The notes below the pieces were generated by a model that was not told where the DNA came from, did no database searches, and saw only the letters and a program-made list of their open reading frames with translations. A stretch of DNA of 63,841 bases, taken from contig JAGVGK010000005.1 in assembly GCA_020057185.1 (NCBI GenBank), forward strand, positions 1 to 63,841. Reading direction: 5' to 3'. A program made the position numbers and the translations under genes. This document shows, piece after piece, positions 1-63,841 of this stretch; position 1 is the first letter of the stretch, and the number at the start of each line of letters is the position of its first letter. This DNA is from Minisyncoccota bacterium (lineage in GTDB: Bacteria; Patescibacteriota; Minisyncoccia; Phycocordibacterales; JACOZG01).

Positions 1-125
1 CCCGACTTTACGTCGGGGCTACAAGCTATCACAACCACACCAAACAAGCGCGACGAGAATGAGCGCGAGTGAAGATGGAAAACGCGTACCACAACCTTCC
101 CTAACATTCGGAGGGCGTCTTTCAT
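1..125 (-). CDS. Possible 5' part of a hypothetical protein running off the window edge (MKDALRMLGKVVVRVFHLHS...)
   Basis: ATG at 125..123, open to position 1; below the ORF-track cutoff. Contains a TAGCTTG-type unit and a CCCGAC/GTCGGG hairpin at 1..30. Confidence 0.2.
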   Translation of the reverse strand, partial: MKDALRMLGKVVVRVFHLHSRSFSSRLFGVVVIACSPDVKS

Positions 126-206
126 CAGGTATTTAATTACTCAAATTATATCATTTTTGGTACTTAAAACTTAGCGGAAGAGCAAGATAAGTGGGGATAA
201 GATTAC

Positions 207-2573
207 CTATTGATTTAACCCGTGGCACTTTTTATATTTTTTGCCGGAACCGCAGGGGCAGGGGTCATTGCGCCCGACTTTTTTGATATTGCCGGCTGAT
301 GATGGCGCGACTAGATTAATTATTGGATTACGCAAGGTCGAACCTTGCGTTGCTAGCTGCTTCACTGCCGTGGCCACATCGTCCGCCATGGTCGCTTCCA
401 TTTGTTTGAAAAGTTGCAATCCCTCTCGTTTATATTCCACCAACGGATCGCGCTGACCATAAGCACGCAAGCGGACACTCTGCTTGAGATAATCCATCGC
501 TTCGAGATGATCCACCCACAGTCGATCAATCGCTTGGAGTGTAATTTGCCGATCCGGACTATCGCTAAAAAGAATGGCCTGCCGGCGACCGTACATAATC
601 ACCCGCTGATAATTCAAAACCGTATCATATTCGAGCAACTGCCGACGGGAGTCGAAGTTGAAACCTTCGATCTTGGCTTGCGCACTTTCAATCGCGCGCG
701 CCACCAAACGATTCTCAATCGGCTGATCATCCGGCACCCCGAGCCGGCGCATCATGGATTTAACTTTATCAGAGACAAACACTCGCGCCAAACTATCATC
801 GAAGGAAATAAAAAATTGCGTCGTGCCCGGATCGCCCTGCCGGCCGGACCGACCCCGAAGTTGATTATCAATCCGACGCGCCTCATGACGCTCGGTGCCT
901 AAAACAAAAAGTCCACCGAGACGGCGCACTTCGTCGAGCTCGGTTTCTGTCGCCTTCGCTCCGCCCAACTTGATGTCTACGCCACGACCAGCCAAGTTCG
1001 TGGCAATCACCACGCTCCCCTTCCGCCCCGCTTCAGCAATGATGGCGCCTTCTTCTTCATGATTCTTGGCGTTCAAGAGACGATGGGGCACACCTTCACG
1101 TGTGAGATAAGCCGAGACCAATTCGTTTTTATCAATCGACACGGTGCCGACGAGAACGGGCTGACCCAATTGATGAAGTTCCTTCAATCGTCGCGCCACG
1201 GCCACAAATTTCCCCGCTTCGGTTTGGAAGACTAAATCTGTGAGATCAGTTCGTTGGCTTGGACGATTAGTCGGCACCGCCACCACCTCGAGACCATAGA
1301 CTTTTCGAAACTCCTCGGCGGAAGTTAAGGCCGTGCCGGTCATACCCGCGAGCTTCCCGTAAAGCTTGAAATAATTTTGAAGTGTCACGCTGGCGTAAGT
1401 TCGAGATTCGTCTTTCGTCGCGACACCCTCCTTCGCTTCAATCGCTTGATGTAAACCATCAGACCACCGGCGACCGGGCTGAAGCCGACCGGTGAATTCG
1501 TCCACGATAATCACTTCGCCACCTTTAACCACATAATCATGATCGCGGTGGAAAAGCGCTTTGGCGCGCAACGCCGTCTCGAGGTGGTGAACATATTTAA
1601 TTCCTAAATCAGTATAAAGATTATCCACTTTCAATGATTTTTCGGTGCGGGCAATTCCTTCTTCTGTCACGCTAATTGTCTTCAATTTCTCATCGACCGT
1701 ATAATCCGTCACTGGTTCGTAATTATTAACGAGTTTAGCGAAAATTTGGTACAAACTATCCGAAGCGGCGACCGGCGCCGAAATAATAAGCGGGGTGCGC
1801 GCTTCGTCAATCAAGACCGAATCCACTTCATCCACGATGGCAAAGTGATGTTTGGGCCTGGCGGGCAGAATAATTTGCGAGACTTGGTCAGTTTGATAAG
1901 CTAGATTGTCACGAAGATAATCAAAACCGAATTCGTTGTTCGTGCCATAAGTGATGTCGGCTTCATAGGCTTCGCGCCGAGTGCACGGTTTTAGAAATTC
2001 ATGAAAAACTTGATAACCGCCACTCTGATCGCGCGCGGGATCAACTTCGCTGTGTGCCGAATCATAACGATAAGCCGTCTCGTGATTGATCACGCCGACC
2101 GATAAACCGAGCGCATCATAAATTTGTCCCATCCACACCGCATCCCGGCGCGCCAAGTAATCATTAACAGTGACCACATGCACCCCGCGCGCCGATAGAG
2201 CATTGAGATAAGCCGTGAGCGTTGTGACTAAAGTTTTCCCTTCACCCGTTTTCATCTCGGCAATTTTCCCTTGGTGCAAAATTATTCCGCCGAGCAATTG
2301 AACATCGAAATGTCTCTGCTTGAGCGTCCGCTTGGCGGACTCGCGCACCAGCGCGAAAGCGTGAGGCAATAAATCGTCGAGGGTCTCGCCCGCCTTGCCG
2401 TCGGGCAGGTCCGTCTCTAAACGAGCCCGTAATTTAGCCGTTTCCGCCTTAAGTTCCAAGTCAGAGAGACTGGCAAAACGGGGTTCTAATTCATTGATCT
2501 TAATCACTGTTGGTTCAAGTGATTTCAAGTAGCGGTCATTCCCCGTCCCGAAAATTTTTCCAATAAGTGACAT
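207..2573 (-). CDS. secA: Preprotein translocase ATPase SecA
   Basis: Motor motifs MKTGEGKTLV, DEVDSVLIDEARTPLIIS and TNLAGRGVDIKLGG; C-terminal zinc finger CPCGSGKKYKKCHG. ATG at 2573 (MSLIGKIFG) preferred over the GTG at 2591. Confidence 0.97.
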   Translation of the reverse strand: MSLIGKIFGTGNDRYLKSLEPTVIKINELEPRFASLSDLELKAETAKLRARLETDLPDGKAGETLDDLLPHAFALVRESAKRTLKQRHFDVQLLGGIILHQGKIAEMKTGEGKTLVTTLTAYLNALSARGVHVVTVNDYLARRDAVWMGQIYDALGLSVGVINHETAYRYDSAHSEVDPARDQSGGYQVFHEFLKPCTRREAYEADITYGTNNEFGFDYLRDNLAYQTDQVSQIILPARPKHHFAIVDEVDSVLIDEARTPLIISAPVAASDSLYQIFAKLVNNYEPVTDYTVDEKLKTISVTEEGIARTEKSLKVDNLYTDLGIKYVHHLETALRAKALFHRDHDYVVKGGEVIIVDEFTGRLQPGRRWSDGLHQAIEAKEGVATKDESRTYASVTLQNYFKLYGKLAGMTGTALTSAEEFRKVYGLEVVAVPTNRPSQRTDLTDLVFQTEAGKFVAVARRLKELHQLGQPVLVGTVSIDKNELVSAYLTREGVPHRLLNAKNHEEEGAIIAEAGRKGSVVIATNLAGRGVDIKLGGAKATETELDEVRRLGGLFVLGTERHEARRIDNQLRGRSGRQGDPGTTQFFISFDDSLARVFVSDKVKSMMRRLGVPDDQPIENRLVARAIESAQAKIEGFNFDSRRQLLEYDTVLNYQRVIMYGRRQAILFSDSPDRQITLQAIDRLWVDHLEAMDYLKQSVRLRAYGQRDPLVEYKREGLQLFKQMEATMADDVATAVKQLATQGSTLRNPIINLVAPSSAGNIKKVGRNDPCPCGSGKKYKKCHGLNQ

Positions 2574-2581
2574 AAGGTAAA

Positions 2582-2590
2582 ATCTTAGCA
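2582..2590 (-). promoter_or_regulatory. Extended -10 element TGCTAAGAT, 8 nt upstream of the secA ATG (near-leaderless)
   Basis: Reverse complement of atcttagca. Lies directly after the T-run of the upstream terminator; no Shine-Dalgarno sequence present. Confidence 0.45.
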
Positions 2591-2591
2591 C

Positions 2592-2632
2592 AAAAAAACA
2601 GAATCCCCCAGTCGGGGGATTCTGTTTTTTTT
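2592..2632. terminator. Bidirectional intrinsic terminator (11-bp stem, A7/T8 flanks)
   Basis: aaaaaaa-CAGAATCCCCC-agtc-GGGGGATTCTG-tttttttt. Starts at the stop codon of the 20-codon ORF. Confidence 0.85.
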
Positions 2633-2693
2633 ATCGGCGTTTCTTGGTTGCCTTTTTCTTTCCCTTCTTTGCTACTTTCTTTTTCTTAGCCAT
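2631..2693 (-). CDS. 20-aa lysine-rich peptide MAKKKKVAKKGKKKATKKRR (small basic protein or leader peptide)
   Basis: ATG 2693..2691, TAA 2633..2631. Own sigma70-like promoter upstream and a strong terminator immediately downstream. Below the track cutoff. Confidence 0.4.
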   Translation of the reverse strand: MAKKKKVAKKGKKKATKKRR

Positions 2694-2775
2694 TTTATTT
2701 TTGTTTAAAAAATTATTGGTAACAAGCTAGGCTAGAGCAACCGACCGTAACTTATTTGCTCTCGCTGACTTCTTT

Positions 2776-2804
2776 ATTATCGCGCGAAAAAACTTTCCCG
2801 ACAA
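2776..2804 (-). promoter_or_regulatory. Sigma70-like promoter TTGTCG-17-GATAAT
   Basis: Read on the minus strand, about 75 nt upstream of the 20-codon ORF. Confidence 0.4.
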
Positions 2805-2833
2805 TCTTTTTTTACAAAAAAATGTGGATAACT

Positions 2834-3001
2834 TTATTTGTGAAGTGTCGGCGTGCGAAAACCAATCAACGCAATCACGATCGTGCCGACAAGTGTGATG
2901 AGTAAAATATAATTAACATTAAGATTGTGATTCTTAATCACGATGTAAGTCGTGGAGATCCAAACAATGATTAGCGACAGCGCCGTCCACGGGTATTTCA
3001 T
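2834..3001 (-). CDS. Small two-TM membrane protein (55 aa, MKYPWTALSLIIVWIS...)
   Basis: ATG 3001, TAA 2836..2834. Two hydrophobic helices. Paralogue of 5830..5985 (shared M[KR]YxWT..WIS...GFR pattern). Confidence 0.55.
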   Translation of the reverse strand: MKYPWTALSLIIVWISTTYIVIKNHNLNVNYILLITLVGTIVIALIGFRTPTLHK

Positions 3002-3004
3002 AGA

Positions 3005-3658
3005 TCAAATAAATTTTACACTACCTAAAATTCTTTTAAACATGGGCTGTAAATCACTTGAGAAGTGTTTAATATCAAAAGAGTTTGAAGCCAACCTGAA
3101 ACGATAGAGATATTGATCTTTGATGATGCAGGCCGCTTGATAAATATTGCCGTCTATATAATCACTGCCCACATTACCAGGTTTATGTAAAACGGGAAAC
3201 AAATTCCATGAACCAGCGTTTGTCTCATAAACAACGGGCTGATAATCAAGACATGAAAATTTTGCTTCTGTACTACCGTTAGTTATCGCGCTGACAAACA
3301 AACAAAAAGGGGTACAAGCCTTTCTTCCTTCTTCTTGGTCGGCATCAAAATAAACATAAAGACTTGTGAATGAAGAAAAATTTGATACCACCAAATTATT
3401 TGGATACTTAAACTCAAGCCCATATTTTTCATTCCGATAAGTTTTCCAATCAGAAGTATCATCTAGAGCTGTGGTTGTGGGCCAAACCCATAAACCTAAA
3501 CCAATCGCTAGAAGAATTAAAATGGCGGCAACGAAATAGCGATTCCGCGCTGACTTTACTTTGGGCGTGTCGACACCCGCTTCGCCAAATCGAGGCGAGT
3601 CGGTGGACAAACTCGGTGTTGACATGGGTTCTTGTGACTGGGACATTTGGTCGTTCAT
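3005..3658 (-). CDS. Membrane-anchored hypothetical protein
   Basis: Polar N-terminus, one TM helix (YFVAAILILLAIGLGLWVW), then an extracytoplasmic domain starting YRNEKYGLEFKYP, similar to the start of 58660..59214. Confidence 0.6.
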   Translation of the reverse strand: MNDQMSQSQEPMSTPSLSTDSPRFGEAGVDTPKVKSARNRYFVAAILILLAIGLGLWVWPTTTALDDTSDWKTYRNEKYGLEFKYPNNLVVSNFSSFTSLYVYFDADQEEGRKACTPFCLFVSAITNGSTEAKFSCLDYQPVVYETNAGSWNLFPVLHKPGNVGSDYIDGNIYQAACIIKDQYLYRFRLASNSFDIKHFSSDLQPMFKRILGSVKFI

Positions 3659-3676
3659 GGTTTTATTAAATCACGA

Positions 3677-4051
3677 TCATCCTAATGATAAAACCTCGAC
3701 AAATTTCTTAATTTTCTTGGCTAAAGTTTTATCATTGGTCACCAATATCGCTTGTTTTGAAATCGCAGTCGCAGCGATAATCGAATCCGCCAGAGAAAGA
3801 TCCGTATTTCTTTTTAATTTAATGGCGACTGAAGCAACATTACCAAGCAAACTTACCTCGCCAAATAAGTCAATAAATTTTTCTGCCTCATACAAATCAT
3901 TTCCCTTAAGTTCTGGAAAGCACAAAGTTTCTATTTTACTGATAGTTGAGATCGCTAAATATTCTGATTCGAGATGATTTTTGATCCACTCCTTGATGGA
4001 AGCATCCCCGCTCAAGTGGCCGATTAAGATATTCGAATCAAGAATATACAT
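3677..4051 (-). CDS. vapC: PIN-domain toxin, VapC-like
   Basis: 124 aa. Acidic PIN residues in the usual contexts: ILDSN, SKIETL, LADSIIAA, VTND. Confidence 0.8.
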   Translation of the reverse strand: MYILDSNILIGHLSGDASIKEWIKNHLESEYLAISTISKIETLCFPELKGNDLYEAEKFIDLFGEVSLLGNVASVAIKLKRNTDLSLADSIIAATAISKQAILVTNDKTLAKKIKKFVEVLSLG

Positions 4052-4057
4052 AAAATC

Positions 4058-4264
4058 TTACTTGTACTGTCTTTCCATTCTTTTCTCCCACTCTTTTCTG
4101 GTCTTTCTTTGATAAGCAACGGGCGATATTTTGGTTTTTCCATTCCCCTTTATTAGCCCGTAACTTCTCTCTAGCACACTAAGTTCAGGCTTTGCCCAAC
4201 CCAGTAATTGCTCAAGGTTTTTGTCATAATCTATCTCCGTCTTTAATTGTGTGTTTTTTAACAT
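4058..4264 (-). CDS. Putative cognate antitoxin (VapB position)
   Basis: 68-aa ORF ending 6 nt before vapC. The call rests on position and size only. Confidence 0.5.
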   Translation of the reverse strand: MLKNTQLKTEIDYDKNLEQLLGWAKPELSVLERSYGLIKGNGKTKISPVAYQRKTRKEWEKRMERQYK

Positions 4265-4276
4265 ATCGTCATCATA

Positions 4277-5833
4277 TCACGCTTTTAAAAGCTGTCGAAT
4301 TTCTTCGTAGTCCTCGGCGTAGGCGGAGATGATGTTGATTAAACGCTCTTTCGCCACGCCGAGTTGCTCTTTTTCGGCGTCTTTAACTTCGAGTAATTGT
4401 TCGAAACTGAAATGCGCTGTCGAATCCGTGGCCTCTTCCAATTTAACTTCTTGAGTTTGGGCCATAATTAATTCTTCCGCCACACCCAACGGATAACTGG
4501 CAAAAAAAGAATTAAGCGCCCGAATAATATCAAACCCGGGCGCAAGTTTGACTGCCACCATATCGGCAATCACCAGAGTTCGGAAAAAAATCACCACTTC
4601 GCGCGGTAAATAAATTTGGTAATCACGTGTTTTGAGTAAAATTTTTGAAAAAACCAGCGAAGAAGTTAAGTGCTGATAATTAGGTAAAGTTTTCTCTTCA
4701 TACCACGGCGTGAGAATCCCTTCCAAATCAAGTTGTAAATTATCGAGCATAATCTCTTCCAATTTATCAACCACTTTGGCATACCGTTTATAAGTGTCTG
4801 GTTCTTTCAGTTTAAATAAATCAACTTCATCGGCCATCGCCGTCTTCGCAAAATGGAGAAAGTGCTTACTCGAAAAAGCCAGATCGCGCCGAGCGATGCC
4901 GTAAATAATCCGCAAGAGATCCAACCGCGTCTTCCCCACCTGACCGATAATTCCGAAATCGAAATAACCCAACCGATTATTTGAAGCGAAAAAGAGATTC
5001 GCCGGATGCGGATCAGCATGGAAAAAACCATCAATGAAATACTGGCGCATAATGTCAAAAACGAAATAATACGCTAGCTCTTCGGTGTGGATAGAATGGT
5101 TGGTGAGAAGTTCGTCGCGGTATTTCGGATTTTTTTCCAATTCTTTAAGCACCGTTTCCACTGAAAAGACTTCCGCCATATCTTCACTGACTAACACTCG
5201 CTCAGTGGACCACTCGGCGTAAGCTCGCGGGATAATCGTCCGCGGATGACTTTCGCTATGACGCGCGAGAATTTGCGAATTGGTTAACTCCTCGCGGAAA
5301 TCGAGTTCGCGCCGACTCCAAGCGATAAATTCTTTGACCACATCTTGAATTTGGAAAGTATTAAATAAACGGAAAAAACTAAGGAGTCGGCCGAGAACGC
5401 GCGCCAACAAAAAATCAGTCTCGAAAACTTGACGGATTGCCGGCCGTTGAATTTTGACCACAACGGGAGTGCCGTCGGACAACCGCGCGCGGTAAACTTG
5501 AGAGATCGACGCCGAGGCAATTGGTTTGGATTCGAATTTTTGAAAAACGGCTTCCGGCGGTTGGCCGATTTCGTCAATAAAAACTTGGCGCATCGCCGAG
5601 TACGGCGACACCCTGATTCGCGACAAGAGATTAAGCAACTCATTCGCGTACCGAGGTGGAATGAGATCGTGACGAAGCGAAAGAATTTGTCCGAGTTTGA
5701 CGAACGCCCCACCCGCTTGCTCGAAGAAAAGTCGCAGGCGGACTTCCGGCGTTACTTCCCGTTTTAATAACAACCGGATACTAATCCGACCAATGTCCCA
5801 AAATCTGGTTAAAAAATCTAGCCCGCTCATCAT
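4277..5833 (-). CDS. ubiB: ABC1/UbiB-family atypical protein kinase
   Basis: Motifs PIASASISQVYRA, VVVKIQRP, HADPHPANLF, FDFGIIG. Confidence 0.9.
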   Translation of the reverse strand: MMSGLDFLTRFWDIGRISIRLLLKREVTPEVRLRLFFEQAGGAFVKLGQILSLRHDLIPPRYANELLNLLSRIRVSPYSAMRQVFIDEIGQPPEAVFQKFESKPIASASISQVYRARLSDGTPVVVKIQRPAIRQVFETDFLLARVLGRLLSFFRLFNTFQIQDVVKEFIAWSRRELDFREELTNSQILARHSESHPRTIIPRAYAEWSTERVLVSEDMAEVFSVETVLKELEKNPKYRDELLTNHSIHTEELAYYFVFDIMRQYFIDGFFHADPHPANLFFASNNRLGYFDFGIIGQVGKTRLDLLRIIYGIARRDLAFSSKHFLHFAKTAMADEVDLFKLKEPDTYKRYAKVVDKLEEIMLDNLQLDLEGILTPWYEEKTLPNYQHLTSSLVFSKILLKTRDYQIYLPREVVIFFRTLVIADMVAVKLAPGFDIIRALNSFFASYPLGVAEELIMAQTQEVKLEEATDSTAHFSFEQLLEVKDAEKEQLGVAKERLINIISAYAEDYEEIRQLLKA

Positions 5834-5985
5834 TTCGAGCGGAAACCGATATAGGCCAGAATAACCGTAATCGCCATAACGAAGAAAAAGAAAATTTCGG
5901 GATCGGTGAGACGATTCGAAACCATTAGAATCGAAGCCGAGATCCAGATAAATAAAATAGCAACGGAAGTCCAGGTGTAACGCAT
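5830..5985 (-). CDS. Small two-TM membrane protein (51 aa, MRYTWTSVAILFIWIS...)
   Basis: ATG at 5985. Stop overlaps the ubiB start (ATGA). Paralogue of 2834..3001. Confidence 0.55.
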   Translation of the reverse strand: MRYTWTSVAILFIWISASILMVSNRLTDPEIFFFFVMAITVILAYIGFRSK

Positions 5986-6019
5986 AATATATTTAGGTTC
6001 ACAAATATCCCGACCCAAC

Positions 6020-6230
6020 TGTGGCCAGCGGGTGCGAGCTCCAAAAACTAAATGTCTTTATGTGAGTGCGACCGCCGGCCACAACTAGGCCCGAAAGATC
6101 ACAGTTTTAGTATACCAAATATCAGTCGGCACGCAAATCCCCCGTCGCCGAAGCTAAGGGGGGCTTGCGCAAGACATCTAACTTATCAGAGCTCGTTCTC
6201 TCCGCCGAAGGCGGAAAGAAAAGCACTCAC
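6020..6230 (-). ncRNA. Candidate structured RNA, or a long structured 5' leader of the small-TM/ubiB operon
   Basis: GC-rich island in otherwise AT-rich spacers. Stems are perfect on the minus strand if G-U pairs are allowed but carry A-C mismatches on the plus strand (GUGGCCGGCGG/CCGCUGGCCAC; CUUUCCGCC-UUC-GGCGGAGAG). A cUUCGg tetraloop is enclosed by CCCCC/GGGGG. Long-range complementarity GUGAGUGC/GCACUCAC. No known family recognised. Confidence 0.35.
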
Positions 6231-6236
6231 CTTCTG

Positions 6237-6265
6237 ATGCTAGCAAATCGCCTCTTAAAAGTCAA
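6237..6265 (-). promoter_or_regulatory. Sigma70-like promoter TTGACT-17-TAGCAT driving the structured RNA/leader
   Basis: Reverse complement of agtcaa (6260..6265) and atgcta (6237..6242), with a 17-nt spacer. Confidence 0.4.
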
Positions 6266-6294
6266 GCCCAAAGTGGATAACTACTCCTACTTAA

Positions 6295-6303
6295 TGCTAA
6301 AAT
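6295..6303 (+). promoter_or_regulatory. Extended -10 TGCTAAAAT, 6 nt upstream of the ATG at 6310 (leaderless mRNA predicted)
   Basis: tgctaaaat-attccg-ATG; no Shine-Dalgarno sequence. Confidence 0.5.
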
Positions 6304-6309
6304 ATTCCG

Positions 6310-6939
6310 ATGCGCGCTTACGCTTACATTGACGCTTCAAACTTATTTTACGGCGGTAAAAAATCTCTCGGTTGGAGTGTTGATTTTGAAAAACTTTACA
6401 AATATCTTCAGCACCGGTTTGAGGTATCTCGGATCTATTATTTTGGCGGTGTGGAAATTCATAAATTTCCTTTTGACTATCTAGCTAATGATACCGTTTC
6501 TTTAAAAGATTTGGAAAAATATCTTGTCGAGTATGTTGAGAAAAATAAAAACAATTTGACCAGTGCTAAACTCGCACTTCTTGATCGTCATCTGAAACAA
6601 GTACACTTCTACCAAAAACTCGAGAAATTTGGCTTCCAACTCGTGCTGAAGCCAGTGAAAATGTATGGGGACGAAGAAGGTAATCAAAAACGCAAAGCAA
6701 ATTGCGATGTGGAGATGGCCTTCTATCTTATGCGAGATAAAAATGAGTTTGAGCGCGTTGTGGTACTTTCTGGCGATGGAGATTTTTTACCCGTATTAAA
6801 ACATCTTCGTGAAGTCGGTAAAAAAGAAGTTCTAGTCCTCGCCCGTGGACCGAGAACCGCCAAAGAAATCAAGCAATTTGCCGGAGACAAATTTATGGAT
6901 TTCACTAACAATCTGCGAGATCGTCTTGAGAGAATTTAG
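6310..6939 (+). CDS. NYN/LabA-like (DUF88) PIN-fold nuclease domain protein
   Basis: Motifs YAYIDASNLFYG, CDVEMAFYL, VVLSGDGDFLPV. Paralogue of 60482..61042. Confidence 0.8.
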   Translation: MRAYAYIDASNLFYGGKKSLGWSVDFEKLYKYLQHRFEVSRIYYFGGVEIHKFPFDYLANDTVSLKDLEKYLVEYVEKNKNNLTSAKLALLDRHLKQVHFYQKLEKFGFQLVLKPVKMYGDEEGNQKRKANCDVEMAFYLMRDKNEFERVVVLSGDGDFLPVLKHLREVGKKEVLVLARGPRTAKEIKQFAGDKFMDFTNNLRDRLERI

Positions 6940-6944
6940 ACATT

Positions 6945-6983
6945 TTAAAAAACAGCGAACGGCACCCATTTAGGATGCCGTTC
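6945..6983 (-). terminator. Intrinsic terminator for the O-antigen-ligase-like gene, between convergent genes
   Basis: GAACGGCA-11 nt-TGCCGTTC, followed on the minus strand by gcTGTTTTTT. Confidence 0.7.
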
Positions 6984-7047
6984 AAGTCTGATACTACTAG
7001 TATATCCAAGCCAAACTTCTTGTCAACACTTTTAAGGTAGTGGATAA

Positions 7048-9129
7048 CTACTTGATGATCCCCTGTTTTCTCAAATTAGACATGAAATCTGATAGGGGCT
7101 GTTTAAATTCCGGGTGAGCGACTACAGCCTTCTGCCATAACACCAACAGGGCATTAGACTGATTAATCGTTCCATAGGCTTGAACTAATCTTTCGTCTAA
7201 AAGAGAGACCGGATCGTCTTTCGCGCCGGCGCTTAGAAGCTCCGCGGCGAGTGGTAATTTATTATCATAGATTGCGCCAAGCGCATAAATTTTCCTAGCT
7301 TCGGCAAAAGTGGGTTCGAGCTCGTAGGCCTCACGGAAAAGTGCCAGCGCGTCAGCATACTTCTTTTGATTAATATAAAAACCACCGAGCTCAAAGAGAA
7401 TGGCTTGTTTATGGGGCGACAAACGGCGAGCTTCGATAAGTTCTTTTTCGGCTTCGGCTAACAAACCAATCCGAGAGAAGAAGGAACCGGCGAAGAGACG
7501 ATAGCGCGCGTTCTCGGGTTCGCGTTTGATCGTTTCCAAAATCTGATCGTGAGCCAGAATCAGAATTCCGTTGCGTGTTTCAGCCGGCACGGACTGATCT
7601 TGCCCCACATTAAGCGCCGAGTTAATCAGATGTTCGCTGGCTTCGGTCGAGGCAAAAGTCTGGTAAGCGAAGACTTGTTTGAAACTTTCCAGTTGCTTAT
7701 CCGGATATTTCTGCCAATTTAATGCTTCGATCAGCGTGCGACTAGCTAACCACGGTTTGATGTTAATCCAGTACATGGTCGGCACAAACAAAATAACGAT
7801 GATTAGGGGCGGTAAAAAAGCGGGCACTTTATTTTTGATTAATTTTAAATTACTGGCTGGTAAGAAATTCAGGTTTTTCCCAGTCGAAACAAAGTGCAGA
7901 TAGCCGAGCATCGCCAAGAAAAGCAAATAACTAATTAGATTATCGAAAACAAAAATATTATGAATAAAATAAGCAACCAAAAGCCCAGAAAATAACGCCC
8001 GCTCGATAACAGTAAAACTATTTTTCTTCCACCAGAGATAATAAAAAGCGATGACAAAAAGCGAGAGATAGGCCAAAAGACCTAGCGCGCCCGCGCTGAT
8101 TAACCAGTCGAAGATGACATTGTGCGAACGGTCGAACCACTGTTCTTGGCTGTACATCGCCGGATCATAGTACTTGTTGAAAACCAAAATATAATTCTCC
8201 GGTCCCCAACCGAGAAGCGGCCGTTCTTTGAACCCCTGCCAGCTCATATTCCAGATCATCAATCGCGATTTAGTGGTCTGCTCGGTGAGCGAGATTGAAG
8301 CAAAGCGTTCCAAGACCGGGCTAGACTTAACGAAAGCGCTATCTTTATTTAACCAAAAAACCCCCCCGAGAATCACGGCGCCAAGCAAAACGCCCAACGA
8401 GATTTTTCGCGCCCAGCGATGTGACCGACCAAAAATCGCGATCAAAATGGCGGTGACAATTAAACCACCCACGAGACCGAGCAAAGTACCTCGCGTCCCG
8501 GTGCGATAAAGCACAATCAATTGAAATAAAATAAGCGGTAAATAAATATAAGCAATCGGATTTTGTCGGTAATGCTTGAGCCACAGCCAAGCCGTTAAGA
8601 AAATATGCACCAACATATATACCGCCAGATAAGTCGGATTGCCAAAAGTGCCGTCAATCCGACTCCCGCCCTTGGTCAAAGCCATAATCCCAGCAATGAC
8701 GCTGATCACGATCGAAAGATTCAAAAAATAAAACCAGAGCTTCTCTTTTTTCAAAACCGAAATCAGAACTACAAAATAAGCACCGAGATGAAGAAAATTC
8801 ACCAAACCTTCCATTCGCTCGAAATTACTCCAGAAACTGCGATAAGGATTCGCCCCCCAAGCCGTCGCGAGAGAAATCACTAGAAGGAGCGCCCCCATCG
8901 CGATCAAGATCCATGACTTTTTAGCTTGCCCGCCGATCAGGCGGGGGCGATAATTAGGATCGCGAAGTGCGAGAATAATCCAGAGTGCGAGAATAATCTC
9001 CGTCAACACCCGAAAAAAGAACCCCTTGCCGGTGATAAACGGAAAAAATAGCGAGGTGGAGACAAGAAGGGGGGTGAGGGTCAATAATAATAACCCCGCG
9101 ATAATCCCCCACCGCAAATAATTATTCAT
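7048..9129 (-). CDS. O-antigen ligase/polymerase-like (Wzy_C) membrane protein with C-terminal TPR repeats
   Basis: 693 aa with at least 10 TM helices. Loop YRTGTRGTLLGLVGG. C-terminal TPR-like repeats (…ADALALFREAYELEP…). Confidence 0.75.
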   Translation of the reverse strand: MNNYLRWGIIAGLLLLTLTPLLVSTSLFFPFITGKGFFFRVLTEIILALWIILALRDPNYRPRLIGGQAKKSWILIAMGALLLVISLATAWGANPYRSFWSNFERMEGLVNFLHLGAYFVVLISVLKKEKLWFYFLNLSIVISVIAGIMALTKGGSRIDGTFGNPTYLAVYMLVHIFLTAWLWLKHYRQNPIAYIYLPLILFQLIVLYRTGTRGTLLGLVGGLIVTAILIAIFGRSHRWARKISLGVLLGAVILGGVFWLNKDSAFVKSSPVLERFASISLTEQTTKSRLMIWNMSWQGFKERPLLGWGPENYILVFNKYYDPAMYSQEQWFDRSHNVIFDWLISAGALGLLAYLSLFVIAFYYLWWKKNSFTVIERALFSGLLVAYFIHNIFVFDNLISYLLFLAMLGYLHFVSTGKNLNFLPASNLKLIKNKVPAFLPPLIIVILFVPTMYWINIKPWLASRTLIEALNWQKYPDKQLESFKQVFAYQTFASTEASEHLINSALNVGQDQSVPAETRNGILILAHDQILETIKREPENARYRLFAGSFFSRIGLLAEAEKELIEARRLSPHKQAILFELGGFYINQKKYADALALFREAYELEPTFAEARKIYALGAIYDNKLPLAAELLSAGAKDDPVSLLDERLVQAYGTINQSNALLVLWQKAVVAHPEFKQPLSDFMSNLRKQGIIK

Positions 9130-9136
9130 GACCGAT

Positions 9137-9145
9137 ACTATAGCA
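9137..9145 (-). promoter_or_regulatory. Extended -10 TGCTATAGT, 7 nt upstream of the ATG at 9129
   Basis: Reverse complement of actatagca; no Shine-Dalgarno sequence. Confidence 0.45.
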
Positions 9146-9196
9146 ATTAAACCTATTTTAAGCTAGTATTTTAAGTATAAATATTTTTTCTTCAGA

Positions 9197-9991
9197 TTAA
9201 GAAAAGTCCTTTTTAGAAAATAAAAAATTTTGGGGATAAGTCACTAAAATATAATAAAGTATCACCATAAGTGAAACTAAGGAGTGGGCGACATAGATTA
9301 CGAAGGCTAATTGAGCAAAGAAAGAAAAAAGAATAATAATAATTAAATACAACGCCCAAACCCAATCATACATCATAAAAATAAAATAATGAGACAACCG
9401 TTTAATTAAACCCTGGGCTGGGATTAAAACTGGCTGATCATAAAGATCCTGAAGTAAATCGTCGTGATGCTCTAATTTAATTTTGTGTTTGATGTGATGC
9501 CTCAACTTACCAAGCATGTTTGTTAAAGAAGCAAAAACAGAGAGAACAACTGCGAAAATAATAATTGTGGAAAATCCAGTAGCCGTTGCAAAAAAATAAC
9601 CAATAGAGAGATAGAGGGCAAAAGGATACAAAAAGTGGAAAAAACGATCGTAATAAATACCAGTTTGAGTAAAATAAGATTTGTATCGAGCAACTTCGCC
9701 GTCTACTCTATCACCGATTGCTACTAATTGTAGAAAAAATAATTGAATAATAATTAAATAAAAACTAGAAATTATATCGTAAAAAATATTAGATATAATT
9801 AATCCAAGCAAAATTATAATCAAGAAAACAGAAATCTGATTGGGACGGACATTAGGAAACAAAACAACTATTAAGTACGACAATCGAGCTGAAACATAAC
9901 GAGTAAGGGCATAAATTTTATCACCGTTAATGCGACCTTGTTTGGTCACATGGACCTGCTGTCGAAAATTAGAAAAATTAATCATAACCAT
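9197..9991 (-). CDS. CDP-alcohol phosphatidyltransferase-family membrane protein (variant motif)
   Basis: DGEVARYKSYFTQTGIYYDRFFH matches DG(x2)AR(x8)G(x3)D(x3)[D->H]. Multi-TM. ATG at 9991 overlaps the upstream stop (TAATG). Confidence 0.6.
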   Translation of the reverse strand: MVMINFSNFRQQVHVTKQGRINGDKIYALTRYVSARLSYLIVVLFPNVRPNQISVFLIIILLGLIISNIFYDIISSFYLIIIQLFFLQLVAIGDRVDGEVARYKSYFTQTGIYYDRFFHFLYPFALYLSIGYFFATATGFSTIIIFAVVLSVFASLTNMLGKLRHHIKHKIKLEHHDDLLQDLYDQPVLIPAQGLIKRLSHYFIFMMYDWVWALYLIIIILFSFFAQLAFVIYVAHSLVSLMVILYYILVTYPQNFLFSKKDFS

Positions 9992-10662
9992 TATTTCTGT
10001 TTTAATACACTCCAAAATTCACCCCAATTAATCTGGTAAGATTCGATTTCCCAACCAGACTCTTTAGTCTCTTTTTCTACATCTTCTAAGGTATACTCAA
10101 GATAATGGGTATCATCCAACTTGTATGGGTAACCATTATCCCGTTTATAAACGGCTACCCATTCACGGGTGATCATAGGCACACGAAGTAAAAGGGTGTC
10201 ACCGAAGAAACCAATTTTTTTAAGTAAGTTAATTCTATCTTCAATGTGCTCAAGAACATTGGACAAAATCAATTTATCAAAATGATTATTGAAGTGATAA
10301 ACGGTAGCGTCACCCACAATAAATTCGAGATTATCTTTTTGGTAATGCTTCTTGGCATAATCAATATTTTGGTCAGAGATATCTATTCCAACTACTTTCT
10401 TCGCTTTCTTGGCCACATCGCAGGCTAACAATCCCCCGCCACAACCAATGTCTAAGATCGTGTCGCCCGGATTGATTCTTGCAGTAAAATAATCGTGATA
10501 TTTGGTGATCTTATGTTTGGGATTAATTCCCCCATTCAAATTGGTAGCATATTCAGTAATTTTTTTATAACTATAATTATGAAGTTTAATGAAAAATCCC
10601 AACAATCGCCTTGTAAACTTAGGCTGATTTTTGATATAACTTTTAATTTTATTTTTAATCAT
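9991..10662 (-). CDS. Class I SAM-dependent methyltransferase
   Basis: ILDIGCGGGLLA and LILSNVLEHI. Confidence 0.85.
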   Translation of the reverse strand: MIKNKIKSYIKNQPKFTRRLLGFFIKLHNYSYKKITEYATNLNGGINPKHKITKYHDYFTARINPGDTILDIGCGGGLLACDVAKKAKKVVGIDISDQNIDYAKKHYQKDNLEFIVGDATVYHFNNHFDKLILSNVLEHIEDRINLLKKIGFFGDTLLLRVPMITREWVAVYKRDNGYPYKLDDTHYLEYTLEDVEKETKESGWEIESYQINWGEFWSVLKQK

Positions 10663-11348
10663 TATAAAAATTTTATAGCATCGGGTCCTTCATTAAAAAG
10701 CAAATCGAGAACAGTTAGCCCTGGAATAAAAGGTGGAAAAAGTTGCCGATATTCTCGCGGATGAAAATTTTGAAACGAGAGTTCTACGCTAGCTTTTTCA
10801 AATTTATCTCGCTCAATATATTTTTTACCTGACGGACCAGATAAAAATTTTGTAGTCCCAACATTTTTGATTATATCTAAAATCGCATCCGTAGAACGTA
10901 ATTCTGAATTAACCTCAAAATCCGATGCCCGATAAAATTTAGCCTTCAAATTTAAAATCTTTGATATGTATTCTATAATCCTGATATTTAAATCAGCAAG
11001 AGTGACGATTATAGAAATATTAGCGTAAAGATTATTAAAAAAGGGCGAATAATCTTTCCAGTAGGGCGCCCTTTGATAGTAAACTTCAAGCGATCGCCAA
11101 TGCTTCTTAGCCCAACGAGTATCATTTGGTAAACTAACATCTTTTAATCTCTTAAACAACTCTGTGTGACCAATAGGAACTGTTAAATAAGTCTGACCGC
11201 CATTGGGTATCTTTATCTTATTACGATTATGAAACCCATCGCGTGAATAAAAGGCTGTATCATAGAAGATAAAAATATCTGATACAACTATTTTGTTAAA
11301 ATAGCCTAACCATGGTAAGTAATCTGGCTGGTGCATGGATACAAACAT
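10662..11348 (-). CDS. WbqC-like family protein
   Basis: N-terminus MHQPDYLPWLGYFNKI is characteristic of the WbqC family. Confidence 0.8.
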   Translation of the reverse strand: MFVSMHQPDYLPWLGYFNKIVVSDIFIFYDTAFYSRDGFHNRNKIKIPNGGQTYLTVPIGHTELFKRLKDVSLPNDTRWAKKHWRSLEVYYQRAPYWKDYSPFFNNLYANISIIVTLADLNIRIIEYISKILNLKAKFYRASDFEVNSELRSTDAILDIIKNVGTTKFLSGPSGKKYIERDKFEKASVELSFQNFHPREYRQLFPPFIPGLTVLDLLFNEGPDAIKFL

Positions 11349-11354
11349 CGAAGT

Positions 11355-11996
11355 CTACTGAGAAATTAATCTAATAACATCAAAAGATTCAGCATATCTT
11401 TCTTTAATCTCAACTCCGCGGGTAATCGCCCAACTTTTAATATATTCAACTGAGAAATAGGGTCGTCCTTCTCCTTGACTTTTATAACAACTAACAGCTT
11501 TTATCTTTCTATCGAGATTTTTCTGTGATAAAACACTATAAAAATCAGCTGTTTTATTCAAGCGATTCCAATCATAACCGTAAGACAAAAGATTGCATTC
11601 TTTAAAAGCCCTGAAGCTCTCTTGGGCCACAGTCACATGGTCTTGATGCATATCGTCAAGTGACATAGTAAAAACAACATCGGGATTGATTTTCCGCCGA
11701 TAATTCCAGAGAGTATCGAGGATCGGCTGACGATAACTCGGGAAAACTCGATTTTCATACTTTTCCATAAAAATGTTCTGTTTTTTGAGTCCCAAAATTT
11801 TAGCACTCTGATAAACTTCTTGACGAATATCATCGGCTGTAAATTTACTTGCCGTACCCTTAAGATTGAAGGAAAGAATGAGTTGGTAAACATCCTTGCC
11901 CGCTTCGAGTAATTTGTTTACTGTGCCCCCGCAACCAAGCTCCATGTCGTCAGCATGGGCACAAACAATTAAGATTTTCTTGGCTTTAGTAAACAT
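11355..11996 (-). CDS. PIG-L/LmbE-family N-acetyl-sugar deacetylase
   Basis: ILIVCAHADDMELGCGGT and HQDH. ATG at 11996 preferred over the GTG at 12020. Confidence 0.85.
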   Translation of the reverse strand: MFTKAKKILIVCAHADDMELGCGGTVNKLLEAGKDVYQLILSFNLKGTASKFTADDIRQEVYQSAKILGLKKQNIFMEKYENRVFPSYRQPILDTLWNYRRKINPDVVFTMSLDDMHQDHVTVAQESFRAFKECNLLSYGYDWNRLNKTADFYSVLSQKNLDRKIKAVSCYKSQGEGRPYFSVEYIKSWAITRGVEIKERYAESFDVIRLISQ

Positions 11997-12016
11997 ACGC
12001 GATGACTCTAATACAA

Positions 12017-13138
12017 TCACACTTTCGACATATTCACAAGTTTGATAATTTCTTTGACAAATATTTCTGGCTTATGTTTTGTTCGAGCCAATTCTAGACT
12101 ATACTTACCGAATTCTACAATTTTAGTTTTGTCACACAACAAGATTTCTAATTTATTTCTTAAGTCAGTCTCATTTTTGTCTTCAAAAACAAAACCGTTC
12201 TTTCCAGTTTCGATATAGCATCGTGTGCCATTGGCGCTGCTTGAAATCACCGCTAGACCCCTACTCATTGCCCCCAAGGGAGAGGCCGCCGCGGGTTCAT
12301 CCGAAGAAGCTAGAACAAAAATATCGTGGTTTAAGTATTCTTTTAAGACCTGCTTAAATAATAAATCGTAACGGAGACTAACTTTTAGACTAAGATTTTT
12401 TTGTTTAATATAATCTTCCACTTCCTTCACATAAGATTCATCTGCTCGTTCGCCAATAATAGTCAAATGAACAGAATATTGTTTCACTAATTCTTTAAAA
12501 ACTCGCAAGAGGAGTAAATGATTTTTGCGCCTGACGAACTTCCCAACTGTTAATATCTTGATTGTTCCATTAAAAAAATAAATTCTTTCTTCATTGATTG
12601 TTTCAGTCACGAACGGCACATAATGGAGATTCCTGTTTTCGTTCCCAAACCCAGCCTGATCACCTAGGAGTGGGGTTAAAACCGGTGCCCCGAAAACTAA
12701 CCCAACCAGAGAAACTGACCAGCTTTTTCTCTTTTGGCGGTATTTATCAATCTGAAGAGTAAACACTATCTTCGCTCCAATTATTTTGGCAAAAACAGCC
12801 CCAATCAGGGAATAAACGCTCTCAATATTTTTTATCACCACTATTTCTGGTTTGAAACGCATCATTTCTACAAATAATTTGATGAGTGGTGGAAAACTGT
12901 ACTTTAGTTCAAAATTATTTTTCAAATAGATTCTTAACTGGCGATTAAAAATTTTATTGAGCAGAATAAACAAGAGTGAATAACCAAGGGTTATCGGTTT
13001 AACAACATCATCATAATCTCCTTCTAGTTTACCGCGATAAAGAGTGAGGACTTTAACTTTATGCCCCGCGTCAACCAATCCCTTAATGGGGAAAAAAAGA
13101 TTACTGTGGAAACTGGGGGCAAGAAAAATTAATTTCAT
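12017..13138 (-). CDS. GT-B fold glycosyltransferase (GT4-like)
   Basis: 373 aa. Layout typical of group-1 glycosyltransferases, with a degenerate E-x7-E region. Confidence 0.65.
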   Translation of the reverse strand: MKLIFLAPSFHSNLFFPIKGLVDAGHKVKVLTLYRGKLEGDYDDVVKPITLGYSLLFILLNKIFNRQLRIYLKNNFELKYSFPPLIKLFVEMMRFKPEIVVIKNIESVYSLIGAVFAKIIGAKIVFTLQIDKYRQKRKSWSVSLVGLVFGAPVLTPLLGDQAGFGNENRNLHYVPFVTETINEERIYFFNGTIKILTVGKFVRRKNHLLLLRVFKELVKQYSVHLTIIGERADESYVKEVEDYIKQKNLSLKVSLRYDLLFKQVLKEYLNHDIFVLASSDEPAAASPLGAMSRGLAVISSSANGTRCYIETGKNGFVFEDKNETDLRNKLEILLCDKTKIVEFGKYSLELARTKHKPEIFVKEIIKLVNMSKV

Positions 13139-14307
13139 AATTTATTGGGCTTTAGGGCTTCGACGATCTTCTTCATAATTTGGTTTAAAGAAAAATGAAC
13201 TTCAATTCTTTGTCGCGAGGCCAAGCTCATTCTATACCATCGTTCAGGATCATTTTTAAATAACATTAATTTTTCTGCAATGGCTTGGGCGTTTTTGATT
13301 GGGACAAAGAAGCCGGTCTCTTCTTCTCTGACCACATCAGTTGCCCCACCCACCGGCGTAGTGATGATCGGCAATCCAAAGGATCCTGCTTCCAAAACAA
13401 CATTTGGGAAACCCTCCGCGGTAGAAGACATAACGAAAATGTGGGCCCGGCGGTATTCTTCCTGAAGCGATTCTGTGTTGAGCCGGCCTAAAAACTTCAC
13501 TTGATCGCAGAGGTTAAGTTCCGCAACCTGCTTCTCATACATTGTTCTCAAGGTGCCGTCACCAGCAAAAATTAGCCTAAACTCATTCTGTTTATCTTTG
13601 GGTAAAAGGCTAATTGCTTCAATAATATACTCGAAAGCCCGTTCATAATAATTCATTGAAGCCACGGCCAAGACAAGCCATTCTGGTTGATCCTTTTTGA
13701 TTAAATTCCTCATTGCAACCTTTTTTTGATCGTCAATTATTGGAATACCATTTCCGATTATCACGATTTTTCTCTTATTCCAGGGCTGATATTGAACGAC
13801 GAGATGCTCCATCTCTTGACTTAAGACAATAATTTGGTTAGTGAAAAAATTGAGAATAATATCGGCCAATTTAAATTTCCAATCTTTTACTTTTACTTGA
13901 CCATGCTGATTTGTCACCGCGCTTGATTCTCTGATCACGATCTTCACCTTAGGTCGAATTACCTTGATTAATCTAGCGAGAATTTTGGGCAACTCGAGAG
14001 TCGCGTAAATTGTTTGGATTTTGTTTTGGTCTACAAATTTAATAAGTTTTTTGATAGCTTGATAATCCAATAAATTGCGCGAGTTTAAAAACAGCCTATC
14101 TACCAATGGCACTATTAATTCGCTAGAAAGATTATCTGAAGAAAAATCTGGAAAAAGTGTGGCAAAGAAAACTCGATGCCCGACCGTTGATAAAAAATTA
14201 GCCTGCCTGACAAACACCCCCTCGGCCCCGGCCCGAGCGAGATTATTGATAATAAACAAAACTCTAATTGGTTGGAAACTATTTTTAGATTGGTTTTCGG
14301 CAGACAT
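13135..14307 (-). CDS. Glycosyltransferase family 4
   Basis: SSTAEGFPNVVLEAGSFGLPIITTPVGG (E-x7-E). Confidence 0.85.
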   Translation of the reverse strand: MSAENQSKNSFQPIRVLFIINNLARAGAEGVFVRQANFLSTVGHRVFFATLFPDFSSDNLSSELIVPLVDRLFLNSRNLLDYQAIKKLIKFVDQNKIQTIYATLELPKILARLIKVIRPKVKIVIRESSAVTNQHGQVKVKDWKFKLADIILNFFTNQIIVLSQEMEHLVVQYQPWNKRKIVIIGNGIPIIDDQKKVAMRNLIKKDQPEWLVLAVASMNYYERAFEYIIEAISLLPKDKQNEFRLIFAGDGTLRTMYEKQVAELNLCDQVKFLGRLNTESLQEEYRRAHIFVMSSTAEGFPNVVLEAGSFGLPIITTPVGGATDVVREEETGFFVPIKNAQAIAEKLMLFKNDPERWYRMSLASRQRIEVHFSLNQIMKKIVEALKPNKL

Positions 14308-14980
14308 ACATTGGCCAACGTACAAAAAGACCCACAATTATTTTTGGTAATCGTGGATAATAATAAGAGTTAACTAATACTTCGACCAACTGAAAACCGA
14401 CCTCATTCAATAATTTTTCTTCAGCCCAAATATTGTTATGGGAAACATAGAGATCTCCATTGGGATGATGCTCCACTCTCACATGGTAACCCAACCGCCA
14501 ATGAGGGAGTTGCTCGATGAATCTTTTGGTCGCTTGCCAACTTCTAGGCCAAGCCAAACTATTATGCCCTGAGTAGGCAAAAATACCCTCCGGTTTAAGC
14601 ACGCGGTAAGCTTCACTTATTATTTCCTGCCGGCGGTTACTATAATCAATCCCTTGATTGGAGAAAAACACAAAATCGAAATTATCGTCAGGAAAAGATA
14701 ATTCAGCGGCATTCATCACCCGGAGATCAAGCTCGGGGTAAAGTGTCTTCCCTTGTTCGATAAAAGGCATGGACACATCAACCCCAATCACCCTTGAACA
14801 TTTTGTCGCTAAATACTTGGTACTTCGGCCAGTGCCACAACCTAGGTCAAGCACTCGAAACTCTGGCTTAAGATATTGTTCAAACAAAAATTTTTCGTAG
14901 GGCCAAAGATAATCTTTGGAATAGATTTTGACGGCCTCCGGTGTGGAGTAAGTATTTTTATTAATCTTTTCAAATTCCAT
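14285..14980 (-). CDS. Class I SAM-dependent methyltransferase
   Basis: VLDLGCGTGRST. Confidence 0.85.
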   Translation of the reverse strand: MEFEKINKNTYSTPEAVKIYSKDYLWPYEKFLFEQYLKPEFRVLDLGCGTGRSTKYLATKCSRVIGVDVSMPFIEQGKTLYPELDLRVMNAAELSFPDDNFDFVFFSNQGIDYSNRRQEIISEAYRVLKPEGIFAYSGHNSLAWPRSWQATKRFIEQLPHWRLGYHVRVEHHPNGDLYVSHNNIWAEEKLLNEVGFQLVEVLVNSYYYPRLPKIIVGLFVRWPMYVCRKPI

Positions 14981-16037
14981 GGTAAAAATCTTTTATTGAA
15001 TAAACGATCTTTTTAATTTGGGAGTCAGTAAGATTGGGGTAGATCGGTAAGGAAACACCTTGATCAAGCCACTGATCAGTCATTGGGAATGACCCAGTAG
15101 AATGAAGAACGCGGTGCAACCCGCCAACCACCCCGTAACCACAAATGATCCCTTGTTTTTTTAAAAACTGGCGGAGCTCATTAGACTTTTTTGTTTTAAC
15201 TACATAACGATAGAAAATGTGTTTTTTACTCTTCGGCACTTGGGGTAAAATTAGGGGTAAATTTTCTAACTCTTGAGTGTATTTTCTCGCTAAAACTTTT
15301 CGCTGACGGATAAAATTTTTTAATTTTTTTAATTGCGACAAAGCTAGCGCTGCGGATAAATCATTCATCTTATAATTATAACGAATTTTGTCGTCTAGTT
15401 TTTTATCATATTCTCGCCGATCTTCTAATTCATCCCGATAATCCTGATTGGAAGTCGTCACTATTCCGCCCTCACCACCAGTAATCATTTTGGTGGCGTA
15501 AACCGAGAAAGTGGCCAATTCTCCAAAACTACCAGCCGGCCGTCCGCTTAATTTTGATCCTGGTGACATCGCACAGTCTTCAATCACTGGTATTCCGTTA
15601 GCCACTTTCAAAATTTCCTCCATATCAGCCATAAGTCCAAACATGTGAGGCACAATAATTGCTTTAGTCTTAGAAGTAATTGCTTGGGTCAAAGAAGCAA
15701 CATTCATATTCCCATCACTTTCATTTACATCAACTGGCACCGGAATGGCTCCGGTATAGCGAATCACATGAGCTAACCCAACACAAACATACGAGGAAAC
15801 GACAACTTCATCGCCTGCCCCCACCCCAAGAGCTAACAAGGCGAGATGGAGGGCTGAGGTGCCAGAATTAACCCCAATTCCAAACTTCTGGTTCGATAAT
15901 TTAACAACTGTCTTTTCCAGATCTCTTACAGCTGACCCATTACTTAACCATCCACTTTTTATAACTCGAGTTACGGCTTTGATATCTTGGAAATCAGTAC
16001 TAGGTCGAAAATGTGGTATGTTTTTTTTGTCTGACAT
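14970..16037 (-). CDS. DegT/DnrJ/EryC1/StrS-family PLP sugar aminotransferase
   Basis: GDEVVVSSY and FSVYATKMITGGEGG. Confidence 0.9.
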   Translation of the reverse strand: MSDKKNIPHFRPSTDFQDIKAVTRVIKSGWLSNGSAVRDLEKTVVKLSNQKFGIGVNSGTSALHLALLALGVGAGDEVVVSSYVCVGLAHVIRYTGAIPVPVDVNESDGNMNVASLTQAITSKTKAIIVPHMFGLMADMEEILKVANGIPVIEDCAMSPGSKLSGRPAGSFGELATFSVYATKMITGGEGGIVTTSNQDYRDELEDRREYDKKLDDKIRYNYKMNDLSAALALSQLKKLKNFIRQRKVLARKYTQELENLPLILPQVPKSKKHIFYRYVVKTKKSNELRQFLKKQGIICGYGVVGGLHRVLHSTGSFPMTDQWLDQGVSLPIYPNLTDSQIKKIVYSIKDFYHGI

Positions 16038-16042
16038 AAAAA

Positions 16043-17725
16043 TTATTTCGCTTTAGAAATATCGAGGATGAGATAATCGGAATTATCGTAAACCACTTCT
16101 CCGACGGACATACCGCCTGCCCAATATAAATCCGAGATTTTACCTCGCGGTATTAACATATGGGTAGATTTAAGTTTTTGGGCAAAAATTACAATATCGC
16201 GAAAATCTGTCGCTGACCCAACTACCCTATCATATTCCTGCCGCTCTTCATACCAACGCTTGCTGTTGCTAAAACCGGAAGTAACCCACAAATTACCCTC
16301 CTTATTAGTCAAATTAGTGTTAAGGTGGCTCAAAATCTTGAAAATAAAATCACGTTGATCTCCTGAAAAAACAAAAAAATTAGTCCCAGTGTGTGGCAAA
16401 TTAACCCGTGACCATAAAGCAACCTCCTTTAAGTTGAAATAAGATAAAACTTGGTCTCCAGAAACAATTGGTGCCAAGTTATACTTTAAACGAATATTTT
16501 CTGGAATTGTCATTCTGGCTATATTTCTGATCAACGGGGCAGAAAAACGTATTGGTAATAAAACAATAACAATAACAAAGAAAAAGGCTAACAATTTTTT
16601 TCTTTTATTTTCCACCAAAAATACGATGAAAGCCACCGATTGAAATAAAAGAGCAGCCCCGACAATGCGCATTGATCTTAAGTGTTCGAGAAAGATTGGG
16701 GAACCACCACTTTTGATATTTATTCCATTCAAAAATTCAATAATAATGATAAAAAGAATAGCAACCAAAAAAAATAAAAACGTGATAATACTAATTTTCG
16801 TAAACAGTCCATTTGGATCATCTTGCTTCTTAAGGACAAAATAAAGAGACGCCACAAGCGTAATTAACAACGGCAACCCATCCCAAATGTCCCTTTTGAT
16901 TTCTCCAAATTCGATTGTTTTAATAAAACCACTACCCCGAAATTTGTTTTGAACTATTTCTGACTGCATCTCTTTTTCTGAAACAGAAAGATTATTCTCG
17001 TCCAACATTTTTGTATTTGGATTTAACAAATGATTTAAGAAAAATGGAGCTGAAATAATAAAGTAGACGATTATAAAAAATAGCAACGGTTTAATTAATT
17101 TAAAACGATAGAAAACTAGAGCGACAATAATACAAAAGAAAATTCCTATCGTGCCAACAGGTGGATATAAATAAACAAGCAACCCCGCCAGAGTAGCCAA
17201 CAGTAAGTTAATAAATGGTTTTTTTATTCCCTTGATTGTCCAATAATAAATAAACAAAACATAAAAAGGTAAAACAAGAATACTCCCCCGAAAACCACTA
17301 ATATCTAAAAAGCCGATACTTGTTGAAAAGATAAAGCGCGGAATTAAGATAACAATACCAGCTAAAGCTGCTCCCCACCAGTTGCCAAAAAATTTTCTAG
17401 CAATTAACCCAGTGATGATATAAGTGCAGATTATTATTACTAAAGACATAACATGATAGCCTCCAAGGCTGTGTTCTAGCCCCGGATTTAAAAAATAAAA
17501 CAAAGGAAATGCGATGTACAATTCTGATTGATTATACGATGGTGGAACATTTTCCCAATAATTAAACCGCGATTGCAATTCGAGAAACTGATATCCCCAA
17601 ACATCGCTACTTAAAGAATTGGTTTGGAGCGGTATATTGATACGCAAATAAAAAGCCAAAAAGATAAATAAAATACTCCAGAAAAACAAACGGGAATTTA
17701 AAAAATATTTAAATTGTTGAATCAT
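16043..17725 (-). CDS. Polytopic membrane protein, GT-C/ArnT-like glycosyltransferase candidate
   Basis: About 13 TM helices followed by a C-terminal soluble domain of about 120 aa. ATG at 17725 removes the overlap with the upstream gene. Confidence 0.45.
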   Translation of the reverse strand: MIQQFKYFLNSRLFFWSILFIFLAFYLRINIPLQTNSLSSDVWGYQFLELQSRFNYWENVPPSYNQSELYIAFPLFYFLNPGLEHSLGGYHVMSLVIIICTYIITGLIARKFFGNWWGAALAGIVILIPRFIFSTSIGFLDISGFRGSILVLPFYVLFIYYWTIKGIKKPFINLLLATLAGLLVYLYPPVGTIGIFFCIIVALVFYRFKLIKPLLFFIIVYFIISAPFFLNHLLNPNTKMLDENNLSVSEKEMQSEIVQNKFRGSGFIKTIEFGEIKRDIWDGLPLLITLVASLYFVLKKQDDPNGLFTKISIITFLFFLVAILFIIIIEFLNGINIKSGGSPIFLEHLRSMRIVGAALLFQSVAFIVFLVENKRKKLLAFFFVIVIVLLPIRFSAPLIRNIARMTIPENIRLKYNLAPIVSGDQVLSYFNLKEVALWSRVNLPHTGTNFFVFSGDQRDFIFKILSHLNTNLTNKEGNLWVTSGFSNSKRWYEERQEYDRVVGSATDFRDIVIFAQKLKSTHMLIPRGKISDLYWAGGMSVGEVVYDNSDYLILDISKAK

Positions 17726-17735
17726 ATTAATGAAA

Positions 17736-18605
17736 TTATTTCTTATAAGTAATAAAATAGAGACCATGGGCATTATCAGGCGCCATCGGATGCCTGCCGA
17801 TTAAATAATCTAAAAGAGTTAAGGGGGCGAGAATAAAAATAAAAGCCACTTGCCATAATTGGTATAATTGCCGACTACCAAAAGACAAAACTAGCGATAG
17901 CCAACGACCCAAAATAGAAACCAAAGCCGTGGTTGGCCCCCAAGCCGAGCCACTTTCTTTTATTTGAAAACCATTCAGCAATTCCTTCATACCGAATTCG
18001 GTCCATCGGAAATAATCCCCGGGTGAAGCATGGTAACCAAGCATAAATGGAGTTACTACATACAAGAGACCTTCTGACTTAAGAACTCGACGTATTTCCG
18101 TTACCGCTTCCTGGGGATAAATTAGATGCTCTAAAACTGACTCGCAAATAACTGCATCGACCGAATTATCCTTAAAAGGAAGATCGTAAACATCGCCAAC
18201 GATTTGAGTCCCGATAAATTGGTCATAGTCAAGATTTATAACATCTTTACCAACCTTTTTAACCCCAGAACCAATATTTAAGATTATAGATTGACCAGGT
18301 AGAGAAGAGATGACTTCCTTCGCCGATCTGCCAATGAAGGTGGCCGATAAATGATAGAGAATGTTAAAAAAAATAGGGTTTGTTTTTACCCAAGCCTTAA
18401 GACGCAAGGTGGTATAATCATGTTCTGCCTTACTTAGAACCTGACTTGAGAGTCTGTCCCCCAACTCTGCCTTGCGGAAAAAGATTGAATTGTTTTTTGT
18501 TGGATATTTTTTTTGGCATTTAGCACACATAATGATTTCATTTGTCACACTCAAATTACCATGACAAATTACGCACCGTAGGACTGATATAAACTTTACT
18601 GACAT
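17736..18605 (-). CDS. Methyltransferase (type 11) with N-terminal zinc ribbon
   Basis: CVICHG..CAKCQKKY, ILNIGSG and VICESVLEHL. Confidence 0.8.
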   Translation of the reverse strand: MSVKFISVLRCVICHGNLSVTNEIIMCAKCQKKYPTKNNSIFFRKAELGDRLSSQVLSKAEHDYTTLRLKAWVKTNPIFFNILYHLSATFIGRSAKEVISSLPGQSIILNIGSGVKKVGKDVINLDYDQFIGTQIVGDVYDLPFKDNSVDAVICESVLEHLIYPQEAVTEIRRVLKSEGLLYVVTPFMLGYHASPGDYFRWTEFGMKELLNGFQIKESGSAWGPTTALVSILGRWLSLVLSFGSRQLYQLWQVAFIFILAPLTLLDYLIGRHPMAPDNAHGLYFITYKK

Positions 18606-18619
18606 TCTATAAATTTAAA

Positions 18620-19354
18620 TCACTTGACCCACTTAGCAAAATCTTGTAAAAATTGATCCACGACTTCATCGGTTTTAAAGTGCGAAGCCATAACAGAAAA
18701 AAATTTTGGAGGGACAGTGACAATGTGAGCTCCGGCTATGCCCGCGTCGATTATATCCTTAACTCCTCGAATTGAACCGACAATTATTTCTGCTTTGAGC
18801 TTTTGTCGATCGATTATTTCTCTCGTTTTTTTGACAACAATAGCGGGGTCAAAATCTTCCTCACTAAGAATTCCGTCTCTTATTGACTGCTCATATTGCT
18901 TCTTAAATTTGTTATCATTTTTACCATCTCTAATTCTTCCCCAAAACAAACTGACAAATTTTGCTCCAGCTTGGGCTGCTAAAATTGCCTGACCGACAGT
19001 CATACAAGCTGTACAGTTAACAGAAACTCCTTCTTCTGATAACCGGTGGATTATCTCCAACTCATCCCAACCAATCTGGACTTTAACACTAAGCGAAGGT
19101 AACTTAAAAATTTTCTTGAATCTTCGTGCTTGACATAAAATTTTTTTACTATCCTGAGAAAATACTTCGACACTCAGATGGGCCTTGCTGTTGTATCGTC
19201 TGATTAAGCTCACTATTTTTGAGATATGCTTTTCAAACTCAACTTTTGGTTCTTTGGCTAATAGGGATGGGTTAGTTGTTACCCCTCGTACGATACCACG
19301 TTTAAACGCTTTTTCTATATCCTCCAAATTAGCACTATCAATAAATAATTTCAT
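18620..19354 (-). CDS. Short transaldolase / fructose-6-phosphate-aldolase family enzyme
   Basis: MKLFIDSANLEDI, GVTTNPSL and LSVKVQIG. Confidence 0.85.
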   Translation of the reverse strand: MKLFIDSANLEDIEKAFKRGIVRGVTTNPSLLAKEPKVEFEKHISKIVSLIRRYNSKAHLSVEVFSQDSKKILCQARRFKKIFKLPSLSVKVQIGWDELEIIHRLSEEGVSVNCTACMTVGQAILAAQAGAKFVSLFWGRIRDGKNDNKFKKQYEQSIRDGILSEEDFDPAIVVKKTREIIDRQKLKAEIIVGSIRGVKDIIDAGIAGAHIVTVPPKFFSVMASHFKTDEVVDQFLQDFAKWVK

Positions 19355-19995
19355 TTTGAATGTTTTTTCTTTTTAGATAACTTAGTCTGACTAATTAAAT
19401 CTTTTAGGCGAAAAACTATCAAGTGATGCAAAACCACGTGGAAGGATTCCACGTGGGGTGTACTTTCTGCCGGTACTACCACGCAAGTTTGAACTAAATT
19501 TTTCATTGGGCCACCGTCAAAACCAGAGAATCCAATGGTTGAACCCCCTATATCTTTAGCGAACTGGAGACCGCGCAACAAGTTCTGCGACCAAGCACCG
19601 ACCTTATCTTTGCCCGAACCGCCATGAACACTGATGCCAATGACCACACTTTTAGGCATCCAGTAATTTCTTAATTGGGTGATAAAAAGATTTTCCCATC
19701 CCCAATCGTTAGTCGTAGCGCTAACCAGGGGAATATTATCAACCAAGGCGATCGCCTTAATTCCATGATGCATAGGATCATCATTCACTGTCTTGGCTAA
19801 ATCGCTCGCAAAATGTGTCGCGGTTGAAGCAGAGCCACCATTACCCATTAAAAACACCCATCTATGGTTTTTCCAAGCATCAAACAAGATATCAACAATC
19901 TTTGTAATCTGAGTCTCTTGCTCCTTCAATTTTTCTGCAATAAGTTTAGACTCATCAAAATAAGAGTGGACATACGAACGGTTAATCTTTAACAT
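19351..19995 (-). CDS. gmhA: SIS-domain sedoheptulose-7-phosphate isomerase
   Basis: GNGGSASTATHFASDL; about 200 aa. Confidence 0.85.
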   Translation of the reverse strand: MLKINRSYVHSYFDESKLIAEKLKEQETQITKIVDILFDAWKNHRWVFLMGNGGSASTATHFASDLAKTVNDDPMHHGIKAIALVDNIPLVSATTNDWGWENLFITQLRNYWMPKSVVIGISVHGGSGKDKVGAWSQNLLRGLQFAKDIGGSTIGFSGFDGGPMKNLVQTCVVVPAESTPHVESFHVVLHHLIVFRLKDLISQTKLSKKKKHSK

Positions 19996-20053
19996 ATTCT
20001 ATTGATTTTACTACCTCCACAAGAATAAAGCAATCTCTATCTCTCTTCATCAC

Positions 20054-21052
20054 CTATAAACTAAGAACCCTGTGTCTAGCCCCCAATGGATCTAAATTGA
20101 AAAACATTTCTTTCATTCTCGAAGTTTTTAAGACTTGTCGAACATTATTTTTCACTTTTTTTGATCCACAGTAAAACATAAAGTACCCGCCACCACCGGC
20201 ACCCATTATTTTTCCACCGAGTGCGCCGGCTCTTTTTGCTTTCTCATAAATCTCATCAAAAATAGGATTGGATATTTGTCCCGAAATTTCCCTTTTTATT
20301 CTCCAGTGATCATCGAGCAATGTTCCAAAAGATTCTAGGTCACCAGTTTTAAAAGATTCATATATTTCTAAACCAATAGATTTTGTTTTATGTTTGAGCT
20401 CTAACGCCTTTTTATTATCCTGGGCTACAAGGATTTTTGAACTATCTCGCTTTACTCCAGTATAAAAAAATAATGTATTGTCAAAAAATTTTTTACTAAT
20501 TTCTTCTTCTATCTTCGGTTTTGTTATTTTGATGTTTCCATCTTTACTAATATTCAAAGCAGTAAATCCCCCCATGGAACAAAGATAGGGGTCTTGAGGA
20601 CCATCTGGTAATCCTAATTTTCTGGTGATAGAAAAAGATTTTTCCGCTGCGATCTTATTACTAATTTTTTTGCCGGCGAAAACACTTAGCCCTTTTAGCA
20701 AAGCAACGACACAGGCTCCAGAAGAACCGAGACCAGTGCCAGCCGGAGTATCTGCCTTGAATGAGATTGCCACTGAATTATTGATACCGAGGGCTAAAAG
20801 AGCTTCTCTTGCTAATTCATGTTCAACTTTTTTAGGATGATCGACTGTCTCGAATTGACGATAATGGACATGGATTAAGTTATCCGATTTGGTGCTTTTA
20901 ATTAAGATGTCCATGTAAAGATTAATGGTGACACCAAACACAAAACCTCCGTATTTCCTGTAATACGAAGGAAGATCTGTTGACCCTCCACCGAGAGAAA
21001 TTCTGAAAGGAACACGGACCAAAATTATAGGCGAGTTCATATCTATATCCAA
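20054..21052 (-). CDS. hddA: GHMP-family D-glycero-alpha-D-manno-heptose-7-phosphate kinase
   Basis: RISLGGGSTDLP and PAGTGLGSSGACVVAL. Context with gmhA and gmhB supports the call. Confidence 0.75.
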   Translation of the reverse strand: MDIDMNSPIILVRVPFRISLGGGSTDLPSYYRKYGGFVFGVTINLYMDILIKSTKSDNLIHVHYRQFETVDHPKKVEHELAREALLALGINNSVAISFKADTPAGTGLGSSGACVVALLKGLSVFAGKKISNKIAAEKSFSITRKLGLPDGPQDPYLCSMGGFTALNISKDGNIKITKPKIEEEISKKFFDNTLFFYTGVKRDSSKILVAQDNKKALELKHKTKSIGLEIYESFKTGDLESFGTLLDDHWRIKREISGQISNPIFDEIYEKAKRAGALGGKIMGAGGGGYFMFYCGSKKVKNNVRQVLKTSRMKEMFFNLDPLGARHRVLSL

Positions 21053-21103
21053 TTAAACATAGCAAAATAAGTAATAAATGTCTAAGTTAATTCGATGTCA
21101 ACG

Positions 21104-21661
21104 TCAACTGGATTTCCTAGTCGAAAAAACAATTTCTTCCGCCTCAAAGATAGATTTTATGTTAAAATCGGCTTTCGAGCATTCATCCTCAGTTTTTTTT
21201 TGAATAAAAATTGTTTTGCAACCAACATTTTTCCCCACTTGAATATCAGTTAGGCTATCACCAATAAAAAAAGATTCCCTTAGGTTGATTTTCCATTTCT
21301 TTACTGCATCTAAGATCATACCTGGTTTGGGTTTACGACATAGACATTTTCGATTACGTCCATGCGGGCAAACATAAATATCGTCAACTGGCATTTTTTT
21401 AAGAAATCTAGTTATTTTTTTGTGTTCAATAATATTTAGCAATTTATATTCCAAATCAGGTTGATTGGTAATTATTATGCGCAAAAAACCTTTCTGTCCC
21501 AGACGATCAAGAAAGGGAACGATTCCCGCCTTGATCCTTAACTCAGAAAATTTCCAAGGAGCTGTAAAACGAACTTTTTTACCAGCTATCTGGCAATTTT
21601 CTCCTCGGTAAACAAGGTTGTTTATTGTGCCATCTCGATCGAAAAATACTGCCTTATTCAT
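21104..21661 (-). CDS. gmhB: HAD-IIIA D,D-heptose-1,7-bisphosphate phosphatase
   Basis: FFDRDGTIN, ITNQP, CPHGRNRKCLCRKPKPGM and IGDSLTD. Confidence 0.85.
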   Translation of the reverse strand: MNKAVFFDRDGTINNLVYRGENCQIAGKKVRFTAPWKFSELRIKAGIVPFLDRLGQKGFLRIIITNQPDLEYKLLNIIEHKKITRFLKKMPVDDIYVCPHGRNRKCLCRKPKPGMILDAVKKWKINLRESFFIGDSLTDIQVGKNVGCKTIFIQKKTEDECSKADFNIKSIFEAEEIVFSTRKSS

Positions 21662-23639
21662 TTTTTATTCTTTTTAAAATATCTTTACCGGTAGTAACAC
21701 TTGTAATTACCTTCCCACCGAGCACCGAATAACAACCAAACCCATGATAAGTCACTTCGCTAGGGCGGGAATCATTTTTCTTGGAAGATTTGCCAACTGG
21801 TAAAATCGAGTACATTGATTTAACATATTCAGCTCTATCTAAAATAGGAAACCATTTTTTGCATCTATCTCTCATTTTTCCCCAAAGAGAACACTTCGGT
21901 AGTTTTTTCATAATGATTTTATTTCCCCTTTGTCCATTGCCTATTGCCCTAATAGACAAGGGAACATCGCCGAATGTAAACAATTCATTCTCGCCAGTGG
22001 TTACAATAGTCGCAAATGGCCCATCAACAATCGTTGCTGAAAATGGTGATTGTTTAGGAATACGAATCAAAATAACTTCCTTAAACCTGAGCTCAATATC
22101 TTTTTTAGCAAAGCCAAGCCAATTAGGTAATAAATTATAATTGGAATAGGTGCAATTAATTACGTAATCGAAGCTTCCATTTTTTTTCATACAACCGTTC
22201 GTAAAATATAATTTCTTTTGGCCATCAGGCATTAATTCAGAATTGGTTACTGAGGAGTTTAATTTTAAAACTATCTTTTTCTTTTTTAATTTTTTTGTAA
22301 TGATGTCAAATAAAGTTTTGTAATTATATATTCCCTCTTTTACTCTAAAACAACCGTCAATACTATTTCCATTGATTATCTTACTATCTGGCACAACATC
22401 TTCACATGGAAGATCAAAATTTGAGCAAAATTTGATGAAATCTTTTTTGGAAGTTAGAGAGTTTTTCTTTGCAACACAATAATAGCTTTTAAAATCATGT
22501 TTTACTGCCTTTCCGTACCACTCTTCAAAATCCTTTGTGGCGTTAACAATTTCTTGGACCGTTTCTGGACTGCGCGGGTAATGATAGCCCGAATGATGCC
22601 GATATTGATTCAACCGGGTAGCTTCTAACAATAGGTTTTTATTTTTTTCAAAAAGAGTCACTTCAAAATTATCACTTAGGGCTATAGCTGCAGTAACTCC
22701 AAAAATGCCTCCACCGATTACTGCCACCCTGTCTTTATCACGATTCGAACTTTTGGTCACCAAATTTGTGGTGCTAACAACTCTTTCTCCCACGACCCCA
22801 TCTGGATATGGAATATCACTATTATTAATTAGCCTTAAAAAAGTCTCGAGTTCGGATTTCAATGGTTCCTTAGCCAACAGGCAAACAATTTTTCTGTTAG
22901 TTTTTACCCCCTTCAGAATAATTATCCCTGTCTGAAAATCTATCGTGAGACATTCATCCTTGAAATTAAATTTTAATAATCTTTCTTTAATTTTATCCAA
23001 CCAGCCCACATTAAAATTGGCATCAATATTATTTGAATATCTTATACTTGTTTTTATAAAACTCTTTCCTCTGCTCGACCAAACCTTACACACCCTTGAG
23101 TTGAAAAAATAATCCATCATATCCCACCAGTGTAATTCTTCAAATGCCGGCTTCTCTCCGCGCCAAGTGTTTATTGGGCTTACAAATGATCCTTCTACGC
23201 TTATCGGTAACGGTCTTTTTTTGAGTATTTTTTTAATAGCCTCAACCGCTGGATGGAATCTAAAAATGTGTCCAACCATTAATTTGTTGTTCGTCTTCTT
23301 TGCTAATTCAATTAATTTTCTCGCTTGTTTACTATTTTCTACGAGCGGTTTTTCTACAAAAACATTGCAAAATTTAATACACCGGCTTACAAGTTCGAAA
23401 TGGGTACTGCTTGGTGTAACAACAATGACAGCATCTGCCATTTTTAACAAACTAGTCAATACACTAGTAAAAACAGGAAAAATTATTTTGGAAGACAATT
23501 CGCGCGCGCTCTTTTCTTTATCCACAATTACAGCAATAAATTCAATCACACCCCTAGCGTGGAAATCCGAGAGAATTCTTAGATGATTCTTACCAAATCT
23601 TCCAGCCCCGATGAGAATAATTTTGGGGGGTTGAGTCAT
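21654..23639 (-). CDS. Fusion protein: Gfo/Idh/MocA-type NAD(P) oxidoreductase + FAD-dependent oxidoreductase
   Basis: First dinucleotide fold KIILIGAGRFGKNH. Second fold RVAVIGGGIFGVTAAIAL at about residue 305. Confidence 0.65.
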   Translation of the reverse strand: MTQPPKIILIGAGRFGKNHLRILSDFHARGVIEFIAVIVDKEKSARELSSKIIFPVFTSVLTSLLKMADAVIVVTPSSTHFELVSRCIKFCNVFVEKPLVENSKQARKLIELAKKTNNKLMVGHIFRFHPAVEAIKKILKKRPLPISVEGSFVSPINTWRGEKPAFEELHWWDMMDYFFNSRVCKVWSSRGKSFIKTSIRYSNNIDANFNVGWLDKIKERLLKFNFKDECLTIDFQTGIIILKGVKTNRKIVCLLAKEPLKSELETFLRLINNSDIPYPDGVVGERVVSTTNLVTKSSNRDKDRVAVIGGGIFGVTAAIALSDNFEVTLFEKNKNLLLEATRLNQYRHHSGYHYPRSPETVQEIVNATKDFEEWYGKAVKHDFKSYYCVAKKNSLTSKKDFIKFCSNFDLPCEDVVPDSKIINGNSIDGCFRVKEGIYNYKTLFDIITKKLKKKKIVLKLNSSVTNSELMPDGQKKLYFTNGCMKKNGSFDYVINCTYSNYNLLPNWLGFAKKDIELRFKEVILIRIPKQSPFSATIVDGPFATIVTTGENELFTFGDVPLSIRAIGNGQRGNKIIMKKLPKCSLWGKMRDRCKKWFPILDRAEYVKSMYSILPVGKSSKKNDSRPSEVTYHGFGCYSVLGGKVITSVTTGKDILKRIKNE

Positions 23640-23640
23640 T

Positions 23641-24573
23641 TTATTTGTTTTGTATTATTTCTTTTATCATATAAGGAGAAGACTGTTTTAGATCATAGTG
23701 TAAACGAAGCAACATTTCAGCCAGAAATCCAATCATGAAAAGTAACACGGCTAAAATAGTAAATAATGTACCAACAATCGGCAATGGTGTCTCTGTAAAA
23801 TTTAATACCCCCGCCAGCCTCAAAGCAATAGCAATAATAAAAGAAATTGCTGCCATTATCCCAGAAATTAACCCTAGCCCGCCAAAAAAACGGAGGGGAC
23901 GAGCAAAATAACGAACGAAAAATACGATCCCCAACAAATCAAAAATACCTCTAACCATATTCATTATTCTAATTTTAGAAACCCCAATTTCTCTAGGATA
24001 ATGAGGAACTGGCACTTCAGTAATTTTTGCTCCCCGTTGTTTGGCCACTGCTGGAAGAAAAACCTGTGCTTCACCCCATAAACGAAAATCTTTTATAAAA
24101 CTAGTTCGATATACCTTAAGACCGCAACCAAAATCATGTATATCTAAATTGAGTAATTTACGAGCAATAAAATTTGCTAATTTAGAAAAAATTTTTCTAG
24201 TCCAATGATCTTTTCTTATTTGTCTCCACCCGACAACAACATCGTAACCTTGATTGATCTTGTTTAATAACAAAAGAATGTCCTCAGGATCGTTCTGAAG
24301 GTCAGCATCAATAAGTACAACGATATCGCCGTTTGCATGGCTAATTCCTACATCTAATGCTGCAGTTTGGCCATAATTGCGCTGTAGAGTAATTAAATTT
24401 AAAGGAGTAATTGCTCTGCCAATTTCTTCCGTTTTATCTTGAGAACCATCATTGACAAAAATAATTTCAAATGGCAGATTAACACGATCCATTGCTTTGA
24501 TAATACGAGAATGTAGGTTTTTTAGGAGCTTCTCTTCGTTAAAAATTGGTACAACGACTGATATTTTGTTCAT
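23641..24573 (-). CDS. GT2 polyprenyl-phosphate glycosyltransferase (GtrB/ArnC/DPM1-like)
   Basis: VVVPIFNEE, VNDGSQD and DADLQNDPED, plus two C-terminal TM helices. Confidence 0.88.
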   Translation of the reverse strand: MNKISVVVPIFNEEKLLKNLHSRIIKAMDRVNLPFEIIFVNDGSQDKTEEIGRAITPLNLITLQRNYGQTAALDVGISHANGDIVVLIDADLQNDPEDILLLLNKINQGYDVVVGWRQIRKDHWTRKIFSKLANFIARKLLNLDIHDFGCGLKVYRTSFIKDFRLWGEAQVFLPAVAKQRGAKITEVPVPHYPREIGVSKIRIMNMVRGIFDLLGIVFFVRYFARPLRFFGGLGLISGIMAAISFIIAIALRLAGVLNFTETPLPIVGTLFTILAVLLFMIGFLAEMLLRLHYDLKQSSPYMIKEIIQNK

Positions 24574-24589
24574 ATTGATCTAAATATAC

Positions 24590-24635
24590 AGAAAATAAAA
24601 GAAAAAGAAAGGACGAGGTTTATCACCACGTCCTT
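24590..24635 (-). terminator. Intrinsic terminator after the radical-SAM gene
   Basis: AAGGACG-13 nt-CGTCCTT, followed on the minus strand by a long T-rich run. Confidence 0.7.
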
Positions 24636-24655
24636 GTTTTGATATTCTCCTATAA

Positions 24656-26182
24656 TTATCTATCTTGCCAACGAGCTCCAATACTTGCTTTTAAACGCAT
24701 TGCTACATGTTGAGGTGTATTTATCTCTCGCCATGCTAAATCACGCAACTCAACAATACGTTCAGCTGGAACAACGGTATTCCTCATTACTGCGTTTTTC
24801 CAGTTAAAACTATCGGGATCAAAATTTCGATCGAGGTTCCCTCCAGCAACCGCGATCTCAAACAAACTACTACCCGGGAAAGGAATTGGGATAAAAAACG
24901 TGCAGTACTCAGCCCCCGCTTCAACGAGTCTTTTCGCCAGCAAAATACTTTGTCTCATTTCAACTTCTGTTTCGTCCGGAAAACCAATCATCATATTGAT
25001 CGGGCAAATTATTCCAGCTCGTCTAGCTAAGCGCACTAATTCAACGACATCTAGAGTTTCCAGATTAAGTTTAGCTGTCGCGTACTTGTCCAAAATGCGC
25101 TGAGAACCAGACTCAACAGGGAAAACGATTTGGGCAAAACCTGACTCGGCCAACAATTCAAGATACTCCCTATCAATCACCAATCGGCTGTTCTCTCGCT
25201 TCAGAAAATGAACCAGGTTTACCCCATTGACATCAGCTATGCTTAGGCCACGACCAACCACTGAGCTGAAAATTTGACGAACTCGTTCTTTTTTTGCCAA
25301 AAGACTGTCGTCCTCAAAAAAGAGTTTTCCTACCCCAAGTTCTTTCAGCCGATCGATCTCTTCAATCACTCTTTCAACTGATTTGAGCCGAAGTGAACCA
25401 ATATCTCCAACTTCTTCGACCATACTTTTTTCCCTTGAGATGTGGCAAAAAGAGCACCGAAAGGGACATCCACGAGACGTCATGATCGGGGCATAACGTT
25501 TTTGTTGGTCAGATGAAACACCGTGGGGTGAGGAAATTTGGTCATAATGTCGAAATGGTAACTTCTTCCAAGCGGGGAAGGGCAGATCATCCAAATTAAC
25601 AGTTATGTCCCCTGGCCTTGCCGGCCTCCTCACGATCTGTCCGGTCGCCTCTTGAAACGCGATTCCGTGTAAATGTCTGGGGTCTTCATTGCCCCGCCAA
25701 GTTTGAGCAATCATGGGAATGATCCGTTCTCCCTCTGTCAGACAAATTTGATCGACATTGCCTTCAGCAAAAAACCTGTTGAGCAAATTACGAGCGTTAA
25801 CACCTCCAGCCACTACCAAGATACCGGGGTCAACCGACTTAACAATGGAAGCAACTTCAAGCGCCATCCTCGTTTGGGGAGTAAAATTTGAATTAATCCC
25901 AACTAATCCATAGTCTCCCTTCGATACCACTTCGGCAATCCGATCCGGAGACATTCCAATTCTCGTAAGACCGTTAGATAACCTCACACTCCGGTAAAAT
26001 GTCTCCTCTAAAGAATCATCTACCGTCCCCACGGAAGCGTCAAGAACATCAACAGAAAACCCTGCCAGTTCCAATGCCCCGGCCAAATACAGTGGTCCAA
26101 GGGACCCATCTGGTCGTGGGGTTTCAATTTCCATGAGTTGATTCGGTGGGTAAATTAGCAATACACGATTTCGATTTAGCAT
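24656..26182 (-). CDS. B12-binding-domain radical SAM enzyme
   Basis: SRGCPFRCSFCHIS (CxxxCxxC) after an N-terminal cobalamin-binding-like domain. Strong Shine-Dalgarno GGGAGG 7 nt upstream of the start. Confidence 0.88.
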   Translation of the reverse strand: MLNRNRVLLIYPPNQLMEIETPRPDGSLGPLYLAGALELAGFSVDVLDASVGTVDDSLEETFYRSVRLSNGLTRIGMSPDRIAEVVSKGDYGLVGINSNFTPQTRMALEVASIVKSVDPGILVVAGGVNARNLLNRFFAEGNVDQICLTEGERIIPMIAQTWRGNEDPRHLHGIAFQEATGQIVRRPARPGDITVNLDDLPFPAWKKLPFRHYDQISSPHGVSSDQQKRYAPIMTSRGCPFRCSFCHISREKSMVEEVGDIGSLRLKSVERVIEEIDRLKELGVGKLFFEDDSLLAKKERVRQIFSSVVGRGLSIADVNGVNLVHFLKRENSRLVIDREYLELLAESGFAQIVFPVESGSQRILDKYATAKLNLETLDVVELVRLARRAGIICPINMMIGFPDETEVEMRQSILLAKRLVEAGAEYCTFFIPIPFPGSSLFEIAVAGGNLDRNFDPDSFNWKNAVMRNTVVPAERIVELRDLAWREINTPQHVAMRLKASIGARWQDR

Positions 26183-26236
26183 CGAGATTCCTCCCTTTCA
26201 AAGAACTAATTTCTGTTCACAAGCTCTTTTATTAGA

Positions 26237-26911
26237 TTACTTTCTATTATTAAACTTGTCAATATCGTAGACTGTTGAAAAGGAAAGATTATCAACCCCT
26301 GGAATTAAATATACATCATTAGTGTGAATAAACTCAGACATCATATCAGTAAGATATATTTCCTTTGCATGACAAACAACAATTTGATAATTAAAAATAT
26401 CAGAGCTAGCTAAAATTAAACCACCAGCCACTAAATTAGAAGTTGGCATTTTCGGTTTTTCAGTAATTGAAGAAATTCTTCCCGCTTTATCTAAAGTTAT
26501 CACTGCTGAATTTTGAGGATAATCGAAATGACGACAAAGCCAACTAAATTCATGGACCAAGCAATGTTCAACATCTTGTTTGGTTAAAAGCTCATCACCA
26601 TAGACAATAAAAAAACGCTCGTGATCAGAAAAGTATTTCTTAGCCAACAATAAGGCCGGTCCTGTCCCGTTTAATGTTTCTTGCCTCTCGAATTTAAAAG
26701 ACATTCCATAATATTTTTTGTTGAGGAAATCTATGATTTGATCACCGCGATAGCCAACTACGACTATTATCTCATCAACGAAATCTATTAAGGATTCAAC
26801 AATATGCTCCAAGAAACTTCGTCCCGAAATTTTTACCAACGGTTTAGGAATTTTATCCGTTAATGGTCTCATCCTACTCCCCCTGCCTGCGGCTAAAATA
26901 ACTGCTTTCAT
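26237..26911 (-). CDS. Sugar-1-phosphate nucleotidyltransferase (HddC-like heptose-1-P guanylyltransferase candidate)
   Basis: MKAVILAAGRGSRMRPLTDKIPKPL; 224 aa. Specificity is inferred from context. Confidence 0.75.
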   Translation of the reverse strand: MKAVILAAGRGSRMRPLTDKIPKPLVKISGRSFLEHIVESLIDFVDEIIVVVGYRGDQIIDFLNKKYYGMSFKFERQETLNGTGPALLLAKKYFSDHERFFIVYGDELLTKQDVEHCLVHEFSWLCRHFDYPQNSAVITLDKAGRISSITEKPKMPTSNLVAGGLILASSDIFNYQIVVCHAKEIYLTDMMSEFIHTNDVYLIPGVDNLSFSTVYDIDKFNNRK

Positions 26912-27322
26912 TTATTGATTCCGATGGTTAAAAACAAAAATTTTACTAAAGAAAAAACTAACCATCGACATTCCACCGGCCACCAAGGTTACAGATAATA
27001 GGTAGTGCATCCCTAAAACTGATGTCAAAAAATAGATAAAGAAAAAACCTATTGGAGACGATGCCAGATAGAACGACATATTTTTGATATACGACCCCCA
27101 GAGGTTAGGAAGATTACCATGAGAAAAAGTGATTGAGCGATTAAACAAGAAAAATGTTGTCCAACTTACGATCGCCCCAATTATGGCAGAAAATAAATAC
27201 CACAATCCCAAAATATTAACTAGGATAAATGTAACGAAAATATTTACAAGAAATGAGATCACACCGCCTAAAATGAAAGCTGTCACTTGTTTTCGCATCG
27301 ATAAATTATTTAGAAATCCCAT
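26912..27322 (-). CDS. GtrA-family small membrane protein
   Basis: 136 aa with 4 TM helices. Adjacent to the nucleotidyltransferase and near the GT2. Confidence 0.7.
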   Translation of the reverse strand: MGFLNNLSMRKQVTAFILGGVISFLVNIFVTFILVNILGLWYLFSAIIGAIVSWTTFFLFNRSITFSHGNLPNLWGSYIKNMSFYLASSPIGFFFIYFLTSVLGMHYLLSVTLVAGGMSMVSFFFSKIFVFNHRNQ

Positions 27323-28416
27323 TTTTGTAAAACTGAAAAAATCCGTTCGGTGACTTGATCATCCCATAATGGAATCCGTCGGGGTTGAAAATTTGTATCG
27401 TTCAAATGAGCCATAATTTCGCTTGGAACGGCCTGTTCAACCGAGAATAATTTATTGGACCCCAACTCTAAAGTAATTGGTCGTTCAGTATTGTCACGCA
27501 GTGTAGCACAAGGTATTCCCAAATGAGAAGTTTCCTCTTGAATCCCCCCTGAATCAGTAAGTACGCCTAAACTAAATTTAATTAATTGTATAAAATCGAA
27601 ATAACCCAAGGGGTCAATCACCTGAAAAGGAACAAGTAATTTACCTAAACCGTAACTGATAATTTGTTTTTTTGTCCCAGGGTGTAGTGGTAAAACTATT
27701 TTTTTATTTTTACTTAATTCAACCAACAAGCATAAGATTTTTTTTATCTGGACTAAACTATCGGTATTCTCCTGCCTGTGGATAGTTGTTAAAATATATT
27801 CCTTGGGTTTCAAATTTAATCTGTTAAGAATATCCGAAGCATCAATTTTGTCTTTAAAAATTTCCAAAGATTCAATCATAATATTACCCACCAAATGAAT
27901 TTTTTTATCTTTTACTCCTTCTCGATGTAAGTTCTCGACCCCCGACGGTTCGGAAACAAAAAGTAAATTGGACAAATGGTCAATGATCGCTCGATTTATC
28001 TCTTCTGGCATCCGGCGATCATGGCTACGCAATCCGGCCTCAATATGAACAAGGGGGAGTCGTCGTTTAACACTTGCTAGCGCCCCTGCTAAAGTAGAAT
28101 TAACATCGCCAAAAATCACTACCCCATCAAATTTATGTTGTTTAAAAACATCTTTTAAGGAATCAAACATTAAACCGATTTTTTCCGTGTGTTTTTCTCC
28201 TTTCATTTCCAAAATAATCTCTGGCCTAGGAATACCCAACTCATCAAAAAAAACTTTCGACATCTGCTGGTCAAAATGCTGACCCGTGTGAACCCCCGTA
28301 AATTTAAACTGTGGATAATTTCGGGCTCGACGAAAAAAAGGGGCGGCTTTAATGAAATTAGGTCGAGCGCCAACAATGACTGCAAAATTGGGTACAGATT
28401 TTTTCAAAAAAAACAT
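27310..28416 (-). CDS. wecB: UDP-N-acetylglucosamine 2-epimerase (non-hydrolysing)
   Basis: VHTGQHFD, GDVNSTLAGALA, HIEAGLRS, HRQEN and DSGGIQEE. Confidence 0.9.
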   Translation of the reverse strand: MFFLKKSVPNFAVIVGARPNFIKAAPFFRRARNYPQFKFTGVHTGQHFDQQMSKVFFDELGIPRPEIILEMKGEKHTEKIGLMFDSLKDVFKQHKFDGVVIFGDVNSTLAGALASVKRRLPLVHIEAGLRSHDRRMPEEINRAIIDHLSNLLFVSEPSGVENLHREGVKDKKIHLVGNIMIESLEIFKDKIDASDILNRLNLKPKEYILTTIHRQENTDSLVQIKKILCLLVELSKNKKIVLPLHPGTKKQIISYGLGKLLVPFQVIDPLGYFDFIQLIKFSLGVLTDSGGIQEETSHLGIPCATLRDNTERPITLELGSNKLFSVEQAVPSEIMAHLNDTNFQPRRIPLWDDQVTERIFSVLQKWDF

Positions 28417-28421
28417 AGGGA

Positions 28422-29378
28422 TTAATTAATTCGATAATATTCCTTCATCCATTGGATAGTCCGCTTAATTCCCTCATTCAAGTCAACAGTCTGCTTTAAA
28501 TTGAGCTGTTTCGCCGCTCGAGAAGCATCTACCTTTTTATTTTTAGTGGTTAAAATTTCTGACTCTTGATAGTGAAGTAAAGATTTTTTTGCCCCACTGT
28601 GCTTAAGAACCAAATCAGCTAGAAGTTCAATGTCGTGCTCTTCACCGCCAGCAATATTATAAATTTCCCCCGATTTAAAATCGTCTACAATATTTGCCAA
28701 GGCATTGGCAGTATCTTCAAGATAAGTAGAAGTCCGAGTATGGCCACGATAAATAACTATCGGTATGCCAAAAAGCAAATGGTAACAAAATTTACAATTT
28801 ACACTCCGATATGGATGATACCACTCACCCGGTCCGTAAGTATTGAAGAGTCTAACTATAACTGTTTCGGTCCCATGTTTTATTTTTGAATTCCGGATTT
28901 GTTGTTCATTAACCCATTTAGACAAAGCGTAATCATTCAACTGTTTGACCTCATATTTATCCATTACATCTTCAGACATAACCTGATCAAAATCGCCATA
29001 AACTTCAGAGGAAGAAAAGTGGATTAATTTAAAACCCAATTTCTCTTGCAAGCGAATAATGTTTTTCGTTCCGATTGCATTGGAACGCCAAACTTGTTCA
29101 TAAAAATCTTCACCATTCCAGCGACCAAACTCAGCAGCACAGTGGTAAACAAAATCAAATGGGCTGGCTTTTTGGAAAACTCTCTCCAGCTGTCTAAAAT
29201 CCGCTACATCACAGCGAGAATAGTAAAACTTACCTTTAGACATAGGGTGTTCCCAACCAACTTCGCCCAAATCGTGAGAAAGATCTAACCCAAAAACATT
29301 ATGTCCCCGCTCACCAAGAACCTTAGTGAGCCAAGACCCCACCACCCCCTTACTACCAGTAATCAGTATGCGTGACAT
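28422..29378 (-). CDS. NAD-dependent sugar epimerase/dehydratase (extended SDR)
   Basis: ILITGSKGVVGSW and YALSK. Confidence 0.85.
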   Translation of the reverse strand: MSRILITGSKGVVGSWLTKVLGERGHNVFGLDLSHDLGEVGWEHPMSKGKFYYSRCDVADFRQLERVFQKASPFDFVYHCAAEFGRWNGEDFYEQVWRSNAIGTKNIIRLQEKLGFKLIHFSSSEVYGDFDQVMSEDVMDKYEVKQLNDYALSKWVNEQQIRNSKIKHGTETVIVRLFNTYGPGEWYHPYRSVNCKFCYHLLFGIPIVIYRGHTRTSTYLEDTANALANIVDDFKSGEIYNIAGGEEHDIELLADLVLKHSGAKKSLLHYQESEILTTKNKKVDASRAAKQLNLKQTVDLNEGIKRTIQWMKEYYRIN

Positions 29379-29387
29379 ATCCCCATC

Positions 29388-29396
29388 ATCATATCA
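29388..29396 (-). promoter_or_regulatory. Extended -10 TGATATGAT, 9 nt upstream of the ATG at 29378
   Basis: Lies just downstream of the terminator at 29417..29443. Confidence 0.35.
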
Positions 29397-29416
29397 TTAA
29401 AATAAATTTTTTCAAG

Positions 29417-29443
29417 AAAAAAAGCCCGGCGAGAACGCCGAGC
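29417..29443 (-). terminator. Intrinsic terminator
   Basis: On the minus strand: GCTCGGCG-TTCT-CGCCGGGC followed by TTTTTTT. Confidence 0.75.
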
Positions 29444-29473
29444 TTGAATATGTGATTTTCGCAACCTGATTCT

Positions 29474-30190
29474 TCAATCGGAACCGGGGAAATCCCAATT
29501 TGGGGTTTCAACGATTTCCTTTCGGTTTTTAAAATAAAAGAATACTTCCTGAAATGTAGCGGCAAATCCCCGGCGAATGTGATCCTCAATTTTGAGAGCA
29601 TCGGTCATTGCCGACTCAAAACAGGTCGCCATCTTGACTCCTTGACTACCAAGTATGGGCGCCCACCAGTTTGTCGCTTTCGGGAGAAGCATTCGGTAAT
29701 CGATCCAGTATCTCACTTCCTTCATTGCAGCCACGAGATATGGGAACATTCTTCCGCCGTGATAAGCGACGGAGACACTTCCGACGTTCTCGAATCGATG
29801 CTCTTCGGCCTTTCTTACAATGGCCAATGCTTCTTCTTTGGAGTTGGTGATCGGATCCATAACAATCAGATCACCTCGACTGGCGCCATGTGATACTAAC
29901 TCTTGGACAAGGGCATCCGAACCAATCCAAGCCGATTGTGGGGTTGAACCACTAGTCGCTCGTCCATCCCCGCCAACTACCCAAATAGGACATTGATACC
30001 GACGACCCATTCCAACTGCATGATCAAACAAACTACCTTCTTGGTACATTCCTTGAGATAGACCGTGAACCGCCACGGCATCAAGTTTATCTGGTTCATC
30101 ACTCATACAAGCAAAAGTAATGGCTATTTGTGCCACCGAGACGGACTTCTCTACCAATGCTAATGTAAACGGATCGACTGATCGCCCCAT
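29474..30190 (-). CDS. Hypothetical protein, DUF218/YdcF-like candidate
   Basis: IWVVGGDG...SGS and ITNSKEEALAI resemble the YdcF pattern. Visibly higher GC than neighbouring genes. Has its own terminator. Confidence 0.4.
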   Translation of the reverse strand: MGRSVDPFTLALVEKSVSVAQIAITFACMSDEPDKLDAVAVHGLSQGMYQEGSLFDHAVGMGRRYQCPIWVVGGDGRATSGSTPQSAWIGSDALVQELVSHGASRGDLIVMDPITNSKEEALAIVRKAEEHRFENVGSVSVAYHGGRMFPYLVAAMKEVRYWIDYRMLLPKATNWWAPILGSQGVKMATCFESAMTDALKIEDHIRRGFAATFQEVFFYFKNRKEIVETPNWDFPGSD

Positions 30191-30294
30191 CACAACACCA
30201 TCCTTTCAATCAAAGAACTCCTCTTGAATCAGTTTCGCTAGCCAATTTAATCCTAACACACTGTACCTAAAATCACAATCCCACTTCCAAAATT

Positions 30295-31032
30295 TCAAGA
30301 CCTTTCGATAACCGAGACGCCACGCTGTTGAACCACCCGAGAAGCACACTTATTTGCGAATTTGATAGCATCTTCAATATTATTAGTTTCAGCATATTTT
30401 ACTAAAAGGGCAGCAAAAAAACTGTCACCAGCGCCAGATAAATCTTTAACCTCTACCTTATCCACTGGATACGATTTCCCCTGAAAAGTTGCCCCAAGAT
30501 CGCCTTTAGTACAGATTATTTTATTAACTAGGGAATTGGGTATTGATGATTTTGAACGCTCGTATTCATAATTGTTTATCTTAATAAACTTGGCTTTTTC
30601 GGCCCAATGACCGAGAACTTTTTTAGTATCCACAAAAACATTGCTGTGATTTTTACATAAATAAGCGATATCATCTTCTGTCAAAAATCCTTTATTGTAA
30701 TCGGAGACAGCAATGATATCGTACATCAGTGGAATTTTTTGAATCACCACTCGCGGAATATGATGATCCGTATCTACGCGCATAAAAGCGTGATTACTAC
30801 CTCGATGCATGTAACGAGTTTTAGTGACTAGTTTCCAACCATCATTGGTCACAATATCACAGGCCTTATAGATATTTTTTACATTGCGTTCCACATTCTT
30901 GGCCATTCCTGGATTTTCTATCTGCTCGATCACGCTCAATACTGGAATCGGCAAATCGGGGGCTAAACGATCGGCATTACAATAAACAAAAATATCTTTA
31001 CAGCTTTCACCAACAATAAGTATTTTTTTCAT
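30295..31032 (-). CDS. PfkB-family sugar kinase, HldA/RfaE-domain-I-like
   Basis: N-terminus ILIVGESCKDIFVY..RLAPDLPIPVL resembles heptose-7-P kinases. GAGDSF signature present. Short, at 245 aa. Confidence 0.65.
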   Translation of the reverse strand: MKKILIVGESCKDIFVYCNADRLAPDLPIPVLSVIEQIENPGMAKNVERNVKNIYKACDIVTNDGWKLVTKTRYMHRGSNHAFMRVDTDHHIPRVVIQKIPLMYDIIAVSDYNKGFLTEDDIAYLCKNHSNVFVDTKKVLGHWAEKAKFIKINNYEYERSKSSIPNSLVNKIICTKGDLGATFQGKSYPVDKVEVKDLSGAGDSFFAALLVKYAETNNIEDAIKFANKCASRVVQQRGVSVIERS

Positions 31033-32084
31033 AATGTTACGGTGGGTGCCATGTGTAGTTCTTCAAATGTAAGTTTGGTATCAATTTTAGGTTTGTTAAG
31101 AATATTGAGTATGGCGTTAGCGACATTTACCTTAGTTGGATACCAAAACTCGCTTAGCGCCGACGAAGTTGGACACGGTACATCAGGACACGCCAGTGAT
31201 TGTGGCGTGACCATAAACTCTACACCCCCCTGTACCGCTTTGGCGATAACCTCGGAACCAACAGAAAAAGCCGAGCTAGTTGTGTCAACTGTAAGCAATC
31301 GTCTAGTCTTTTTAAGCGAGGCGGAGATAGTCTTGTGGTCAATAGGATTGAGTGATACCAAATCGATAAGTTCGACCCTTGTTGTATCTCCTATGAGTTC
31401 CAGAGCTTGACGAGCAGCAAACAACGCATCACCATAACTTACTACAGTTATATCACTCCCTTTTTTAATAATACGCGCCTTATTGAGAGACACCTCGTAT
31501 AATTCTTCTGGCACCTGTTCTTTAACACCGTACAGCCAGCGTGGCTCAAGCATAACTACCGGATCATCCGCACGCACAGCAGCGATAAGAAGTCCTTTGG
31601 CAGTATAAGGCGATGACGGGATAACTACGCGCAATCCCATCACACCACCGAACATCCCATAAAAGGCCTGCGAGTGTTGTGGACCATTTCCCCACTGTCG
31701 CCCCACTACAATACGCAAAGTAACAGGGGCTGAACCACCATTACCACCAAACATATATCGCCATTTAGCTGCCTGGGTAAACATCTGATCGGATGCCAAA
31801 AGGGAGAACTCCACCCGGTCATGAAAAACTATCGGTCGCAACCCACCAATAGAAGCACCTACCGCTAGACCCGTAAGGGCCGCTTCACTTGTGGGCATAT
31901 CGAGCACACGATTGGGATATATTTGTGCAAGACTACCCACACCACCAGTACCTTGCGGAACACCGAGTCCCAGTACTAACACGCGTGGATCGCTTACCAA
32001 CAGTTGTTCTGTCGCTTCTTTAAGCGCGTCAGCATATTTAATAGGTTCGCGTACATTTGTTCGTCCGTTTTTAGTTGTAGACAT
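31029..32084 (-). CDS. TPP-dependent dehydrogenase E1 component, beta subunit
   Basis: LDMPTSEAALTGLAVGASIGGLRPIV. ATG at 32084 preferred. Confidence 0.85.
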   Translation of the reverse strand: MSTTKNGRTNVREPIKYADALKEATEQLLVSDPRVLVLGLGVPQGTGGVGSLAQIYPNRVLDMPTSEAALTGLAVGASIGGLRPIVFHDRVEFSLLASDQMFTQAAKWRYMFGGNGGSAPVTLRIVVGRQWGNGPQHSQAFYGMFGGVMGLRVVIPSSPYTAKGLLIAAVRADDPVVMLEPRWLYGVKEQVPEELYEVSLNKARIIKKGSDITVVSYGDALFAARQALELIGDTTRVELIDLVSLNPIDHKTISASLKKTRRLLTVDTTSSAFSVGSEVIAKAVQGGVEFMVTPQSLACPDVPCPTSSALSEFWYPTKVNVANAILNILNKPKIDTKLTFEELHMAPTVTL

Positions 32085-33042
32085 TTGTGTAAAGTTCTTC
32101 TTTAGACGGGTATGGTTGCTCAAGCGCCCAAGCAATATCAGTACATATTTTCTGGCGTAAGTTTTCTTCCTCTTTTGCTAGTTTTTTTTCCAAAACGCCA
32201 CTCATCACAATTTTTATTTTTAATTTTTTAAGCGGATCTTTCTTGAGTCGCTCTTCTAACACATCCCCCGTGCGATGCTTTTCTTCCATAAGTGGGGTCG
32301 AGTGCGCCATATGACGATACACTAAACATTCAAGCACTGCCGGCCCTCCTCCTTTACGAATCGATCCTACAAGTTTGACTGTCTTAGTATATACATCCTC
32401 ATAATCATTGCCATCTGCATGCTCATACTTCACCCCCAACCCGGTCGCAATTTTTTCGAGATTGTAGCCTTGAGATCGACGATTCTTAATGGGCGAGTTG
32501 ATAGACCACTGATTATTTTCTAACACAAAAAGAATTGGGACCTTACGGAGCGCGGCAAGATTGTATGTCTCGTATACAACACCTTCTTCTGAGGCACCAT
32601 CGCCATAAAACACCGCTACAACACCTGGTTTGCCTAAATACTTTTGCGCAAAAGCAACCCCGGTAGCGATAGGCACTGCGCTTCCAAGTAATGGTGAGGA
32701 TCCAGTAAAATTAACCGAGCGATCTACTTGGTGCATTGAACCACCCTTGCCGTGAGCTGAACCAGTGACACGACCAAAAAGTTCGGCCGCTAACATACGG
32801 AAACTCCCCCCTTTAGCTAAGTAATGCCCGTGTGAACGGTGCGTACCCATCACTTGGTCATCAACCTTTAAGGCATCGCACACTCCAGTAGCTACTGCTT
32901 CTTGCCCTATATAAAAATGAACCATGCTAAAAACTTTTTTATTCAAATAATGCTTGACTAACTCCTCCTGAGCCACACGAAGGCGCAACATGTGGCTATA
33001 GGCTTTGTGAAAATCGATCATATCTTTTTTTAAATAAGCCAT
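32071..33042 (-). CDS. TPP-dependent dehydrogenase E1 component, alpha subunit
   Basis: TPP motif GDGASEEGVVYETYNLAALRKVPILFVLENNQW; also GKGGSMH. Confidence 0.88.
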   Translation of the reverse strand: MAYLKKDMIDFHKAYSHMLRLRVAQEELVKHYLNKKVFSMVHFYIGQEAVATGVCDALKVDDQVMGTHRSHGHYLAKGGSFRMLAAELFGRVTGSAHGKGGSMHQVDRSVNFTGSSPLLGSAVPIATGVAFAQKYLGKPGVVAVFYGDGASEEGVVYETYNLAALRKVPILFVLENNQWSINSPIKNRRSQGYNLEKIATGLGVKYEHADGNDYEDVYTKTVKLVGSIRKGGGPAVLECLVYRHMAHSTPLMEEKHRTGDVLEERLKKDPLKKLKIKIVMSGVLEKKLAKEEENLRQKICTDIAWALEQPYPSKEELYTNVYN

Positions 33043-33048
33043 GTTAGT

Positions 33049-34080
33049 TTACATCACAATTAAGATGCGACTTGCTTGTCCAGCACGTACTTGTTCAATA
33101 GCATTATTAATATCATTGAGTTTGACATGTTTGGTAATAATCCCATCGGTTTTTAGCATTCCAGCCTTGGCAAGTCGAACATAACGGGGAATATCTTTAC
33201 TTGGAACAAACCTGCCCCCTTGGGTAGCACGGACACTTTTCCCCTCACCACCAAAAAGGTGATTGGCATTCAAGAGTTCTATTGTTTGCCCTGGTTGAGG
33301 TTGCCCAACCATTACATATCGACCAATCCCCGAGAGAAGCGGTATAGTTGACTCAATCGCCTGTTTAGCGCCAGAACACTCAATAATAACATCGACATCT
33401 TTAAGACCGACTGTTCCAATCATTTTTGAAATATCTTCCTTCGCTGTGTTAATAAAAAGGTTAGCGCCCATCGACAGTGCCAACTCCTTCTTGGGGTCGT
33501 GAATGTCGACCGAGATAATGGGATAAGCGCCAGCAAGTTGGGCCGCTTTTATAAGATTTATGCCAAGACCTCCCGCCCCCACGATCATTACACTTTCACC
33601 AAATTTAACATGCGCTTCCTCATTAATAGTACCAAGCGCGGTTGAAAGACTACAGCCCAAGAGTGCGCATAACTCCTCGGGGGTATCTAACGGAACAGAT
33701 GTCAGGCGATTTTCGGAACAAATAGAATACTCACTAAAGGTTGTAACTTTACCACTTTTAATCCGCTTGCCCTTATACTCGTACTCGGGAAAATCAGACT
33801 CTATTCCCTGACCCTGTCGCCAATGCATCACCACCTTGTCACCTTTTTTAACACGAGTGACGCCAACACCCACATCCTCCACAAAACCACACCCTTCGTG
33901 CCCCATCAAATGGGGCACGAACTTGGCATTCCCTTTGTTCCCAGCAATTTCCTGCAATTGGGCGCCACAAATACCACTGACTAATATCCTGACCAAGACC
34001 TGACCGAATTGAAGCGGGGTTAATTTTACCTCTCCAATAACCAGCGGCATGTTAATTTTTTCGAGAACAGCAGCTTTCAT
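33049..34080 (-). CDS. Zinc-type medium-chain alcohol dehydrogenase
   Basis: GHEGCGFVEDVG and VGAGGLG. Confidence 0.88.
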   Translation of the reverse strand: MKAAVLEKINMPLVIGEVKLTPLQFGQVLVRILVSGICGAQLQEIAGNKGNAKFVPHLMGHEGCGFVEDVGVGVTRVKKGDKVVMHWRQGQGIESDFPEYEYKGKRIKSGKVTTFSEYSICSENRLTSVPLDTPEELCALLGCSLSTALGTINEEAHVKFGESVMIVGAGGLGINLIKAAQLAGAYPIISVDIHDPKKELALSMGANLFINTAKEDISKMIGTVGLKDVDVIIECSGAKQAIESTIPLLSGIGRYVMVGQPQPGQTIELLNANHLFGGEGKSVRATQGGRFVPSKDIPRYVRLAKAGMLKTDGIITKHVKLNDINNAIEQVRAGQASRILIVM

Positions 34081-34150
34081 AATACTATTTTAATTTTAAT
34101 ATAGATTGATAATAACACAAAATCCATTATACTAGTAAATAATAATTTAT

Positions 34151-34963
34151 ATGTCGAGTATCATCCTACTTTTACCTTTCGGATTAGGCGACCACATTAT
34201 CTGTCACAGTATTGTTCGCGAACACTGTGTTAAATACGAACGGGTGACAATTTTTGCCGAACCACGCAACATAGAAACAGTGAAATTTATGTATCGTGAC
34301 TTAAAAAACCTAATAATTATCGCGGGGAATAAAAGCTTTGCCAAAAATTTTATTTTATCGCATCTTGCTATCAACGCTCCCGCGACAGTTACCCCTAGGT
34401 ATGAATATCTAAAAATCATCGGGTTCCAATATTTTAATCCCCACTCTGGTGTGTTGTTTGAACAACAAGAATATCAACTGGCTGGATTAGATTTGGAAAA
34501 AAAATGGAGTGGTTTTAAGATTGATAGGGATTTAATTAGGGAACAACAACTCCTCAAAAAATCTGGCATAAGGGGAGAATACGTTTTTTTGCATGAAGAC
34601 CGTTCTAGAAATTATATTATTAACAGAAACCTAATTAGCAAAAAGTTTAATTTTTTTGTTCCCAAGCCGCAAATGACTGATAATATGTTTGATTACTGTA
34701 CCATTATAGAAAAGGCTAAGGAAATTCATGTGATAGATTCTTCTTTTATGTTTTTAATTGATGTATTAAATTACAACAATCCAGAACAAAAATTATATAT
34801 CCATCGTTATGCTAGACCAAACATTGAATGGAAATTACCTATTCTTAAGAAAAATTGGCAAATTATAGATATGGGGTACAGCAAACTAAGTCAGTACCTG
34901 CGCAACAGCATTTTCTCAGCCAAACAAACTATCCACAGGGTTTGGAATGTATGTTCATGTTAG
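34151..34963 (+). CDS. Hypothetical protein, weakly GT9 (heptosyltransferase)-like
   Basis: LPFGLGDHII and IHVIDSSFMFL loosely resemble the GT9 GDxx and DSGxxHLA regions. Confidence 0.35.
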   Translation: MSSIILLLPFGLGDHIICHSIVREHCVKYERVTIFAEPRNIETVKFMYRDLKNLIIIAGNKSFAKNFILSHLAINAPATVTPRYEYLKIIGFQYFNPHSGVLFEQQEYQLAGLDLEKKWSGFKIDRDLIREQQLLKKSGIRGEYVFLHEDRSRNYIINRNLISKKFNFFVPKPQMTDNMFDYCTIIEKAKEIHVIDSSFMFLIDVLNYNNPEQKLYIHRYARPNIEWKLPILKKNWQIIDMGYSKLSQYLRNSIFSAKQTIHRVWNVCSC

Positions 34964-36261
34964 AGAAAATAAAGCTAAAAATATTCGGGGCTCTCCGTTG
35001 GAGTGAGAAGCACACTCAAACAGATATGGTTTACCTGGCTAAGGGAGGATTTTGGCTAATTATAAGCCAGGTTATCTCTTCTTTGGCTTCCCTCGTTCTT
35101 GTAATTGCCTTCGCCAATCTCATTTCCGCCGAGTTATATGGTAATTATAGATACATTATATCGATCATCGGGATGTTGTCTGCTGCCACTTTTCCCGGAA
35201 TAAACTCAATGGCAATTAAAAGCGTGGCTAATGGAGATGAAGATACCTTTTGGAAACTACTGAAAAAAAGGGGTGTTTGGTCTCTGGCTAGCACCGGGGC
35301 TAGTTTGCTTTTATCTCTCTACTATCAAATCAACGGCAACACCAACTTATCAACAATCCTTGTTATTGTTGCTATCGCCATACCACTTTCTTCAGTGGTC
35401 GGCATGTATTCGGCTTTTTTGAACGGGAAGAAAGATTTCCGGAGACTGGCCCAATGGTCAACTTTAGCAAGGTTAGTAGTGACTGCTTCTTTTATCATCA
35501 TTCTCCCCTTCGTTGATAGTTTATTTGCTCTGTTTCTTTTGTATTTCATACCAGAAATGTTGGTGGAGAGTTTCTTTTTGATAATTTTATATCGACGAAA
35601 AACAAGCAAAATTCCGGCAGAAAGAAGCAACATTAAAAAATTAACTAAGTTTGGTTTTCATCTAAGTTTAATGGAGGTTTTAAAAACAATTGCCGGTCAG
35701 GCAGACAAGATCCTTATTTTTCATTATTTGGGAGCGGCAGAATTGGCTATTTACACCATCGCAACTACCGCCCCCAGTCAAATAAAAAGCGTGCTACAAA
35801 ACATCAGCACTCTTGCCTGGCCGAAGTTCAGCAGCGCCAAAGAAGAAAACATAAGAACGACTTTACCAGCCAAACTATTTAAGTTAGAGCTAATTATTAT
35901 TGGATTAGTAGCTATTTATTGGATAGCGGCCCCCTTCTTGTTTCCGATTTTCTTTCCTAAATACGCCAGTGCAGTATTTATTTCCCAAATTTACTCATTA
36001 TCTCTATTATTTTTCCCTAGAACATTTTTCTCCACCGCAATGACTGCCCAACTTAAACAGAAAGAGATGTACGCCATTCGGATATTTGCCCCAATCATTA
36101 GAATTACGGTTTTTGCCATTGCCCTTCCATTTTGGGGCTTATGGGGCGCAATTATTGGATCGATAATCAGTAGTATATTAACAGCTGTCATTTATCAATT
36201 TTTCTTTAAGAGAGCTTTTCCCCGATCAATCAAAAATATTGCTCCATGCCATCCAAAATAA
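34951..36261 (+). CDS. wzx: Wzx-type (MOP superfamily) oligosaccharide flippase
   Basis: About 12-14 TM helices; size and topology are typical. ATG at 34951 or 34957 overlaps the end of the previous gene. Confidence 0.75.
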   Translation: MFMLEKIKLKIFGALRWSEKHTQTDMVYLAKGGFWLIISQVISSLASLVLVIAFANLISAELYGNYRYIISIIGMLSAATFPGINSMAIKSVANGDEDTFWKLLKKRGVWSLASTGASLLLSLYYQINGNTNLSTILVIVAIAIPLSSVVGMYSAFLNGKKDFRRLAQWSTLARLVVTASFIIILPFVDSLFALFLLYFIPEMLVESFFLIILYRRKTSKIPAERSNIKKLTKFGFHLSLMEVLKTIAGQADKILIFHYLGAAELAIYTIATTAPSQIKSVLQNISTLAWPKFSSAKEENIRTTLPAKLFKLELIIIGLVAIYWIAAPFLFPIFFPKYASAVFISQIYSLSLLFFPRTFFSTAMTAQLKQKEMYAIRIFAPIIRITVFAIALPFWGLWGAIIGSIISSILTAVIYQFFFKRAFPRSIKNIAPCHPK

Positions 36262-36899
36262 CCCTCAAAAGTGGCTTTGATTTGCGGATGTTCAGCAAGA
36301 AACTCTTTCCACGCCCTTCTTTCGCCCTTTTGATCATCAGATTCAAAACAATTCCAGTCGTCAAATAAAATCCTTGTTCCTGTTTGTAAATAAGGAAACA
36401 TAAAATCTAAAACATCTTTGGTCGACTCATATAAATCACAGTCGATTAATACCACTTTGGCCTTGCCTAAAGGTAAAGTCTCGAGTTTTGATTTATTTTT
36501 TAGCGACTCATCAAAAAAACCTTTGATTAAATAAACATTTTTACCTAAACATCCCTTGCTCCGCAAATTCTCTTGCACCTGCTCCAAAGAACAACAATAT
36601 TGCCCCTGCTTAAACCTCCAACCGGCATCAATCCCCTTAATTTCAGGTAAACCCTCAAATGAATCGAAACCAAAAAAATTTTGTCGGCCAATACTTCTTT
36701 TCCCTAGTTTGATAGCACGATAAAAAGAATAGCCCTCAAATAAACCAAACTCGTAGTAATCACCAACCAGATTTCTCGTTTGTCCAAAAGCGTTTTTTAA
36801 ACCTCGGGTTGTATCGGGCGTGGGGGTATAAAAAGAATGCCAACCAAATTTCTTTTTTAAATGATAATACTTACGAACAAGTCGGTCGGATAATTTCAT
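36195..36899 (-). CDS. TylF/MycF-family O-methyltransferase
   Basis: FDSFEGLP and DCDLYEST. ATG at 36899 forms an ATGA overlap with the upstream gene. Confidence 0.8.
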   Translation of the reverse strand: MKLSDRLVRKYYHLKKKFGWHSFYTPTPDTTRGLKNAFGQTRNLVGDYYEFGLFEGYSFYRAIKLGKRSIGRQNFFGFDSFEGLPEIKGIDAGWRFKQGQYCCSLEQVQENLRSKGCLGKNVYLIKGFFDESLKNKSKLETLPLGKAKVVLIDCDLYESTKDVLDFMFPYLQTGTRILFDDWNCFESDDQKGERRAWKEFLAEHPQIKATFEGYFGWHGAIFLIDRGKALLKKN

Positions 36900-37993
36900 A
36901 TTTTTTCTAAATTTTGATTTATTTTTTGACCGAGCACATCCCAATGCAAATTTTGTCTCACAAAACCAATTGCTCGTTGGCCCATTTCATAACGTTCAAT
37001 CGAAGTTAAACGATACAAACCGACAAGAGCGATTTCTAAATCTTCCATTATGTTATCGGCCTCTACTACAGTAATACAATTCGCACCCCCAAACAACTCG
37101 TCGATCGGACCAACTCTGGTAGTGACGACCGGCACTCCGGTGGCTAAATATTCCGGCAGTTTGGAGGGGTAGGAGTATTCAGTCATCTCGACGCTGGGTC
37201 GAGCAATTACCAAAACACTTGACCGACTAATCATAACTGGAACATCATTGTGCGAAACCTTAAAATGTAAATCTGTAATATCGGTTAGTCCAAGTTCTTC
37301 TAGAGTATTTTCAATTTCGCCACGGCCACTACTCATAATTAAATTTAATCTGAAAGGAAAAGTCCCCTTCTGTTTAATCCGGCTAGCTACGATCAACAAA
37401 TTTTGAATACCTTGGTATGCTTTAGAATTTCCAGTATAACCAATGGTAAAAATGCTTGGCGGTAAATACTTCCCATCATAAAACTCATTGTCAGTGACAC
37501 CACCGTAAACCACAACGCACTTTTTCAACTTGGAGCCATAATATGTTCCCAGTTTTGTTGAAACAACAAAAACCAGATCATACCAACGAATTAAAAAATT
37601 AATTTTCTGTTGCAACAACCAACTCTTAAACTTCCCCATCTGACCTTGATAATACATTTCCGCAGTAACAAGGCCGTGCAAATCAATGGCAATAGCAACT
37701 CCCGTAAACATTTTGAGCCAAAAAGGTAAATCAATGTCCACATCAGTCGCGGTCATAATAATATCTGGCTGATATTTCTTAATTACTAACTTAAAATACT
37801 TTACCTTTTGCCAAAGACTTCCCGCAGAGGGATAGGGAACAAATCTTTCAACAAAATTGGTGTCAATCTCTAAGGCGGAAACAATTACTCTGTGTTCCTT
37901 TTGGATTTGTTTAATAAAATTATAAATTCGGATCGGCGTGCCTCTCTTGGAATCTCGTAAAGATCCACTAGTTATGAAAAGAATGGTTTTCAT
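36896..37993 (-). CDS. Glycosyltransferase family 4
   Basis: YPSKLPEYLATGVPVVTTRVG. Confidence 0.8.
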   Translation of the reverse strand: MKTILFITSGSLRDSKRGTPIRIYNFIKQIQKEHRVIVSALEIDTNFVERFVPYPSAGSLWQKVKYFKLVIKKYQPDIIMTATDVDIDLPFWLKMFTGVAIAIDLHGLVTAEMYYQGQMGKFKSWLLQQKINFLIRWYDLVFVVSTKLGTYYGSKLKKCVVVYGGVTDNEFYDGKYLPPSIFTIGYTGNSKAYQGIQNLLIVASRIKQKGTFPFRLNLIMSSGRGEIENTLEELGLTDITDLHFKVSHNDVPVMISRSSVLVIARPSVEMTEYSYPSKLPEYLATGVPVVTTRVGPIDELFGGANCITVVEADNIMEDLEIALVGLYRLTSIERYEMGQRAIGFVRQNLHWDVLGQKINQNLEKI

Positions 37994-38639
37994 TTTTTTC
38001 GGCCTTAAAAGTTATCAAAAACCCACCCAATCCAGGCAAAAGACGAACCAACCAATACCACTTTGGTTGAACAATGGCCCCAATGATTACATTTTTAAAA
38101 TATTTAGATAATAATGCTTTGATCATTTGACAAGAAAACTGATTTATATGCGTCGGTTCCCCGAGGGGTGTGTTTTGGGGTTGAGCGAGAAAAAGACGAA
38201 AACGATTTTTAAGATTAAACGCGTTGGGGACAGAACCAACAAATAATCCTCCTGATTTGAGAACGAACAAAATTTTTTCCATCACCCGACCTGGAAAATA
38301 GAGATGTTCAATTACTTCAGTTGCAACCACGATGTCGAATTCTCCTTCATGACCCAAGTGCCAATCACCATTTAGATCATGCCATTCTGTCTTCATTCCA
38401 AGTGGGCATCGCTTAAGAGCGGCCGAATCAACATCGAAACCGACCACTTCATTGCCAGCCATTATTAAATAACGAGCAATGCGTCCGTCGCGACATCCAA
38501 GATCAAGAATTTTTTTACTCGTTCCGGCCCAATTAACAAACAATTTGCCCCGTTCTTCTTCAAACGAACTTGAGCCTCCACCCTCAGCATCTTTAGTCGT
38601 ATGCCGAGTACTATATATTTTATCTAGAACTTCTTTCAT
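37968..38639 (-). CDS. Class I SAM-dependent methyltransferase
   Basis: ILDLGCRDGRIA and VVATEVIEHL. Confidence 0.85.
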   Translation of the reverse strand: MKEVLDKIYSTRHTTKDAEGGGSSSFEEERGKLFVNWAGTSKKILDLGCRDGRIARYLIMAGNEVVGFDVDSAALKRCPLGMKTEWHDLNGDWHLGHEGEFDIVVATEVIEHLYFPGRVMEKILFVLKSGGLFVGSVPNAFNLKNRFRLFLAQPQNTPLGEPTHINQFSCQMIKALLSKYFKNVIIGAIVQPKWYWLVRLLPGLGGFLITFKAEKNENHSFHN

Positions 38640-38673
38640 AAATAATTATAATAAAACTTTTTGATAAATTAAA

Positions 38674-39819
38674 CTAGAGCAAATCGTTTAACACGATCGG
38701 ATTATTAATTTTCTCCGCAACATACATTCTTGCTCGTTTGATCATTTCTTCTTTCTCTCGGCTTTCTGAAACACAAAAAAATATTTTACTTTTAAAATCT
38801 TCCGCCCCACCCAGCTCTTCCCAGAGTCGACCTCTTTCACCATCACGACCAATTGTTTCAATAATACCAGAAACTCGACTCCCAAGAACAGGCAAGCCTA
38901 AATACATCGCTTCCCAAAAAACGATTCCCAGAGCTTCAGCTTTTGATAAAAGAACAAAAACATTAGCATCCCGATAATAGTTCCAGATGTTTTCACGATC
39001 GATCCATCCTTCAAAAAAAACTCTATTCTCAATTTTTAATTCTCTAACTTTCTCTTGTAGAGACATTAGAAGATTTCCTTGACCTAAAATTATCAAGATG
39101 AACTTATCATCAAGGGACGAGAAAAGTTCCAAAAGTTTGAGCAGATTTTTTTCTGGCTCTAGACGAGCAATGGTCAAAATTATTTTAGCCGTTGAATTCA
39201 AACCCAATCTTTTTTTTATCTTACCAATCGAACTTTTTACTAAAAAATTTTGATCACGACTGATTGTATCAGTATAAAAAATAAAAATCTTGTTATCAGG
39301 AACTCCTAAATATCTTAAATATTTTTTCATTGTCTCATTGATAGTTAAAAAACTGTCAGGAACCCACCAAAAAAATCTTTCAACCAAAAAAGAATACCCC
39401 GATTTTACTTTTCCAAATTTTCTGGTTCTTGAATACACTCGTGGTTGGTTAGTTAAAACCATCACAATTTTTCCACCGAAAAAGAGGCGGGCTAAACATA
39501 AGGCTGGTAGAAAACCAAAATCGTAGGTCAACCAAACATCAGGCCTAAGTTTTAATTTAAAGACTGCCCAAGAAACTGAAAATAAGGCCATGAAATCAAG
39601 TAAGGGTCTAAAAATATCCAACTTGGTCTTTAAATGCCATGTAGAAAAATTTTTTACTGACATTCTATAGCTAACTCGTGCAAAAGATAGATAAAAAAAA
39701 CTGTTTCCCCCGATCCCGAGATGATCTCGCCTAATTTTATCTTCAAACTCAATGGGAGCAGTTCTAAAAATATCTCGCCAATCACAATTAACTACAAAAA
39801 CTTTGGCTGTGGGTTTCAT
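38674..39819 (-). CDS. Glycosyltransferase family 4
   Basis: SKAEALGIVFWEAMYLGLPVLGS. Confidence 0.8.
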   Translation of the reverse strand: MKPTAKVFVVNCDWRDIFRTAPIEFEDKIRRDHLGIGGNSFFYLSFARVSYRMSVKNFSTWHLKTKLDIFRPLLDFMALFSVSWAVFKLKLRPDVWLTYDFGFLPALCLARLFFGGKIVMVLTNQPRVYSRTRKFGKVKSGYSFLVERFFWWVPDSFLTINETMKKYLRYLGVPDNKIFIFYTDTISRDQNFLVKSSIGKIKKRLGLNSTAKIILTIARLEPEKNLLKLLELFSSLDDKFILIILGQGNLLMSLQEKVRELKIENRVFFEGWIDRENIWNYYRDANVFVLLSKAEALGIVFWEAMYLGLPVLGSRVSGIIETIGRDGERGRLWEELGGAEDFKSKIFFCVSESREKEEMIKRARMYVAEKINNPIVLNDLL

Positions 39820-39821
39820 TT

Positions 39822-40820
39822 TTATAAAAAATATTTATACAAACTATTAGCTAAATTGACTAAACTATGTTTTTGCGCGAAACCTAAAAGATTTAGACGG
39901 AGATCGTTTTTTTGTACATCATCCATATTCAATAAATTTTTAATTTCCCCCTTCACCGCGATTTCTCTAGCGGGTTGACTTTCAGACCAAATAACTAGAG
40001 CCCCACAAGCCATCGCTTCCAATATCGTTTTATCCATACTGCCAGTCGGAGTTAGATTAACATAAATTTCGTGGGAGCGATAGATATCGAGTGTCTCTGA
40101 ATGCCGTACAGCGGGGCATAAGGACAAGCGACCAGAGCGCGTCAGTGGTTCAGCTAATCGATGTAATTCTCGCTCATAGAGAATATCTGTCTCGAAAATT
40201 GGTGAACCAACGATTGTAGCGGTGAAATCAATTTTCTGTTTCTGCAATTCCAATAACGCGTTTATCAGAATATCTAATCGTTTGATTGGTGAGATGCGAC
40301 CGAGCGCTAAAATCGATCGCGGAATCTTTTTCACGTTTGGATCTGGTCGAAAAAAATCCGTATCAATCCCCACCGGCATTATTTTCGTTTTCTTAAATCG
40401 CGCGGTGAAAGATTGCGGCGAAGTACAAAATACTTTATTAGAAACAAGAATGGCAATTCTCGTGAGAAATCCTCCGAATGCATGATTCCGCCATAAGTAT
40501 ATTTTCTTACCCCACAATTTCCAAAATTTCCACCCAAGCAGAACATACTCCTGATTCATGTGAACAAACACGGCGTCATAGTTTTTTCGTTCTTGCCAGA
40601 TGTATTTATAGAAACGCCACACATACTTGACCTTTGATTGGCCAGATTCCTTGCCTAAAGATAAAACCCCAACATTAGGTGGTAAATTATACTTCCCCTT
40701 CTCCAAACAAATTACGATTATCTTCTCGCAATGTTTAGCGAATTCTTCAATCCAGCGACAGAAAAAACCGAGGATTGGATCATTTCGGTCAACTTTTTGA
40801 GTGATAATTAAAAGTTTCAT
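39822..40820 (-). CDS. Glycosyltransferase family 4-like
   Basis: TGSMDKTILEAMACGALVI. Its ATG overlaps the abiEii stop (ATGA). Confidence 0.75.
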   Translation of the reverse strand: MKLLIITQKVDRNDPILGFFCRWIEEFAKHCEKIIVICLEKGKYNLPPNVGVLSLGKESGQSKVKYVWRFYKYIWQERKNYDAVFVHMNQEYVLLGWKFWKLWGKKIYLWRNHAFGGFLTRIAILVSNKVFCTSPQSFTARFKKTKIMPVGIDTDFFRPDPNVKKIPRSILALGRISPIKRLDILINALLELQKQKIDFTATIVGSPIFETDILYERELHRLAEPLTRSGRLSLCPAVRHSETLDIYRSHEIYVNLTPTGSMDKTILEAMACGALVIWSESQPAREIAVKGEIKNLLNMDDVQKNDLRLNLLGFAQKHSLVNLANSLYKYFL

Positions 40821-41560
40821 TGCTCCAATCTCCTTATCTCGTCTTTTATTAATCCAAGGACTTCTCTTTTTAATATTTTGCGTATGGCAACAAATTTATC
40901 ATAAGGCAAAAGTGAATTGAGATCCTCGGAAATGATTTTTTCCGTTACTTTTTCATCTACAAAATCGATAAGGTTAGAAAGAAATTCTTTCGTTCCCTTT
41001 CCGGTTTTTTGTTTTATAACACTGGCATCATACTCAAAACCGTTTAGAAAAAAATAGTGGACATCGTAGATATCCCGGCCGGCAATAGTTCCAGTTTTTT
41101 TAAACCTATCCATCACGGCAATAAGTTTGTGAGCAAACATCGTTTCTTTGGTTTGGCAAATCAAAATACGATCTATTTCCAAAAATCTCACCGGCGCGTA
41201 TTTGCTCGTAGAAAAGAGCGGGAAAGAAGCGTCTATTTTCAAAATTTTCCTTTCTGAACCGATAGCATCATATTTTAAAAAATATTGAATCCCGTTTTTA
41301 CTTTTATCTTTTATGAAAAGATTTAACTTCACAAACAGACGCTCAAGCGCTTGACATGTTTTTCCAATGTCTTTTTCGGCGCCAGCATAATCAAAATCTA
41401 AATCAACTGAAAACCGATTCAACCAACCAAGCATTGAGGCGCAGGTTCCACCTTTAAAAAATAAAACACTGGTGAGATACTGATTATCAGCAATCGCTTC
41501 AAGAATTCGATAAAGCCACGCCTTATGAATAGCCTCTTTTCTGTTTGGTACGATCATCAT
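40817..41560 (-). CDS. abiEii: Nucleotidyltransferase AbiEii/AbiGii-family toxin (DUF1814)
   Basis: FFKGGTCASML..NRFSVDLDFDY. Confidence 0.85.
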   Translation of the reverse strand: MMIVPNRKEAIHKAWLYRILEAIADNQYLTSVLFFKGGTCASMLGWLNRFSVDLDFDYAGAEKDIGKTCQALERLFVKLNLFIKDKSKNGIQYFLKYDAIGSERKILKIDASFPLFSTSKYAPVRFLEIDRILICQTKETMFAHKLIAVMDRFKKTGTIAGRDIYDVHYFFLNGFEYDASVIKQKTGKGTKEFLSNLIDFVDEKVTEKIISEDLNSLLPYDKFVAIRKILKREVLGLIKDEIRRLEQ

Positions 41561-41566
41561 TTTTTT

Positions 41567-42160
41567 TTAGGATTTGATACCCTTTATAATATATCCCACC
41601 GCATCGGCAATTTCCCTGACTTTGCCCCACTGAATTAAAGTTGAATCTCCAGCATCAAAATATTTTCGCGGATTAAAATAAAGCATATCGGCGACCGCGC
41701 GGGGGATAGAAGCGATACGAACACCATCTTTTATCTCTATCCCCGCATCGTTAAAAAGAAACTCCTCACGCATCTTTCTTGATCGATATTGTATACCGGC
41801 GATAGAAAAATGCCTGGAAAATTGACTGACGAGGGTAACCGCCAGCGGCGACTGATTCAAAATACCTTTTTGATAAAGCACCGACTCACAAGAGACATAG
41901 GCTGGTGAATGGATAGCTTTGACACCCAAAAGAAAAGGATTTATTTCACTCGCTTTCTTAACTGCATACAACCCCTTGTAGACGCGGTGAATAAGCCCGT
42001 CTGCCACATATCTTGAAAGCGTCTTATACAAAGTATTTTCATTGGGAATCTCCCACAAATTCGCCACATCGCTGGCATGAAAAACTATCTCACCGAGAGT
42101 AGCAATAGAAGCCAGGCGCTCACCCCCCGATCCCCTAATGTCTTTATATTTTATACTCAT
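41567..42160 (-). CDS. abiEi: AbiEi-family antitoxin / transcriptional regulator
   Basis: N-terminal wHTH-like LYKTLSRYVADGLIHRVYKGLYAV. Ends 6 nt upstream of abiEii. Confidence 0.75.
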   Translation of the reverse strand: MSIKYKDIRGSGGERLASIATLGEIVFHASDVANLWEIPNENTLYKTLSRYVADGLIHRVYKGLYAVKKASEINPFLLGVKAIHSPAYVSCESVLYQKGILNQSPLAVTLVSQFSRHFSIAGIQYRSRKMREEFLFNDAGIEIKDGVRIASIPRAVADMLYFNPRKYFDAGDSTLIQWGKVREIADAVGYIIKGIKS

Positions 42161-42206
42161 GTCGTTAATTTAACCTGTACTTGTATGTACATGGTATTGT
42201 AACATA

Positions 42207-43202
42207 TCATTGTAATAATTCAATAACACCCTTGGCAACATTGGCAAAATCTTGCCCGATTATTCGCACCCCAACTTCTCTCGCCACACCGACATCGGTC
42301 GAAACAATTTTACAACCTGCCGCTTGGGTTTCGACTAAAGTCATGCCATAACCCTCATACAGTGAAGTGACAAGAAACAGATCGCAAGTTTTATAATAAG
42401 AATACAGTGTTTCTTGATTGACCCAATTTTCAAAAATAATACTAGCTTCTAGCTTATAGCTTATAGCTTTTAGCTTCAAAATTTTTTCTTCTGGTCCGGA
42501 GCCAACAATTATCAACCCTATTCTCCTATTCGCGCGAATTAGAGAAGACACTGCTTCGATTGCCAAATCAATATTTTTTTCTTTAGTTAAACGCGAAGCC
42601 ATTAAAATTATTTTATCAAATTGCTGATATTTTTTATGCAAGTCTACCGTGATTGGTGTATTTTTAATTTTCTCTATGTCTACAAAAATCGGCCGTATTT
42701 CAATTTCAGCTTTTATCCGCCAGCTGGCGGATTTTAGAAAATCAGCAATTCGTTGGCTAACAACACGAATTTTGTCGGCTTTAGGTAATAAGAATTTGGC
42801 GAGCAGAAACCGAATTTTATTCTTGAACGATTCCTGCCAAAAATACGGACTGCCAATATCGGTATGGATTTGAAGTTCAAGTTGGGCTAATTCCCGACGC
42901 GAGATTAACCAACCTGTTAATCCTGATTCGAATGGATCTTGGCAAGTAACCAAATCAATTTTTAGTTTAAGTTTCTTAACTAATTTTACCGCATCAAAAA
43001 TGTAAAATAATTTTAATCTGGAATTAGTGGGATAAATCCAAAGTTTAGGTGAAATTTGAGCAGAGACAAGACCGAGAGATTTTTGGGCAAATACTATTAT
43101 ATGTGTCTCGTCAACCAAGTTTGCATAGCCAATTATCCGCTCGCGTACCGCGCTCGCGGGTTGAAACAAATTTCGATCCGAGCCGATACTTAAAATTTTC
43201 AT
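42207..43202 (-). CDS. Glycosyltransferase family 4 (carries a heptamer-array insert)
   Basis: SLYEGYGMTLVETQAAGCKIVSTDVG. Confidence 0.85.
   Translation of the reverse strand: MKILSIGSDRNLFQPASAVRERIIGYANLVDETHIIVFAQKSLGLVSAQISPKLWIYPTNSRLKLFYIFDAVKLVKKLKLKIDLVTCQDPFESGLTGWLISRRELAQLELQIHTDIGSPYFWQESFKNKIRFLLAKFLLPKADKIRVVSQRIADFLKSASWRIKAEIEIRPIFVDIEKIKNTPITVDLHKKYQQFDKIILMASRLTKEKNIDLAIEAVSSLIRANRRIGLIIVGSGPEEKILKLKAISYKLEASIIFENWVNQETLYSYYKTCDLFLVTSLYEGYGMTLVETQAAGCKIVSTDVGVAREVGVRIIGQDFANVAKGVIELLQ
42443..42477. repeat. Five tandem heptamers: tagcttc tagctta tagctta tagcttt tagcttc, in-frame in the GT4 gene
   Basis: Read directly. Encodes LKLKAISYKLEA on the minus strand. Confidence 0.95.
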
Positions 43203-44176
43203 ATCTTAATGACTAAATCTAAAAATTCCCGCGCTAGCTCTGACCAAGAATGTTCAAAATTAAAATTAGTGATTTTTTTAATTTGTGTCTCATAATTATT
43301 TTTATCACTTAACCACAACAATTTTCCTTCAACATCGGCCAGATTAAGCGGGTTAATGTATATGCCAATTTCACCCAAACGATCTTGTATACCATTTTCT
43401 TCGGTCAAAATAAAAGGCTTATTACAACGAATCGCGTCCAAAACAATGTTCGGACTGATTTCGGACACCGACGGGACAATGAGACCATAACAACTTCTGA
43501 TTTTTTCTGTTAATTTCTCCGGCGACCATTGACCAATTTCAAAAACAAAATTTAAAGGTTTGAGAATATCAAAATTTTTCAATTTTAAATTGCGTCCAGC
43601 TGATATAAAAACTTTTTGTTCTGGCTCGTTGGAAACTTCTTTTCTACCATAATAATTTTCGATAATTTTTGTTTTGGATAAATCTAAATTATATGGTTTC
43701 GCCCAAATTTGCCTCTGCCAATCAGTGCTAAAAACTATTAAACTAGACTGTTTCAAAATCCAACGAGTTAGTTTGAAAATAAGACGCTCTTTGAAATTGA
43801 AATTCGGAATTTCAGTTTGATAGAAATTGCGTAATAAAACAAGTTTACCGGTTCGTTCAACATAGTTTTCCCACAAGAAATCCCCGCCGGTGCGAATAAT
43901 CGTTTTTTTGCCCAATAGTCGACCAGCCATAACAGATGGCAAACCGACACTGAAAGTGTCGAGAGTTAAACACCAATCAGCCCAATGCAAAGTGGGGAAG
44001 ATTTTAAAAAAATAAAAGATATGTCGTAAACCACTCGGCCAGTGTTTAACATCCGAAAATTTAATCACTCGAACCTCATGGCCAAGTTTCTGAAATTCTC
44101 GTTCCAAATTAAATGCGTACTGCGCCGGACCACCAATGTCCGGTGGATAAATACCAGTGGCGATTAGGATTTTCAT
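43199..44176 (-). CDS. GT-B fold glycosyltransferase
   Basis: MKILIATGIYPPDIGGPAQY N-terminus and a degenerate E-x7-E region. Confidence 0.7.
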   Translation of the reverse strand: MKILIATGIYPPDIGGPAQYAFNLEREFQKLGHEVRVIKFSDVKHWPSGLRHIFYFFKIFPTLHWADWCLTLDTFSVGLPSVMAGRLLGKKTIIRTGGDFLWENYVERTGKLVLLRNFYQTEIPNFNFKERLIFKLTRWILKQSSLIVFSTDWQRQIWAKPYNLDLSKTKIIENYYGRKEVSNEPEQKVFISAGRNLKLKNFDILKPLNFVFEIGQWSPEKLTEKIRSCYGLIVPSVSEISPNIVLDAIRCNKPFILTEENGIQDRLGEIGIYINPLNLADVEGKLLWLSDKNNYETQIKKITNFNFEHSWSELAREFLDLVIKI

Positions 44177-45264
44177 AGTGATAGAAGACTTCTCATTTGT
44201 TTAGCAATAATTTCCCAATTGTACTTATTCAGAACCATTTGACGAGCTTCGTTAATAACTTGCTTCACCTTGTCGTGATTGGTCGGATCCAAAATATATT
44301 GCACTTTCTCGGCGACACTTTTGGGATTGTCCGCTTCACAGAACCAGCCCGTGACACCGTCGGTTAGAAAGTCCGGGATCCCCCCTACTGGCGTACCAAC
44401 CACCGGCACGCCCGCCGCCATCGCTTCGAGAAACGAATTACCGAGTCCTTCAGACCGTGAGGGTCGCACAAACACATCGGCTTGAGCGAGATAATTTGAT
44501 ACTTCATTTGGTGGGACATGACCGAGAAATTCAATCCGAGCTTGTAGCTTGTAGCTTGCCTGCCCGACGGCAAGGCGGGTAGCTTGTAGCTTTAAATTTT
44601 TCTCTTCAATCCCACCACCGAGAATCTGAAGTCTTATATTATCCGGCAAAAAACGCATCGCTTCAATTAAAATATCTACGCCATTTTTCTTCACCAATCG
44701 CCCCGTGTGAATAATTACCAGGTTAGCTTTTAGCTTGTAGCTTTTAGCTTGTAGCTTAAATTTATCCAAATCTACCCCATTAGGAATTACCGTAATCGGA
44801 CAGCGTGCCCCCATCGTTCGCGCCCACGCGCCGAGATAATTAGAAATAACTTGGATGTGATCGGCCACTTTAAAAACCCTAAAAATTCTCGGTAAAAGTA
44901 ATCTCAAACGATACGCCCAGCTATTTAGATCATCCCCTTCTTGCAAAGTTAAAAGAAACGGCACAGTTAGAAAACGACGCTTGAAAAGCGCGCCGGCCAT
45001 CCCCGCCTGATTGGCCATAATCGCCCAAATTGCGTCGTAGGGCTTAATTTTATGTCTTCTTGAGGCTTCTCGGTAAGCCCAGAACGGATAAGAATATTTA
45101 GACCAAAAATTTCTAATGTCGGCGTGGATAATTTCAAACTGAAATTCCGGCAATCCTGCCTTGTCGGCAGACAGGCGATCGGTAATCTCTTTCACCGCCA
45201 CTTCGGCTCCGCCGACAAAGGGGAAATAAGCAAGAGAAAAAATTAAGATTCGAGGCGTCGACAT
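44173..45264 (-). CDS. Glycosyltransferase family 4 (carries three repeat-element inserts)
   Basis: SRSEGLGNSFLEAMAAGVPVVGTPVGG. Confidence 0.85.
   Translation of the reverse strand: MSTPRILIFSLAYFPFVGGAEVAVKEITDRLSADKAGLPEFQFEIIHADIRNFWSKYSYPFWAYREASRRHKIKPYDAIWAIMANQAGMAGALFKRRFLTVPFLLTLQEGDDLNSWAYRLRLLLPRIFRVFKVADHIQVISNYLGAWARTMGARCPITVIPNGVDLDKFKLQAKSYKLKANLVIIHTGRLVKKNGVDILIEAMRFLPDNIRLQILGGGIEEKNLKLQATRLAVGQASYKLQARIEFLGHVPPNEVSNYLAQADVFVRPSRSEGLGNSFLEAMAAGVPVVGTPVGGIPDFLTDGVTGWFCEADNPKSVAEKVQYILDPTNHDKVKQVINEARQMVLNKYNWEIIAKQMRSLLSL
44538..44593. repeat. Composite element: 3 heptamer units + a 21-nt palindromic insert + 2 heptamer units
   Basis: gagcttg tagcttg tagcttg [cctgcccgacggcaaggcggg] tagcttg tagcttt. 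Encodes LKLQATRLAVGQASYKLQA. Confidence 0.9.
44724..44758. repeat. Five tandem heptamers: tagcttt tagcttg tagcttt tagcttg tagctta
   Basis: Read directly. Encodes KLQAKSYKLKA. Confidence 0.95.
45155..45176. repeat. 22-nt imperfect palindrome cctgccttgtcggcagacaggc, identical to 53504..53525
   Basis: Exact 22/22 match read by eye. Encodes LSADKAG in the same frame at both sites. Confidence 0.95.
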
Positions 45265-46190
45265 AAATCTTTATACCAATCAACTTGCGCCTTCAACCCT
45301 TCGGCCAATTTAGTGCGGGGATTATAACCGAGTCGTTGGCGAGCTTTATTAATATTAGCGCCTGTTTCTAGTTGATCTCCAGACCGACGAGGCACAATGA
45401 TAATTTTGGCGGGTTTATTTAGTAAAGTTTCAACAATTTTGATTCCCTCACCAGTGGTGCTCAATTGATCCGTACCAATATTAAAAATTTCGCCAGTCAC
45501 TTCTTCAAGTTTATCCAGGGCAAGAATACACCCATCCACAATATCGCCGATATAACTATAACTGCGGATATGGCGATTACTGCCTTCATGGAGGGGGAAC
45601 GACTGATCAGCCAAAATGTTTTTAATTAATTTGTGATAAAGTTTCTCCGGTCGCTCGCGCGGACCATAGACAGAGAAAAGACGCAGAACTACGACCGGCA
45701 AACCATGCTCGCGGTGATAAGCCATCGCCAGTTGTTCACCGGCCAATTTAGTCACGCCATAATAAGAAGTCGGACGCGGTTCGGTCATTTCCACCCCGTT
45801 GGCATAAGCGCCATAAACCGAAGAGGTGGAAATGTGAATAAAACCTTTAAGTTTTTTATTCCGCCGAGCTACTTCGAGTAAACGATGAGTAGCTACAATA
45901 TTATTGCGCAAATAATCTTCAAATGGCGTTTCCGCCGAAATTCCAGGCTGGGCGGCAAAATGATAAATAACATCAACCGCTCCCGCCGAGTCGAGGGGAT
46001 CATCAACCAGATCATGAAGCAATGTCTCGACCCCGCGTTGACGTAAGTCCTCGACATTTAATTCCTTGATTGAACGATCATAGTAATCAGTTAAACAATC
46101 TAACCCAATTACCTCATGACCCAATTCCGCCAACCGTTCTGCAACATGAGAACCAACCGCCCCCGCCGCGCCCGTGACTAATATTTTCAT
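45243..46190 (-). CDS. NAD-dependent nucleotide-sugar epimerase (extended SDR)
   Basis: ILVTGAAGAVGSH and YGVTK. Confidence 0.85.
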   Translation of the reverse strand: MKILVTGAAGAVGSHVAERLAELGHEVIGLDCLTDYYDRSIKELNVEDLRQRGVETLLHDLVDDPLDSAGAVDVIYHFAAQPGISAETPFEDYLRNNIVATHRLLEVARRNKKLKGFIHISTSSVYGAYANGVEMTEPRPTSYYGVTKLAGEQLAMAYHREHGLPVVVLRLFSVYGPRERPEKLYHKLIKNILADQSFPLHEGSNRHIRSYSYIGDIVDGCILALDKLEEVTGEIFNIGTDQLSTTGEGIKIVETLLNKPAKIIIVPRRSGDQLETGANINKARQRLGYNPRTKLAEGLKAQVDWYKDLCRRLES

Positions 46191-46199
46191 AAAATGTTT

Positions 46200-47105
46200 C
46201 TAAATTTTTACAAAATTTTCCACTTTTGTCAAACTGCCCTTTTTCTTTATCTCTTCTATATATTCCGCCACGTCGCGCTTCGCGCGCCAACCAAGCGCCG
46301 TCATTTTCGATTGATCAATTTTAGATCGTTGTCGGTCGCCACGGCGGGCCGGCAACATTTCAATCTTTCCGCCAAACATTTCGGCAAGTTCTAAAATCGA
46401 ATATTCTTTTTCTGCCCCGATGGAATAACCATCGCCCTGACCTTTTTCGCCAACAAGAATAATTCCTTCAACAGTATCGTCAACATGGGTGAACGCCCGC
46501 TTTTGCGTCCCGGGTGTGACAACAGTCAGTGGTTGATGGTCCAAAAATTTCTGCGTTAAAATGCCGACCACCGTCGCGTATCGCCCTTCACGAATTTCTC
46601 TTCCGCCATAAACATTGTAAAAATAAGTAATCGCATAATCCAGCCCGAACCACTCACCGTAGTTGTTAACTAATTCAGTATTAGTTGATTTGAAATAAGC
46701 ATAGGGAGTTTCATTTTTCGCATCTTTAGTAGCATCATCAAACTCACCGAACTTAGTACTCGAACTAGCATAAATTAAACGAATTTTATTCTGGCGGCAA
46801 AACTCAAGTACCTTAAAAGTGCCTTCGATGTTCAACCGCCAAACTAAATCAAGATCATCAAAACTCGTCAGCACCCGCGAATATTCACCAAGATGATAAA
46901 CAATATCTGGTTTTTGTTTAATGAGAGCGTCAATATCTTTGGTCTCACCTTTGATATATTCCGCTCCCGCGATATGATTTTTAACATTCCCCGTAAAATA
47001 ATTATCGAGCGAAAAAACTTGATGGTCGGGATTAACGACTAACTTTTCAATCAAGTGTGAGCCGATAAATCCCGCGCCACCAGTGACTAAAATTACTTTT
47101 TTCAT
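46200..47105 (-). CDS. NAD-dependent epimerase/dehydratase (UXS-like SDR)
   Basis: ILVTGGAGFIGSH and YAYFK. Confidence 0.85.
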   Translation of the reverse strand: MKKVILVTGGAGFIGSHLIEKLVVNPDHQVFSLDNYFTGNVKNHIAGAEYIKGETKDIDALIKQKPDIVYHLGEYSRVLTSFDDLDLVWRLNIEGTFKVLEFCRQNKIRLIYASSSTKFGEFDDATKDAKNETPYAYFKSTNTELVNNYGEWFGLDYAITYFYNVYGGREIREGRYATVVGILTQKFLDHQPLTVVTPGTQKRAFTHVDDTVEGIILVGEKGQGDGYSIGAEKEYSILELAEMFGGKIEMLPARRGDRQRSKIDQSKMTALGWRAKRDVAEYIEEIKKKGSLTKVENFVKI

Positions 47106-48790
47106 TTAAGCATTTTCTCTAATATCTCGCGGGGCACTTCCCCGCCAGAAGTGGGTTGGGTAGACGGCGTTGATTGATGAGATGAAGAAGGTGAAGAAAC
47201 TGGCGGAGTTTTAGTCATAATCTTCTCCAGCGACCGACGAAGGTCTTCTTTGGACTTCAGTTTGTCGCTCTCGCTCACCACTCGCCGACCACTACTGCCC
47301 GGCGTGGGACGAAGCGCGGCGAGCGAAACCGCTAAACGCGGTGGCCCGTCCGAACGAACCGTCCGGGCAGGCGGTGGAAGTGTCGGTTGATTTTTATTAT
47401 TTATTTCTTCAACCGGTTTTTCTCCCGCCAACGGTTTGGACACCACAAACTTTACGCCCCCGCTCGCCACCCCAGCCTCACTATGCCATTTAGCAATCGC
47501 CTCCTCCACCTTGAGACGCGGTTCGGCGTAAGTTCGGCGTGAGTGTTCGATAATTTCGTCGCGATGAGAATCTTGAAGCAACGGGAACGGTGGCAGAGTG
47601 ACCGCCGAGAACGGCGGTGAACCAATGCCATCAATCATCAGCGTGAGATAAAGTTGGTAACGACCAAGATTAACGATGTCTTCTTTGGTAAAAGTCGGGA
47701 AAAATATTTTTTCCAACACTTCGGCATCGAAAGGCCCGACGCGAAAAGTGATGACACTGCCAACATTGCCGAAAACAGCGGCGCGCACTTCTTCAGCCAT
47801 CTGTTCGATATATTGATGCGCAATGGTCAGCGAGAGTTTGTACTTCCGTGATTCGGATAAGATGTTGGCAAAAGATTCGTTAGCAAAAGATTGGAATTCG
47901 TCGACGAAAAAGTAAAAGGGAGGCAAAGTCCGAAGCGCGACACCGGAGAGATTGGCGCGCGACATCGCCGTCAGATAAAGTTTGGTAATCAACATCGAGC
48001 CGATGAGATTGGCATTCCCCTCGCCCATTCGCCCTTTCGACAAATTGATAATCAAAATTTTCTTCTCGTCCATAATTTGCCGGAAATTAACCGACGAGCG
48101 TGGTTGACCAACGATATTCCGAATCAGCGGATTGGAAGTGAATTGTCCGACCTTGTTTTGAATCGCCGGCACGGCTTCAAGCGCCATCCGTTCGGTATAC
48201 TTAGCAAACTCGTCCACCCAAAATGATTTGACGCCCGGATCGGTAATGTTCTCCACCACCTTCTGGCGATAAGTTTTGTCCGAAAGCATTCGGTTAACAC
48301 CAAGTAAAGTTGCGCCCGGATATTCGAGCAAGGCGAGTAAAGTATTTTGTAAAATATATTCCATTCGCGCCGACCAGGCATCCACCCAAATTTTCTTGAA
48401 CGCGCTCATTAGCCCGCTCGACACGAGATAGCGTTGATCCTTACCGACATCTTCCAGCACATTGAACGAGATCGGATGTTCCAGATCGAACGGCGCGAAA
48501 TAAACCACATCCTTGATTCGTTCGGGCGGAACATAGTCGAGCAATTTATCAGCGGTCGAACCGTGCGGATCCATGAAGGCGATACCGTGACCGTTCTGCA
48601 TATCTTGGATCGCCATATTCTCGAGAATCGTGGACTTGCCCATGCCCGTCTTCCCAATCACATAGACGTGCCGACTACGATCTTCGTCCTTAATTCCAAA
48701 CCGCGTCTTCTTCGCGCGGAAATCCGTCTCGGCAAAATAAATTACTCCGGGTTTCGTCTCGTCAGACATAGTGGTTATATTATACACCAA
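47102..48790 (-). CDS. P-loop ATPase of the VirD4/TraG/TraD coupling-protein-like type, with a Pro/Ser-rich C-terminal tail
   Basis: Walker A VIGKTGMGKST and Walker B FYFFVDEFQSF. Low-complexity C-terminal tail of about 120 aa. Confidence 0.55.
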   Translation of the reverse strand: MVYNITTMSDETKPGVIYFAETDFRAKKTRFGIKDEDRSRHVYVIGKTGMGKSTILENMAIQDMQNGHGIAFMDPHGSTADKLLDYVPPERIKDVVYFAPFDLEHPISFNVLEDVGKDQRYLVSSGLMSAFKKIWVDAWSARMEYILQNTLLALLEYPGATLLGVNRMLSDKTYRQKVVENITDPGVKSFWVDEFAKYTERMALEAVPAIQNKVGQFTSNPLIRNIVGQPRSSVNFRQIMDEKKILIINLSKGRMGEGNANLIGSMLITKLYLTAMSRANLSGVALRTLPPFYFFVDEFQSFANESFANILSESRKYKLSLTIAHQYIEQMAEEVRAAVFGNVGSVITFRVGPFDAEVLEKIFFPTFTKEDIVNLGRYQLYLTLMIDGIGSPPFSAVTLPPFPLLQDSHRDEIIEHSRRTYAEPRLKVEEAIAKWHSEAGVASGGVKFVVSKPLAGEKPVEEINNKNQPTLPPPARTVRSDGPPRLAVSLAALRPTPGSSGRRVVSESDKLKSKEDLRRSLEKIMTKTPPVSSPSSSHQSTPSTQPTSGGEVPREILEKMLK

Positions 48791-50014
48791 TCATTTATCT
48801 TGTAAGGCCTCCCGCGTATAATTGTTAGAGGGAGACCACAACATCCAACTGGTCAAACCGGAATCGTAGGTCGCTTGGATTTGGGCGCGGACCATGGGGG
48901 CGGTGTAAGTGGCGCCGAGATTGAAATCTTGAAGCCACGGGCGGAGTTTACCTCGACGCTGGCTAGGCTTGTCCAACACCGAGTGTTGGACAGTAGGTGT
49001 CGTTGAGGCGGCGGTTGTCGAAGCCAAGGCCGTTAAACGCTGAACCGCGTTCGTCATCGCATTCTTCACCACTTCGTAGGGATGAACGGCGGGCTTGGAA
49101 AAATTGAGATAACCAGAAGCGAAGTGTGATGGATAAACCATCGGCGCGATGTAATCGAAATAAGGCGCGGCATCTATCAACACTTGACCGATACCTAGAT
49201 CATCATTACTCGTCGTTACAAGGCCGAAAAGATCCGCCGAGATTGGCACTTCGAGCGGGGCGAGCTCTTGCGAGAGATAAACATAAAAACGCTTGAGTAC
49301 TTGAGTGCGCTTTTCTTTAGTTGCGTCGAAATATTGATAACTAATATCCTTCATATTGCCGTCGGAGGGAAAGCGAATGTAGTCAAAATTAATTTCATCG
49401 AAGCCAACGGCGTAGGCTTCTTTAGCAATTTTTATCACATAATCCCAAACCGATGGCGCCCCCGCTTCCAACCAACTAATCCCCTTCCGATCCTTCCACA
49501 CTTGGTTATCAGACTTGCGATGCACTGCCAATTCGGGATGCCGACTGACAAAATAAGCGTCCTGAAAAACGGAGATTCGGCCAATGACATAAATATTTTT
49601 CTGGTGTAAATCCCCAATCAAACTTTTAATATTCTTAATCCGTTCTTCCACTGCGCCGGTTTTAATCAAATCTGGATCCGTCACCGCGAATGCAATTCGA
49701 CCGGTGTAATCTTTAACATCAATCACGACGGCGTTGAGTTCGGTTTCGTCAATCAGTTTAATTAATCTGTCACGAATCCGCGGTGTGCCAGCCACCCAAC
49801 TAGTCATATAAATTGCCTTGACTGGTTCCGGCGTGGATAAGTGAGTAACCACTGGCTCAACCGGAATTGGCGTCGCTGGCGTCTCGGAACTCGTCGTCAC
49901 TTGATTAACCGCGGCATATTGAAGAGGCGCATCAAACAGCGGACGAATAAAAAAAACATAAACGCTTCCCATCACTAAAACCGCCAACAAAAGAGAAGCG
50001 ACATTACGAACCAT
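48791..50014 (-). CDS. Membrane-anchored putative glycoside hydrolase (DUF4015/GHL-type TIM barrel)
   Basis: N-terminal TM helix; NAVVIDVKDYTG and GFDEINFDYIRFPSDG. Confidence 0.65.
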   Translation of the reverse strand: MVRNVASLLLAVLVMGSVYVFFIRPLFDAPLQYAAVNQVTTSSETPATPIPVEPVVTHLSTPEPVKAIYMTSWVAGTPRIRDRLIKLIDETELNAVVIDVKDYTGRIAFAVTDPDLIKTGAVEERIKNIKSLIGDLHQKNIYVIGRISVFQDAYFVSRHPELAVHRKSDNQVWKDRKGISWLEAGAPSVWDYVIKIAKEAYAVGFDEINFDYIRFPSDGNMKDISYQYFDATKEKRTQVLKRFYVYLSQELAPLEVPISADLFGLVTTSNDDLGIGQVLIDAAPYFDYIAPMVYPSHFASGYLNFSKPAVHPYEVVKNAMTNAVQRLTALASTTAASTTPTVQHSVLDKPSQRRGKLRPWLQDFNLGATYTAPMVRAQIQATYDSGLTSWMLWSPSNNYTREALQDK

Positions 50015-50180
50015 GGGGCTGACCGAAATTGCTACTCGCCAAAGCGAAAATAATAATCAAGAAACCGAGAATTACAAAAATAACCGTCTTGACCAACGCG
50101 GGGAAGCCGAGTAAGGCCACTAAAATAATTAGAAATCCGAGCAGAGCATTATTCGCATTAGCGGAGGTTGAGGAACGCAT
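50004..50180 (-). CDS. Small two-TM membrane protein (58 aa)
   Basis: MRSSTSANANNALLGFLIILVALLGFPALVKTVIFVILGFLIIIFALASS... Overlaps the murC 3' end by 23 nt and the next gene's start by 11 nt. Below the track cutoff. Confidence 0.45.
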   Translation of the reverse strand: MRSSTSANANNALLGFLIILVALLGFPALVKTVIFVILGFLIIIFALASSNFGQPHGS

Positions 50181-51393
50181 GATTTAATGATACATCACCC
50201 GCGCCAAGATTCAAAATTAGATCGTGACGATCGACCTTGGCTAAACGCTTTTCCACTGCGAGGAAGTTCGGCACATAAACCGCCCGCGGGATCACGGTGG
50301 CCAAAATACGGCTAGAAATAGTTTTATCTTTGGGCTCGCGCGCGGCATAAATTGGCAAAATTAAAATTTCGTCGGCGTCGCCGAAACTCTCAGTAAATTC
50401 TTTAAATAAAAGTTTGGTGCGACTGTAGAGATGCGGTTGGAAAATAACAATGATCCGCCGACGCGGAAACTCTTCGCGCGCGGTGGCAAGCGTCGCCTTA
50501 ATTTCCGTCGGGTGATGCGCGTAGTCATCATAAATTAAAGCGCCCTTTTTAGTTTTACCCTTGTACTCAAACCGGCGCCAGGTCCCGCGAAACGAAGCGA
50601 GGGCTCGGCGCGCCAAACTTTCAGATATGCCAACCGTTTTCGCCACCGCGATCGCGGCTTGAGCATTGCGCTGATTGTGTTGACCCGGGACCAGAAGTTT
50701 AATCGGGAGTTTAATTTGGTGATACTCTTTTTCCGTGATTACTTTCCCGCTCCTCGGTACTTTACTCGCCAACTCGGCGAAGGCACTTTGGATATCCGCC
50801 AGATCGTGATAATAGTCGAGATGATCGGTGTCAATGTTGGTGATAACCAAAATCTGGGGCGACAAGTTCAAAAATGATCGGCGATATTCACACGCCTCCA
50901 CCACCAACGGCCCTTTTCCCGCGATAAAATTAGAACGATGTTTATCCGATCGTCGAAGTAAACTCCCGACAATCACCATCGGATCGCGTCGCGCGGTGAG
51001 GAGAATTTCCGCCACCATCGCGGTCGTCGTGGTCTTACCGTGCGTGCCGGCAATGGCGATGGTAAAAACCTGATGTGATAATTCACCCAACGCCTCCGGA
51101 TAACTCAAAACTTTTATTCCCAATTTACGCGCACGAGTGAGTTCGGGATGATTGGCCGGAATGGCAATGGTGTAAATTACTAAATTAATATCGGCAGTAA
51201 TATTCCCCGCTTTTTGTTTCAGAAAAATCTTAACTCCTAATTTCTCCAACTCCGTCGTAATTAGCGATGCCGTCCGATCCGAACCAGACACTTCATACCC
51301 ATCATTCAAATACTTCCGCGCCAACGCCGAGACGCCAATCCCGCCAATGCCGATAAAATAAACTTTTTGTTGACTGGACAAATTAATCGCCAT
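50158..51393 (-). CDS. murC: UDP-N-acetylmuramate--L-alanine ligase
   Basis: VYFIGIGGIGVSALA, GTHGKTTTTAM and DDYAHHPTE. Confidence 0.92.
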   Translation of the reverse strand: MAINLSSQQKVYFIGIGGIGVSALARKYLNDGYEVSGSDRTASLITTELEKLGVKIFLKQKAGNITADINLVIYTIAIPANHPELTRARKLGIKVLSYPEALGELSHQVFTIAIAGTHGKTTTTAMVAEILLTARRDPMVIVGSLLRRSDKHRSNFIAGKGPLVVEACEYRRSFLNLSPQILVITNIDTDHLDYYHDLADIQSAFAELASKVPRSGKVITEKEYHQIKLPIKLLVPGQHNQRNAQAAIAVAKTVGISESLARRALASFRGTWRRFEYKGKTKKGALIYDDYAHHPTEIKATLATAREEFPRRRIIVIFQPHLYSRTKLLFKEFTESFGDADEILILPIYAAREPKDKTISSRILATVIPRAVYVPNFLAVEKRLAKVDRHDLILNLGAGDVSLNHAFLNLR

Positions 51394-51456
51394 AGAGTAG
51401 AAATAGGATAGCATTGATCTGGTCTTTAACTCAAGACAAAAAAAAGGAGATAAGTG

Positions 51457-52263
51457 ATGCCTGGATCTTGGTCAGCTTTTTATAAGCGTTTTGATGGCAA
51501 GGTGGAGATTCACTGTTTTGGCAAGCAAGCTGGCGATCTCAATGAAAATGAGATCTCTACTATTGCCCGCCAATTAGAAGTAAACATCGTTCTGTGCCCG
51601 GAAACTTACACTTTCAACGCCGAGGTCTGCGAACCGACCGAGCTTAGCCAACGAAAAAAAATTGGCGGGATCAAGATCTGCCGCGGGTGTCTGGCAGATG
51701 GCGTCGTTATCCCGCTCGGTCAAGCAGCCTGCCTACGGACTGCTGATTGTCCAACGATTGTGGCAAGACACGATTTTACTGGCGAGGTCATCGCCGCTCA
51801 TGCCGGCAGGGATTCATTGATTATCAATCAAGGTCGTTGGCGCGAGAATGGTGGACATAAACGATCACACGAAAGTGTGGTTGAAAAAATTTTCGAACGG
51901 CTAACAATGGTGGAAAGACGAATCAGTGATATTGAAGTTTTCAGTTGTGGTGGCGTGGGAGCGATTAACTTTCGGCATCCCAGTAACGACGAGAGACAAG
52001 GAGTAAATAATCATCTGCGTAGCCACTACATCGCCATGAGATATGGCAATGACTGTCTGCTTGGTGATGATTTAAGCCGACTAGAGACCGGGGCACTAGA
52101 CTTACATCGTCTGATTCGAAACCAGTGTTTAAAACTGCGTATTCCGGACGACAACATCCATTGTGATCAGGTAGATACCGCCAGAGATCGAGCAGAGTGG
52201 TTCAGCCGTCGTGGCGGCGATCCAGTCGGCCACAACACAATTTTAGTCATTCGTCGCACCTAA
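51457..52263 (+). CDS. YfiH/PgeF (DUF152, laccase-domain)-like protein, divergent
   Basis: ADGVVIP..LRTADCPTIV..AAHAGRDS and C-terminal CD...WFSRRG. Shine-Dalgarno AAGGAGA 6 nt upstream of the start. Confidence 0.5.
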   Translation: MPGSWSAFYKRFDGKVEIHCFGKQAGDLNENEISTIARQLEVNIVLCPETYTFNAEVCEPTELSQRKKIGGIKICRGCLADGVVIPLGQAACLRTADCPTIVARHDFTGEVIAAHAGRDSLIINQGRWRENGGHKRSHESVVEKIFERLTMVERRISDIEVFSCGGVGAINFRHPSNDERQGVNNHLRSHYIAMRYGNDCLLGDDLSRLETGALDLHRLIRNQCLKLRIPDDNIHCDQVDTARDRAEWFSRRGGDPVGHNTILVIRRT

Positions 52264-52270
52264 ACCAATT

Positions 52271-52308
52271 CCCCGCCTACATCTGCAAAGTTGTGGCGGG
52301 GATTTTTA
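52271..52308 (+). terminator. Intrinsic terminator between convergent genes
   Basis: CCCCGCC-17 nt-GGCGGGG followed by ATTTTTATT. Confidence 0.7.
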
Positions 52309-53622
52309 TTCCAATTTTTTCACCAGCTTTACAAACTGGGCACCACGGTCGTATTCATTTTTAAATCCGCCAGGTGGCGGACCAAAAGACGCAAACCCCG
52401 GACTTAAAAGTAAAATATCGCCAGTCTTAGCTATTGTTACCCCTAATTCAACCGCCTCTTTTAAATCCTCAACTTCTCTATACTTTAAATTTTTCATTTT
52501 GAGTTTTAAGTTCTTCGTCCCCGTTCCAGGCAATAAAATAATTTCTTTACAATATTTAGGTAAAGTTTTAATTAAAATATCTAACGGCAAATTTTTATCC
52601 GCGCCACCCATGATTAGAATAATATCTTTCTTTTCCCCGCCCAATGCTTCCAACGCCACCTTCAAAGCATCGGGAGTGGTGGAAGTGGTGTCGTTATAAA
52701 TCTTAATCCCCCGCCAAGTGCGGATGGGTTCCAAACGCCCAGCGACTCCAGTGAAATTCTCCACGGTCTGCTTAATCAGTTTTTCCGGAATCTCTAAAAT
52801 TCTAGCGACCGCGACCGCACAAGCCGCATTGATCCGGTTGTGCTCACCCAAGATTTTTAGCTTCCAACTTTTAGGCAACTCTTCAACCTTCTCTCCCCGC
52901 ACTAGATGATCTTCTGGCTTCTGATACTTAAAAATATTTTCTTTATCAGATAAATACTTTTTCATATCACCGTGGTAATAATTAAAGTGATCAGCCATAA
53001 AGTTAGTAAACACCGCAATATCTGGGCTGATTTTTAAATCGCCGAAACCTTGCAACTGCCACGAATCAAGTTCTAAGACCACCCAATCGCCCAATTTAAC
53101 TTTCGGCAACAACGCGAGTGTCGAAACACCCAAAATATTTCCGCCCAGCCACACCTTCCCAACCTGTTTTAAAATTTCATAAATCAAGCTCGTCACTGTC
53201 GTTTTGCCTCTTGTGCCGGTCACACCAATTATTTTCGCGCCCAATGATTGAGCAAATTTTACGAACAACGCCGTGCTCATCATCACCGGAATTTTATTTT
53301 TCTTAGCTTCGGCGATATAAGGCGAATCAAGTGGCACACCCGCAGCTTTGATAATCAAATCGCGGTGCTGAAAATCTTGAAGTCGGTGTTTACCCAGAAC
53401 ATAAGTAATAGCTTTTAGGTTATAGCTTCTAGCTTTTAGCTTCTTTAGCGAAGGAGACAAATCTTTGGCTGATTTCAAATCAGTCACAATAAGTTCAGCA
53501 CCACCTGCCTTGTCGGCAGACAGGCACTCCGCTAAAAACTTGGTATCCCCCACCCCGCGACCGAGAAGCCCGAGCCCCATCAGTGTAATTTTCTTCCCTC
53601 GAAAATAATCTCGATAATCCAT
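52306..53622 (-). CDS. murD: UDP-N-acetylmuramoylalanine--D-glutamate ligase (carries two repeat-element inserts)
   Basis: ITLMGLGLLGRG and GVTGTRGKTTVT; Mur ligase layout. Confidence 0.9.
   Translation of the reverse strand: MDYRDYFRGKKITLMGLGLLGRGVGDTKFLAECLSADKAGGAELIVTDLKSAKDLSPSLKKLKARSYNLKAITYVLGKHRLQDFQHRDLIIKAAGVPLDSPYIAEAKKNKIPVMMSTALFVKFAQSLGAKIIGVTGTRGKTTVTSLIYEILKQVGKVWLGGNILGVSTLALLPKVKLGDWVVLELDSWQLQGFGDLKISPDIAVFTNFMADHFNYYHGDMKKYLSDKENIFKYQKPEDHLVRGEKVEELPKSWKLKILGEHNRINAACAVAVARILEIPEKLIKQTVENFTGVAGRLEPIRTWRGIKIYNDTTSTTPDALKVALEALGGEKKDIILIMGGADKNLPLDILIKTLPKYCKEIILLPGTGTKNLKLKMKNLKYREVEDLKEAVELGVTIAKTGDILLLSPGFASFGPPPGGFKNEYDRGAQFVKLVKKLE
53409..53443. repeat. Five tandem heptamers: tagcttt taggtta tagcttc tagcttt tagcttc, in-frame in murD
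   Basis: Read directly. Encodes KLKARSYNLKA. Confidence 0.95.
53504..53525. repeat. 22-nt palindrome cctgccttgtcggcagacaggc in murD, identical to 45155..45176
   Basis: Encodes LSADKAG between AEC and GAELIVTD of the MurD Rossmann region. Confidence 0.95.
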
Positions 53623-53645
53623 ATCACTAATCTAACCACGATCGG

Positions 53646-53680
53646 AAACAAAACAAAAGCCCGTCAACAAAATGACGGGC
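53646..53680 (-). terminator. Intrinsic terminator
   Basis: GCCCGTCA-6 nt-TGACGGGC followed on the minus strand by TTTTGTTTTGTTT. Confidence 0.75.
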
Positions 53681-53709
53681 AAAATATGTTTTTACGGTGG
53701 CGACAACAA

Positions 53710-53970
53710 TCAGGTGGTGCTAATCGTAAGAACTGGAATCTGATCATAAACGGCTAGACCAGGCTTTCGGGCAATCCTGCTGAGTGATTCTCTCAATCGA
53801 ACAGCATTGACAACGCCATCCTCGACCGAGTCAATTATTGCTGCCATCACTAGCCGGGTTAACCTAAAATTAGATGGCAAGACACTATCACTAGAGAAAC
53901 AGTCTAACTCCACACTACCGGGCAAAATCTCACTGATAATTGCCACCGCACTTTTACTCTTACTTTTCAT
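53710..53970 (-). CDS. Orphan 86-aa hypothetical protein
   Basis: GGAGG Shine-Dalgarno 5 nt upstream of the ATG at 53970, and its own terminator. No recognisable family. Confidence 0.45.
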   Translation of the reverse strand: MKSKSKSAVAIISEILPGSVELDCFSSDSVLPSNFRLTRLVMAAIIDSVEDGVVNAVRLRESLSRIARKPGLAVYDQIPVLTISTT

Positions 53971-54048
53971 CTTGGCCTCCATTCCATTACCTAAACCCGT
54001 AAAGACCTAACACCACCAACGCGATGGCATTCTCCAACGACCATAGCA

Positions 54049-55788
54049 TTAATCCACTATTTTTTCAATATCCACAATTTCTTTGCGAACATAATTCTCC
54101 ACATCGTTGAGGCTTTGTTTCAAACTCTCGGCAATCGCCGATTCCTCTTTCGTCAGCACGCGATTGGCCTTCGCCTTCTCGAGCAACGCCAATTGGTCGC
54201 GGGATTTCTCGCGCAAGAAATCGAAACTCTTATGCAACGCCTCAGTCGCTTCACGCGACTCTCGGCGCACCGCTTGTTTGATTCGTCGCAAGCGATAATA
54301 ACTCCACAAAATAATAAAGATCAGGAAAATAATCAAGACGAGAATTGGGACAATTAGCGAGAGCCAACGGAGAAGATTATTTGCCCATTGCCACAACGCC
54401 GGCAGATAAAGTGTGAGCACCACGGCTTCGGACGGCGCACTCTCGGCACCGCGATTATCTTTAACCATCGCCGTGGCGGTATAAACTCCCGCCGGCCACT
54501 TCTCATCCGATGAAATCACAAACTTCCCAGCTTGATCAGCCCGAGACTCGCGCGTCGTCTCACTGCCATCGGGATGTTTGAAACTAACTGTCACTAATCC
54601 GCCAGCTAACGCTTCACCGCGCAAAGTAATTATTTCACCCGTGGCAATCTCGCGCGGATAGTCAAGAATTTTGGGCGCCGGCAGTGGCGCGATTGAGAAA
54701 TTAACCGAACCCGCTAATTCATTTCCCGCCCGATCATAAACCTTAACGAGCAGGGTGTGCTCGCCCGACTTCATCACCGGTGTGATAAACCGATGATCGG
54801 CGTTATCTGGCCAGATAATTGCCGGCGCGCCATCCACCGAGATTTCATAGCGGTCAAGACCAGAGCCTTGATCCGTCGCGGTGATGGTGAAAGCGACCAC
54901 CGGATCCGTCGCATCCAATCGCTCGATTGGAATAATCTGGAGATCCGTCGGCGGAACCGTATCAATATTGAAACCAAAATGAGTAATATCGCCCCAACCG
55001 CCGGCATTTCGCAAACGGAGATGGAAATACCAAGCTCCATCCTTCACCGCTTTTTTATAACTATAAGTTGAAAAACGCCCGTCGCTCGCCGTGCCCGGGT
55101 TGGTTGACGGCGAGTGATCGGCGAGAATATTAACGCCGGTAATATCCGAAGCTAATTCCCATTCGAAAATCGGATCCGAATTGTTGTACCACAACGCAGG
55201 ATCGGGATGCGTGGTGGAAGTCACTTGTGGCGCGCCGGGCGCGCCGATCACCGTCGTCGCCGTCGTCGCTTCTTTGGCTGGCGATTCTAGTTTAACCGGC
55301 ACAATTCCGTAGTTGGCGTTAGCGAGTCCACTCAAGATATTAGTCCCTTGTCCGTCATTAGCGAGAACCGATCCTTCGCTGAAAGTGAGCTTCGCCGAAC
55401 CAATAATTTTGGGTTGGAAAGTAATGCTCAATACTTTTTTCCCTGTACCAGAAAAACCTGGGTTGGGAACCACCCCTTCAAATTTAATTTGCCCCGTCGC
55501 GTTGGAATAACTTGGTTCACTCACCCAATAAGTGATGACTGAATTATTTTTACTCAAACTAACCACTTCCAAACGATCGGTTGGAAAAGTAACCAGCCCA
55601 GACAAAGCGTTCGCTGTTTTGTCCGAACTCGTAACCACCACCGTCGTCGTGAAAGGCACGCCCACTGTATAAGTGCCGGTCGCGGGCGTGAGCGAGAGTG
55701 TCGCGCCGAGAACCGGTGTCGCTAGACCTAAGAAGAGGACGACCGCGACGATCGAGATAATTTTCGAATAATAAATCTTGCGCCCCAT
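54049..55788 (-). CDS. Cohesin-domain cell-surface protein with Ig-like repeats, C-terminal TM helix and coiled-coil tail
   Basis: Signal peptide. Cohesin-like block LSLTPATGTYTVGVPF...LTFSEGSVLANDGQGTNIL. TM helix LSLIVPILVLIIFLIFIILW. Confidence 0.7.
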   Translation of the reverse strand: MGRKIYYSKIISIVAVVLFLGLATPVLGATLSLTPATGTYTVGVPFTTTVVVTSSDKTANALSGLVTFPTDRLEVVSLSKNNSVITYWVSEPSYSNATGQIKFEGVVPNPGFSGTGKKVLSITFQPKIIGSAKLTFSEGSVLANDGQGTNILSGLANANYGIVPVKLESPAKEATTATTVIGAPGAPQVTSTTHPDPALWYNNSDPIFEWELASDITGVNILADHSPSTNPGTASDGRFSTYSYKKAVKDGAWYFHLRLRNAGGWGDITHFGFNIDTVPPTDLQIIPIERLDATDPVVAFTITATDQGSGLDRYEISVDGAPAIIWPDNADHRFITPVMKSGEHTLLVKVYDRAGNELAGSVNFSIAPLPAPKILDYPREIATGEIITLRGEALAGGLVTVSFKHPDGSETTRESRADQAGKFVISSDEKWPAGVYTATAMVKDNRGAESAPSEAVVLTLYLPALWQWANNLLRWLSLIVPILVLIIFLIFIILWSYYRLRRIKQAVRRESREATEALHKSFDFLREKSRDQLALLEKAKANRVLTKEESAIAESLKQSLNDVENYVRKEIVDIEKIVD

Positions 55789-56480
55789 AAAATAAATACT
55801 CCTACTATTATAGCGCCAATTAGATAATAAAGGGGATCAAGGGGTGGGGAAAAAGCCCTAACCACTCGTTCGTTGCCAACCAGATCAACCGCCTTCACTT
55901 CAATCCGTTGGTCGAGCTTCTGATTGATGATTAAATATGGGCTTTCGTTTTTTTGCCAAATGCAACTGGCAAACTTGGAATCACCTGCTTTTTTTTCGCA
56001 CACTTCATAATGGCTAATTCCTGATTGTTTATCTTGCGCACTGAAAACTAAAAACTTCTGACCATTGAAAAGAGTTGGATCACTGCTAATCAGCGGTGTG
56101 AATTCTTCCGGCGGAATTCGATCAGTGATTATTTGATCGGCGATCGGCGTGACCGTCACATAAAATTTAGCCGTAACCATTGTCCCTTGACCATCATTGG
56201 CTAAAACTTTCAATTTCGAGAAATCAAATTTTGGCACCGGCACGGATTCGGGTAAAATTAAACTAATCAACTCGATTGGTTGACCTTGATAACCGCCGGG
56301 AATAATCCCCGCGAGCGAGAGATGGCCGGCTTCCAGACTCGGTGCTTCCATCCAAAATTTAACCACCGAATTGGCACTGGCGATTGAGATCACTTCGACC
56401 CCTTGAGGAATTATAATTTCCCCACCAATAGCGTTGATTGATTGAGGTCCTGGATCAATGGAAATTATAATGTTTTGCAT
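55728..56480 (-). CDS. Cohesin-like protein lacking a signal peptide, with a C-terminal TM helix (possibly a truncated paralogue)
   Basis: IGGEIIIPQGVEV...KLKVLANDGQGTMV aligns with the cohesin block of 54049..55788. An in-frame stop lies 4 codons upstream of the ATG. Confidence 0.55.
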   Translation of the reverse strand: MQNIIISIDPGPQSINAIGGEIIIPQGVEVISIASANSVVKFWMEAPSLEAGHLSLAGIIPGGYQGQPIELISLILPESVPVPKFDFSKLKVLANDGQGTMVTAKFYVTVTPIADQIITDRIPPEEFTPLISSDPTLFNGQKFLVFSAQDKQSGISHYEVCEKKAGDSKFASCIWQKNESPYLIINQKLDQRIEVKAVDLVGNERVVRAFSPPLDPLYYLIGAIIVGVFILWGARFIIRKLSRSSRSSSS

Positions 56481-56504
56481 TTTACGTTTTTAGTTTTAAG
56501 TTTT

Positions 56505-57839
56505 CTACCCCGTCCAATAATAGGCCATAATACTGAAGTCGACCAAATCAACCTTGCCGTCGCCACTCAAAATCGCTTTTTCTCGCGGAATAAAGTCGGC
56601 AGTCAATGGTCGGTGATACCAATAAGCGGCAATCGAAAAATCAATCAGATTAACGCGACAATCACTGTTGAGATCACCGCGCAACGGGCAACCTTGGTTT
56701 GGTTCAGCCAAAACTGTCGTGGTGCCAACGCGAAAATTGACCACCGCGCCAAATGGACTAATCTCGTTCAGCACCGTGGATTTCGATTTCGTGGTGTGAT
56801 CGCCCTTCTCAATCAGCGTGGTGTCGAAATTATAAAGATAGAGACCGCCGACACCGGCTAAGGTTCTGACAAAAATTTCTTGATTGGAATTGACCGCAAT
56901 CGTCACCGTGCTACTGCCGACCGTCTGACCGAAAATCGCAATGTTATCGCCGTGCGCCACTTCCCGTTTATCCACATCGATCGTCGGTGACAAGAAGATC
57001 CCACTGATATTCGTCATCGCGCCCTTGGTTAGGTAAACCGGAAAAGTGAAAAGCGTCGACCGACGACCTTGATTATCTTCACCATAAACCGCGAAGAGAT
57101 ATTCTCCCGCGGATAAACCAGTCAGCGCGACGGCAAATTTCGCATCCGGACCGGCAATCGTGGTAATCGCAATTTGTCCATCTTTGAGAATTGTCACTTT
57201 GCTTAAAGGATAACCGTAGCCCGAGAGATTAACGCCAGTCGCCGTCACGGTTTCTCCTCCTCCACCACCACCCCCTCCTCCGCCACCACCACCCGAAGAT
57301 ACTGGCGTTGCCGACACTTCGCTCGAAGTGGCAATGGTATTGCTCAACGCATCTTCCGGCCGAATCACAAAATAATACGGCGTACCATTAGTCAAACTAC
57401 TGCGCGTCGTAGAAGTGACATTGCCTAAACTGGTATAACTATATGGCCCGCCGGCGACCGTGGCTTGACCAACATTGTATCCGCCCACCGTCCAACCGAG
57501 CGACGCCGTCACCGCCGACCATGAGAGCGCCACCGATCCGTCGCCGGCGGTCGCCGAGACCACCGGCGTCGCGACGACTGGAAAAAAGAGCCAGGCGCTT
57601 TGCAGACCGAAACCGATCGCCGTGCTGGTACCTAAACCCATCTCGCCGAGCGAGCCGAAAAGTTGGAAATCAGTGGAAGTCGAAAACTGCGCCGGCGCCA
57701 ACACCGGATCAAGGACGCGAAAACTTGATGAAGTGTATTCATCAGCTTGCGCCAAAGAAACAATGCCAAGCACTGCCACTAAATAAAACAGAGCCAGAAA
57801 CTTTTTATTGGAGTTTGTTATCGGTTTTATACTTCTCAA
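56505..57839 (-). CDS. Secreted FN3/Ig-like protein with a poly-Gly linker and C-terminal dockerin
   Basis: Signal peptide, a G13 run, and two dockerin repeats: GDLNSDCRVNLIDFSIAAYW and SGDGKVDLVDFSIMAYYW. Confidence 0.75.
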   Translation of the reverse strand: MRSIKPITNSNKKFLALFYLVAVLGIVSLAQADEYTSSSFRVLDPVLAPAQFSTSTDFQLFGSLGEMGLGTSTAIGFGLQSAWLFFPVVATPVVSATAGDGSVALSWSAVTASLGWTVGGYNVGQATVAGGPYSYTSLGNVTSTTRSSLTNGTPYYFVIRPEDALSNTIATSSEVSATPVSSGGGGGGGGGGGGGETVTATGVNLSGYGYPLSKVTILKDGQIAITTIAGPDAKFAVALTGLSAGEYLFAVYGEDNQGRRSTLFTFPVYLTKGAMTNISGIFLSPTIDVDKREVAHGDNIAIFGQTVGSSTVTIAVNSNQEIFVRTLAGVGGLYLYNFDTTLIEKGDHTTKSKSTVLNEISPFGAVVNFRVGTTTVLAEPNQGCPLRGDLNSDCRVNLIDFSIAAYWYHRPLTADFIPREKAILSGDGKVDLVDFSIMAYYWTG

Positions 57840-58257
57840 TGCCCTTAACCACTTGCGAATCGGCCTTTAGACTTTCAATGAAAAGAATTTGGTCACGATT
57901 AATTTCCATCCGATCAGCCGGCCCATGTAATTCCGAACCGAGCTTAATTAAACTAACATTCGGATTGGGTTGACTGGGCTGAAGTGGCTGACTGACTTGA
58001 AGATAGAAAATGTCGGTCAAAATAGCATAATTGTCATTTCGTTCCGCCAATTTACCGAAATAAACTTGATTGTTGGTGAGAAAAACCGCTTGGTAATCCG
58101 CCGACGCACTAGTAAACAAACTTGCGCCTTTCTGACCACCAAACAATTTCCAACCGAGAACCACCGCGATCACAATCAAGATGATAACAATCCAAAAAGA
58201 AATAGCAGACTTTTTTCGGGGCGCTAACTCTTCAAAATTATTCGTAGCTTTTTCCAT
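57805..58257 (-). CDS. Membrane-anchored hypothetical protein
   Basis: One N-terminal TM helix (ISFWIVIILIVIAVVLGW). Confidence 0.55.
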   Translation of the reverse strand: MEKATNNFEELAPRKKSAISFWIVIILIVIAVVLGWKLFGGQKGASLFTSASADYQAVFLTNNQVYFGKLAERNDNYAILTDIFYLQVSQPLQPSQPNPNVSLIKLGSELHGPADRMEINRDQILFIESLKADSQVVKGIEKYKTDNKLQ

Positions 58258-58266
58258 ATATATTAA

Positions 58267-58647
58267 TTAATTATTATTAGTAATCGGGGCAATCTCAATA
58301 ATCTTGTCTTGAACCGGATCATAGAGAATCGCTTTCTGGGCTTGATTATACACTAAAACCTTATCCCCCGCTTTAGCATTAGCGAAAAAGGGTTGATCCT
58401 TCAATTTCTCCGGATCGGCGACGGTCGCCAGCGTCGGCTCTTCATCAGTTGGCAAGACGACCAACCGACCGACTTTGGCGACCACCTCCTTCAATTCGCT
58501 CGCCGCCACCGACGCCAGCTCCGCTTGGGGATTGGCTTTGATCCGACCGACTTCGGTGTAGAAATAACCCGCGGTCACCAAACTTGCCGCGGTCACAATT
58601 ATAAGAATTAAATTAACTGGTCGATTCATATGCGGTGAGTATAGCAA
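58267..58647 (-). CDS. Membrane-anchored hypothetical protein
   Basis: One N-terminal TM helix. The start may be the internal MNRPV. Confidence 0.55.
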   Translation of the reverse strand: MLYSPHMNRPVNLILIIVTAASLVTAGYFYTEVGRIKANPQAELASVAASELKEVVAKVGRLVVLPTDEEPTLATVADPEKLKDQPFFANAKAGDKVLVYNQAQKAILYDPVQDKIIEIAPITNNN

Positions 58648-58659
58648 ACTATCTTATTT

Positions 58660-59214
58660 CTAATCAAACTGCCAAGTGGATAAGATTTGCGCCAGCCAAG
58701 TATCGAGCGAAGCATAAGTCGTTATTTCATAAAGAAAACTATTTTTAATGAACCAGACTTCCCGTGTCTCATTCTTCACGACATCTTGACTATAAAACAT
58801 TGTCGCGCGCTGACCGCCGATAATAATATCCGTCGGCTCTCTCATCACGCCCGACGGCACATCCTTCTTGAACTGTTGCGAAGTAATTTGACTCTCGGTG
58901 TACGGCACGATAAAAATTTGGAAACCATTCTTTCCCGTCGCATCTTCAAAGGTAATTGTCGAGGCGCTACTGCCGTCATCATATTCTCTCACTAATAAAT
59001 CTTGTGGATAGGTGAGGGAAAAACGAAACAACAGATTTTTATACAAGCGAGTGGTGTCGGACACCGGCGCGGTCGGTGGAATCATCACAATTACCGAATT
59101 GTCGACCGCCGGCGGAGAAGTTTTTCTTGCAGGGAACAAAAAATAGCCGAGTAAACCCAATATAATCACTCCGCCGATTATCCACACTTTATGTTCTTGA
59201 CACCATTTACTCAT
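58660..59214 (-). CDS. Membrane-anchored hypothetical protein
   Basis: N-terminal TM helix. The domain starting YKNLLFRFSLTYPQDL resembles that of 3005..3658. Confidence 0.55.
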   Translation of the reverse strand: MSKWCQEHKVWIIGGVIILGLLGYFLFPARKTSPPAVDNSVIVMIPPTAPVSDTTRLYKNLLFRFSLTYPQDLLVREYDDGSSASTITFEDATGKNGFQIFIVPYTESQITSQQFKKDVPSGVMREPTDIIIGGQRATMFYSQDVVKNETREVWFIKNSFLYEITTYASLDTWLAQILSTWQFD

Positions 59215-59365
59215 ATGCTAGATTGTAATCACTTATTGCCGTTAGGCACCCGAGGACCCCGCAAGGGGTCCGTTTGGTGTAAAAATTCAATCTCTGTTTT
59301 AAGTTTGTGCCACTTTTCGAAATCTCGTTGCATACAGGTTTATTATTAAAAACCTTAATAGTTAA

Positions 59366-60448
59366 TTACTGTAACCTCGTCCCCCCGCGGAGGCGAACTC
59401 CACCGCGGAGACGCACGGCTCGGGCATTAGCCGTGACCGAGGGGATATAAGTGATGACAATCACCCCTTGCTTGCCCACTCCTTCAAGAAGTTTTGTCGC
59501 CCCCCCAGCGCCACCACCACCGCCGCCATAACTACCGCCAGCGCCGCCGCCTTTGCCGGCGCTACCACCCCCGCCACCGCCACCAGAACCGGCGAGGGCG
59601 CCAAATTCAATTGCCGTCCATTCAATCGTCCCAGCGCCGCCGGCGGCGCCGGCAAGGGAAGTGCCACCCCCACCACCGCCACCCAAAGTTCCAGCTGACT
59701 CCGCCGCGCCACCACCTTGCCCATTGAAATTATTCCCGCCCGCGCCACCGCTAAGACCATGAAATCCAGATGTCCCACCACCGCCACCACCGCCACCACC
59801 ACCTTCGACACCGCCGGGTTCAGTCGTCGCATTTCCCCCATTGCCACCGGTACCATAAAGACCGCCCGCGCCACCACCACCGCCACTACCATTGGTATCG
59901 CTAACAGTATCTATATTTCCACCCGTCCCGCCATTAAAACAACCACTGCAACTGGCCGGTATTCCAGCCGAGACCAACCCGCCGGCGCCATTAGCCGGAT
60001 CGGATATTAAACCACCACTGCCTCCTTGAGCACAAACCGACATTGTGGAAGCGCACACAAAAGAAGAACCTGAAGTTCGGTTAAACCAGGTATCACCGCC
60101 TTTTTTACCATTACTTCCGCTAGCAACAACCACTGTGGTAGAACCAACTTGATAGGTCACTGATCCCCCAGCTGTCAACCCTGTGAGATTGAAGATAACC
60201 GCATATGCCCCGCCGCCGCCACCGCCACCACCATTAATGTCGCCACCGGTGGTACCGCTATCACCGCCACCGCCACCGGCGCCAATCGCTTCGATGGTGT
60301 TAACCGCCGACCAATCGCTGACCACCGTCCAAGTGCCGGGATCGCCGGAGGTGAGAAAAATTCGCTTAAACGCATTGGCGGGATGGGGGAAGGCGAGCAG
60401 AGCAAATAAAACGAGACAGATACTTTTCCACAGTTTGGGGGTTGACAT
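59366..60448 (-). CDS. Secreted glycine-rich protein
   Basis: Signal peptide (MSTPKLWKSICLVLFALLAFPHPANA), many GGGGGG runs, and C-terminal VRLRGGVRLRGGTRLQ. Confidence 0.7.
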   Translation of the reverse strand: MSTPKLWKSICLVLFALLAFPHPANAFKRIFLTSGDPGTWTVVSDWSAVNTIEAIGAGGGGGDSGTTGGDINGGGGGGGGAYAVIFNLTGLTAGGSVTYQVGSTTVVVASGSNGKKGGDTWFNRTSGSSFVCASTMSVCAQGGSGGLISDPANGAGGLVSAGIPASCSGCFNGGTGGNIDTVSDTNGSGGGGGAGGLYGTGGNGGNATTEPGGVEGGGGGGGGGGTSGFHGLSGGAGGNNFNGQGGGAAESAGTLGGGGGGGTSLAGAAGGAGTIEWTAIEFGALAGSGGGGGGGSAGKGGGAGGSYGGGGGGAGGATKLLEGVGKQGVIVITYIPSVTANARAVRLRGGVRLRGGTRLQ

Positions 60449-60481
60449 GGTTTGGTGGTTTGCTATCATATAAATAATTCA

Positions 60482-61042
60482 CTACGAAAAAGACCCTGAC
60501 AGAGTTCCGTCTCTGTTGGGGGCTTTTTCTTTTCGGATTTCTAAAATAAGTTTCTGGTCAGAAATATAGGAAATTGACACACCGGTTCTTTTCAAGAGGA
60601 TTGAACATTTTTCGGGTCTAGCTGGAGAAAGAAGCGTTATGATCTTTTCTTTTGACTGAAGAAATTTTACCAACCCGGCATAATCCCCATCACTTGAAAC
60701 AATAATAGTTTTTTCGTACTTGTTTTCGTAAGTATCACACGCAACTTGCAAAACTAAATCCGCATCACAATTTCCTTTCGGTTTTCCATCTTTATCGTAA
60801 ATAACTTCTTTATAAACCAAAATGAACCCTGATTCCTGTAAGTATTTGTATAGATCTTTGAAGCCAGGAATCAAACCAATAAAGATATATGCTTTGGAAA
60901 CTTTATATTTTTCTCCCAGCCAGACACGGAAACGAGCATAGTCCAATTTCCAGCCAAGGCTAGAGACACCTTTATGCAGATTAGCTCCATCGATATAAGC
61001 GTAATTATTTTTGTTTAATGATTGGTTCATTGTCGTGTCCAT
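60482..61042 (-). CDS. NYN/LabA-like PIN-fold nuclease domain protein
   Basis: YAYIDGANLHKG, CDADLVLQV and IVSSDGDYAGLV. Its ATG overlaps the ATPase stop (TAATG). Confidence 0.8.
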   Translation of the reverse strand: MDTTMNQSLNKNNYAYIDGANLHKGVSSLGWKLDYARFRVWLGEKYKVSKAYIFIGLIPGFKDLYKYLQESGFILVYKEVIYDKDGKPKGNCDADLVLQVACDTYENKYEKTIIVSSDGDYAGLVKFLQSKEKIITLLSPARPEKCSILLKRTGVSISYISDQKLILEIRKEKAPNRDGTLSGSFS

Positions 61043-62187
61043 TATTTCGAATTCAGCAAAAAATCTAAATAATTATCTCTATCTATTACCTTAAAAGTGG
61101 TTTTTTGATAAGTTTTATTCCAATTTTTTGGTTGGTTAATCTTCCCCCCACTTCCCCACTTAAACTCAAAACCATGTAATATGCCATTCCTTTCCTCCGC
61201 CCAATCAACTTCTTCCCCTTCCCAAGTTCGCCAAAAATAATTATTAGTGAACATCTCCTTGTATTTTTGTGTTTTTAGTCTTTCCATCGCCAAAAAATTT
61301 TCCCAAAGCTGACCAGTATCATTACGCAAATCTAAACTATTAAATTGAGAAATAACGGCGTTACGAATACCGAGATCATAAAAATAATATTTTCGCTTAC
61401 TTCTTACGGTCTTTCTTAAATTCATAAAATAAGGTCGCAGACTAAAAATTACAAAGGTTTTCTCCAATAAATCTAAGTACCGATCGACCGTCTTCACATC
61501 AATTAATAATTGAGTCGCCAATTCATTTAGCGATACCTCATTGCCGACCTGAAAAGCCAACAGTTTTAGCAAATCTACTATAGTTTGGGGACTTTTTACT
61601 TGTTCGAGACTTAAAAGATCTTTAAGCAAATAAGATTGACTCAATTCTTCCAAAGTTTTCCGCTTTAACTTTTTAGTTTTTGCTGTAATCACAGTCGGGT
61701 AACCGCCAAAAATCAAAAACTCCTCAAGCTTATTCTTTAAATCAAACCGACTATATTCCTTCGCTAGCTCCAATTGAGACAAGGGGTATAAATTTAATAT
61801 CCATTTCCTACCCACCAGCGGTTCTCCCACTTGTCCAGATAAATCAAAAGAAGAGGACCCCGTGGCGATAATTTTAATTCCCGGAAATTGATCAACAATA
61901 ATTTTTAAACCGAGACCAACATTGGGAATATATTGGGCTTCGTCAATAACGATAAGTTCATAGTCACTTACATAATCTTTAATTAAATCAAAATTTCTGG
62001 AAGACAAAACCTTTTGAATATCGAGGTTCTCACCCGTATCCAGTCGATAATGCATTTTGGTTTTTTTAAGGAATTGATCAACCAAAGTAGTTTTGCCTAC
62101 CCGACGAGGTCCATAAATAACCAAGACTTTATTGGCTTCAAGATATTTTTCTAATTCTTGGTAATATCGCTTAAAAAGCATGATCAT
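61042..62187 (-). CDS. AAA+ ATPase of the COG1373 type (AAA_14 + DUF4143)
   Basis: Walker A GPRRVGKTT, Walker B LIVIDEAQY, and C-terminal YFYDLGIRN region. Confidence 0.8.
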   Translation of the reverse strand: MIMLFKRYYQELEKYLEANKVLVIYGPRRVGKTTLVDQFLKKTKMHYRLDTGENLDIQKVLSSRNFDLIKDYVSDYELIVIDEAQYIPNVGLGLKIIVDQFPGIKIIATGSSSFDLSGQVGEPLVGRKWILNLYPLSQLELAKEYSRFDLKNKLEEFLIFGGYPTVITAKTKKLKRKTLEELSQSYLLKDLLSLEQVKSPQTIVDLLKLLAFQVGNEVSLNELATQLLIDVKTVDRYLDLLEKTFVIFSLRPYFMNLRKTVRSKRKYYFYDLGIRNAVISQFNSLDLRNDTGQLWENFLAMERLKTQKYKEMFTNNYFWRTWEGEEVDWAEERNGILHGFEFKWGSGGKINQPKNWNKTYQKTTFKVIDRDNYLDFLLNSK

Positions 62188-62216
62188 ATATTATTAAATA
62201 CTAAATCCGTTGTCAA
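62188..62216 (-). promoter_or_regulatory. Near-consensus promoter TTGACA-17-TAATAT abutting the ATPase start codons (leaderless predicted)
   Basis: Reverse complement of tgtcaa (62211..62216) and atatta (62188..62193). ATGs at 62187 and 62181. Confidence 0.55.
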
Positions 62217-62247
62217 ATTTTGAGGAGTTTGACTCCTCAAAATTTGA
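62213..62247. terminator. Perfect 16-bp inverted repeat with a 3-nt loop (terminator of the tail-fibre-like gene and/or operator)
   Basis: TCAAATTTTGAGGAGT-ttg-ACTCCTCAAAATTTGA. Begins 6 nt after the stop at 62253 and overlaps the -35 box. Confidence 0.6.
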
Positions 62248-62252
62248 TGATT

Positions 62253-63841
62253 TCAAGGAGTGGGTGCGGGAGCAATTTCAATGGTAGGTTCAGGCGCTGG
62301 AATCGGCTCGGGGATAGGAACCACTTCCGGTGTCGAAGTTGCCTCGGATTCAGGTTCGGGGGTTGGAATTATTTCTTCGGGAGTGGAAGTGGCTTCAGGT
62401 TCCGGTTCAGGAACAGGTTCTGGCAAGGGTTCAGGCGTAACCTCTGGCGGAGATTCTGGAGCAGGTGGTGGTGGCGACGGTACCAGTTGTCCGTTCTTCA
62501 TCTGCAATAGCGTGCGAATATCCTCTTTGGTCAAACATTGATCGTCCACGCAAATCTTCTCCTTGGCGCGGAAAGTGTTGGCAAATAAATCACCGATTCC
62601 ATTAGTGACATCCGCGAACCAACCGGTCACCCGCGTAAATAGATTGCCGAAAAATCCTTGAGCGAATAACTCTGAATCGGAGGTAGTCGTCGCGGTGGTG
62701 GAAGCCACGGCATCGAGACGCAAACTCAATTCTTGTGTGGCTTTGGTGAGCACCGCTGTTAAATGTTCATAGCGGACGGTATCGGGTTGACCCAGTGAAT
62801 CAATCGTCACTAACCGCGGATCAATTTGTTGCACTTCCTCGGCAATGAAACCAACCCGTTCGCCATTCCAATTTGGGTTAGTTACAAAACCACCAAGATA
62901 TTCCGGTGTGTAGGAATAAGAAACGGGGCGAAGCGCCATAATTTCGGCCAAGCCACCACTGGCGACAATGGCTGGAGTATTTTGAAGTTTTGAAGTTTCC
63001 AATAATCCATCAGGTAAGGTGTCGAGAGTTACTACATTTTGTTTGAACCGAATTGAAGAAGCAGCGCTACAAGTGTTGGCAGTACGAAGAGTCACTTCTT
63101 TAAGATTGGAGAGACAAAGACTATCGCCGGGTGTGCTGGTCGCCGTCAACCCGTCGAAGCCGACCGTGCCAGTAACGGAAAGAGTTCGCCATGGGGTCGT
63201 TGAACCAAAACCGGTATTGACGGCAAAATTAATTTTATCCCCGGCGGTGCCGAAAGTTAAAGTATTCGTGCCTTGTCCGTGAATAGTCGCGGATTCTTCA
63301 AAAACGAGATTAGTGGTCGTCCCCACGGCGCCGATAATAACATCCGAAAGACCATAGCCACCCCCGACGATCACTTGCTCGGCGCCATTAGTCGTATCAA
63401 TTCTAAAAAGTGTGCTACTCGCCCCGCCACCAGTGGTCGTGGCAATAGTCCAAGCGAAGGGACTGTTGGTTTTAATCGTGGTCGTGGCAATCGCTTGGGC
63501 GAAATCCAAACGCCCGCCGGTGATAGCCAACATGCCCGTCGTCGTGGCGTTGGTACTCGTCGCGTTCACCATCACTAAGTTGGTGATCGTTGAAGAAGCG
63601 CTACTAATCAGGATGCCATCACTTGTTGTCAGGGGGGTCAAATAGATACCAGCATCAGTCCAGTTGGAACTACCACCAGTTGGCCAAGTGGTACGACAAG
63701 TGTCACCAGTTAAACAAAGAGTGGTAACGGCAAAATTAGTACTCGTGGCATTCGTCGTCGTACTGTTAATCATCGTCAAGTTGGTGATGGTCGAGGTCGC
63801 GTTGTTGACGAGGACTCCCCCGCTTAATGTGGACAAACCAC
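62253..63841 (-). CDS. Tail-fibre-like surface protein with a peptidase-S74 intramolecular chaperone domain and a C-terminal Pro/Glu-rich tail (5'-truncated by the window edge)
   Basis: SSIRFKQNV, IMALRPVSYSY, RVGFIAEEVQQIDPRLV and VRYEHLTAVLTKATQEL. The frame stays open to position 63841. Confidence 0.8.
   Translation of the reverse strand, partial: GLSTLSGGVLVNNATSTITNLTMINSTTTNATSTNFAVTTLCLTGDTCRTTWPTGGSSNWTDAGIYLTPLTTSDGILISSASSTITNLVMVNATSTNATTTGMLAITGGRLDFAQAIATTTIKTNSPFAWTIATTTGGGASSTLFRIDTTNGAEQVIVGGGYGLSDVIIGAVGTTTNLVFEESATIHGQGTNTLTFGTAGDKINFAVNTGFGSTTPWRTLSVTGTVGFDGLTATSTPGDSLCLSNLKEVTLRTANTCSAASSIRFKQNVVTLDTLPDGLLETSKLQNTPAIVASGGLAEIMALRPVSYSYTPEYLGGFVTNPNWNGERVGFIAEEVQQIDPRLVTIDSLGQPDTVRYEHLTAVLTKATQELSLRLDAVASTTATTTSDSELFAQGFFGNLFTRVTGWFADVTNGIGDLFANTFRAKEKICVDDQCLTKEDIRTLLQMKNGQLVPSPPPPAPESPPEVTPEPLPEPVPEPEPEATSTPEEIIPTPEPESEATSTPEVVPIPEPIPAPEPTIEIAPAPTP

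Follow-up and report, generated by a model that had tools for sequence, protein, structure and literature searches.

A thiamine diphosphate-dependent E1 pair without E2 and E3 and its alcohol dehydrogenase partner as a probable sugar-tailoring module in glycan loci of CPR bacteria and cyanophages

Stand-alone E1 pairs of the alphaKADH2 type attach pyruvate-derived acetyl branches to keto-sugars. They include AlmDI/DII (aldgarose), AviB1/AviB2 (eurekanate), Pau11/Pau12 (paulomycose), and KbDH-alpha/beta (amycolose), the last of which was shown to catalyze this reaction in vitro; in the pathways of paulomycin, trioxacarcin, and avilamycin, the acetyl branch is later reduced (PMC12247030, PMC4753412). 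Their acceptors are secondary-metabolite deoxysugars in NDP-4-keto or 3-keto form; the reductase, where known, is an aldo-keto reductase. In the synthesis of yersiniose, a component of the Yersinia O-antigen, YerE transfers a pyruvate-derived C2 unit in a ThDP-dependent manner to the surface-polysaccharide keto-sugar CDP-3,6-dideoxy-4-keto-glucose, and ketoreduction then gives a 1-hydroxyethyl branch (PMC4753412, PMC12247030). Unlike the E1alpha/beta pairs, however, YerE is a flavoprotein that consists of one chain and belongs to the decarboxylase (acetolactate-synthase-like) superfamily. The fold and subunit structure of such pairs are also those of the acetoin dehydrogenase E1 AcoA/AcoB (Ao:DCPIP oxidoreductase), whose operons include a Zn-MDR dehydrogenase (2,3-butanediol dehydrogenase), but are catabolic and additionally encode E2 (AcoC) and E3.

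Here we describe a cassette in a window of 63,841 nucleotides, which is the whole stretch of DNA analyzed, from a Patescibacteria/CPR genome of 782,866 bp and 98.8% completeness. It encodes a Zn-dependent alcohol dehydrogenase (ADH), an E1alpha/E1beta pair, and a compact PfkB kinase (Table 1). By analogy, the pair resembles the alphaKADH2 enzymes as a two-subunit PDH-E1-like ThDP enzyme that lacks E2 and E3 and is encoded in a sugar-biosynthesis cluster, for which pyruvate would be expected as C2 donor in the formation of a C-C bond on a sugar carbonyl, and which is accompanied by a separate oxidoreductase that may act on the new branch, as Pau7 does in paulomycin. In contrast to the alphaKADH2 pairs, the cassette is found in cyanophages as well as in CPR loci for cell-surface glycans, its oxidoreductase is a lobe-less and sometimes fused Zn-ADH, and it includes an HldA-like kinase but no conserved dehydratase.

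Table 1 Features of the cassette and its surroundings (positions refer to the window)
Feature	Position	Strand	Remarks
ADH	33049..34080	-	343 aa; PF08240 + PF00107; first gene of unit
E1alpha-type ThDP-binding subunit (PP domain)	32071..33042	-	323 aa; PF00676, 195 bits
E1beta-type subunit (Pyr domain + C-terminal domain)	31029..32084 from ATG	-	PF02779 + PF02780
Compact HldA-like PfkB kinase	30295..31032	-	245 aa; best family TIGR02198
Orphan protein, last gene ahead of terminator-like hairpin	29474..30193	-	239 aa; not a conserved cassette member
Terminator-like hairpin	29422..29445	-	10 pairs, 7 G-C, then T run
Divergent small GT-B protein, likely GT9 (heptosyltransferase)-like fold	34151..34963	+	AlphaFold2 + Foldseek
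Possible supply route: transaldolase, SIS/GmhA-like isomerase, GHMP kinase, HAD phosphatase	18620..21661	-	Pfam

The tight packing of the four genes reported in the preliminary description agrees with the coordinates: ADH and E1alpha are separated by 6 nt, E1alpha and E1beta overlap by 14 nt, and E1beta and the kinase gene overlap by 4 nt (ATGA). The longest open reading frame of E1beta starts with a TTG at 32135, the ATG being located at 32084. An elevated GC content of the block, which had also been noted, holds in part only. The ADH (0.45), E1alpha (0.43), and E1beta (0.47) genes lie above the surrounding island (0.38) but just equal the genome mean (0.46), and the kinase gene (0.375) is island-like, as is the divergent gene (0.343). 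Because the strong terminator-like hairpin lies 3' of the orphan gene, the local transcription unit looks to be one of five genes rather than four; this prediction, like that of a promoter-like site at 29415-29388 between the hairpin and the following SDR gene, is suggestive only, since such sites are overall not more frequent than expected from shuffled sequences.

E1alpha contains the ThDP motif GDG(147-149)-X26-NN(176-177) and scores 276 bits against TIGR03182, which is below the cut-off of 394. Both subunits keep the catalytic histidines that true E1s use for lipoyl reduction, namely His247 of E1alpha and H137 within the 'QHSQ' motif of E1beta. The host genome has a single E1_dh gene, and searches of its entire sequence for the E2 catalytic domain (PF00198), the lipoyl domain (PF00364), and the E3 dimerization domain (PF02852) gave zero matches, with control genomes positive. 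The absence of E2 and E3 genes, initially stated for the window, thus extends to the whole genome, and the E1 pair stands alone. By sequence it is closest to E1s of the pyruvate and acetoin type, its homologs are named acetoin or pyruvate dehydrogenase in databases, and weak matches to DXS and transketolase were obtained in domain and family searches. In the phylogenetic tree, the E1alpha proteins of the cassette form a single clade (SH-aLRT 98), the sister of which is another group of E1s from CPR glycan loci (L062, L063, L064, and L071). The members of this group are translationally coupled to GalE- or dehydratase-like SDR genes, and an ADH from the same family (38-43% identity) is encoded at a distance of a few kb. 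Together, the two groups (SH-aLRT 99) are split by a branch of 0.92 substitutions from AcoA, PdhA, human PDHA1, and an E2-adjacent CPR E1. The nearest E2-linked group is AcoA, with which E1alpha shares 34-35% identity, and the placement against acetoin and PDH clades proposed earlier locates the cassette enzyme outside genuine AcoA and PdhA.

The ADH is a medium-chain enzyme without a structural-zinc lobe. Compared with class III/P ADHs, its closest solved structures, it lacks about 25 residues, among them the four cysteines of the structural-zinc site; all of 37 family members share the catalytic ligands C38, H61/E62, and C143. The best solved relative of the kinase is Burkholderia HldA (4E84), and the GAGD motif and an N-terminal GDxxxD...R(I/L)xP(D/E)xPxP motif are conserved. 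The protein is, however, about 65 residues shorter than full-length HldA and reaches 105 bits against TIGR02198 (rfaE_dom_I), far under the cut-off of 345, so that a heptose-7-phosphate-like substrate is a guess.

For comparison, 52 related loci were collected, 33 of them full-length. ADH, E1alpha, and E1beta form an invariant triad (32-33 of the 33 full-length loci) in which the ADH gene lies immediately 5' of E1alpha in 32 cases, and in-frame ADH-E1alpha fusions occur in five species (L009, L024, L043, L053, and L055). The compact kinase follows E1beta in 20 of the 33 loci and is replaced by a long HldA in three more. Besides CPR bacteria, the carriers comprise a few other bacteria as well as ocean cyanophages; among 400 other Patescibacteria genomes sampled, an E1alpha match was found in only six, none closer than 41% identity. 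The assignment to a glycan cluster is confirmed in every relative examined, the cassette being surrounded by glycosyltransferase, methyltransferase, flippase, or ABC-Wzt genes. Recurrent partners are a GT9-like family (hyp270; 19-25 loci), an HldC-like CTP_transf_like protein (16 loci), a protein with fucosyltransferase fold (14 loci), GT9 (10 loci), an EEP-family protein (10 loci), and either SIS/GmhA or a cupin (eight loci each, never both), so that the cupin may replace GmhA. Judged by family membership, the conserved partners are those of a heptose pathway, comprising the compact HldA-like kinase, HldC, GmhA or cupin, and a GT9-like transferase. The surroundings of the cassette thus share kinase, nucleotidyltransferase, isomerase, and transferase fold with the ADP-heptose pathway (GmhA, HldA/HldE, GmhB, HldC, GT9), which as known has no counterpart of the ADH/E1 step. 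GmhA adjoins the cassette wherever a cassette genome has one, but this applies to only 10 of the 29 cassette-bearing CPR genomes, and the 'heptose' may therefore be other than canonical D-glycero-D-manno-heptose.

The same association is found in viruses. In cyanophages S-SM2 and P-TIM68, the same ADH (54-56% identity) and compact kinase (52-63% identity for the two flanking proteins) flank an E1-type thiamine enzyme. In S-SM2, the ADH (56%) is followed by a single gene for a 402-aa fusion of E1_dh and Transket_pyr, one further gene in between, the compact PfkB kinase (56%), and then an HldC-like protein and GmhA. The ADH was detected on 225 viral contigs in IMG/VR. Among the 80 of these that were examined, 78 encode the compact kinase, located after the thiamine enzyme, 62 the fused 402-residue mini thiamine enzyme, seven split E1alpha/beta subunits, 51 HldC, and 38 GmhA. 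The phage cassettes lie in phage glycan gene clusters.

The product of the divergent gene has no match in Pfam or NCBIfam. Its AlphaFold2 model (pLDDT 89.5) retrieved from the PDB with Foldseek 14 top matches that are all GT9 heptosyltransferases (TibC, WaaF, WaaC, and Veillonella GT9; E = 8e-5 to 6e-4, TM 0.40-0.53), which makes a GT9-like transferase likely. Nineteen of the 33 full-length loci encode a homolog, and the linkage survives rearrangements. The orphan protein has no Pfam, NCBIfam, or PDB match and just nine relatives among 5.8 billion proteins. Its gene adjoins the cassette in L073, is found on the opposite strand at a distance of about 5.5 kb in L030, and lies elsewhere in L074. 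HldC, the cupin, the EEP protein, and the c11-type GT9 are absent from the host genome. By analogy with the heptose association in other loci, the cassette could possibly be fed by the distant genes listed in Table 1, which include a TIGR00441 (gmhA) match of 87 bits at 19414-19896 and to which the nucleotidyltransferase at 26237-26911 may belong.

The preliminary description proposed an AviB/AlmD-like pathway. In its strict form, a nucleotide-sugar 4,6-dehydratase or C4 oxidase would supply the NDP-4-keto (or 3-keto) sugar to which the E1 pair would add an acetyl branch, giving a tertiary alcohol; the ADH would reduce the branch to 1-hydroxyethyl, and the kinase would serve only in upstream activation. 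This chemistry has precedent (PMC12247030), the SDR-coupled sister E1s with their nearby ADH fit it, about 23 cassette loci have a GMD-like SDR no more than 9 kb away, and an SDR about 1 kb downstream of the cassette in the window resembles UDP-xylose synthase (UXS; E = 4.6e-90 to Mth373), whose catalytic cycle runs via UDP-4-keto-pentose (PMC12820599). Nevertheless, we consider the strict pathway somewhat unlikely. The SDRs near the cassettes are of different types and differ in location and orientation, a conserved 4,6-dehydratase is lacking across the related loci, and it is the compact kinase that is steady, in viral and most CPR loci alike. The UXS-like SDR itself lies behind the terminator-like hairpin, recurs next to it in no more than two of the related loci (L030 and probably L073), and has no UDP-glucose dehydrogenase in the host genome as feeder. 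Another conceivable, though unlikely, route would extend the chain before nucleotide activation: a sugar, free or phosphorylated, would have its terminal CH2OH converted into an aldehyde by the ADH, the E1 pair would add C2 to give an acyloin, and ADH-bound NADH would reduce it to an omega-deoxy higher sugar without distal phosphate, on which the compact kinase would act at C1 and for which GmhA and GmhB would not be needed. The ADH-E1alpha fusions suggest channeling of a reactive intermediate, the kinase belongs to the core and is shorter than HldA, the Cys-His-Cys zinc site is like that of primary-alcohol ADHs, about two thirds of the cassette-bearing CPR genomes lack GmhA, and no GmhB-type HAD phosphatase was noticed among the recurrent partners, without a dedicated search. 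However, we know of no characterized thiamine-dependent chain extension of sugars of this kind, many of the viral versions do include GmhA and HldC, and GmhA may simply be missed in metagenome-assembled genomes or be replaced by the cupin.

Improbable in our view is a function of the E1 pair on a sugar-derived 2-oxo acid (e.g. 2-keto-3-deoxy-aldonate) or in a DXS-like formation of a 1-deoxy-ketose phosphate, with the ADH interconverting aldehyde or ketone and alcohol and the resulting deoxy-sugar or alditol phosphate being activated and transferred. E1s are indeed homologs of DXS and transketolase that decarboxylate 2-oxo acids, a KpsF-type arabinose-5-phosphate isomerase gene adjoins E1 in L071, and Zn-MDR enzymes acting on sugar phosphates are known in the families of TarJ ribulose-5-phosphate reductase and galactitol-1-phosphate dehydrogenase. 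Against this, the cassette has no conserved companion gene for the formation of 2-oxo sugar acids, and its closest relatives are the pyruvate- and acetoin-type enzymes. The database names, the logic of ethanol fermentation, in which an ADH stands beside a pyruvate-decarboxylating enzyme, and the Zn-MDR butanediol dehydrogenases of genuine aco operons would fit a role in energy metabolism, either as pyruvate decarboxylase plus ADH or as a remnant acetoin/pyruvate E1 with butanediol dehydrogenase. Such a role is highly improbable in view of the missing E2 and E3, the tree position outside AcoA and PdhA, an identity of just 25% between the ADH and butanediol dehydrogenase, the rare and patchy distribution, the translational coupling to a sugar kinase, and the constant location in glycan loci, including those of phages.

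The orphan E1 pair, its glycan loci, its position outside AcoA and PdhA, and its tight pairing with a Zn-ADH make C2 transfer to a sugar the best reading. Of the AviB-like branch formation proposed earlier, the transfer of a pyruvate-derived C2 unit and the ADH redox step are retained; the implied NDP-4-keto-6-deoxy-sugar acceptor is replaced by a proposed heptose-pathway sugar, as suggested by the conserved partners. Counting against C2 transfer to such a sugar are the lack of a conserved keto-sugar maker, the scarcity of GmhA, the partner genes absent here, the retained lipoyl-reduction histidines, and the low kinase score. Pyruvate as donor and carboligation over simple decarboxylation are what we infer, as are the acceptor and its site of attack, the direction of the ADH reaction, and the order of these steps relative to phosphorylation and nucleotide activation. 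In this scheme, the E1 pair would decarboxylate pyruvate on thiamine diphosphate and, with no E2 lipoyl arm available, transfer the hydroxyethyl/acetyl carbanion to a carbonyl carbon of a heptose-pathway sugar to form a C-C bond. The ADH would perform the adjacent redox chemistry, oxidizing a sugar hydroxyl to the carbonyl acceptor and/or reducing the newly attached acetyl to 1-hydroxyethyl. Either this product or a precursor of it would be taken by the compact kinase, activated by the HldC-like nucleotidyltransferase in most relatives and here perhaps by the NTP-transferase encoded at 26237-26911, and finally attached to the surface glycan by the divergent GT9-like transferase. Zn-ADH and E1alpha/E1beta would thus constitute a self-contained sugar-tailoring module without lipoate, and on the basis of the sequence comparisons we consider it probable that CPR bacteria and cyanophages use this lipoyl-independent carboligase and its redox partner to tailor a heptose-pathway surface sugar rather than in energy metabolism.

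The cassette lies on the minus strand, and its four genes are packed as tightly as the preliminary description had reported: the ADH and E1alpha genes are 6 nt apart, those of E1alpha and E1beta overlap by 14 nt, and those of E1beta and PfkB by 4 nt (ATGA). Downstream of the kinase gene follow the gene of an orphan protein (hyp239) and then a hairpin, so that the local unit looks like one of five genes. As a member of the cassette, hyp239 was rejected because its family is rare and its linkage inconsistent: only nine relatives, all apparently from CPR bacteria, were found among 5.8 billion proteins, and the gene is linked to the cassette in the related locus L073, about 5.5 kb away in L030 and not near it in L074. 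The higher GC content ascribed to the cassette holds for the ADH, E1alpha and E1beta genes (0.43-0.47) relative to the surrounding island (0.38), but these values equal the genome mean of 0.46. The kinase gene (0.375) and the divergent gene (0.343) are island-like, and the hyp239 gene (0.48) resembles the ADH and E1 genes rather than the island.

Positions of the cassette genes and of neighbouring sugar-related features in the window
Feature	Position	Strand or orientation	Remarks
Zn-dependent medium-chain alcohol dehydrogenase (ADH)	33049-34080	minus	
E1alpha-type ThDP subunit	32071-33042	minus	PF00676, 195 bits
E1beta-type subunit	31029-32084 (from ATG)	minus	PF02779 and PF02780
PfkB kinase	30295-31032	minus	245 residues
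Orphan protein hyp239	29474-30193	downstream of PfkB	239 aa; no Pfam or PDB match
Strong terminator-like hairpin	29445-29422	after hyp239 gene	
GT9-like gene	34151-34963	divergent from ADH unit	unannotated; 270 residues
UDP-xylose-synthase-like SDR	28422-29378		
HddC-like nucleotidyltransferase	26237-26911		near the 18620-21661 gene set
GFO/IDH/MocA domain fused to DAO-type FAD oxidoreductase	21654-23639		661 aa
Transaldolase, SIS isomerase, GHMP kinase and HAD phosphatase genes	18620-21661		contiguous

Judged from their sequences, the E1 proteins are separate alpha (PP domain) and beta (Pyr and C-terminal domain) subunits with a ThDP site predicted to be intact: E1alpha keeps the ThDP motif GDG-X26-NN, and its catalytic His247 aligns with His263 of human PDHA1, while E1beta keeps the "HSQ" histidine, His137. 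Both subunits score below the respective family cut-offs, E1alpha reaching 276 bits against the curated PDH family TIGR03182 (cut-off 394) and E1beta 213 bits against NF006667 (cut-off 321). The absence of E2 and E3 genes noticed earlier for the window extends to the entire genome (782,866 bp, 98.8% complete), which contains a single E1_dh gene and gave no match to PF00198 (2-oxoacid_dh), PF00364 (lipoyl) or PF02852 (E3 dimerisation), all three of which match control genomes. The names of homologs assign this genome, of which the window is contig 31, to the Patescibacteria/CPR. In larger cassette-bearing genomes, E2 genes are located elsewhere and not at the cassette; the genuine pyruvate and acetoin dehydrogenase examples fetched for contrast have E2 adjacent. 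Because no lipoyl acceptor is encoded anywhere in the genome, the hydroxyethyl-ThDP intermediate must be either protonated or passed to a carbon electrophile.

For a phylogenetic placement by IQ-TREE, 61 E1alpha sequences were used, 50 of which came from cassettes. The references were the Paracoccus AcoA/AcoB, accompanied by AcoC and butanediol dehydrogenase, the corresponding Rhodococcus set, PdhA/B of Sinorhizobium with E2 and E3, a lipoyl-linked Thermus pair, and a CPR E1 with adjacent E2. All 50 cassette sequences group in a single clade (SH-aLRT 98), whose sister consists of other E1 pairs from CPR glycan loci (L062, L063, L064 and L071). In these loci, an SDR gene either shows translational coupling to E1alpha or stands behind E1beta, and within a few kb there is an ADH gene of the same family (38-43% identity). 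Together, the cassette and sister clades (SH-aLRT 99) are separated from AcoA, PdhA and human PDHA1 by a branch of 0.92 substitutions. In this tree, which sampled only two AcoA and two PdhA sequences, the cassette E1alpha thus does not cluster within the acetoin dehydrogenases, a placement that the preliminary description had named as speaking against its reading. A Thermus plasmid match (39%, the best in PLSDB) was rejected as a cultured example, since the adjacent lipoyl-domain gene and transporters mark it as catabolic. In the sister-clade locus L071 (G193), region 1852-8959 encodes, in this order, a KpsF-type arabinose-5-phosphate isomerase (SIS and CBS domains), an unknown protein, an SDR, E1alpha, E1beta, a GmhA-like SIS protein and another SDR, so that here, too, an orphan E1 pair is linked to sugar-phosphate isomerases.

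When one genome of each species was scanned, 53 loci emerged, 52 with a cassette-type E1alpha, almost all from Paceibacteria-type CPR bacteria and a few from Verrucomicrobia, one deltaproteobacterium and one gammaproteobacterial bin. The E1alpha sequences of L048 (a 1.7-kb contig binned as "Nanoarchaeota") and L050 (binned as "Rheinheimera") are nested in the CPR cassette clade, which reflects either mis-binning or recent horizontal transfer. The cassette is rare: only six of 400 other Patescibacteria genomes, sampled evenly, have any E1alpha match (E <= 1e-30), all six with 35-41% identity. Among the 33 loci with enough flanking sequence for counts of gene presence, all contain E1beta, 32 have the ADH directly upstream of E1alpha, 20 encode the compact kinase (and three more a full-length HldA), and 19 the GT9-like gene. 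In five species, the ADH stop codon has been lost, giving an in-frame ADH-E1alpha fusion via a short linker. Genes for glycosyltransferases, methyltransferases, flippases and nucleotide-sugar enzymes surround the cassette in the window and in all related loci.

Further recurrent partners were found by de novo clustering of the neighbour genes: an HldC-like cytidylyltransferase-fold protein (16 of 52 CPR loci), a canonical GT9 (10 loci), a protein always adjoining the GT9-like gene (14 loci) and modelled with the fucosyltransferase fold of NodZ/FUT1/POFUT1, a putative phosphatase of the EEP family encoded right behind E1beta (10 loci), and FkbM methyltransferases. The compact kinase, the GT9-like gene and the partner of the latter remain with ADH-E1 despite local rearrangements (L011, L016, L036). 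A SIS/GmhA isomerase (L012, L017, L028, L031, L034, L040, L047, L050) and a 125-residue cupin (L011, L014, L016, L019, L025, L032, L045, L058) are each found beside the cassette in eight loci with zero overlap, and this mutual exclusivity suggests non-orthologous replacement of a sugar-phosphate isomerase. GmhA is encoded in 10 of 29 cassette-bearing CPR genomes and adjoins the cassette wherever present; the genome of the window itself has a GmhA-like gene and lacks HldC. In several CPR loci, namely L005 (14859-18954) and, downstream of the HldC-like gene, L011, L016 and L023, the cassette is followed by a gene set for a phosphopantetheinyl transferase, an FkbH-like protein, a carrier protein, a MaoC dehydratase and a ketoreductase, in L005 also an MBOAT protein, which may serve the carrier-protein-dependent acylation of the glycan.

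The ADH possesses the Cys-His(Glu)-Cys catalytic zinc site of class I/III ADHs, which is invariant in 37 relatives. The whole structural-zinc lobe is missing, and the corresponding segment is free of cysteine in every relative. The idea that it stems from the butanediol dehydrogenase of an ancestral aco operon was rejected, because it shares only 25% identity with a genuine one and no specific relationship to it. The 593-aa "ADH" of locus L007 with its N-terminal extension was likewise dismissed as an informative fusion, as it looks like a spurious upstream extension of the ORF. The nearest family of the kinase is domain I of HldE (heptose 7-phosphate kinase), and its best PDB match is Burkholderia HldA (4E84), in an alignment that covers the N-terminal motif and the GAGD region; the columns of both are invariant in the family alignment. 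With 245 aa compared to about 310 aa of full-length HldA, it is about 65 residues shorter owing to four deleted segments, and with 105 bits against TIGR02198 (cut-off 345) it does not reach the curated HldA/HldE score. The divergent 270-residue protein has no match in Pfam (including PF01075), even at E <= 0.01, or in NCBIfam. An AlphaFold2 model of this protein (pLDDT 89.5) predicts a GT-B fold that is closest to ADP-heptose-dependent GT9 heptosyltransferases, the top 14 Foldseek matches all being GT9 enzymes (TibC, WaaF, WaaC, Veillonella GT9) with a probability of 1.00 and TM scores of 0.40-0.53.

Homologs of the ADH (54-56% identity) are also encoded by the cultured cyanomyoviruses S-SM2 and P-TIM68. 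In S-SM2, the ADH gene is followed by genes for a 402-residue single-chain protein, one unknown protein and a 243-residue PfkB with 56% identity to the kinase of the window. The single-chain protein (10015-11223 of the S-SM2 locus L072) combines half of the E1_dh PP domain with Transket_pyr and has no E1beta C-terminal domain. Further downstream, an SDR, an HldC-like protein, a nucleotidyltransferase, a class II aldolase and GmhA are encoded, and upstream a weak homolog of the GT9-like gene is present. In IMG/VR, the ADH is encoded on 225 contigs, 80 of which were examined. In 78 of these 80, the compact kinase gene is just downstream; 62 encode the mini thiamine enzyme in place of split E1alpha/beta, seven the split subunits (46-50% identity), 51 HldC and 38 GmhA. 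The viral and CPR gene contents thus define a core of ADH, E1-type thiamine enzyme and compact kinase, usually located among heptose-activation genes. The phage genes have been annotated only as heptose-related LPS genes (PMC7378029).

The SDR gene of the window appears to be a separate transcription unit behind the terminator-like hairpin. Its product matches Mth373 of Methanothermobacter (PDB 8W3U/9AR1; E = 4.6e-90), which was assigned as UDP-xylose synthase (PMC12820599). It was rejected as a 4,6-dehydratase feeding E1, because it is a UDP-xylose synthase homolog that lies behind the hairpin and was found to adjoin the cassette in just two further loci, L030 and probably L073, and because no homolog of UDP-glucose 6-dehydrogenase was found in the whole genome. 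As for the other sugar genes of the window, the transaldolase-to-phosphatase set parallels in its logic, besides the route to GDP-heptose, the lincosamide octose pathway (LmbR/N/P/K/O), and by this analogy its product could be an octose rather than a heptose. The gammaproteobacterial locus L050 encodes a DAO-type oxidoreductase as a separate protein (7713-8909), with its gene directly preceding that of the ADH.

In our interpretation, the cassette probably transfers a two-carbon unit from pyruvate to a carbonyl group on a sugar of the heptose pathway, and the ADH would be the redox partner in this reaction. A catabolic complex was rejected, since E2, lipoyl and E3 genes are lacking genome-wide and the E1 is placed outside AcoA and PdhA in the tree with two sequences of each. 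A sugar-tailoring carboligase is also favored over fermentation or a remnant of acetoin metabolism. The cassette is always situated in a glycan locus, is present in glycan gene clusters of phages as well, and is both rare and patchily distributed; its E1 shows translational coupling to a sugar kinase and is phylogenetically distant from E2-linked enzymes. A chemical precedent is given by the alphaKADH2 E1 pairs, which furnish keto-sugars with acetyl branches derived from pyruvate, as KbDH does in vitro; reduction of the branch follows in the case of paulomycin (by the aldo-keto reductase Pau7), trioxacarcin and avilamycin (PMC12247030; PMC4753412). Like these pairs (AviB/AlmD/Pau11-12/KbDH), the cassette has split E1alpha and E1beta without cognate E2/E3 in a sugar-biosynthesis cluster; it appears to differ from them in its fixed partners, which are a dedicated, sometimes fused, Zn-ADH and an HldA-like kinase and not a dehydratase. 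From the E1 of pyruvate and acetoin dehydrogenase complexes it differs by the missing E2/E3, by scores below the family cut-offs and by its position apart from PdhA and AcoA, and its kinase shares the motifs of HldA and HldE domain I, but neither their length nor their curated score.

Regarding the acceptor, an NDP-keto sugar as in the AviB/AlmD-like branching proposed in the preliminary description is suggested by the coupling of the sister clade to SDR genes and by the frequency of GmhA and HldC in the viral versions, but among the related loci no nucleotide-sugar dehydratase or SDR keeps the same type or position relative to the cassette, and we consider this acceptor rather improbable. That the ADH instead generates an aldehyde or ketone on a not-yet-activated sugar, and that chain extension or branching precedes 1-phosphorylation, is consistent with a kinase that is shortened and more tightly conserved than any SDR, with the lack of GmhA in most CPR carriers and with the ADH-E1alpha fusions; this sequence of events is nonetheless unlikely. 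A decarboxylation of a sugar 2-oxo acid by the E1 is very unlikely. Returning to two-carbon transfer onto a sugar carbonyl, a more specific reading can be offered only tentatively and with more doubt than confidence, namely that the lobe-less Zn-ADH, the E1-type enzyme and the compact kinase constitute an undescribed pathway, which CPR bacteria have in common with a few other bacteria and with abundant marine cyanomyoviruses, with a channelling pair acting on a non-activated sugar. The ADH and the thiamine enzyme would oxidize the sugar to a carbonyl compound, add the pyruvate-derived two-carbon unit and re-reduce the adduct to a nine-carbon or omega-deoxy higher sugar, which would then be 1-phosphorylated, activated with a nucleotide and transferred by the GT9-like enzymes.

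A search of the accessible literature for the cassette, including Patescibacteria E1 in glycan loci, found nothing. The analogous orphan E1 genes CBU_0692/0693 of Coxiella are mentioned only as horizontally acquired "pyruvate dehydrogenases" and are uncharacterised (PMC5423948). The same type of enzyme as in the alphaKADH2 pairs is here a fixed part of a compact cassette, together with a dehydrogenase of its own and a heptose-type kinase. Ultra-small uncultured bacteria carry this cassette in their surface-glycan loci, and S-SM2, P-TIM68 and hundreds of viral contigs have it with a miniaturised, fused version of the enzyme. To our knowledge, stand-alone E1 pairs forming C-C bonds on sugars are otherwise limited to actinomycete antibiotic pathways, with KbDH alone assayed in vitro. 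The phage versions bring the question within reach of laboratory phage-host pairs, and the enzymes, if acting as proposed, would be new small carboligases for biocatalysis. If the nine-carbon or omega-deoxy reading were true, both the class of surface sugar and the thiamine-dependent reaction would be unreported for any polysaccharide. Two-carbon transfer as such, if true, would explain CPR genes to which metabolic reconstructions routinely and wrongly give the name of pyruvate or acetoin dehydrogenase, and it would imply an unreported C2-modified heptose-type sugar on the surfaces of CPR bacteria and of phage-infected cyanobacteria.

Follow-up and report, generated by a model that had tools for sequence, protein, structure and literature searches.

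Template-switch mutagenesis at quasipalindromes and quasi-repeats, familiar from E. coli genetics, produces clustered changes that perfect imperfect repeats and leave their length unchanged. Heterocystous cyanobacteria reportedly carry small dispersed repeats (SDRs) of 21-27 nt, which Elhai and co-workers are reported to have described in 2008 and which may sit in heptamer repeats, a point that is not counted as evidence here. Among these modules, SDR5 inserts after the third nucleotide of HIP1 and before its fourth (Elhai 2015, PMC4390886). Heptamers are the most abundant class of long simple sequence repeats (SSRs) and have been ascribed to polymerase slippage (earlier work summarised in PMC4679880); in the TAACTGA repeats of Beggiatoaceae, the stop-bearing orientation is excluded from open reading frames (ORFs) and the other encodes LSVISYQ (MacGregor 2015, PMC4679880). 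Palindromic repeats also occur within genes, as with the intragenic GTAG/CGTC REPs of Opitutus terrae and R. conorii, which often lie in genes for replication and repair (Di Nocera 2013, PMC3733652).

The window analysed here, a stretch of 63,841 nucleotides, comes from a member of the Patescibacteria (CPR) near Candidatus Vogelbacteria and carries four in-frame arrays of five TAGCTTN units, arranged in tandem, head to tail, at 7 nt each, within two GT4 glycosyltransferase genes and murD, all encoded on the minus strand. The array in GT4a (42207..43202; Glycos_transf_1, 3.6e-29) spans 42443..42477 (TAGCTTC TAGCTTA TAGCTTA TAGCTTT TAGCTTC; AAGCTAn in the sense direction) and encodes KLKAISYKLEA. 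In GT4c (44173..45264; Glycos_transf_1, 7e-37), site 1 is an intact array in the interdomain linker (44724..44758; five units of TAGCTTT or TAGCTTG; KLQAKSYKLKA), and site 2 comprises three units at 44538..44558 (GAGCTTG TAGCTTG TAGCTTG on the plus strand) and two at 44580..44593 (TAGCTTG TAGCTTT). Site 2 had been described as a split copy; the array is present, but it is actually five units (3+2) interrupted by a 21-nt hairpin. The fourth array lies in murD (52306..53622; Mur_ligase_M/C and MurD-like_N) at 53409..53443 (TAGCTTT TAGGTTA TAGCTTC TAGCTTT TAGCTTC; KLKARSYNLKA). Direct reading thus confirms the dispersed, in-frame arrays of five units where the initial annotation placed them, and all three of its peptides exactly.

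With at most one mismatch, TAGCTTNTAGCTT matches the window 15 times, every time on the plus strand, where dinucleotide shuffles predict 0.47 matches and never yield more than 3. Two degenerate 33-nt patches of period 7 are also present, one in the murD C-terminal linker (52482..52514, minus strand; sense AGAACTT AAAACTC AAAATGA AAAATTT AAAGT), where the L120 orthologue carries AGAAGCTACAAGCTACAAGCTAAAAGCT, and one, with no strand assigned, where ORF 55728..56480 meets ORF 56505..57839 (56473..56505; TTTTGCA TTTTACG TTTTTAG TTTTAAG TTTTC). At 1..30 on the minus strand, downstream of secA and cut by the window end, a hairpin at 1-18 (stems CCCGAC and GTCGGG, loop TTTAC; DNA fold -7.4 kcal/mol, z = -5.15, about -5.2) adjoins CTACAAGCTA, which amounts to 1.4 heptamer units in the opposite orientation; the partial unit previously located at 20..30 is therefore present, its exact place being 19-28. 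The arrays themselves had been expected to fold into alternative hairpins, and this expectation finds no support: their folds, at -3.4 to -3.7 kcal/mol, are no better than those of shuffled sequence (z = +0.5 to +0.6), so that a reading as stable palindromic stem-loops was discarded. An Rfam search of the window found no family.

The resemblance among the array peptides is automatic, because three units of 7 nt make 21 nt, or seven codons, and AAGCTAn repeats read in any frame give a rotation of K-L-x-A-x-S-Y. The common orientation is likewise forced, because TAGCTTN places TAG in every frame after three units. Shared peptide and shared orientation, both correctly observed at the outset, are thus consequences of frame, stops and 7-nt arithmetic. 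Within a gene, the stop-free orientation of TAGCTTN alone survives, its N position varies by codon phase, and unit number can change solely in steps of three. Codon choice inside the arrays is invariant (Leu CTA 8/8, Ala GCT 8/8, Ser AGC 4/4), against 6.9%, 26.7% and 11.1% of the respective codon families in the window background of 25 ORFs, where CTA is the rarest Leu codon; because even this codon is fixed, the repeat acts at the DNA level and not at the peptide level. It is accordingly very improbable that selection for an amphipathic-helix heptad peptide K-L-x-A-x-S-Y, ancestral or convergent, produced the DNA repeat as a side effect. Arrays do coincide with an amphipathic helix of GT4 enzymes, and where the DNA repeat of an orthologue is degenerate, its peptide can still be similar (KLKLKTKSYNLEA in L244, for instance); however, peptide selection would have to explain not only the codons but also why unrelated units encoding unrelated peptides share the same 33-35-nt geometry, why arrays are found outside ORFs, and why structural models place them partly in low-confidence loops.

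Comparison with orthologues bears on whether the arrays were inserted. The exact window MurD protein is absent from the contig index, and orthologues were compared instead. In codon alignments, the GT4a array has the same number of codons as its orthologues in L121, L243, L244 and L245, the array at GT4c site 2 fills the same number as orthologous non-array sequence, and the murD array is 12 nt longer than L121 and L122, not 35-36 nt; in L120, the murD site holds a degenerate array shared with the window. Judged from these alignments, the arrays are not insertions and fill the codon slots that non-repeat or differently repeated sequence fills in the orthologues, so that the segment of 11-12 residues suspected of being an insertion in the host proteins is not one. 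In L130, arrays replace native linkers in GatA and in one LigA linker, as seen against solved structures, and at one LigA site array and hairpin together make a net gain of about 21 residues over the E. coli protein. At GT4c site 1, the units are AAGCTAn in the window and L121, TTCAGCT TTTAGGT TCTAGCT in L243 and L244, with the AGCT core in register, and GAAGTGA GAGGTGA GAAGTTA in L245, with the register kept; different heptamers in one register point to one old array evolving in concert. Between L193 and L241, similarly, all three left-hand units differ together (ATTTCTG vs ATTTCGG), and array units, as these comparisons indicate, change in concert between genera. A reading of the L121 GT4a array and of FQLLGSSFQ peptides as inverted arrays was rejected, the AGCT core being in register and the flanking bases alone changed.

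These alignments contradict, and largely refute, the proposal in the initial annotation that (TAGCTTN)x5 is a mobile mini-element inserting in frame like Rickettsia palindromic elements (RPEs), which we now regard as very unlikely. Four copies in three genes with a common length and orientation, the recurrence of TAGCTTN arrays in many genes of related genomes, and the net gain at the LigA site with array and hairpin are what such an element would leave. It would not, however, leave two of four sites with no difference in length and a third with only 12 additional nucleotides, nor diverged units in register at orthologous sites. Furthermore, the array sites have no target duplications and share no flanks beyond paralogous coding sequence, the arrays lack a fold, and about 25 unrelated units show the same geometry.

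The same comparisons bear on a phase-variation switch, in which heptamer slippage would shift the glycosyltransferase frame. Two of the hosts are surface-glycan glycosyltransferases, and heptamers are slippage-prone in principle, ranging from 4 to 31 units in other phyla. Nevertheless, five units are kept at all window sites, in L121 and in orthologues of 75-78% protein identity, and arrays lie mid-gene in the essential murD as well as in ligA, gatA and pheS; seven assemblies of a related population show no indel over 3.7-16.4 kb, a weak test given that the arrays there are degenerate. A switch is barely credible on this evidence, and the doubt already voiced about it, from the constant copy number and the presence in murD, was well placed.

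In predicted structures, arrays and hairpins are located in loops or linkers of locally low pLDDT, in keeping with the surface positions anticipated for them. The array at GT4c site 1 (residues 169-179) is modelled as a linker (pLDDT block 68) and that of murD (residues 61-71) as a helix end and loop (pLDDT block 65), and the GT4a array falls at the helix following the G-x-G-PEEK motif. The modelled hairpin segments of murD and GT4c occupy the loops after helices 22-35 and 19-32, respectively.

The mobile component, as filled and empty sites show, is not the array but a separate GC-rich, near-palindromic hairpin of 21 nt, or seven codons, with the consensus CCTGCCTGCCGGCAAGGCAGG and no stop in any of six frames. 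The copy at 44559..44579 (plus strand; CCTGCCCGACGGCAAGGCGGG; TRLAVGQ; DNA fold -4.8 kcal/mol) lies at a unit boundary of the GT4c site 2 array and is 100% complementary to the copy at 2389..2409 (minus strand; DLPDGKA) in secA (207..2591, minus strand), which forms a 7-residue gap in the alignment with the E. coli SecA structures 6s0k and 3bxz. A variant, CCTGTCTGCCGACAAGGCAGG, encoding LSADKAG, occurs on the minus strand in murD (53504..53524), where comparison with L120 and L122 shows that exactly 21 nt have been inserted, and identically in the N-terminal part of GT4c (45155..45175), where L121 conserves it and most orthologues lack it. The L121 array at GT4c site 2 is intact and lacks the hairpin present in the window, and at site 1, the window array is intact and that of L121 carries the hairpin after unit 2; because the syntenic L121 shows this reciprocal state, the hairpin moves as exactly 21 nt and without target duplication. 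RPE-like behaviour, first proposed for the arrays, holds instead for the hairpin, which is present or absent in frame at orthologous sites of GT4c, murD and SecA, with the added residues retained.

A 7-bp target duplication at the array sites was considered for the hairpin and rejected, as sites with the hairpin are exactly 21 nt longer than those without it. Six copies outside arrays have 7-mers on both sides that match at 6 of 7 positions. The flanks of 125 copies share no conserved bases, and 85 of 129 copies fall within ORFs of at least 150 aa. A scan of viral contigs gave 14 matches, mostly in contigs of 51-68% GC, which appear to be chance or unrelated coding matches; head-to-head dimers were seen in two viral contigs only.

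The hairpin is strongly enriched in heptamer arrays, and at a fixed position. When hairpin flanks were joined, period 7 appeared in 9 of 124 copies and at none of about 2,480 control positions, and no other period was enriched. In ten of ten arrays, the hairpin has 18-23 nt on its left and 9-15 nt on its right (binomial p = 0.002), so that it divides them 3|2 whatever the unit sequence. This fixed 20|13 place, about 20 nt from one array edge and about 13 nt from the other, is not expected from passive targeting and suggests a mechanistic link between array and hairpin. In this sample, which was itself chosen by the hairpin, a search for other elements that split arrays turned up nothing besides the CCTGCC-type hairpin and its 33-nt variant.

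The five-unit rule proposed for the window was borne out in a far wider census. With hairpins deleted, 786 kb in 120 hairpin-bearing metagenome contigs, whose hosts may not all be CPR, contained five period-7 arrays of three units, ten of four, 21 of five and none of six or more, so that the peak, at five units, is also the maximum; every other period from 5 to 11 gave at most five arrays in the same 786 kb. About 25 different, unrelated units share this five-unit geometry, and there is therefore no single element sequence. Among 45 arrays from these contigs, the window and L120-L122, 37 lie in ORFs of at least 150 aa, including ligA, gatA and pheS of L130, with several different arrays within the one ligA gene, and the few non-coding arrays also have about five units. 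In named CPR genomes, arrays have only 4-6 units, whereas the TAGCTTN arrays of other phyla span 4-31 (Fisher p = 6e-6 and 2.5e-4). One further case is L243, in which a 16-nt palindrome with 5 flanking nucleotides takes up precisely the central 21 nt of an array slot of 35 nt.

Such regularity raises the alternative of dedicated machinery that writes five copies of a local heptamer over about 33-35 nt in one event. It may be the hairpin mover itself, either a polymerase that switches templates or a nuclease, HUH or other, that measures 7-nt steps, with intact arrays as pre-insertion targets or as footprints left after hairpin loss. We consider this alternative doubtful. It would account for a size peak at a maximum of five with any unit, coding or not, for a 3|2 division that keeps to the orientation of the hairpin in 10/10 arrays, for the hairpin length of exactly three units, for the L243 palindrome and for the several distinct arrays in ligA. 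On the other hand, about 90% of hairpin copies lie outside arrays, the concerted long-term divergence at each site needs continuing homogenisation in any case, and the 38 window ORFs scanned include no transposase or other candidate enzyme, RAYT or Y1 (HUH). We know of no precedent for an activity that rewrites DNA as five heptamers. A tentative, and rather unlikely, reading is an undescribed CPR activity that converts about 33-35 nt into five heptamers, usually with little or no change in length, and adds a hairpin at 3|2, arrays being its footprints; if true, the surface loops of essential proteins would be continually remodelled in organisms with minimal genomes.

The explanation that we consider somewhat probable is that the arrays are a CPR-wide class of five-heptamer gene patches, about 33-35 nt long, born in situ and homogenised, with the hairpin as the mobile part. 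They would arise in place, in surface linkers or helix ends tolerant of length, from native sequence that is already unit-like (K-L rich, AAGCTn), and once formed would persist across genera. Homogenisation may proceed when slipped strands misalign out of register and correction or template switching follows, so that one unit is copied over its neighbour at unchanged array length; we infer this length-neutral mechanism from the aligned arrays. However, simple slippage should leave an abundance of short arrays, a long tail and polymorphism in unit number, not a peak that coincides with the maximum at five, and the explanation sits uneasily with a hairpin fixed at 20|13 regardless of unit sequence and with the net gain at the LigA site of L130. 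In-situ origin accounts neither for the cap at five units nor for the 3|2 rule, both of which appear to be undescribed in the literature.

If the pattern is genome-wide, CPR proteins such as MurD, SecA, LigA, GatA and PheS would systematically carry two types of very small DNA-level module, by which 7-12 residues of a surface linker are added or replaced, and part of the unexplained length variation and of the "CPR-specific insertions" in conserved proteins would be accounted for. These modules are a source of misalignment in phylogenomics and could serve as strain markers. Ordinary slippage does not account for the sharp cap at five units, for its indifference to which unit is repeated or for the constant 3|2 placing of the hairpin, and these point to a measurable molecular ruler, which would lie in replication, repair or transposition and which comparative genomics of unculturable organisms could test.

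Neither the hairpin sequence nor its peptide had a literal match in 8 million full texts, and the PARCEL repeats (PMC2996958), a 25-residue motif, are unrelated. The pattern of quasipalindrome mutagenesis matches both the arrays and the TCCGCCAGCTGGCGGA palindrome (window vs L245), but it is a mutational mechanism and not an element family, and it predicts neither a five-unit cap nor the same palindrome at unrelated loci. Like RPEs and intragenic REPs, the hairpin is a palindromic repeat lying in frame in genes for known proteins, to which it adds residues; RPE-1, however, measures about 100-150 nt, and REPs of 20-40 nt bear a GTAG or CGTC tag, are mostly extragenic, often form inverted pairs and are linked to RAYT, whereas the hairpin bears no conserved tag (GTAG adjoins a stem only in the contig-end hairpin at 1-30) and is neither mainly extragenic nor often arranged in inverted dimers, and no RAYT was seen among the 38 window ORFs scanned. 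With cyanobacterial SDRs (PMC4390886), it shares the size class, at 21 nt, the exact difference between filled and empty sites and the precise insertion of a very small mobile module within another short repeat, although the phylum differs, as the sequence probably does, and the target is a heptamer array at 3|2 rather than HIP1. Bacterial heptanucleotide SSRs (the 5-11-nt class, cyanobacterial STRR and TAACTGA) resemble the arrays in their tandem 7-nt units, in one orientation being barred from ORFs and in the other encoding a peptide with a period of seven residues. Those repeats lie mostly between genes, differ in copy number and can often be long; the arrays described here do not vary in the manner of a contingency locus (3-6 units in CPR, up to 31 in other phyla) and are distinguished by their five-unit cap, their mostly intragenic location, a unit number kept between genera and the many different units found per genome.

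Five-unit arrays of the heptamer TAGCTTN lie in frame within two GT4 glycosyltransferase genes and murD, as the initial annotation had claimed: at 42443-42477 in GT4a (42207..43202, minus strand), at 44724-44758 as an intact array (site 1) in GT4c (44173..45264, minus strand), at 44538-44558 (three units) and 44580-44593 (two units) as a split array (GT4c site 2), and at 53409-53443 in murD (52306..53622, minus strand). The repeat stands on the plus strand and all three host ORFs on the minus strand, the unit reading AAGCTAn in gene sense. A two-unit pattern with at most one mismatch gave 15 matches in the window, all on the plus strand, against 0.47 expected from dinucleotide shuffles, and Tandem Repeats Finder recovered the same arrays.

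Translation of the host ORFs gives the peptides of the initial annotation (KLKAISYKLEA, KLQAKSYKLKA and KLKARSYNLKA), and both their near identity and the shared orientation follow from arithmetic. Three heptamer units equal 21 nt or seven codons, and any frame therefore gives a rotation of K-L-x-A-x-S-Y, while in the reverse orientation TAG would fall in frame no later than the fourth unit. Codon phase also limits the N position, since nAA can never be TAA and TAn has to be TAY. On codon usage, the repeat is a DNA-level feature: leucine is always CTA (8/8), the rarest leucine codon at 6.9% across 25 window ORFs, alanine always GCT (8/8, versus 26.7% of alanine codons in these ORFs) and serine always AGC (4/4, versus 11.1%), which contradicts selection on the peptide as the source of the repeat. 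The alternative hairpins suggested for the arrays were not borne out, the single-strand fold being no better than that of shuffles (z = +0.5 to +0.6).

MurD homologues place the organism in the Paceibacteria/Parcubacteria group of the Patescibacteria (CPR), with a Candidatus Vogelbacteria MAG as the nearest named relative (75% identity). The initial annotation regarded the arrays as in-frame insertions resembling Rickettsia palindromic elements (RPEs), a reading that orthologue alignments contradict: across five syntenic genomes and 45 orthologues, GT4a and GT4c site 2 keep an equal codon number with or without the array, and the murD site differs by only 12 nt between orthologues. At GT4c site 1, the units are AAGCTAn in the window and in L121 (a syntenic Vogelbacteria contig), TTCAGCT TTTAGGT TCTAGCT TTCAGGA in the orthologue-bearing contigs L243 and L244, and GAAGTGA GAGGTGA GAAGTTA in L245. 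An inverted array in L243 and L244 was considered and rejected, since the AGCT core stays in the register of the window; the apparent inversion therefore reflects bases on either side of AGCT that changed in concert. The site already carried a heptamer array when these genera split, and has kept one since. Similarly, a comparison of the loci L193 and L241 shows a change in every one of the three left-hand units (ATTTCTG versus ATTTCGG) and in none of the right-hand ones. The arrays are in-frame, DNA-level features with a fixed number of five units; they have long occupied their sites and in most cases are not insertions. Both the constant unit number and the essential host genes contradict phase variation through heptamer slippage, doubted from the outset, and so, weakly, does the absence of indels from seven near-identical population assemblies.

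Beyond the window, when each species was represented by one genome, (TAGCTTN)x4 turned up at no fewer than 119 loci in many phyla. Among the matches listed, arrays outside CPR consist of 4-31 homogeneous units and are mostly non-coding; long, homogeneous examples occur in Pseudomonas, Vibrio, Shewanella, Alcanivorax, Acidobacteriota, Bacteroidota and Cyanobacteria, and arrays of single-base variants (TAGCTCG, CAGCTTG, TGGCTTT) often come after them. At the 17 listed loci from named CPR genomes the arrays consist of 4-6 units, in many cases within long ORFs and with mixed N, and other heptamer arrays of 25-41 nt lie nearby; Fisher tests for seven or more units, CPR against other phyla among the matches listed, gave p = 6e-6 and 2.5e-4. 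One Uhrbacteria contig (L115) carries two inverted five-unit CAGGTTA arrays about 50 nt apart (5617-5649 and 5702-5738). A metagenome scan with the hairpin pattern described below yielded at least 120 contigs (786 kb, mostly 30-50% GC), in which, among the matches listed and with hairpins deleted, period-7 arrays numbered 5 with three units, 10 with four, 21 with five and none longer, versus at most five arrays at any other single period between 5 and 11. In a wider census, comprising the listed hairpin contigs, the window and the murD and GT4 comparison contigs L120-L122, 37 of 45 arrays lay in long ORFs. The arrays form a class with many unit sequences. In contig L130, arrays occur in pheS and gatA, and ligA has four, built from three different units and with a hairpin in three; set against solved structures, native linkers are replaced by the GatA array and by one of those in LigA, while of the other LigA sites two gain little besides the hairpin and one has a net gain of about 21 residues. 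Within GKLQITNHSPSQISGGNLGGQ, the gatA gene of this contig (3719-5188) also encodes a 16-residue insertion relative to solved GatA structures, which starts with the array-like KLQITNH and may be an array with another kind of insert.

The supposed split copy at 44538-44593 does consist of heptamer units, but the 21 nt between its parts are a second, distinct element, a GC-rich near-palindromic hairpin, CCTGCCCGACGGCAAGGCGGG. Copies, also written as CCTGYCYGMCGNCAAGGCRGG, recur at 2389-2409 in secA (reverse complement) and, as the variant CCTGTCTGCCGACAAGGCAGG, at 45155-45175 in GT4c and identically at 53504-53524 in murD. The differences between the two variants are paired and preserve the stems, and all copies in the window are in frame (DLPDGKA, LSADKAG, TRLAVGQ). 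At GT4c site 2, the array that holds the hairpin in the window is intact in L121; at site 1, the window has five intact units and L121 has AAGCTAC AAGCTA, CCCGCCTTGACGTCGGGCAGG and C AAGCTAC AAGCTAC AAGCTAA. Filled sites are exactly 21 nt longer than empty ones, with the extra sequence placed on a unit boundary and no duplication. Against L120 and L122, the murD copy stands as an insertion of exactly 21 nt, and the secA copy corresponds to a seven-residue gap against E. coli SecA structures. The hairpin is a separate mobile module, enriched in arrays at a fixed position.

CCTGCCTGCCGGCAAGGCAGG is the commonest form among the metagenome matches listed (82 of 125 copies). Together with the window, 85 of 129 copies lie in ORFs of at least 150 aa, 53 of these 85 in the single frame reading LPAGKAG (chi-square p = 8e-27), a bias that suggests filtering at the protein level. 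When the flanks of the listed copies were joined without the hairpin, period 7 emerged in 9 of 124, versus 0 of ~2,480 control positions, and no other period was enriched. The surrounding units are mutually unrelated (TTTTGAT, TTTTAGG, ATCAGGT, AAGATGG, AGTTCAC, ATTTCTG, TCAACTA), and in 10 of 10 clear cases the forward-read hairpin has 18-23 nt of array on its left and 9-15 nt on its right (p = 0.002). Several copies outside full arrays (in L157, L178, L183, L192 and L200) are flanked on both sides by 7-mers matching at six or more of seven positions, such as AAAAATG|AAAAATC and CTTTGCG|CGTTGCG, in excess of the ~0.2-0.5 expected by chance; these are either two-unit targets or occasional 7-bp duplications. 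In two viral contigs (L258:632-673; L263:2003-2044), the hairpin forms a head-to-head dimer, which recalls REP doublets.

Structure models of GT4c and MurD place the elements in loops, a linker or helix ends. The hairpins lie in loops, at GT4c residues 31-37 (after a helix; mean pLDDT 90.7 for the model) and MurD residues 34-40 (mean pLDDT 87.4), and GT4c array 1 (residues 169-179, block pLDDT 68) lies in the interdomain linker. The other modelled arrays are partly helix end, with GT4c array 2 and its hairpin (residues 224-241, block pLDDT 71) and the MurD array (residues 61-71, block pLDDT 65) each spanning a helix end and loop.

Other small modules were also observed. A perfect palindrome, TCCGCCA(GC/GG)TGGCGGA, occurs in frame at 42715-42732 in GT4a (KSASWRIK) and 52366-52381 in murD (GPPPGG). 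In GT4a, the palindrome takes the place of native sequence at unchanged length, has an imperfect version in L245 and, in L243, fills the middle 21 nt of the array slot; in MurD, PPPGG is a four-residue gain scattered irregularly among orthologues, modelled as a loop (residues 414-419, pLDDT <50 at 415-417). At the point of the window's murD hairpin, L121 instead carries another GC-rich palindrome, of 48 nt (L121:10095-10145). Furthermore, the MurD alignment contains short inserts at identical positions in orthologues that are not closest kin: GLPLKTQNPRV(A/T)L (P0002, P0007, P0020), YCQCQGLPLT (P0005, P0006, P0011) and PRLRSGQN (P0004, P0005, P0013, P0018, P0032). Together, these inserts and the 48-nt palindrome suggest that in-frame modules come in several families and that there are hot spots for their insertion.

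The window, a contig in its entirety (63,841 bp), encodes PIN, NYN and AAA_14/DUF4143 proteins besides secA, murC, murD and a long glycan-biosynthesis cluster, and no transposase was found among the 38 ORFs scanned. Flanked by glycosyltransferase genes, a pair encoding 247 and 197 aa (40817-41560 and 41567-42160) is conserved in position in at least three genomes, and in L121 and L243 the syntenic genes carry the annotation PF08843 AbiEii, the toxin of an abortive-infection toxin-antitoxin pair. GC-rich CCACCG/CCGCCA runs of period 3/6/9 (57250-57300 and 59500-60290) fall within ORFs 56505..57839 and 59366..60469 (minus strand), which encode Gly-rich low-complexity proteins adjoining Big_6/Big_13 domain proteins; GC is ~0.49 around these runs versus 0.35-0.40 in the glycan cluster.

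We infer that the arrays arise and stay uniform in place through out-of-register misalignment with correction or template switching, which would alter array sequence and not length; selection would then keep stop-free, length-tolerated arrays in surface linkers. The unit-number distribution peaks and ends at five, also in the few non-coding arrays, and the hairpin's geometry, three units on one side and two on the other, is independent of unit sequence; dedicated machinery that writes or measures heptamer patches is therefore conceivable, albeit rather unlikely. Compared with this, misalignment or template switching in place is the reading we prefer.

Literal and topic literature searches returned no description of fixed five-unit heptamer patches in CPR genes or of the 21-nt hairpin. 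Heptanucleotide simple sequence repeats with orientation constraint and heptad peptides in ORFs are known (PMC4679880), as are intragenic REPs and RPEs (PMC3733652), and very small mobile modules have been described in cyanobacteria (Elhai 2008, as cited in PMC4390886). The patches and the hairpin are related to these known kinds, with a real chance that they represent something more distinct.

What the first reader, a model, noticed from the sequence alone, without database searches (positions are those of the whole stretch)
45155..45176. Identical 22-nt palindromic element in a glycosyltransferase gene and in murD
cctgccttgtcggcagacaggc occurs at 45155..45176 and 53504..53525 with a 22/22 match. 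At both sites it is in the same reading frame and adds LSADKAG. The two host genes are otherwise unrelated.

The element can form CTGCC-ttgtc-GGCAG or outer CCTG/CAGG hairpins. 21 nt is exactly 7 codons. In MurD the insert falls between the first beta-strand/P-loop region and the GAELIVTD strand, where canonical MurD proteins have no such segment as far as I recall.

Identity at the DNA level between non-homologous genes points to a mobile or copy-pasted element rather than protein-level conservation.
Basis: partly seen in the sequence, partly recalled or inferred. Interest (0 to 1): 0.75.

Follow-up and report, generated by a model that had tools for sequence, protein, structure and literature searches.

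The report
21-base mobile hairpin inside genes
The identical stretch shared by the two unrelated genes is a copy of a 21-base, hairpin-forming mini-element that has been pasted in frame into many genes, essential ones included, in very different bacteria, where it adds seven amino acids to surface loops; how so small an element spreads is unknown.

Summary
CCTGCCTTGTCGGCAGACAGGC occurs exactly twice (45155-45176, 53504-53525). Both copies lie in minus-strand genes, a GT4 glycosyltransferase and MurD, and both are read as LSADKAG.

The insert itself is 21 nt. Two MurD orthologues show the empty site at DNA level, and none of 59 MurD homologues has the segment. In GT4 only one Vogelbacteria relative shares it.

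The 20-nt core occurs in at least 119 loci of public genomes, where about 1 is expected. Hosts include Bacteroidota, Ignavibacteriota, Patescibacteria, Marinimicrobia and Omnitrophota, with unrelated flanks. About 40% of copies sit inside real genes such as dnaX, mfd and WD40 genes, mostly in the LSADKAG frame.

A sister element (E2, CCCGCCTTGCCGTCGGGCAGG) is also in the window, in SecA (LPDGKAG) and in GT4. It occurs in at least 120 metagenome contigs, inside DnaK, NusA, UvrB, LepA and other housekeeping genes.

Six filled/empty comparisons show 21 nt (or seven residues) added; the five at DNA level show no target duplication. Insertions are 22-55 times enriched in tandem heptamer arrays and recur at fixed spots in other hairpin repeats.

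Best reading: a non-autonomous, ultra-small copy-and-paste hairpin element, filtered by selection to harmless frames and loops. The mechanism is inferred, not shown. The closest analogues are cyanobacterial SDRs, REPs and Rickettsia RPEs.

The parts
45155..45175 (-). E1 copy in the GT4 glycosyltransferase gene. The coding strand reads CCTGTCTGCCGACAAGGCAGG, giving (R)LSADKAG(L), residues 31-37.
   Evidence: The insert is absent from 58 of 59 GT4 homologues. It is present at the same site in the Vogelbacteria relative (P0122, L121/L108).
53504..53524 (-). E1 copy in murD, read as (C)LSADKAG(G), residues 34-40. It lies at the end of helix alpha1 and in the alpha1-beta2 loop.
   Evidence: It is absent from 59 of 59 homologues. 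An exact 21-nt gap appears in L120 and L122. The AlphaFold2 model shows helix 22-35, loop 36-42 and strand 43-48, with a pLDDT dip to 74.
2389..2409 (-). E2 copy (CCCGCCTTGCCGTCGGGCAGG on +) inside secA, read on the minus strand as LPDGKAG.
   Evidence: The alignment to E. coli SecA structures shows an exact 7-residue gap at this point.
44559..44579 (-). E2 copy in the GT4 gene, in the opposite orientation relative to transcription, read as RLAVGQ(A). It sits between AAGCTAC heptamer units.
   Evidence: The site is empty in the Vogelbacteria relative. That relative instead carries an E2 variant in the other heptamer array of the same gene.
44538..44558 (-). Heptamer array (AAGCTAC)2 AAGCTCG directly 3' of E2 on the coding strand.
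44580..44593 (-). Heptamer array (AAGCTAC)2 directly 5' of E2 on the coding strand.
44725..44757 (-). Second heptamer array of the GT4 gene (AAGCTAN x5, encoding KLQAKSYKLKA). This is the empty E2 site that is filled in the relative.
53410..53443 (-). Heptamer array in murD (AAGCTAN-like x5, encoding KLKARSYNLKA), 61 nt from E1. Its length varies among orthologues.
   Evidence: pLDDT dips to 67 at residues 61-70.
42444..42477 (-). Heptamer array in a third gene, the glycosyltransferase at 42207..43202 (encoding KLKAISYKLEA).
44173..45264 (-). Host gene: GT4-family glycosyltransferase (363 aa).
   Evidence: Pfam PF00534, PF13439 and PF13579, precomputed.
52306..53622 (-). Host gene: murD, UDP-N-acetylmuramoylalanine--D-glutamate ligase (438 aa).
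207..2591 (-). Host gene: secA (794 aa).

Best explanation
The shared sequence is two copies of a 21-nt, GC-rich, imperfect-hairpin insertion element (E1). It belongs to a family of very small dispersed repeats; the sister element E2 is present twice in the same window.

Shown:
- Each copy is a clean 21-nt addition with no target-site duplication.
- The element is present or absent at otherwise orthologous or paralogous sites.
- The same 21 letters occur in hundreds of unrelated places in low-GC bacteria of several phyla.
- Intragenic copies are translated in frame (7 codons, no stop in any of the six frames). They are strongly filtered to the Cys-free, hydrophilic frames LSADKAG/LPDGKAG and, where tested here, fall at loops or at gaps against solved structures.

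Inferred:
- The element encodes nothing and is copied and pasted by machinery supplied in trans.
- This most likely proceeds through a single-stranded hairpin intermediate that is inserted into transiently single-stranded or structured DNA: loops and arms of other hairpin repeats, slipped heptamer arrays, replication forks.
- In logic this resembles REP/RAYT or IS200/IS605-type HUH systems, which also leave no duplication.
- Within this genome the murD copy is a younger insertion. It may have been copied from the older GT4 copy or from another copy elsewhere in the genome.

The responsible enzyme is not identified.
For: Identity and statistics:
- Two exact copies against 0 expected.
- At least 119 genome loci for the 20-nt core, about 1 expected. 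Flanks are unrelated; only -1 (C, 92%; first base of the 21-mer) and -2 (G, 71%) stand out.

Filled versus empty sites, 21 nt or 7 residues each:
- murD against L120 and L122.
- WD40 repeats of L047: 5 filled repeats, and 5 that run cccgg/cttg|ccgctggcc with no element.
- Hairpin pair in L057.
- Two reciprocal E2 sites in GT4, window against Vogelbacteria.
- SecA against E. coli SecA, a 7-residue gap.

Orthologues:
- 0 of 59 MurD and 1 of 59 GT4 homologues carry the insert.

Hosts are real and unrelated:
- E1: propeller regulator, alpha-2-macroglobulin, DnaX, Mfd, type IIG restriction-modification enzyme.
- E2: SecF, PheT, DnaK (two sites), NusA, GatB, LepA, UvrB.

Frame filter:
- E1: 17 loci LSADKAG, 5 PALSADR, and 1-3 in each Cys-containing frame.
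- E2: 51 of 72 LPDGKAG.

Target bias:
- Five genomes carry E1 at the same GAAG^CAATC spot, in the same orientation.
- A period-7 context is found at 5% (E1) and 14% (E2) of sites, against a 0.25% background.

Structure:
- The G.U-containing 6-8 bp stem forms only on one strand.
- A compensatory T>C/A>G change keeps the inner stem in the diverged copy of L243.

No recurrent neighbouring gene family other than common large ones was found.
Against: - No transposase or other candidate enzyme was found or could be searched for genome-wide.
- Three sequence-unrelated hairpin families (E1, E2, and E3 in relatives) share the length of exactly 21 nt. Insertions also cluster in heptamer arrays. Both facts point to a length- or register-measuring process rather than sequence recognition.
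- The REP-defining GTAG/CGTC end tag is missing.
- Letter-perfect identity across phyla needs repeated horizontal transfer, yet neither element occurs in 2.9 million viral contigs.
- Hairpin stability of the DNA form is modest (z = -1.5 to -2.2).
- A few high-GC hits of E1 (8 loci) and about 17 of E2 could be codon-bias coincidences.
Confidence: 0.6

Rival explanations
1. Enzyme-free spread. The hairpins are copied by polymerase template switching or slipped-strand events that work in 7-nt steps. The same process would generate and expand the heptamer arrays. Any stable 21-nt (3 x 7) hairpin can then be duplicated to stalled, structured sites.
For: - Three unrelated hairpin families all measure 21 nt.
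- 7-aa inserts form a local peak in the MurD indel spectrum.
- Heptamer arrays of at least 8 different unit sequences are 22-55 times enriched as hosts.
- No target duplication is seen.
- Junctions show 1-nt ambiguity: G before the element in 74% of E1 sites and C after it in 46%.
- No associated gene was found.
- Heptamers have been proposed as the polymerase slippage unit (Mrazek 2007, as summarised in PMC4679880).
Against: - Copying from an ectopic locus with only 1 nt of microhomology should be very rare.
- It should also give ragged ends, yet the boundaries are exact in hundreds of copies.
- It does not explain why two particular sequences dominate across phyla, with few intermediates.
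- It does not explain the fixed position and orientation in the GAAG^CAATC and GAGCG^GAGTCGAAGG hairpins.
Confidence: 0.2
2. The element is kept because it does something useful. It could be an RNA or DNA hairpin acting as a regulatory, pausing, processing or protein-binding site, or a beneficial loop peptide. Its spread would then reflect selection, not selfish copying.
For: - The coding-strand RNA hairpin is significantly stable (z = -3.4).
- One orientation is favoured in genes.
- The stem is maintained by a compensatory change in L243.
- The GT4 copy is unchanged between two genomes whose proteins are 75% identical.
Against: - Hosts and positions are unrelated, and about half of the copies are intergenic.
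- The insert is missing from nearly all orthologues of each host gene.
- Copies occur in both orientations and in several frames.
- The surrounding GT4 N-terminal DNA is itself about 90% identical between the two genomes. An unchanged 21-mer is therefore not unusual, with probability about 0.1.
- No Rfam family matches.
Confidence: 0.07
3. The 21 nt are a mini-intron or intervening sequence that is removed from the RNA, so the protein never contains LSADKAG.
For: - The element also sits inside tRNA-Arg gene copies, in the D-arm (L177), where translation is irrelevant.
- It forms a hairpin at RNA level.
Against: - The strong restriction of intragenic copies to a 3n length and to Cys-free, stop-free frames is what translation predicts, not splicing.
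- Inserts fall in surface loops.
- An intact tRNA-Arg gene lies beside the interrupted copies.
- From general knowledge, no bacterial system is known that splices 21-nt hairpins.
Confidence: 0.03
4. Chance, codon-usage convergence on a peptide motif, or an assembly or sequencing artefact.
For: E2 is 81% GC and uses the preferred codons of high-GC genomes. About 17 of its metagenome hits are in contigs of 62-74% GC, and some belong to one protein family (YLPDGKAG).
Against: - Zero matches are expected in the window.
- E1-bearing loci have a median GC of 0.38.
- Copies occur in isolate genomes (Algoriphagus, Eudoraea, Arenibacter, Echinicola, Croceitalea) and in long-read chromosomes.
- Copies occur in all contexts and frames.
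- Exact presence/absence pairs exist.
Confidence: 0.02

Closest known systems
Small dispersed repeats (SDR1-8) of Nostocaceae cyanobacteria (Elhai et al. 2008, Genome Res 18:1484). The paper is not held here, so details are from memory; it is cited in PMC5861425, PMC3116915 and PMC2884548.
   Same: - Length class: 21-27 nt there, 21 nt here.
- Near-identical dispersed copies and no coding capacity.
- Insertion inferred from filled and empty orthologous sites.
- Insertion into other short repeats or palindromes. SDR5 was reported to use HIP1 as an insertion site.
- From memory, an association with tandem heptamer repeats.
- Mechanism unknown.
   Different: - SDRs were reported only in Nostocaceae, whereas E1 and E2 occur in Bacteroidota, Ignavibacteriota, Patescibacteria and other phyla.
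- A large share of E1/E2 copies (about 40-65%) is inside genes and translated, including essential genes.
- Sequence relatedness to SDR1-8 could not be tested.
REP / REPIN elements mobilised by RAYT transposases (Di Nocera et al. 2013, PMC3733652; Bertels and Rainey 2011, PMC3116915).
   Same: - Imperfect palindromes of 20-40 nt.
- No target duplication.
- Occasional in-frame copies inside genes, including DNA-repair genes.
- A single-strand hairpin logic is plausible.
   Different: - No GTAG or CGTC tag at one end.
- Not predominantly extragenic.
- Not arranged as inverted pairs.
- Not species-specific.
- No RAYT gene seen.
Rickettsia palindromic elements (RPE; Ogata et al. 2000, from memory; mentioned in PMC3733652).
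   Same: Selfish palindromic DNA inserted in frame into functional protein genes, tolerated because it encodes benign surface segments.
   Different: - RPEs are about 100-150 nt and confined to Rickettsia.
- E1 and E2 are 21 nt and span several phyla.
MITEs (reviewed in PMC10969869).
   Same: Non-autonomous, dispersed, with inverted-repeat ends.
   Different: MITEs are 50-500 bp, derive from IS elements and make target-site duplications. None of this applies here.
GC clusters of yeast mitochondrial DNA (from memory).
   Same: GC-rich palindromic mini-elements spreading in an AT-rich genome, occasionally in frame in a protein gene (var1).
   Different: They occur in a eukaryotic organelle, are 30-60 nt, and belong to different sequence families.
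Long simple-sequence heptamer repeats in prokaryotes (Mrazek 2007; the TAACTGA repeats of MacGregor 2015, PMC4679880).
   Same: - Tandem heptamer arrays with a sporadic, cross-phylum distribution.
- Suspected link to polymerase slippage.
- These arrays are the preferred hosts of E1 and E2.
   Different: - Those reports concern intergenic arrays.
- Here the arrays lie inside genes in multiples that keep the frame, and they carry a 21-nt hairpin insert.

Membership tests
REP / REPIN (RAYT-associated) | Imperfect palindrome of 20-40 nt | tested here: met
   The element is 21 nt. Two alternative stems of 5-8 bp form.
REP / REPIN (RAYT-associated) | Conserved unpaired GTAG or CGTC tetranucleotide at one end (PMC3733652) | tested here: not met
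   E1 contains neither tag. E2 contains CGTC only in its loop, not as an end tag. This follows directly from the sequences.
REP / REPIN (RAYT-associated) | Mostly extragenic, often in inverted pairs, family specific to a species or genus | tested here: not met
   53 of 126 E1 copies and 72 of 109 E2 copies lie in long ORFs. Copies are mostly singletons. The identical sequence occurs in several phyla.
REP / REPIN (RAYT-associated) | Cognate RAYT (Y1 HUH transposase) gene in the genome, flanked by REPs | not testable with these tools
   Only 64 kb of this genome and 8-kb flanks of other loci were available. Clustering of 1335 neighbouring ORFs gave no recurrent family beyond the two largest, which were checked and are common large ones.
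Small dispersed repeats (SDR, Elhai 2008) | 21-27 nt, dispersed, near-identical copies without coding capacity | tested here: met
Small dispersed repeats (SDR, Elhai 2008) | Mobility inferred from presence or absence at orthologous sites; nesting in other short repeats | tested here: met
   Nesting in CCTGCC..GGCAGG hairpins and in heptamer arrays is shown.
Small dispersed repeats (SDR, Elhai 2008) | Sequence belongs to SDR1-8; host is a Nostocaceae cyanobacterium | tested here: not met
   Among the listed hits no host is a cyanobacterium. SDRs were reported absent outside Nostocaceae (PMC5861425). Sequence comparison was not possible because the paper is not held.
Rickettsia palindromic elements | Palindromic element of about 100-150 nt inserted in frame in Rickettsia genes | tested here: not met
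   The in-frame insertion is met, but length (21 nt) and host are not.
MITE | Terminal inverted repeats of an IS element plus a target-site duplication | tested here: not met
   No duplication appears in the five DNA-level filled/empty comparisons. Flanking direct repeats occur only as pre-existing heptamer arrays.
Known structured RNA families (Rfam 15) | Match to a covariance model at gathering score | tested here: not met
   0 matches in the window and in 18 E1-bearing loci.

The most novel reading that the evidence does not exclude
E1, E2 and E3 may be members of a previously undescribed, pan-bacterial class of 21-nt hairpin elements. They would propagate without any element-encoded protein, by a mechanism that measures DNA in 7-nt steps. 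The same process would build tandem heptamer arrays. Together these would continually remodel surface loops of essential proteins (SecA, MurD, DnaK, NusA, DnaX, UvrB) in small-genome CPR bacteria and in Bacteroidota.
Probability: 0.2. Interest if true: 0.85.

Novelty: new variant of a known kind. Interest (0 to 1): 0.74.

Why it matters
If this reading is right, these would be among the smallest elements showing the signatures of mobility: 21 nt, with no target duplication and no coding capacity.

- They are letter-identical in phyla as far apart as Bacteroidota and Patescibacteria.
- They are tolerated inside core housekeeping genes, where they add a fixed seven-residue loop.

This opens a concrete route to an old question: how sub-100-nt repeats such as SDRs, REPs and heptamer arrays move. 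There are many filled/empty site pairs, a sharp target bias (heptamer arrays and fixed positions in other hairpins), and cultured hosts in which a trap assay is possible (Algoriphagus, Eudoraea, Arenibacter, Echinicola).

There are practical consequences as well. The inserts explain part of the length variation of CPR proteins. They can break domain-model hits: MurD copies with an insert in this loop lack the PF21799 hit. They also offer natural permissive sites for loop engineering.

Tried and rejected
- **Literature:** Searches for the sequence strings, the peptides and descriptive terms found nothing on this element. The Elhai 2008 SDR paper is not held.
- **Phage vector:** Neither E1 nor E2 has an exact match in viral contigs.
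- **Known RNA:** Rfam found nothing.
- **Target-site duplication:** Flanking direct repeats of 4-10 nt were tested. Only k = 7 is enriched, and those cases are tandem heptamer arrays that exist independently of the element. The idea of a 14-nt core plus a 7-nt duplication fails on the murD junction.
- **Stem extension into the flanks:** Watson-Crick pairing of positions -1/+1 to -4/+4 is at the level expected by chance. Only 16 of 119 sites sit directly inside another perfect stem.
- **Linked gene:** All-against-all clustering of 1335 neighbouring ORFs gave no recurrent family beyond the two largest (propeller and T9SS-tail proteins, identified by Pfam).
- **DNA-level selection on the GT4 copy:** The flanking DNA is too conserved (about 90%) for 21 of 21 identity to be informative.
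- **Window gene records:** Look-ups of the window's GT4 and SecA proteins in the contig index found no record.
- **Not attempted:** A degenerate family pattern for a collection scan was dropped because thousands of chance hits were expected.
Full report
**1. Observation**

The 22-mer CCTGCCTTGTCGGCAGACAGGC is present exactly at 45155-45176 and 53504-53525. There are no other matches with up to three mismatches, and none in 100 shuffles. The flanks are unrelated.

Both copies lie in minus-strand ORFs. One is a GT4-family glycosyltransferase (44173..45264) and the other is MurD (52306..53622). Both are read in the same frame as LSADKAG.

The closest public relative is a Candidatus Vogelbacteria MAG, JAZDGA010000026.1. 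Its MurD is 75% identical and the genes are syntenic. The window therefore comes from a Patescibacteria (CPR) genome of about 42% GC.

**2. It is an insertion of exactly 21 nt**

- None of the 59 closest MurD homologues (53-77% identity) has the segment. They read FLAEC-GA(D/E)LIVTD.
- At DNA level two orthologues (L120, L122) show the empty site ...GA(A/G)T^GTGG.... The window has 21 extra bases there, with a one-base G ambiguity.
- In GT4 the insert is found only in the window and the Vogelbacteria relative. The other 58 homologues read ITDRL-------PEF.
- An AlphaFold2 model of the window MurD (pLDDT 91) places the seven residues at the end of helix 22-35 and in the loop before strand 43-48. 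Confidence dips locally there.

**3. The same 21 letters are scattered over many bacteria**

The 20-nt core has at least 119 exact loci in one-genome-per-species GTDB contigs. A uniform base-composition model predicts about 1.

Hosts are mostly Bacteroidota. They also include:

- Ignavibacteriota/Chlorobiota
- Saccharibacteria, Gottesmanbacteria, Paceibacterota and Vogelbacteria
- Neomarinimicrobiota, Omnitrophota and Bdellovibrionales
- cultured isolates and long-read chromosomes

The median GC of the loci is 0.38. Eight high-GC loci could be coincidences. Flanks are unrelated apart from a preference for WG before the element and a pyrimidine after it.

In L047 a WD40-repeat gene carries the element in 5 of its repeats, while 5 others are exact empty sites. 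In L057 two adjacent copies of a CATTGCGA...GAAGCAATC hairpin differ by precisely the 21 nt.

**4. A family, not a single sequence**

A sister element, E2 (CCCGCCTTGCCGTCGGGCAGG), has two exact copies in the window.

- One is in secA, read as LPDGKAG. It corresponds to an exact 7-residue gap against E. coli SecA structures.
- One is in the GT4 gene, in the other orientation, read as RLAVGQ. It sits between AAGCTAC heptamer units.

A regex for CCYG-N13-CRGG with GC of at least 0.6 finds only these four copies in the window.

Between the window and the Vogelbacteria relative, E2 occupies different heptamer arrays of the same gene. This gives two reciprocal filled/empty pairs of exactly 21 nt.

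In low-GC contigs it sits in frame in SecF, PheT, DnaK (two different sites), NusA, GatB, HsdM, LepA, MiaB-MiaA and UvrB. About 17 E2 hits in contigs of 62-74% GC may be codon-bias coincidences.

Relatives carry a third, sequence-unrelated 21-nt hairpin, TGTCAAGGGTTACCCTTGACA and variants, in MurD. Seven-residue inserts form a local peak in the MurD indel spectrum.

**5. Copies in genes are translated and filtered**

E1 hosts elsewhere are real and unrelated. They include a propeller regulator, T9SS-tail proteins, alpha-2-macroglobulin, DnaX, FG-GAP/ASPIC, Mfd and a type IIG restriction-modification enzyme.

No frame of E1 or E2 contains a stop codon; this follows directly from the sequences. 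Of the six frames of E1 only LSADKAG and PALSADR lack cysteine.

- Among well-embedded intragenic E1 copies, 17 loci use LSADKAG and 5 use PALSADR. Each Cys-containing frame has 1-3, several of them in high-GC loci.
- For E2, 51 of 72 use LPDGKAG and 10 use RLAVGQ.

This pattern is what selection on a translated peptide predicts. It argues against removal of the insert at the RNA level.

**6. Targets are not random**

- Five genomes carry E1 at the same GAAG^CAATC position of one hairpin-repeat family, always in the same orientation. Several others carry it at GAGCG^GAGTCGAAGG.
- The reconstructed empty sites have period-7 structure in 6 of 112 (E1) and 16 of 111 (E2) cases. The background in the same loci is about 0.25%, and other periods give 0-2 cases.
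- The arrays have many different units: AAGCTAC, TCGGATT, TTGGAAA, TATTTGA, CAATTAC, CAAAAAG, CAACTTA, TATCAAG. Sequence homology therefore cannot explain the association.
- The MurD alpha1-beta2 loop is a hot spot. P0005 and P0011 carry other GC-rich palindromic inserts there.
- A 55%-identical MurD (P0071, L243) carries a diverged 21-nt E1-like element at the very same nucleotide. It differs by six transitions. Two of them, T7>C and A19>G, are compensatory and keep the inner stem CYGCC/GGCRG.

**7. Structure**

As RNA the coding-strand version of E1 folds into an 8-bp stem containing G.U pairs (-12.5 kcal/mol, z = -3.4). The complementary strand and the DNA forms are weaker.

E1 and E2 both have their single stem irregularity as G.U(T) on the same strand and as C.A on the other. 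This is a weak hint (two cases) of a single-stranded intermediate of defined polarity.

**8. What it is and how it probably works**

Shown:

- a dispersed 21-nt insertion family
- exact boundaries and no target duplication
- turnover between related genomes
- translation-compatible filtering
- target bias for structured or repetitive DNA

Inferred: non-autonomous copy-and-paste through a single-stranded hairpin intermediate, driven by a factor supplied in trans. In logic this would resemble REP/RAYT or IS200/IS605 systems; from general knowledge these act on single-stranded hairpins and make no duplications. I give this about 0.45 on its own.

A polymerase template-switch process working in a 7-nt register is the main rival. 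It accounts better for the fixed length of 21 nt and for the heptamer association. It accounts worse for the exact ends, the dominance of two sequences across phyla and the fixed target positions.

No candidate enzyme was found. The two largest neighbouring ORF families are common large ones and nothing else recurs widely. No phage carries the elements.

**9. Comparison with known families**

- The closest analogue in behaviour is the cyanobacterial SDR class: 21-27 nt, mobile, nested, mechanism unknown. These were reported only in Nostocaceae, and their sequences could not be compared.
- REPs share size, palindromy and occasional intragenic copies. E1 and E2 lack the defining GTAG/CGTC end tag. 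They are not mainly extragenic, not paired and not species-specific.
- RPEs share the in-frame lifestyle but are 5-7 times longer and confined to Rickettsia.
- MITE criteria are not met.
- No paper in the searchable library mentions the sequences or peptides.

I therefore file this as a new variant of a known kind (very small dispersed palindromic repeats). Three features are unusual: identity across phyla, high intragenic occupancy including essential genes, and a 21-nt/heptamer register.

**10. Verdict**

The finding is real and non-trivial, and it opens onto a wider phenomenon than the two copies noticed.

Noticed in passing
window 2389-2409 and 44559-44579: A second 21-nt element (E2, CCCGCCTTGCCGTCGGGCAGG) has two exact copies. 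One is in secA (LPDGKAG) and one in the GT4 gene (RLAVGQ). It also occurs in at least 120 metagenome contigs.
   Followed up: yes
window 42444-42477, 44538-44558, 44580-44593, 44725-44757, 53410-53443: Tandem heptamer arrays (AAGCTAN)n lie inside three genes and encode KLKA/SYKL-type peptides. Their length varies among orthologues. In some homologues heptamer-coded peptide replaces ordinary sequence without any change in length.
   Followed up: partly
L121 10475-10495 (Vogelbacteria MurD); the L122 MurD gene: A third, sequence-unrelated 21-nt hairpin family (TGTCAAGGGTTACCCTTGACA / TGGCAAGGGTCGCCCTTGACA, encoding CQGLPLT / WQGSPLT) is inserted at another MurD loop in relatives. It is absent from the window.
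   Followed up: partly
L177 5295-5410, 5660-5745, 5888-5975 (metagenome contig OEIU01000395.1): tRNA-Arg(CCT) gene copies are interrupted in the D-arm. The interruption is E2 followed by an E2 derivative with 8-9 extra bases in its loop. An intact tRNA-Arg gene lies at 5782-5855.
   Followed up: partly
L243 (MurD of a GW2011 Parcubacteria, P0071); window 53504-53524: A 21-nt E1-like element (CTTGTCCGCCGATGAGGCGGA, encoding LSADEAD) sits at exactly the same nucleotide of murD in a 55%-identical orthologue. Closer orthologues lack any insert. This means either repeated insertion at one hot spot or an ancient insert with many precise losses.
   Followed up: partly
L121 about 10090-10140 (Vogelbacteria MurD); P0011: The same MurD alpha1-beta2 loop carries other GC-rich nested palindromic inserts in relatives (RAVAPARTERGSARSG; VAQLPRAGLVPVQAPP).
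   Followed up: no
L107, L119, L049, L117, L031: Several E1 copies have short partial duplications of one end, giving LSAD-LSADKAG or KAG-KAG peptides (for example E1 followed by TCGGCAGACAGG, or CCTGCCTTGC followed by E1). These may be slippage or traces of repeated events.
   Followed up: no
window 57247-57293 and 59505-60286: Long runs of CCACCNCC-type repeats on the + strand encode Gly-rich stretches of large minus-strand surface-protein-like ORFs. They appear to be ordinary low-complexity coding repeats.
   Followed up: no
MurD homologue table: P0001, P0005, P0011 and P0071, which carry an insert in the alpha1-beta2 loop, lack the precomputed PF21799 (MurD-like_N) hit that most of the listed homologues have. 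Several homologues without an insert in that loop lack it too. The mini-inserts may therefore break domain-model matches.
   Followed up: no
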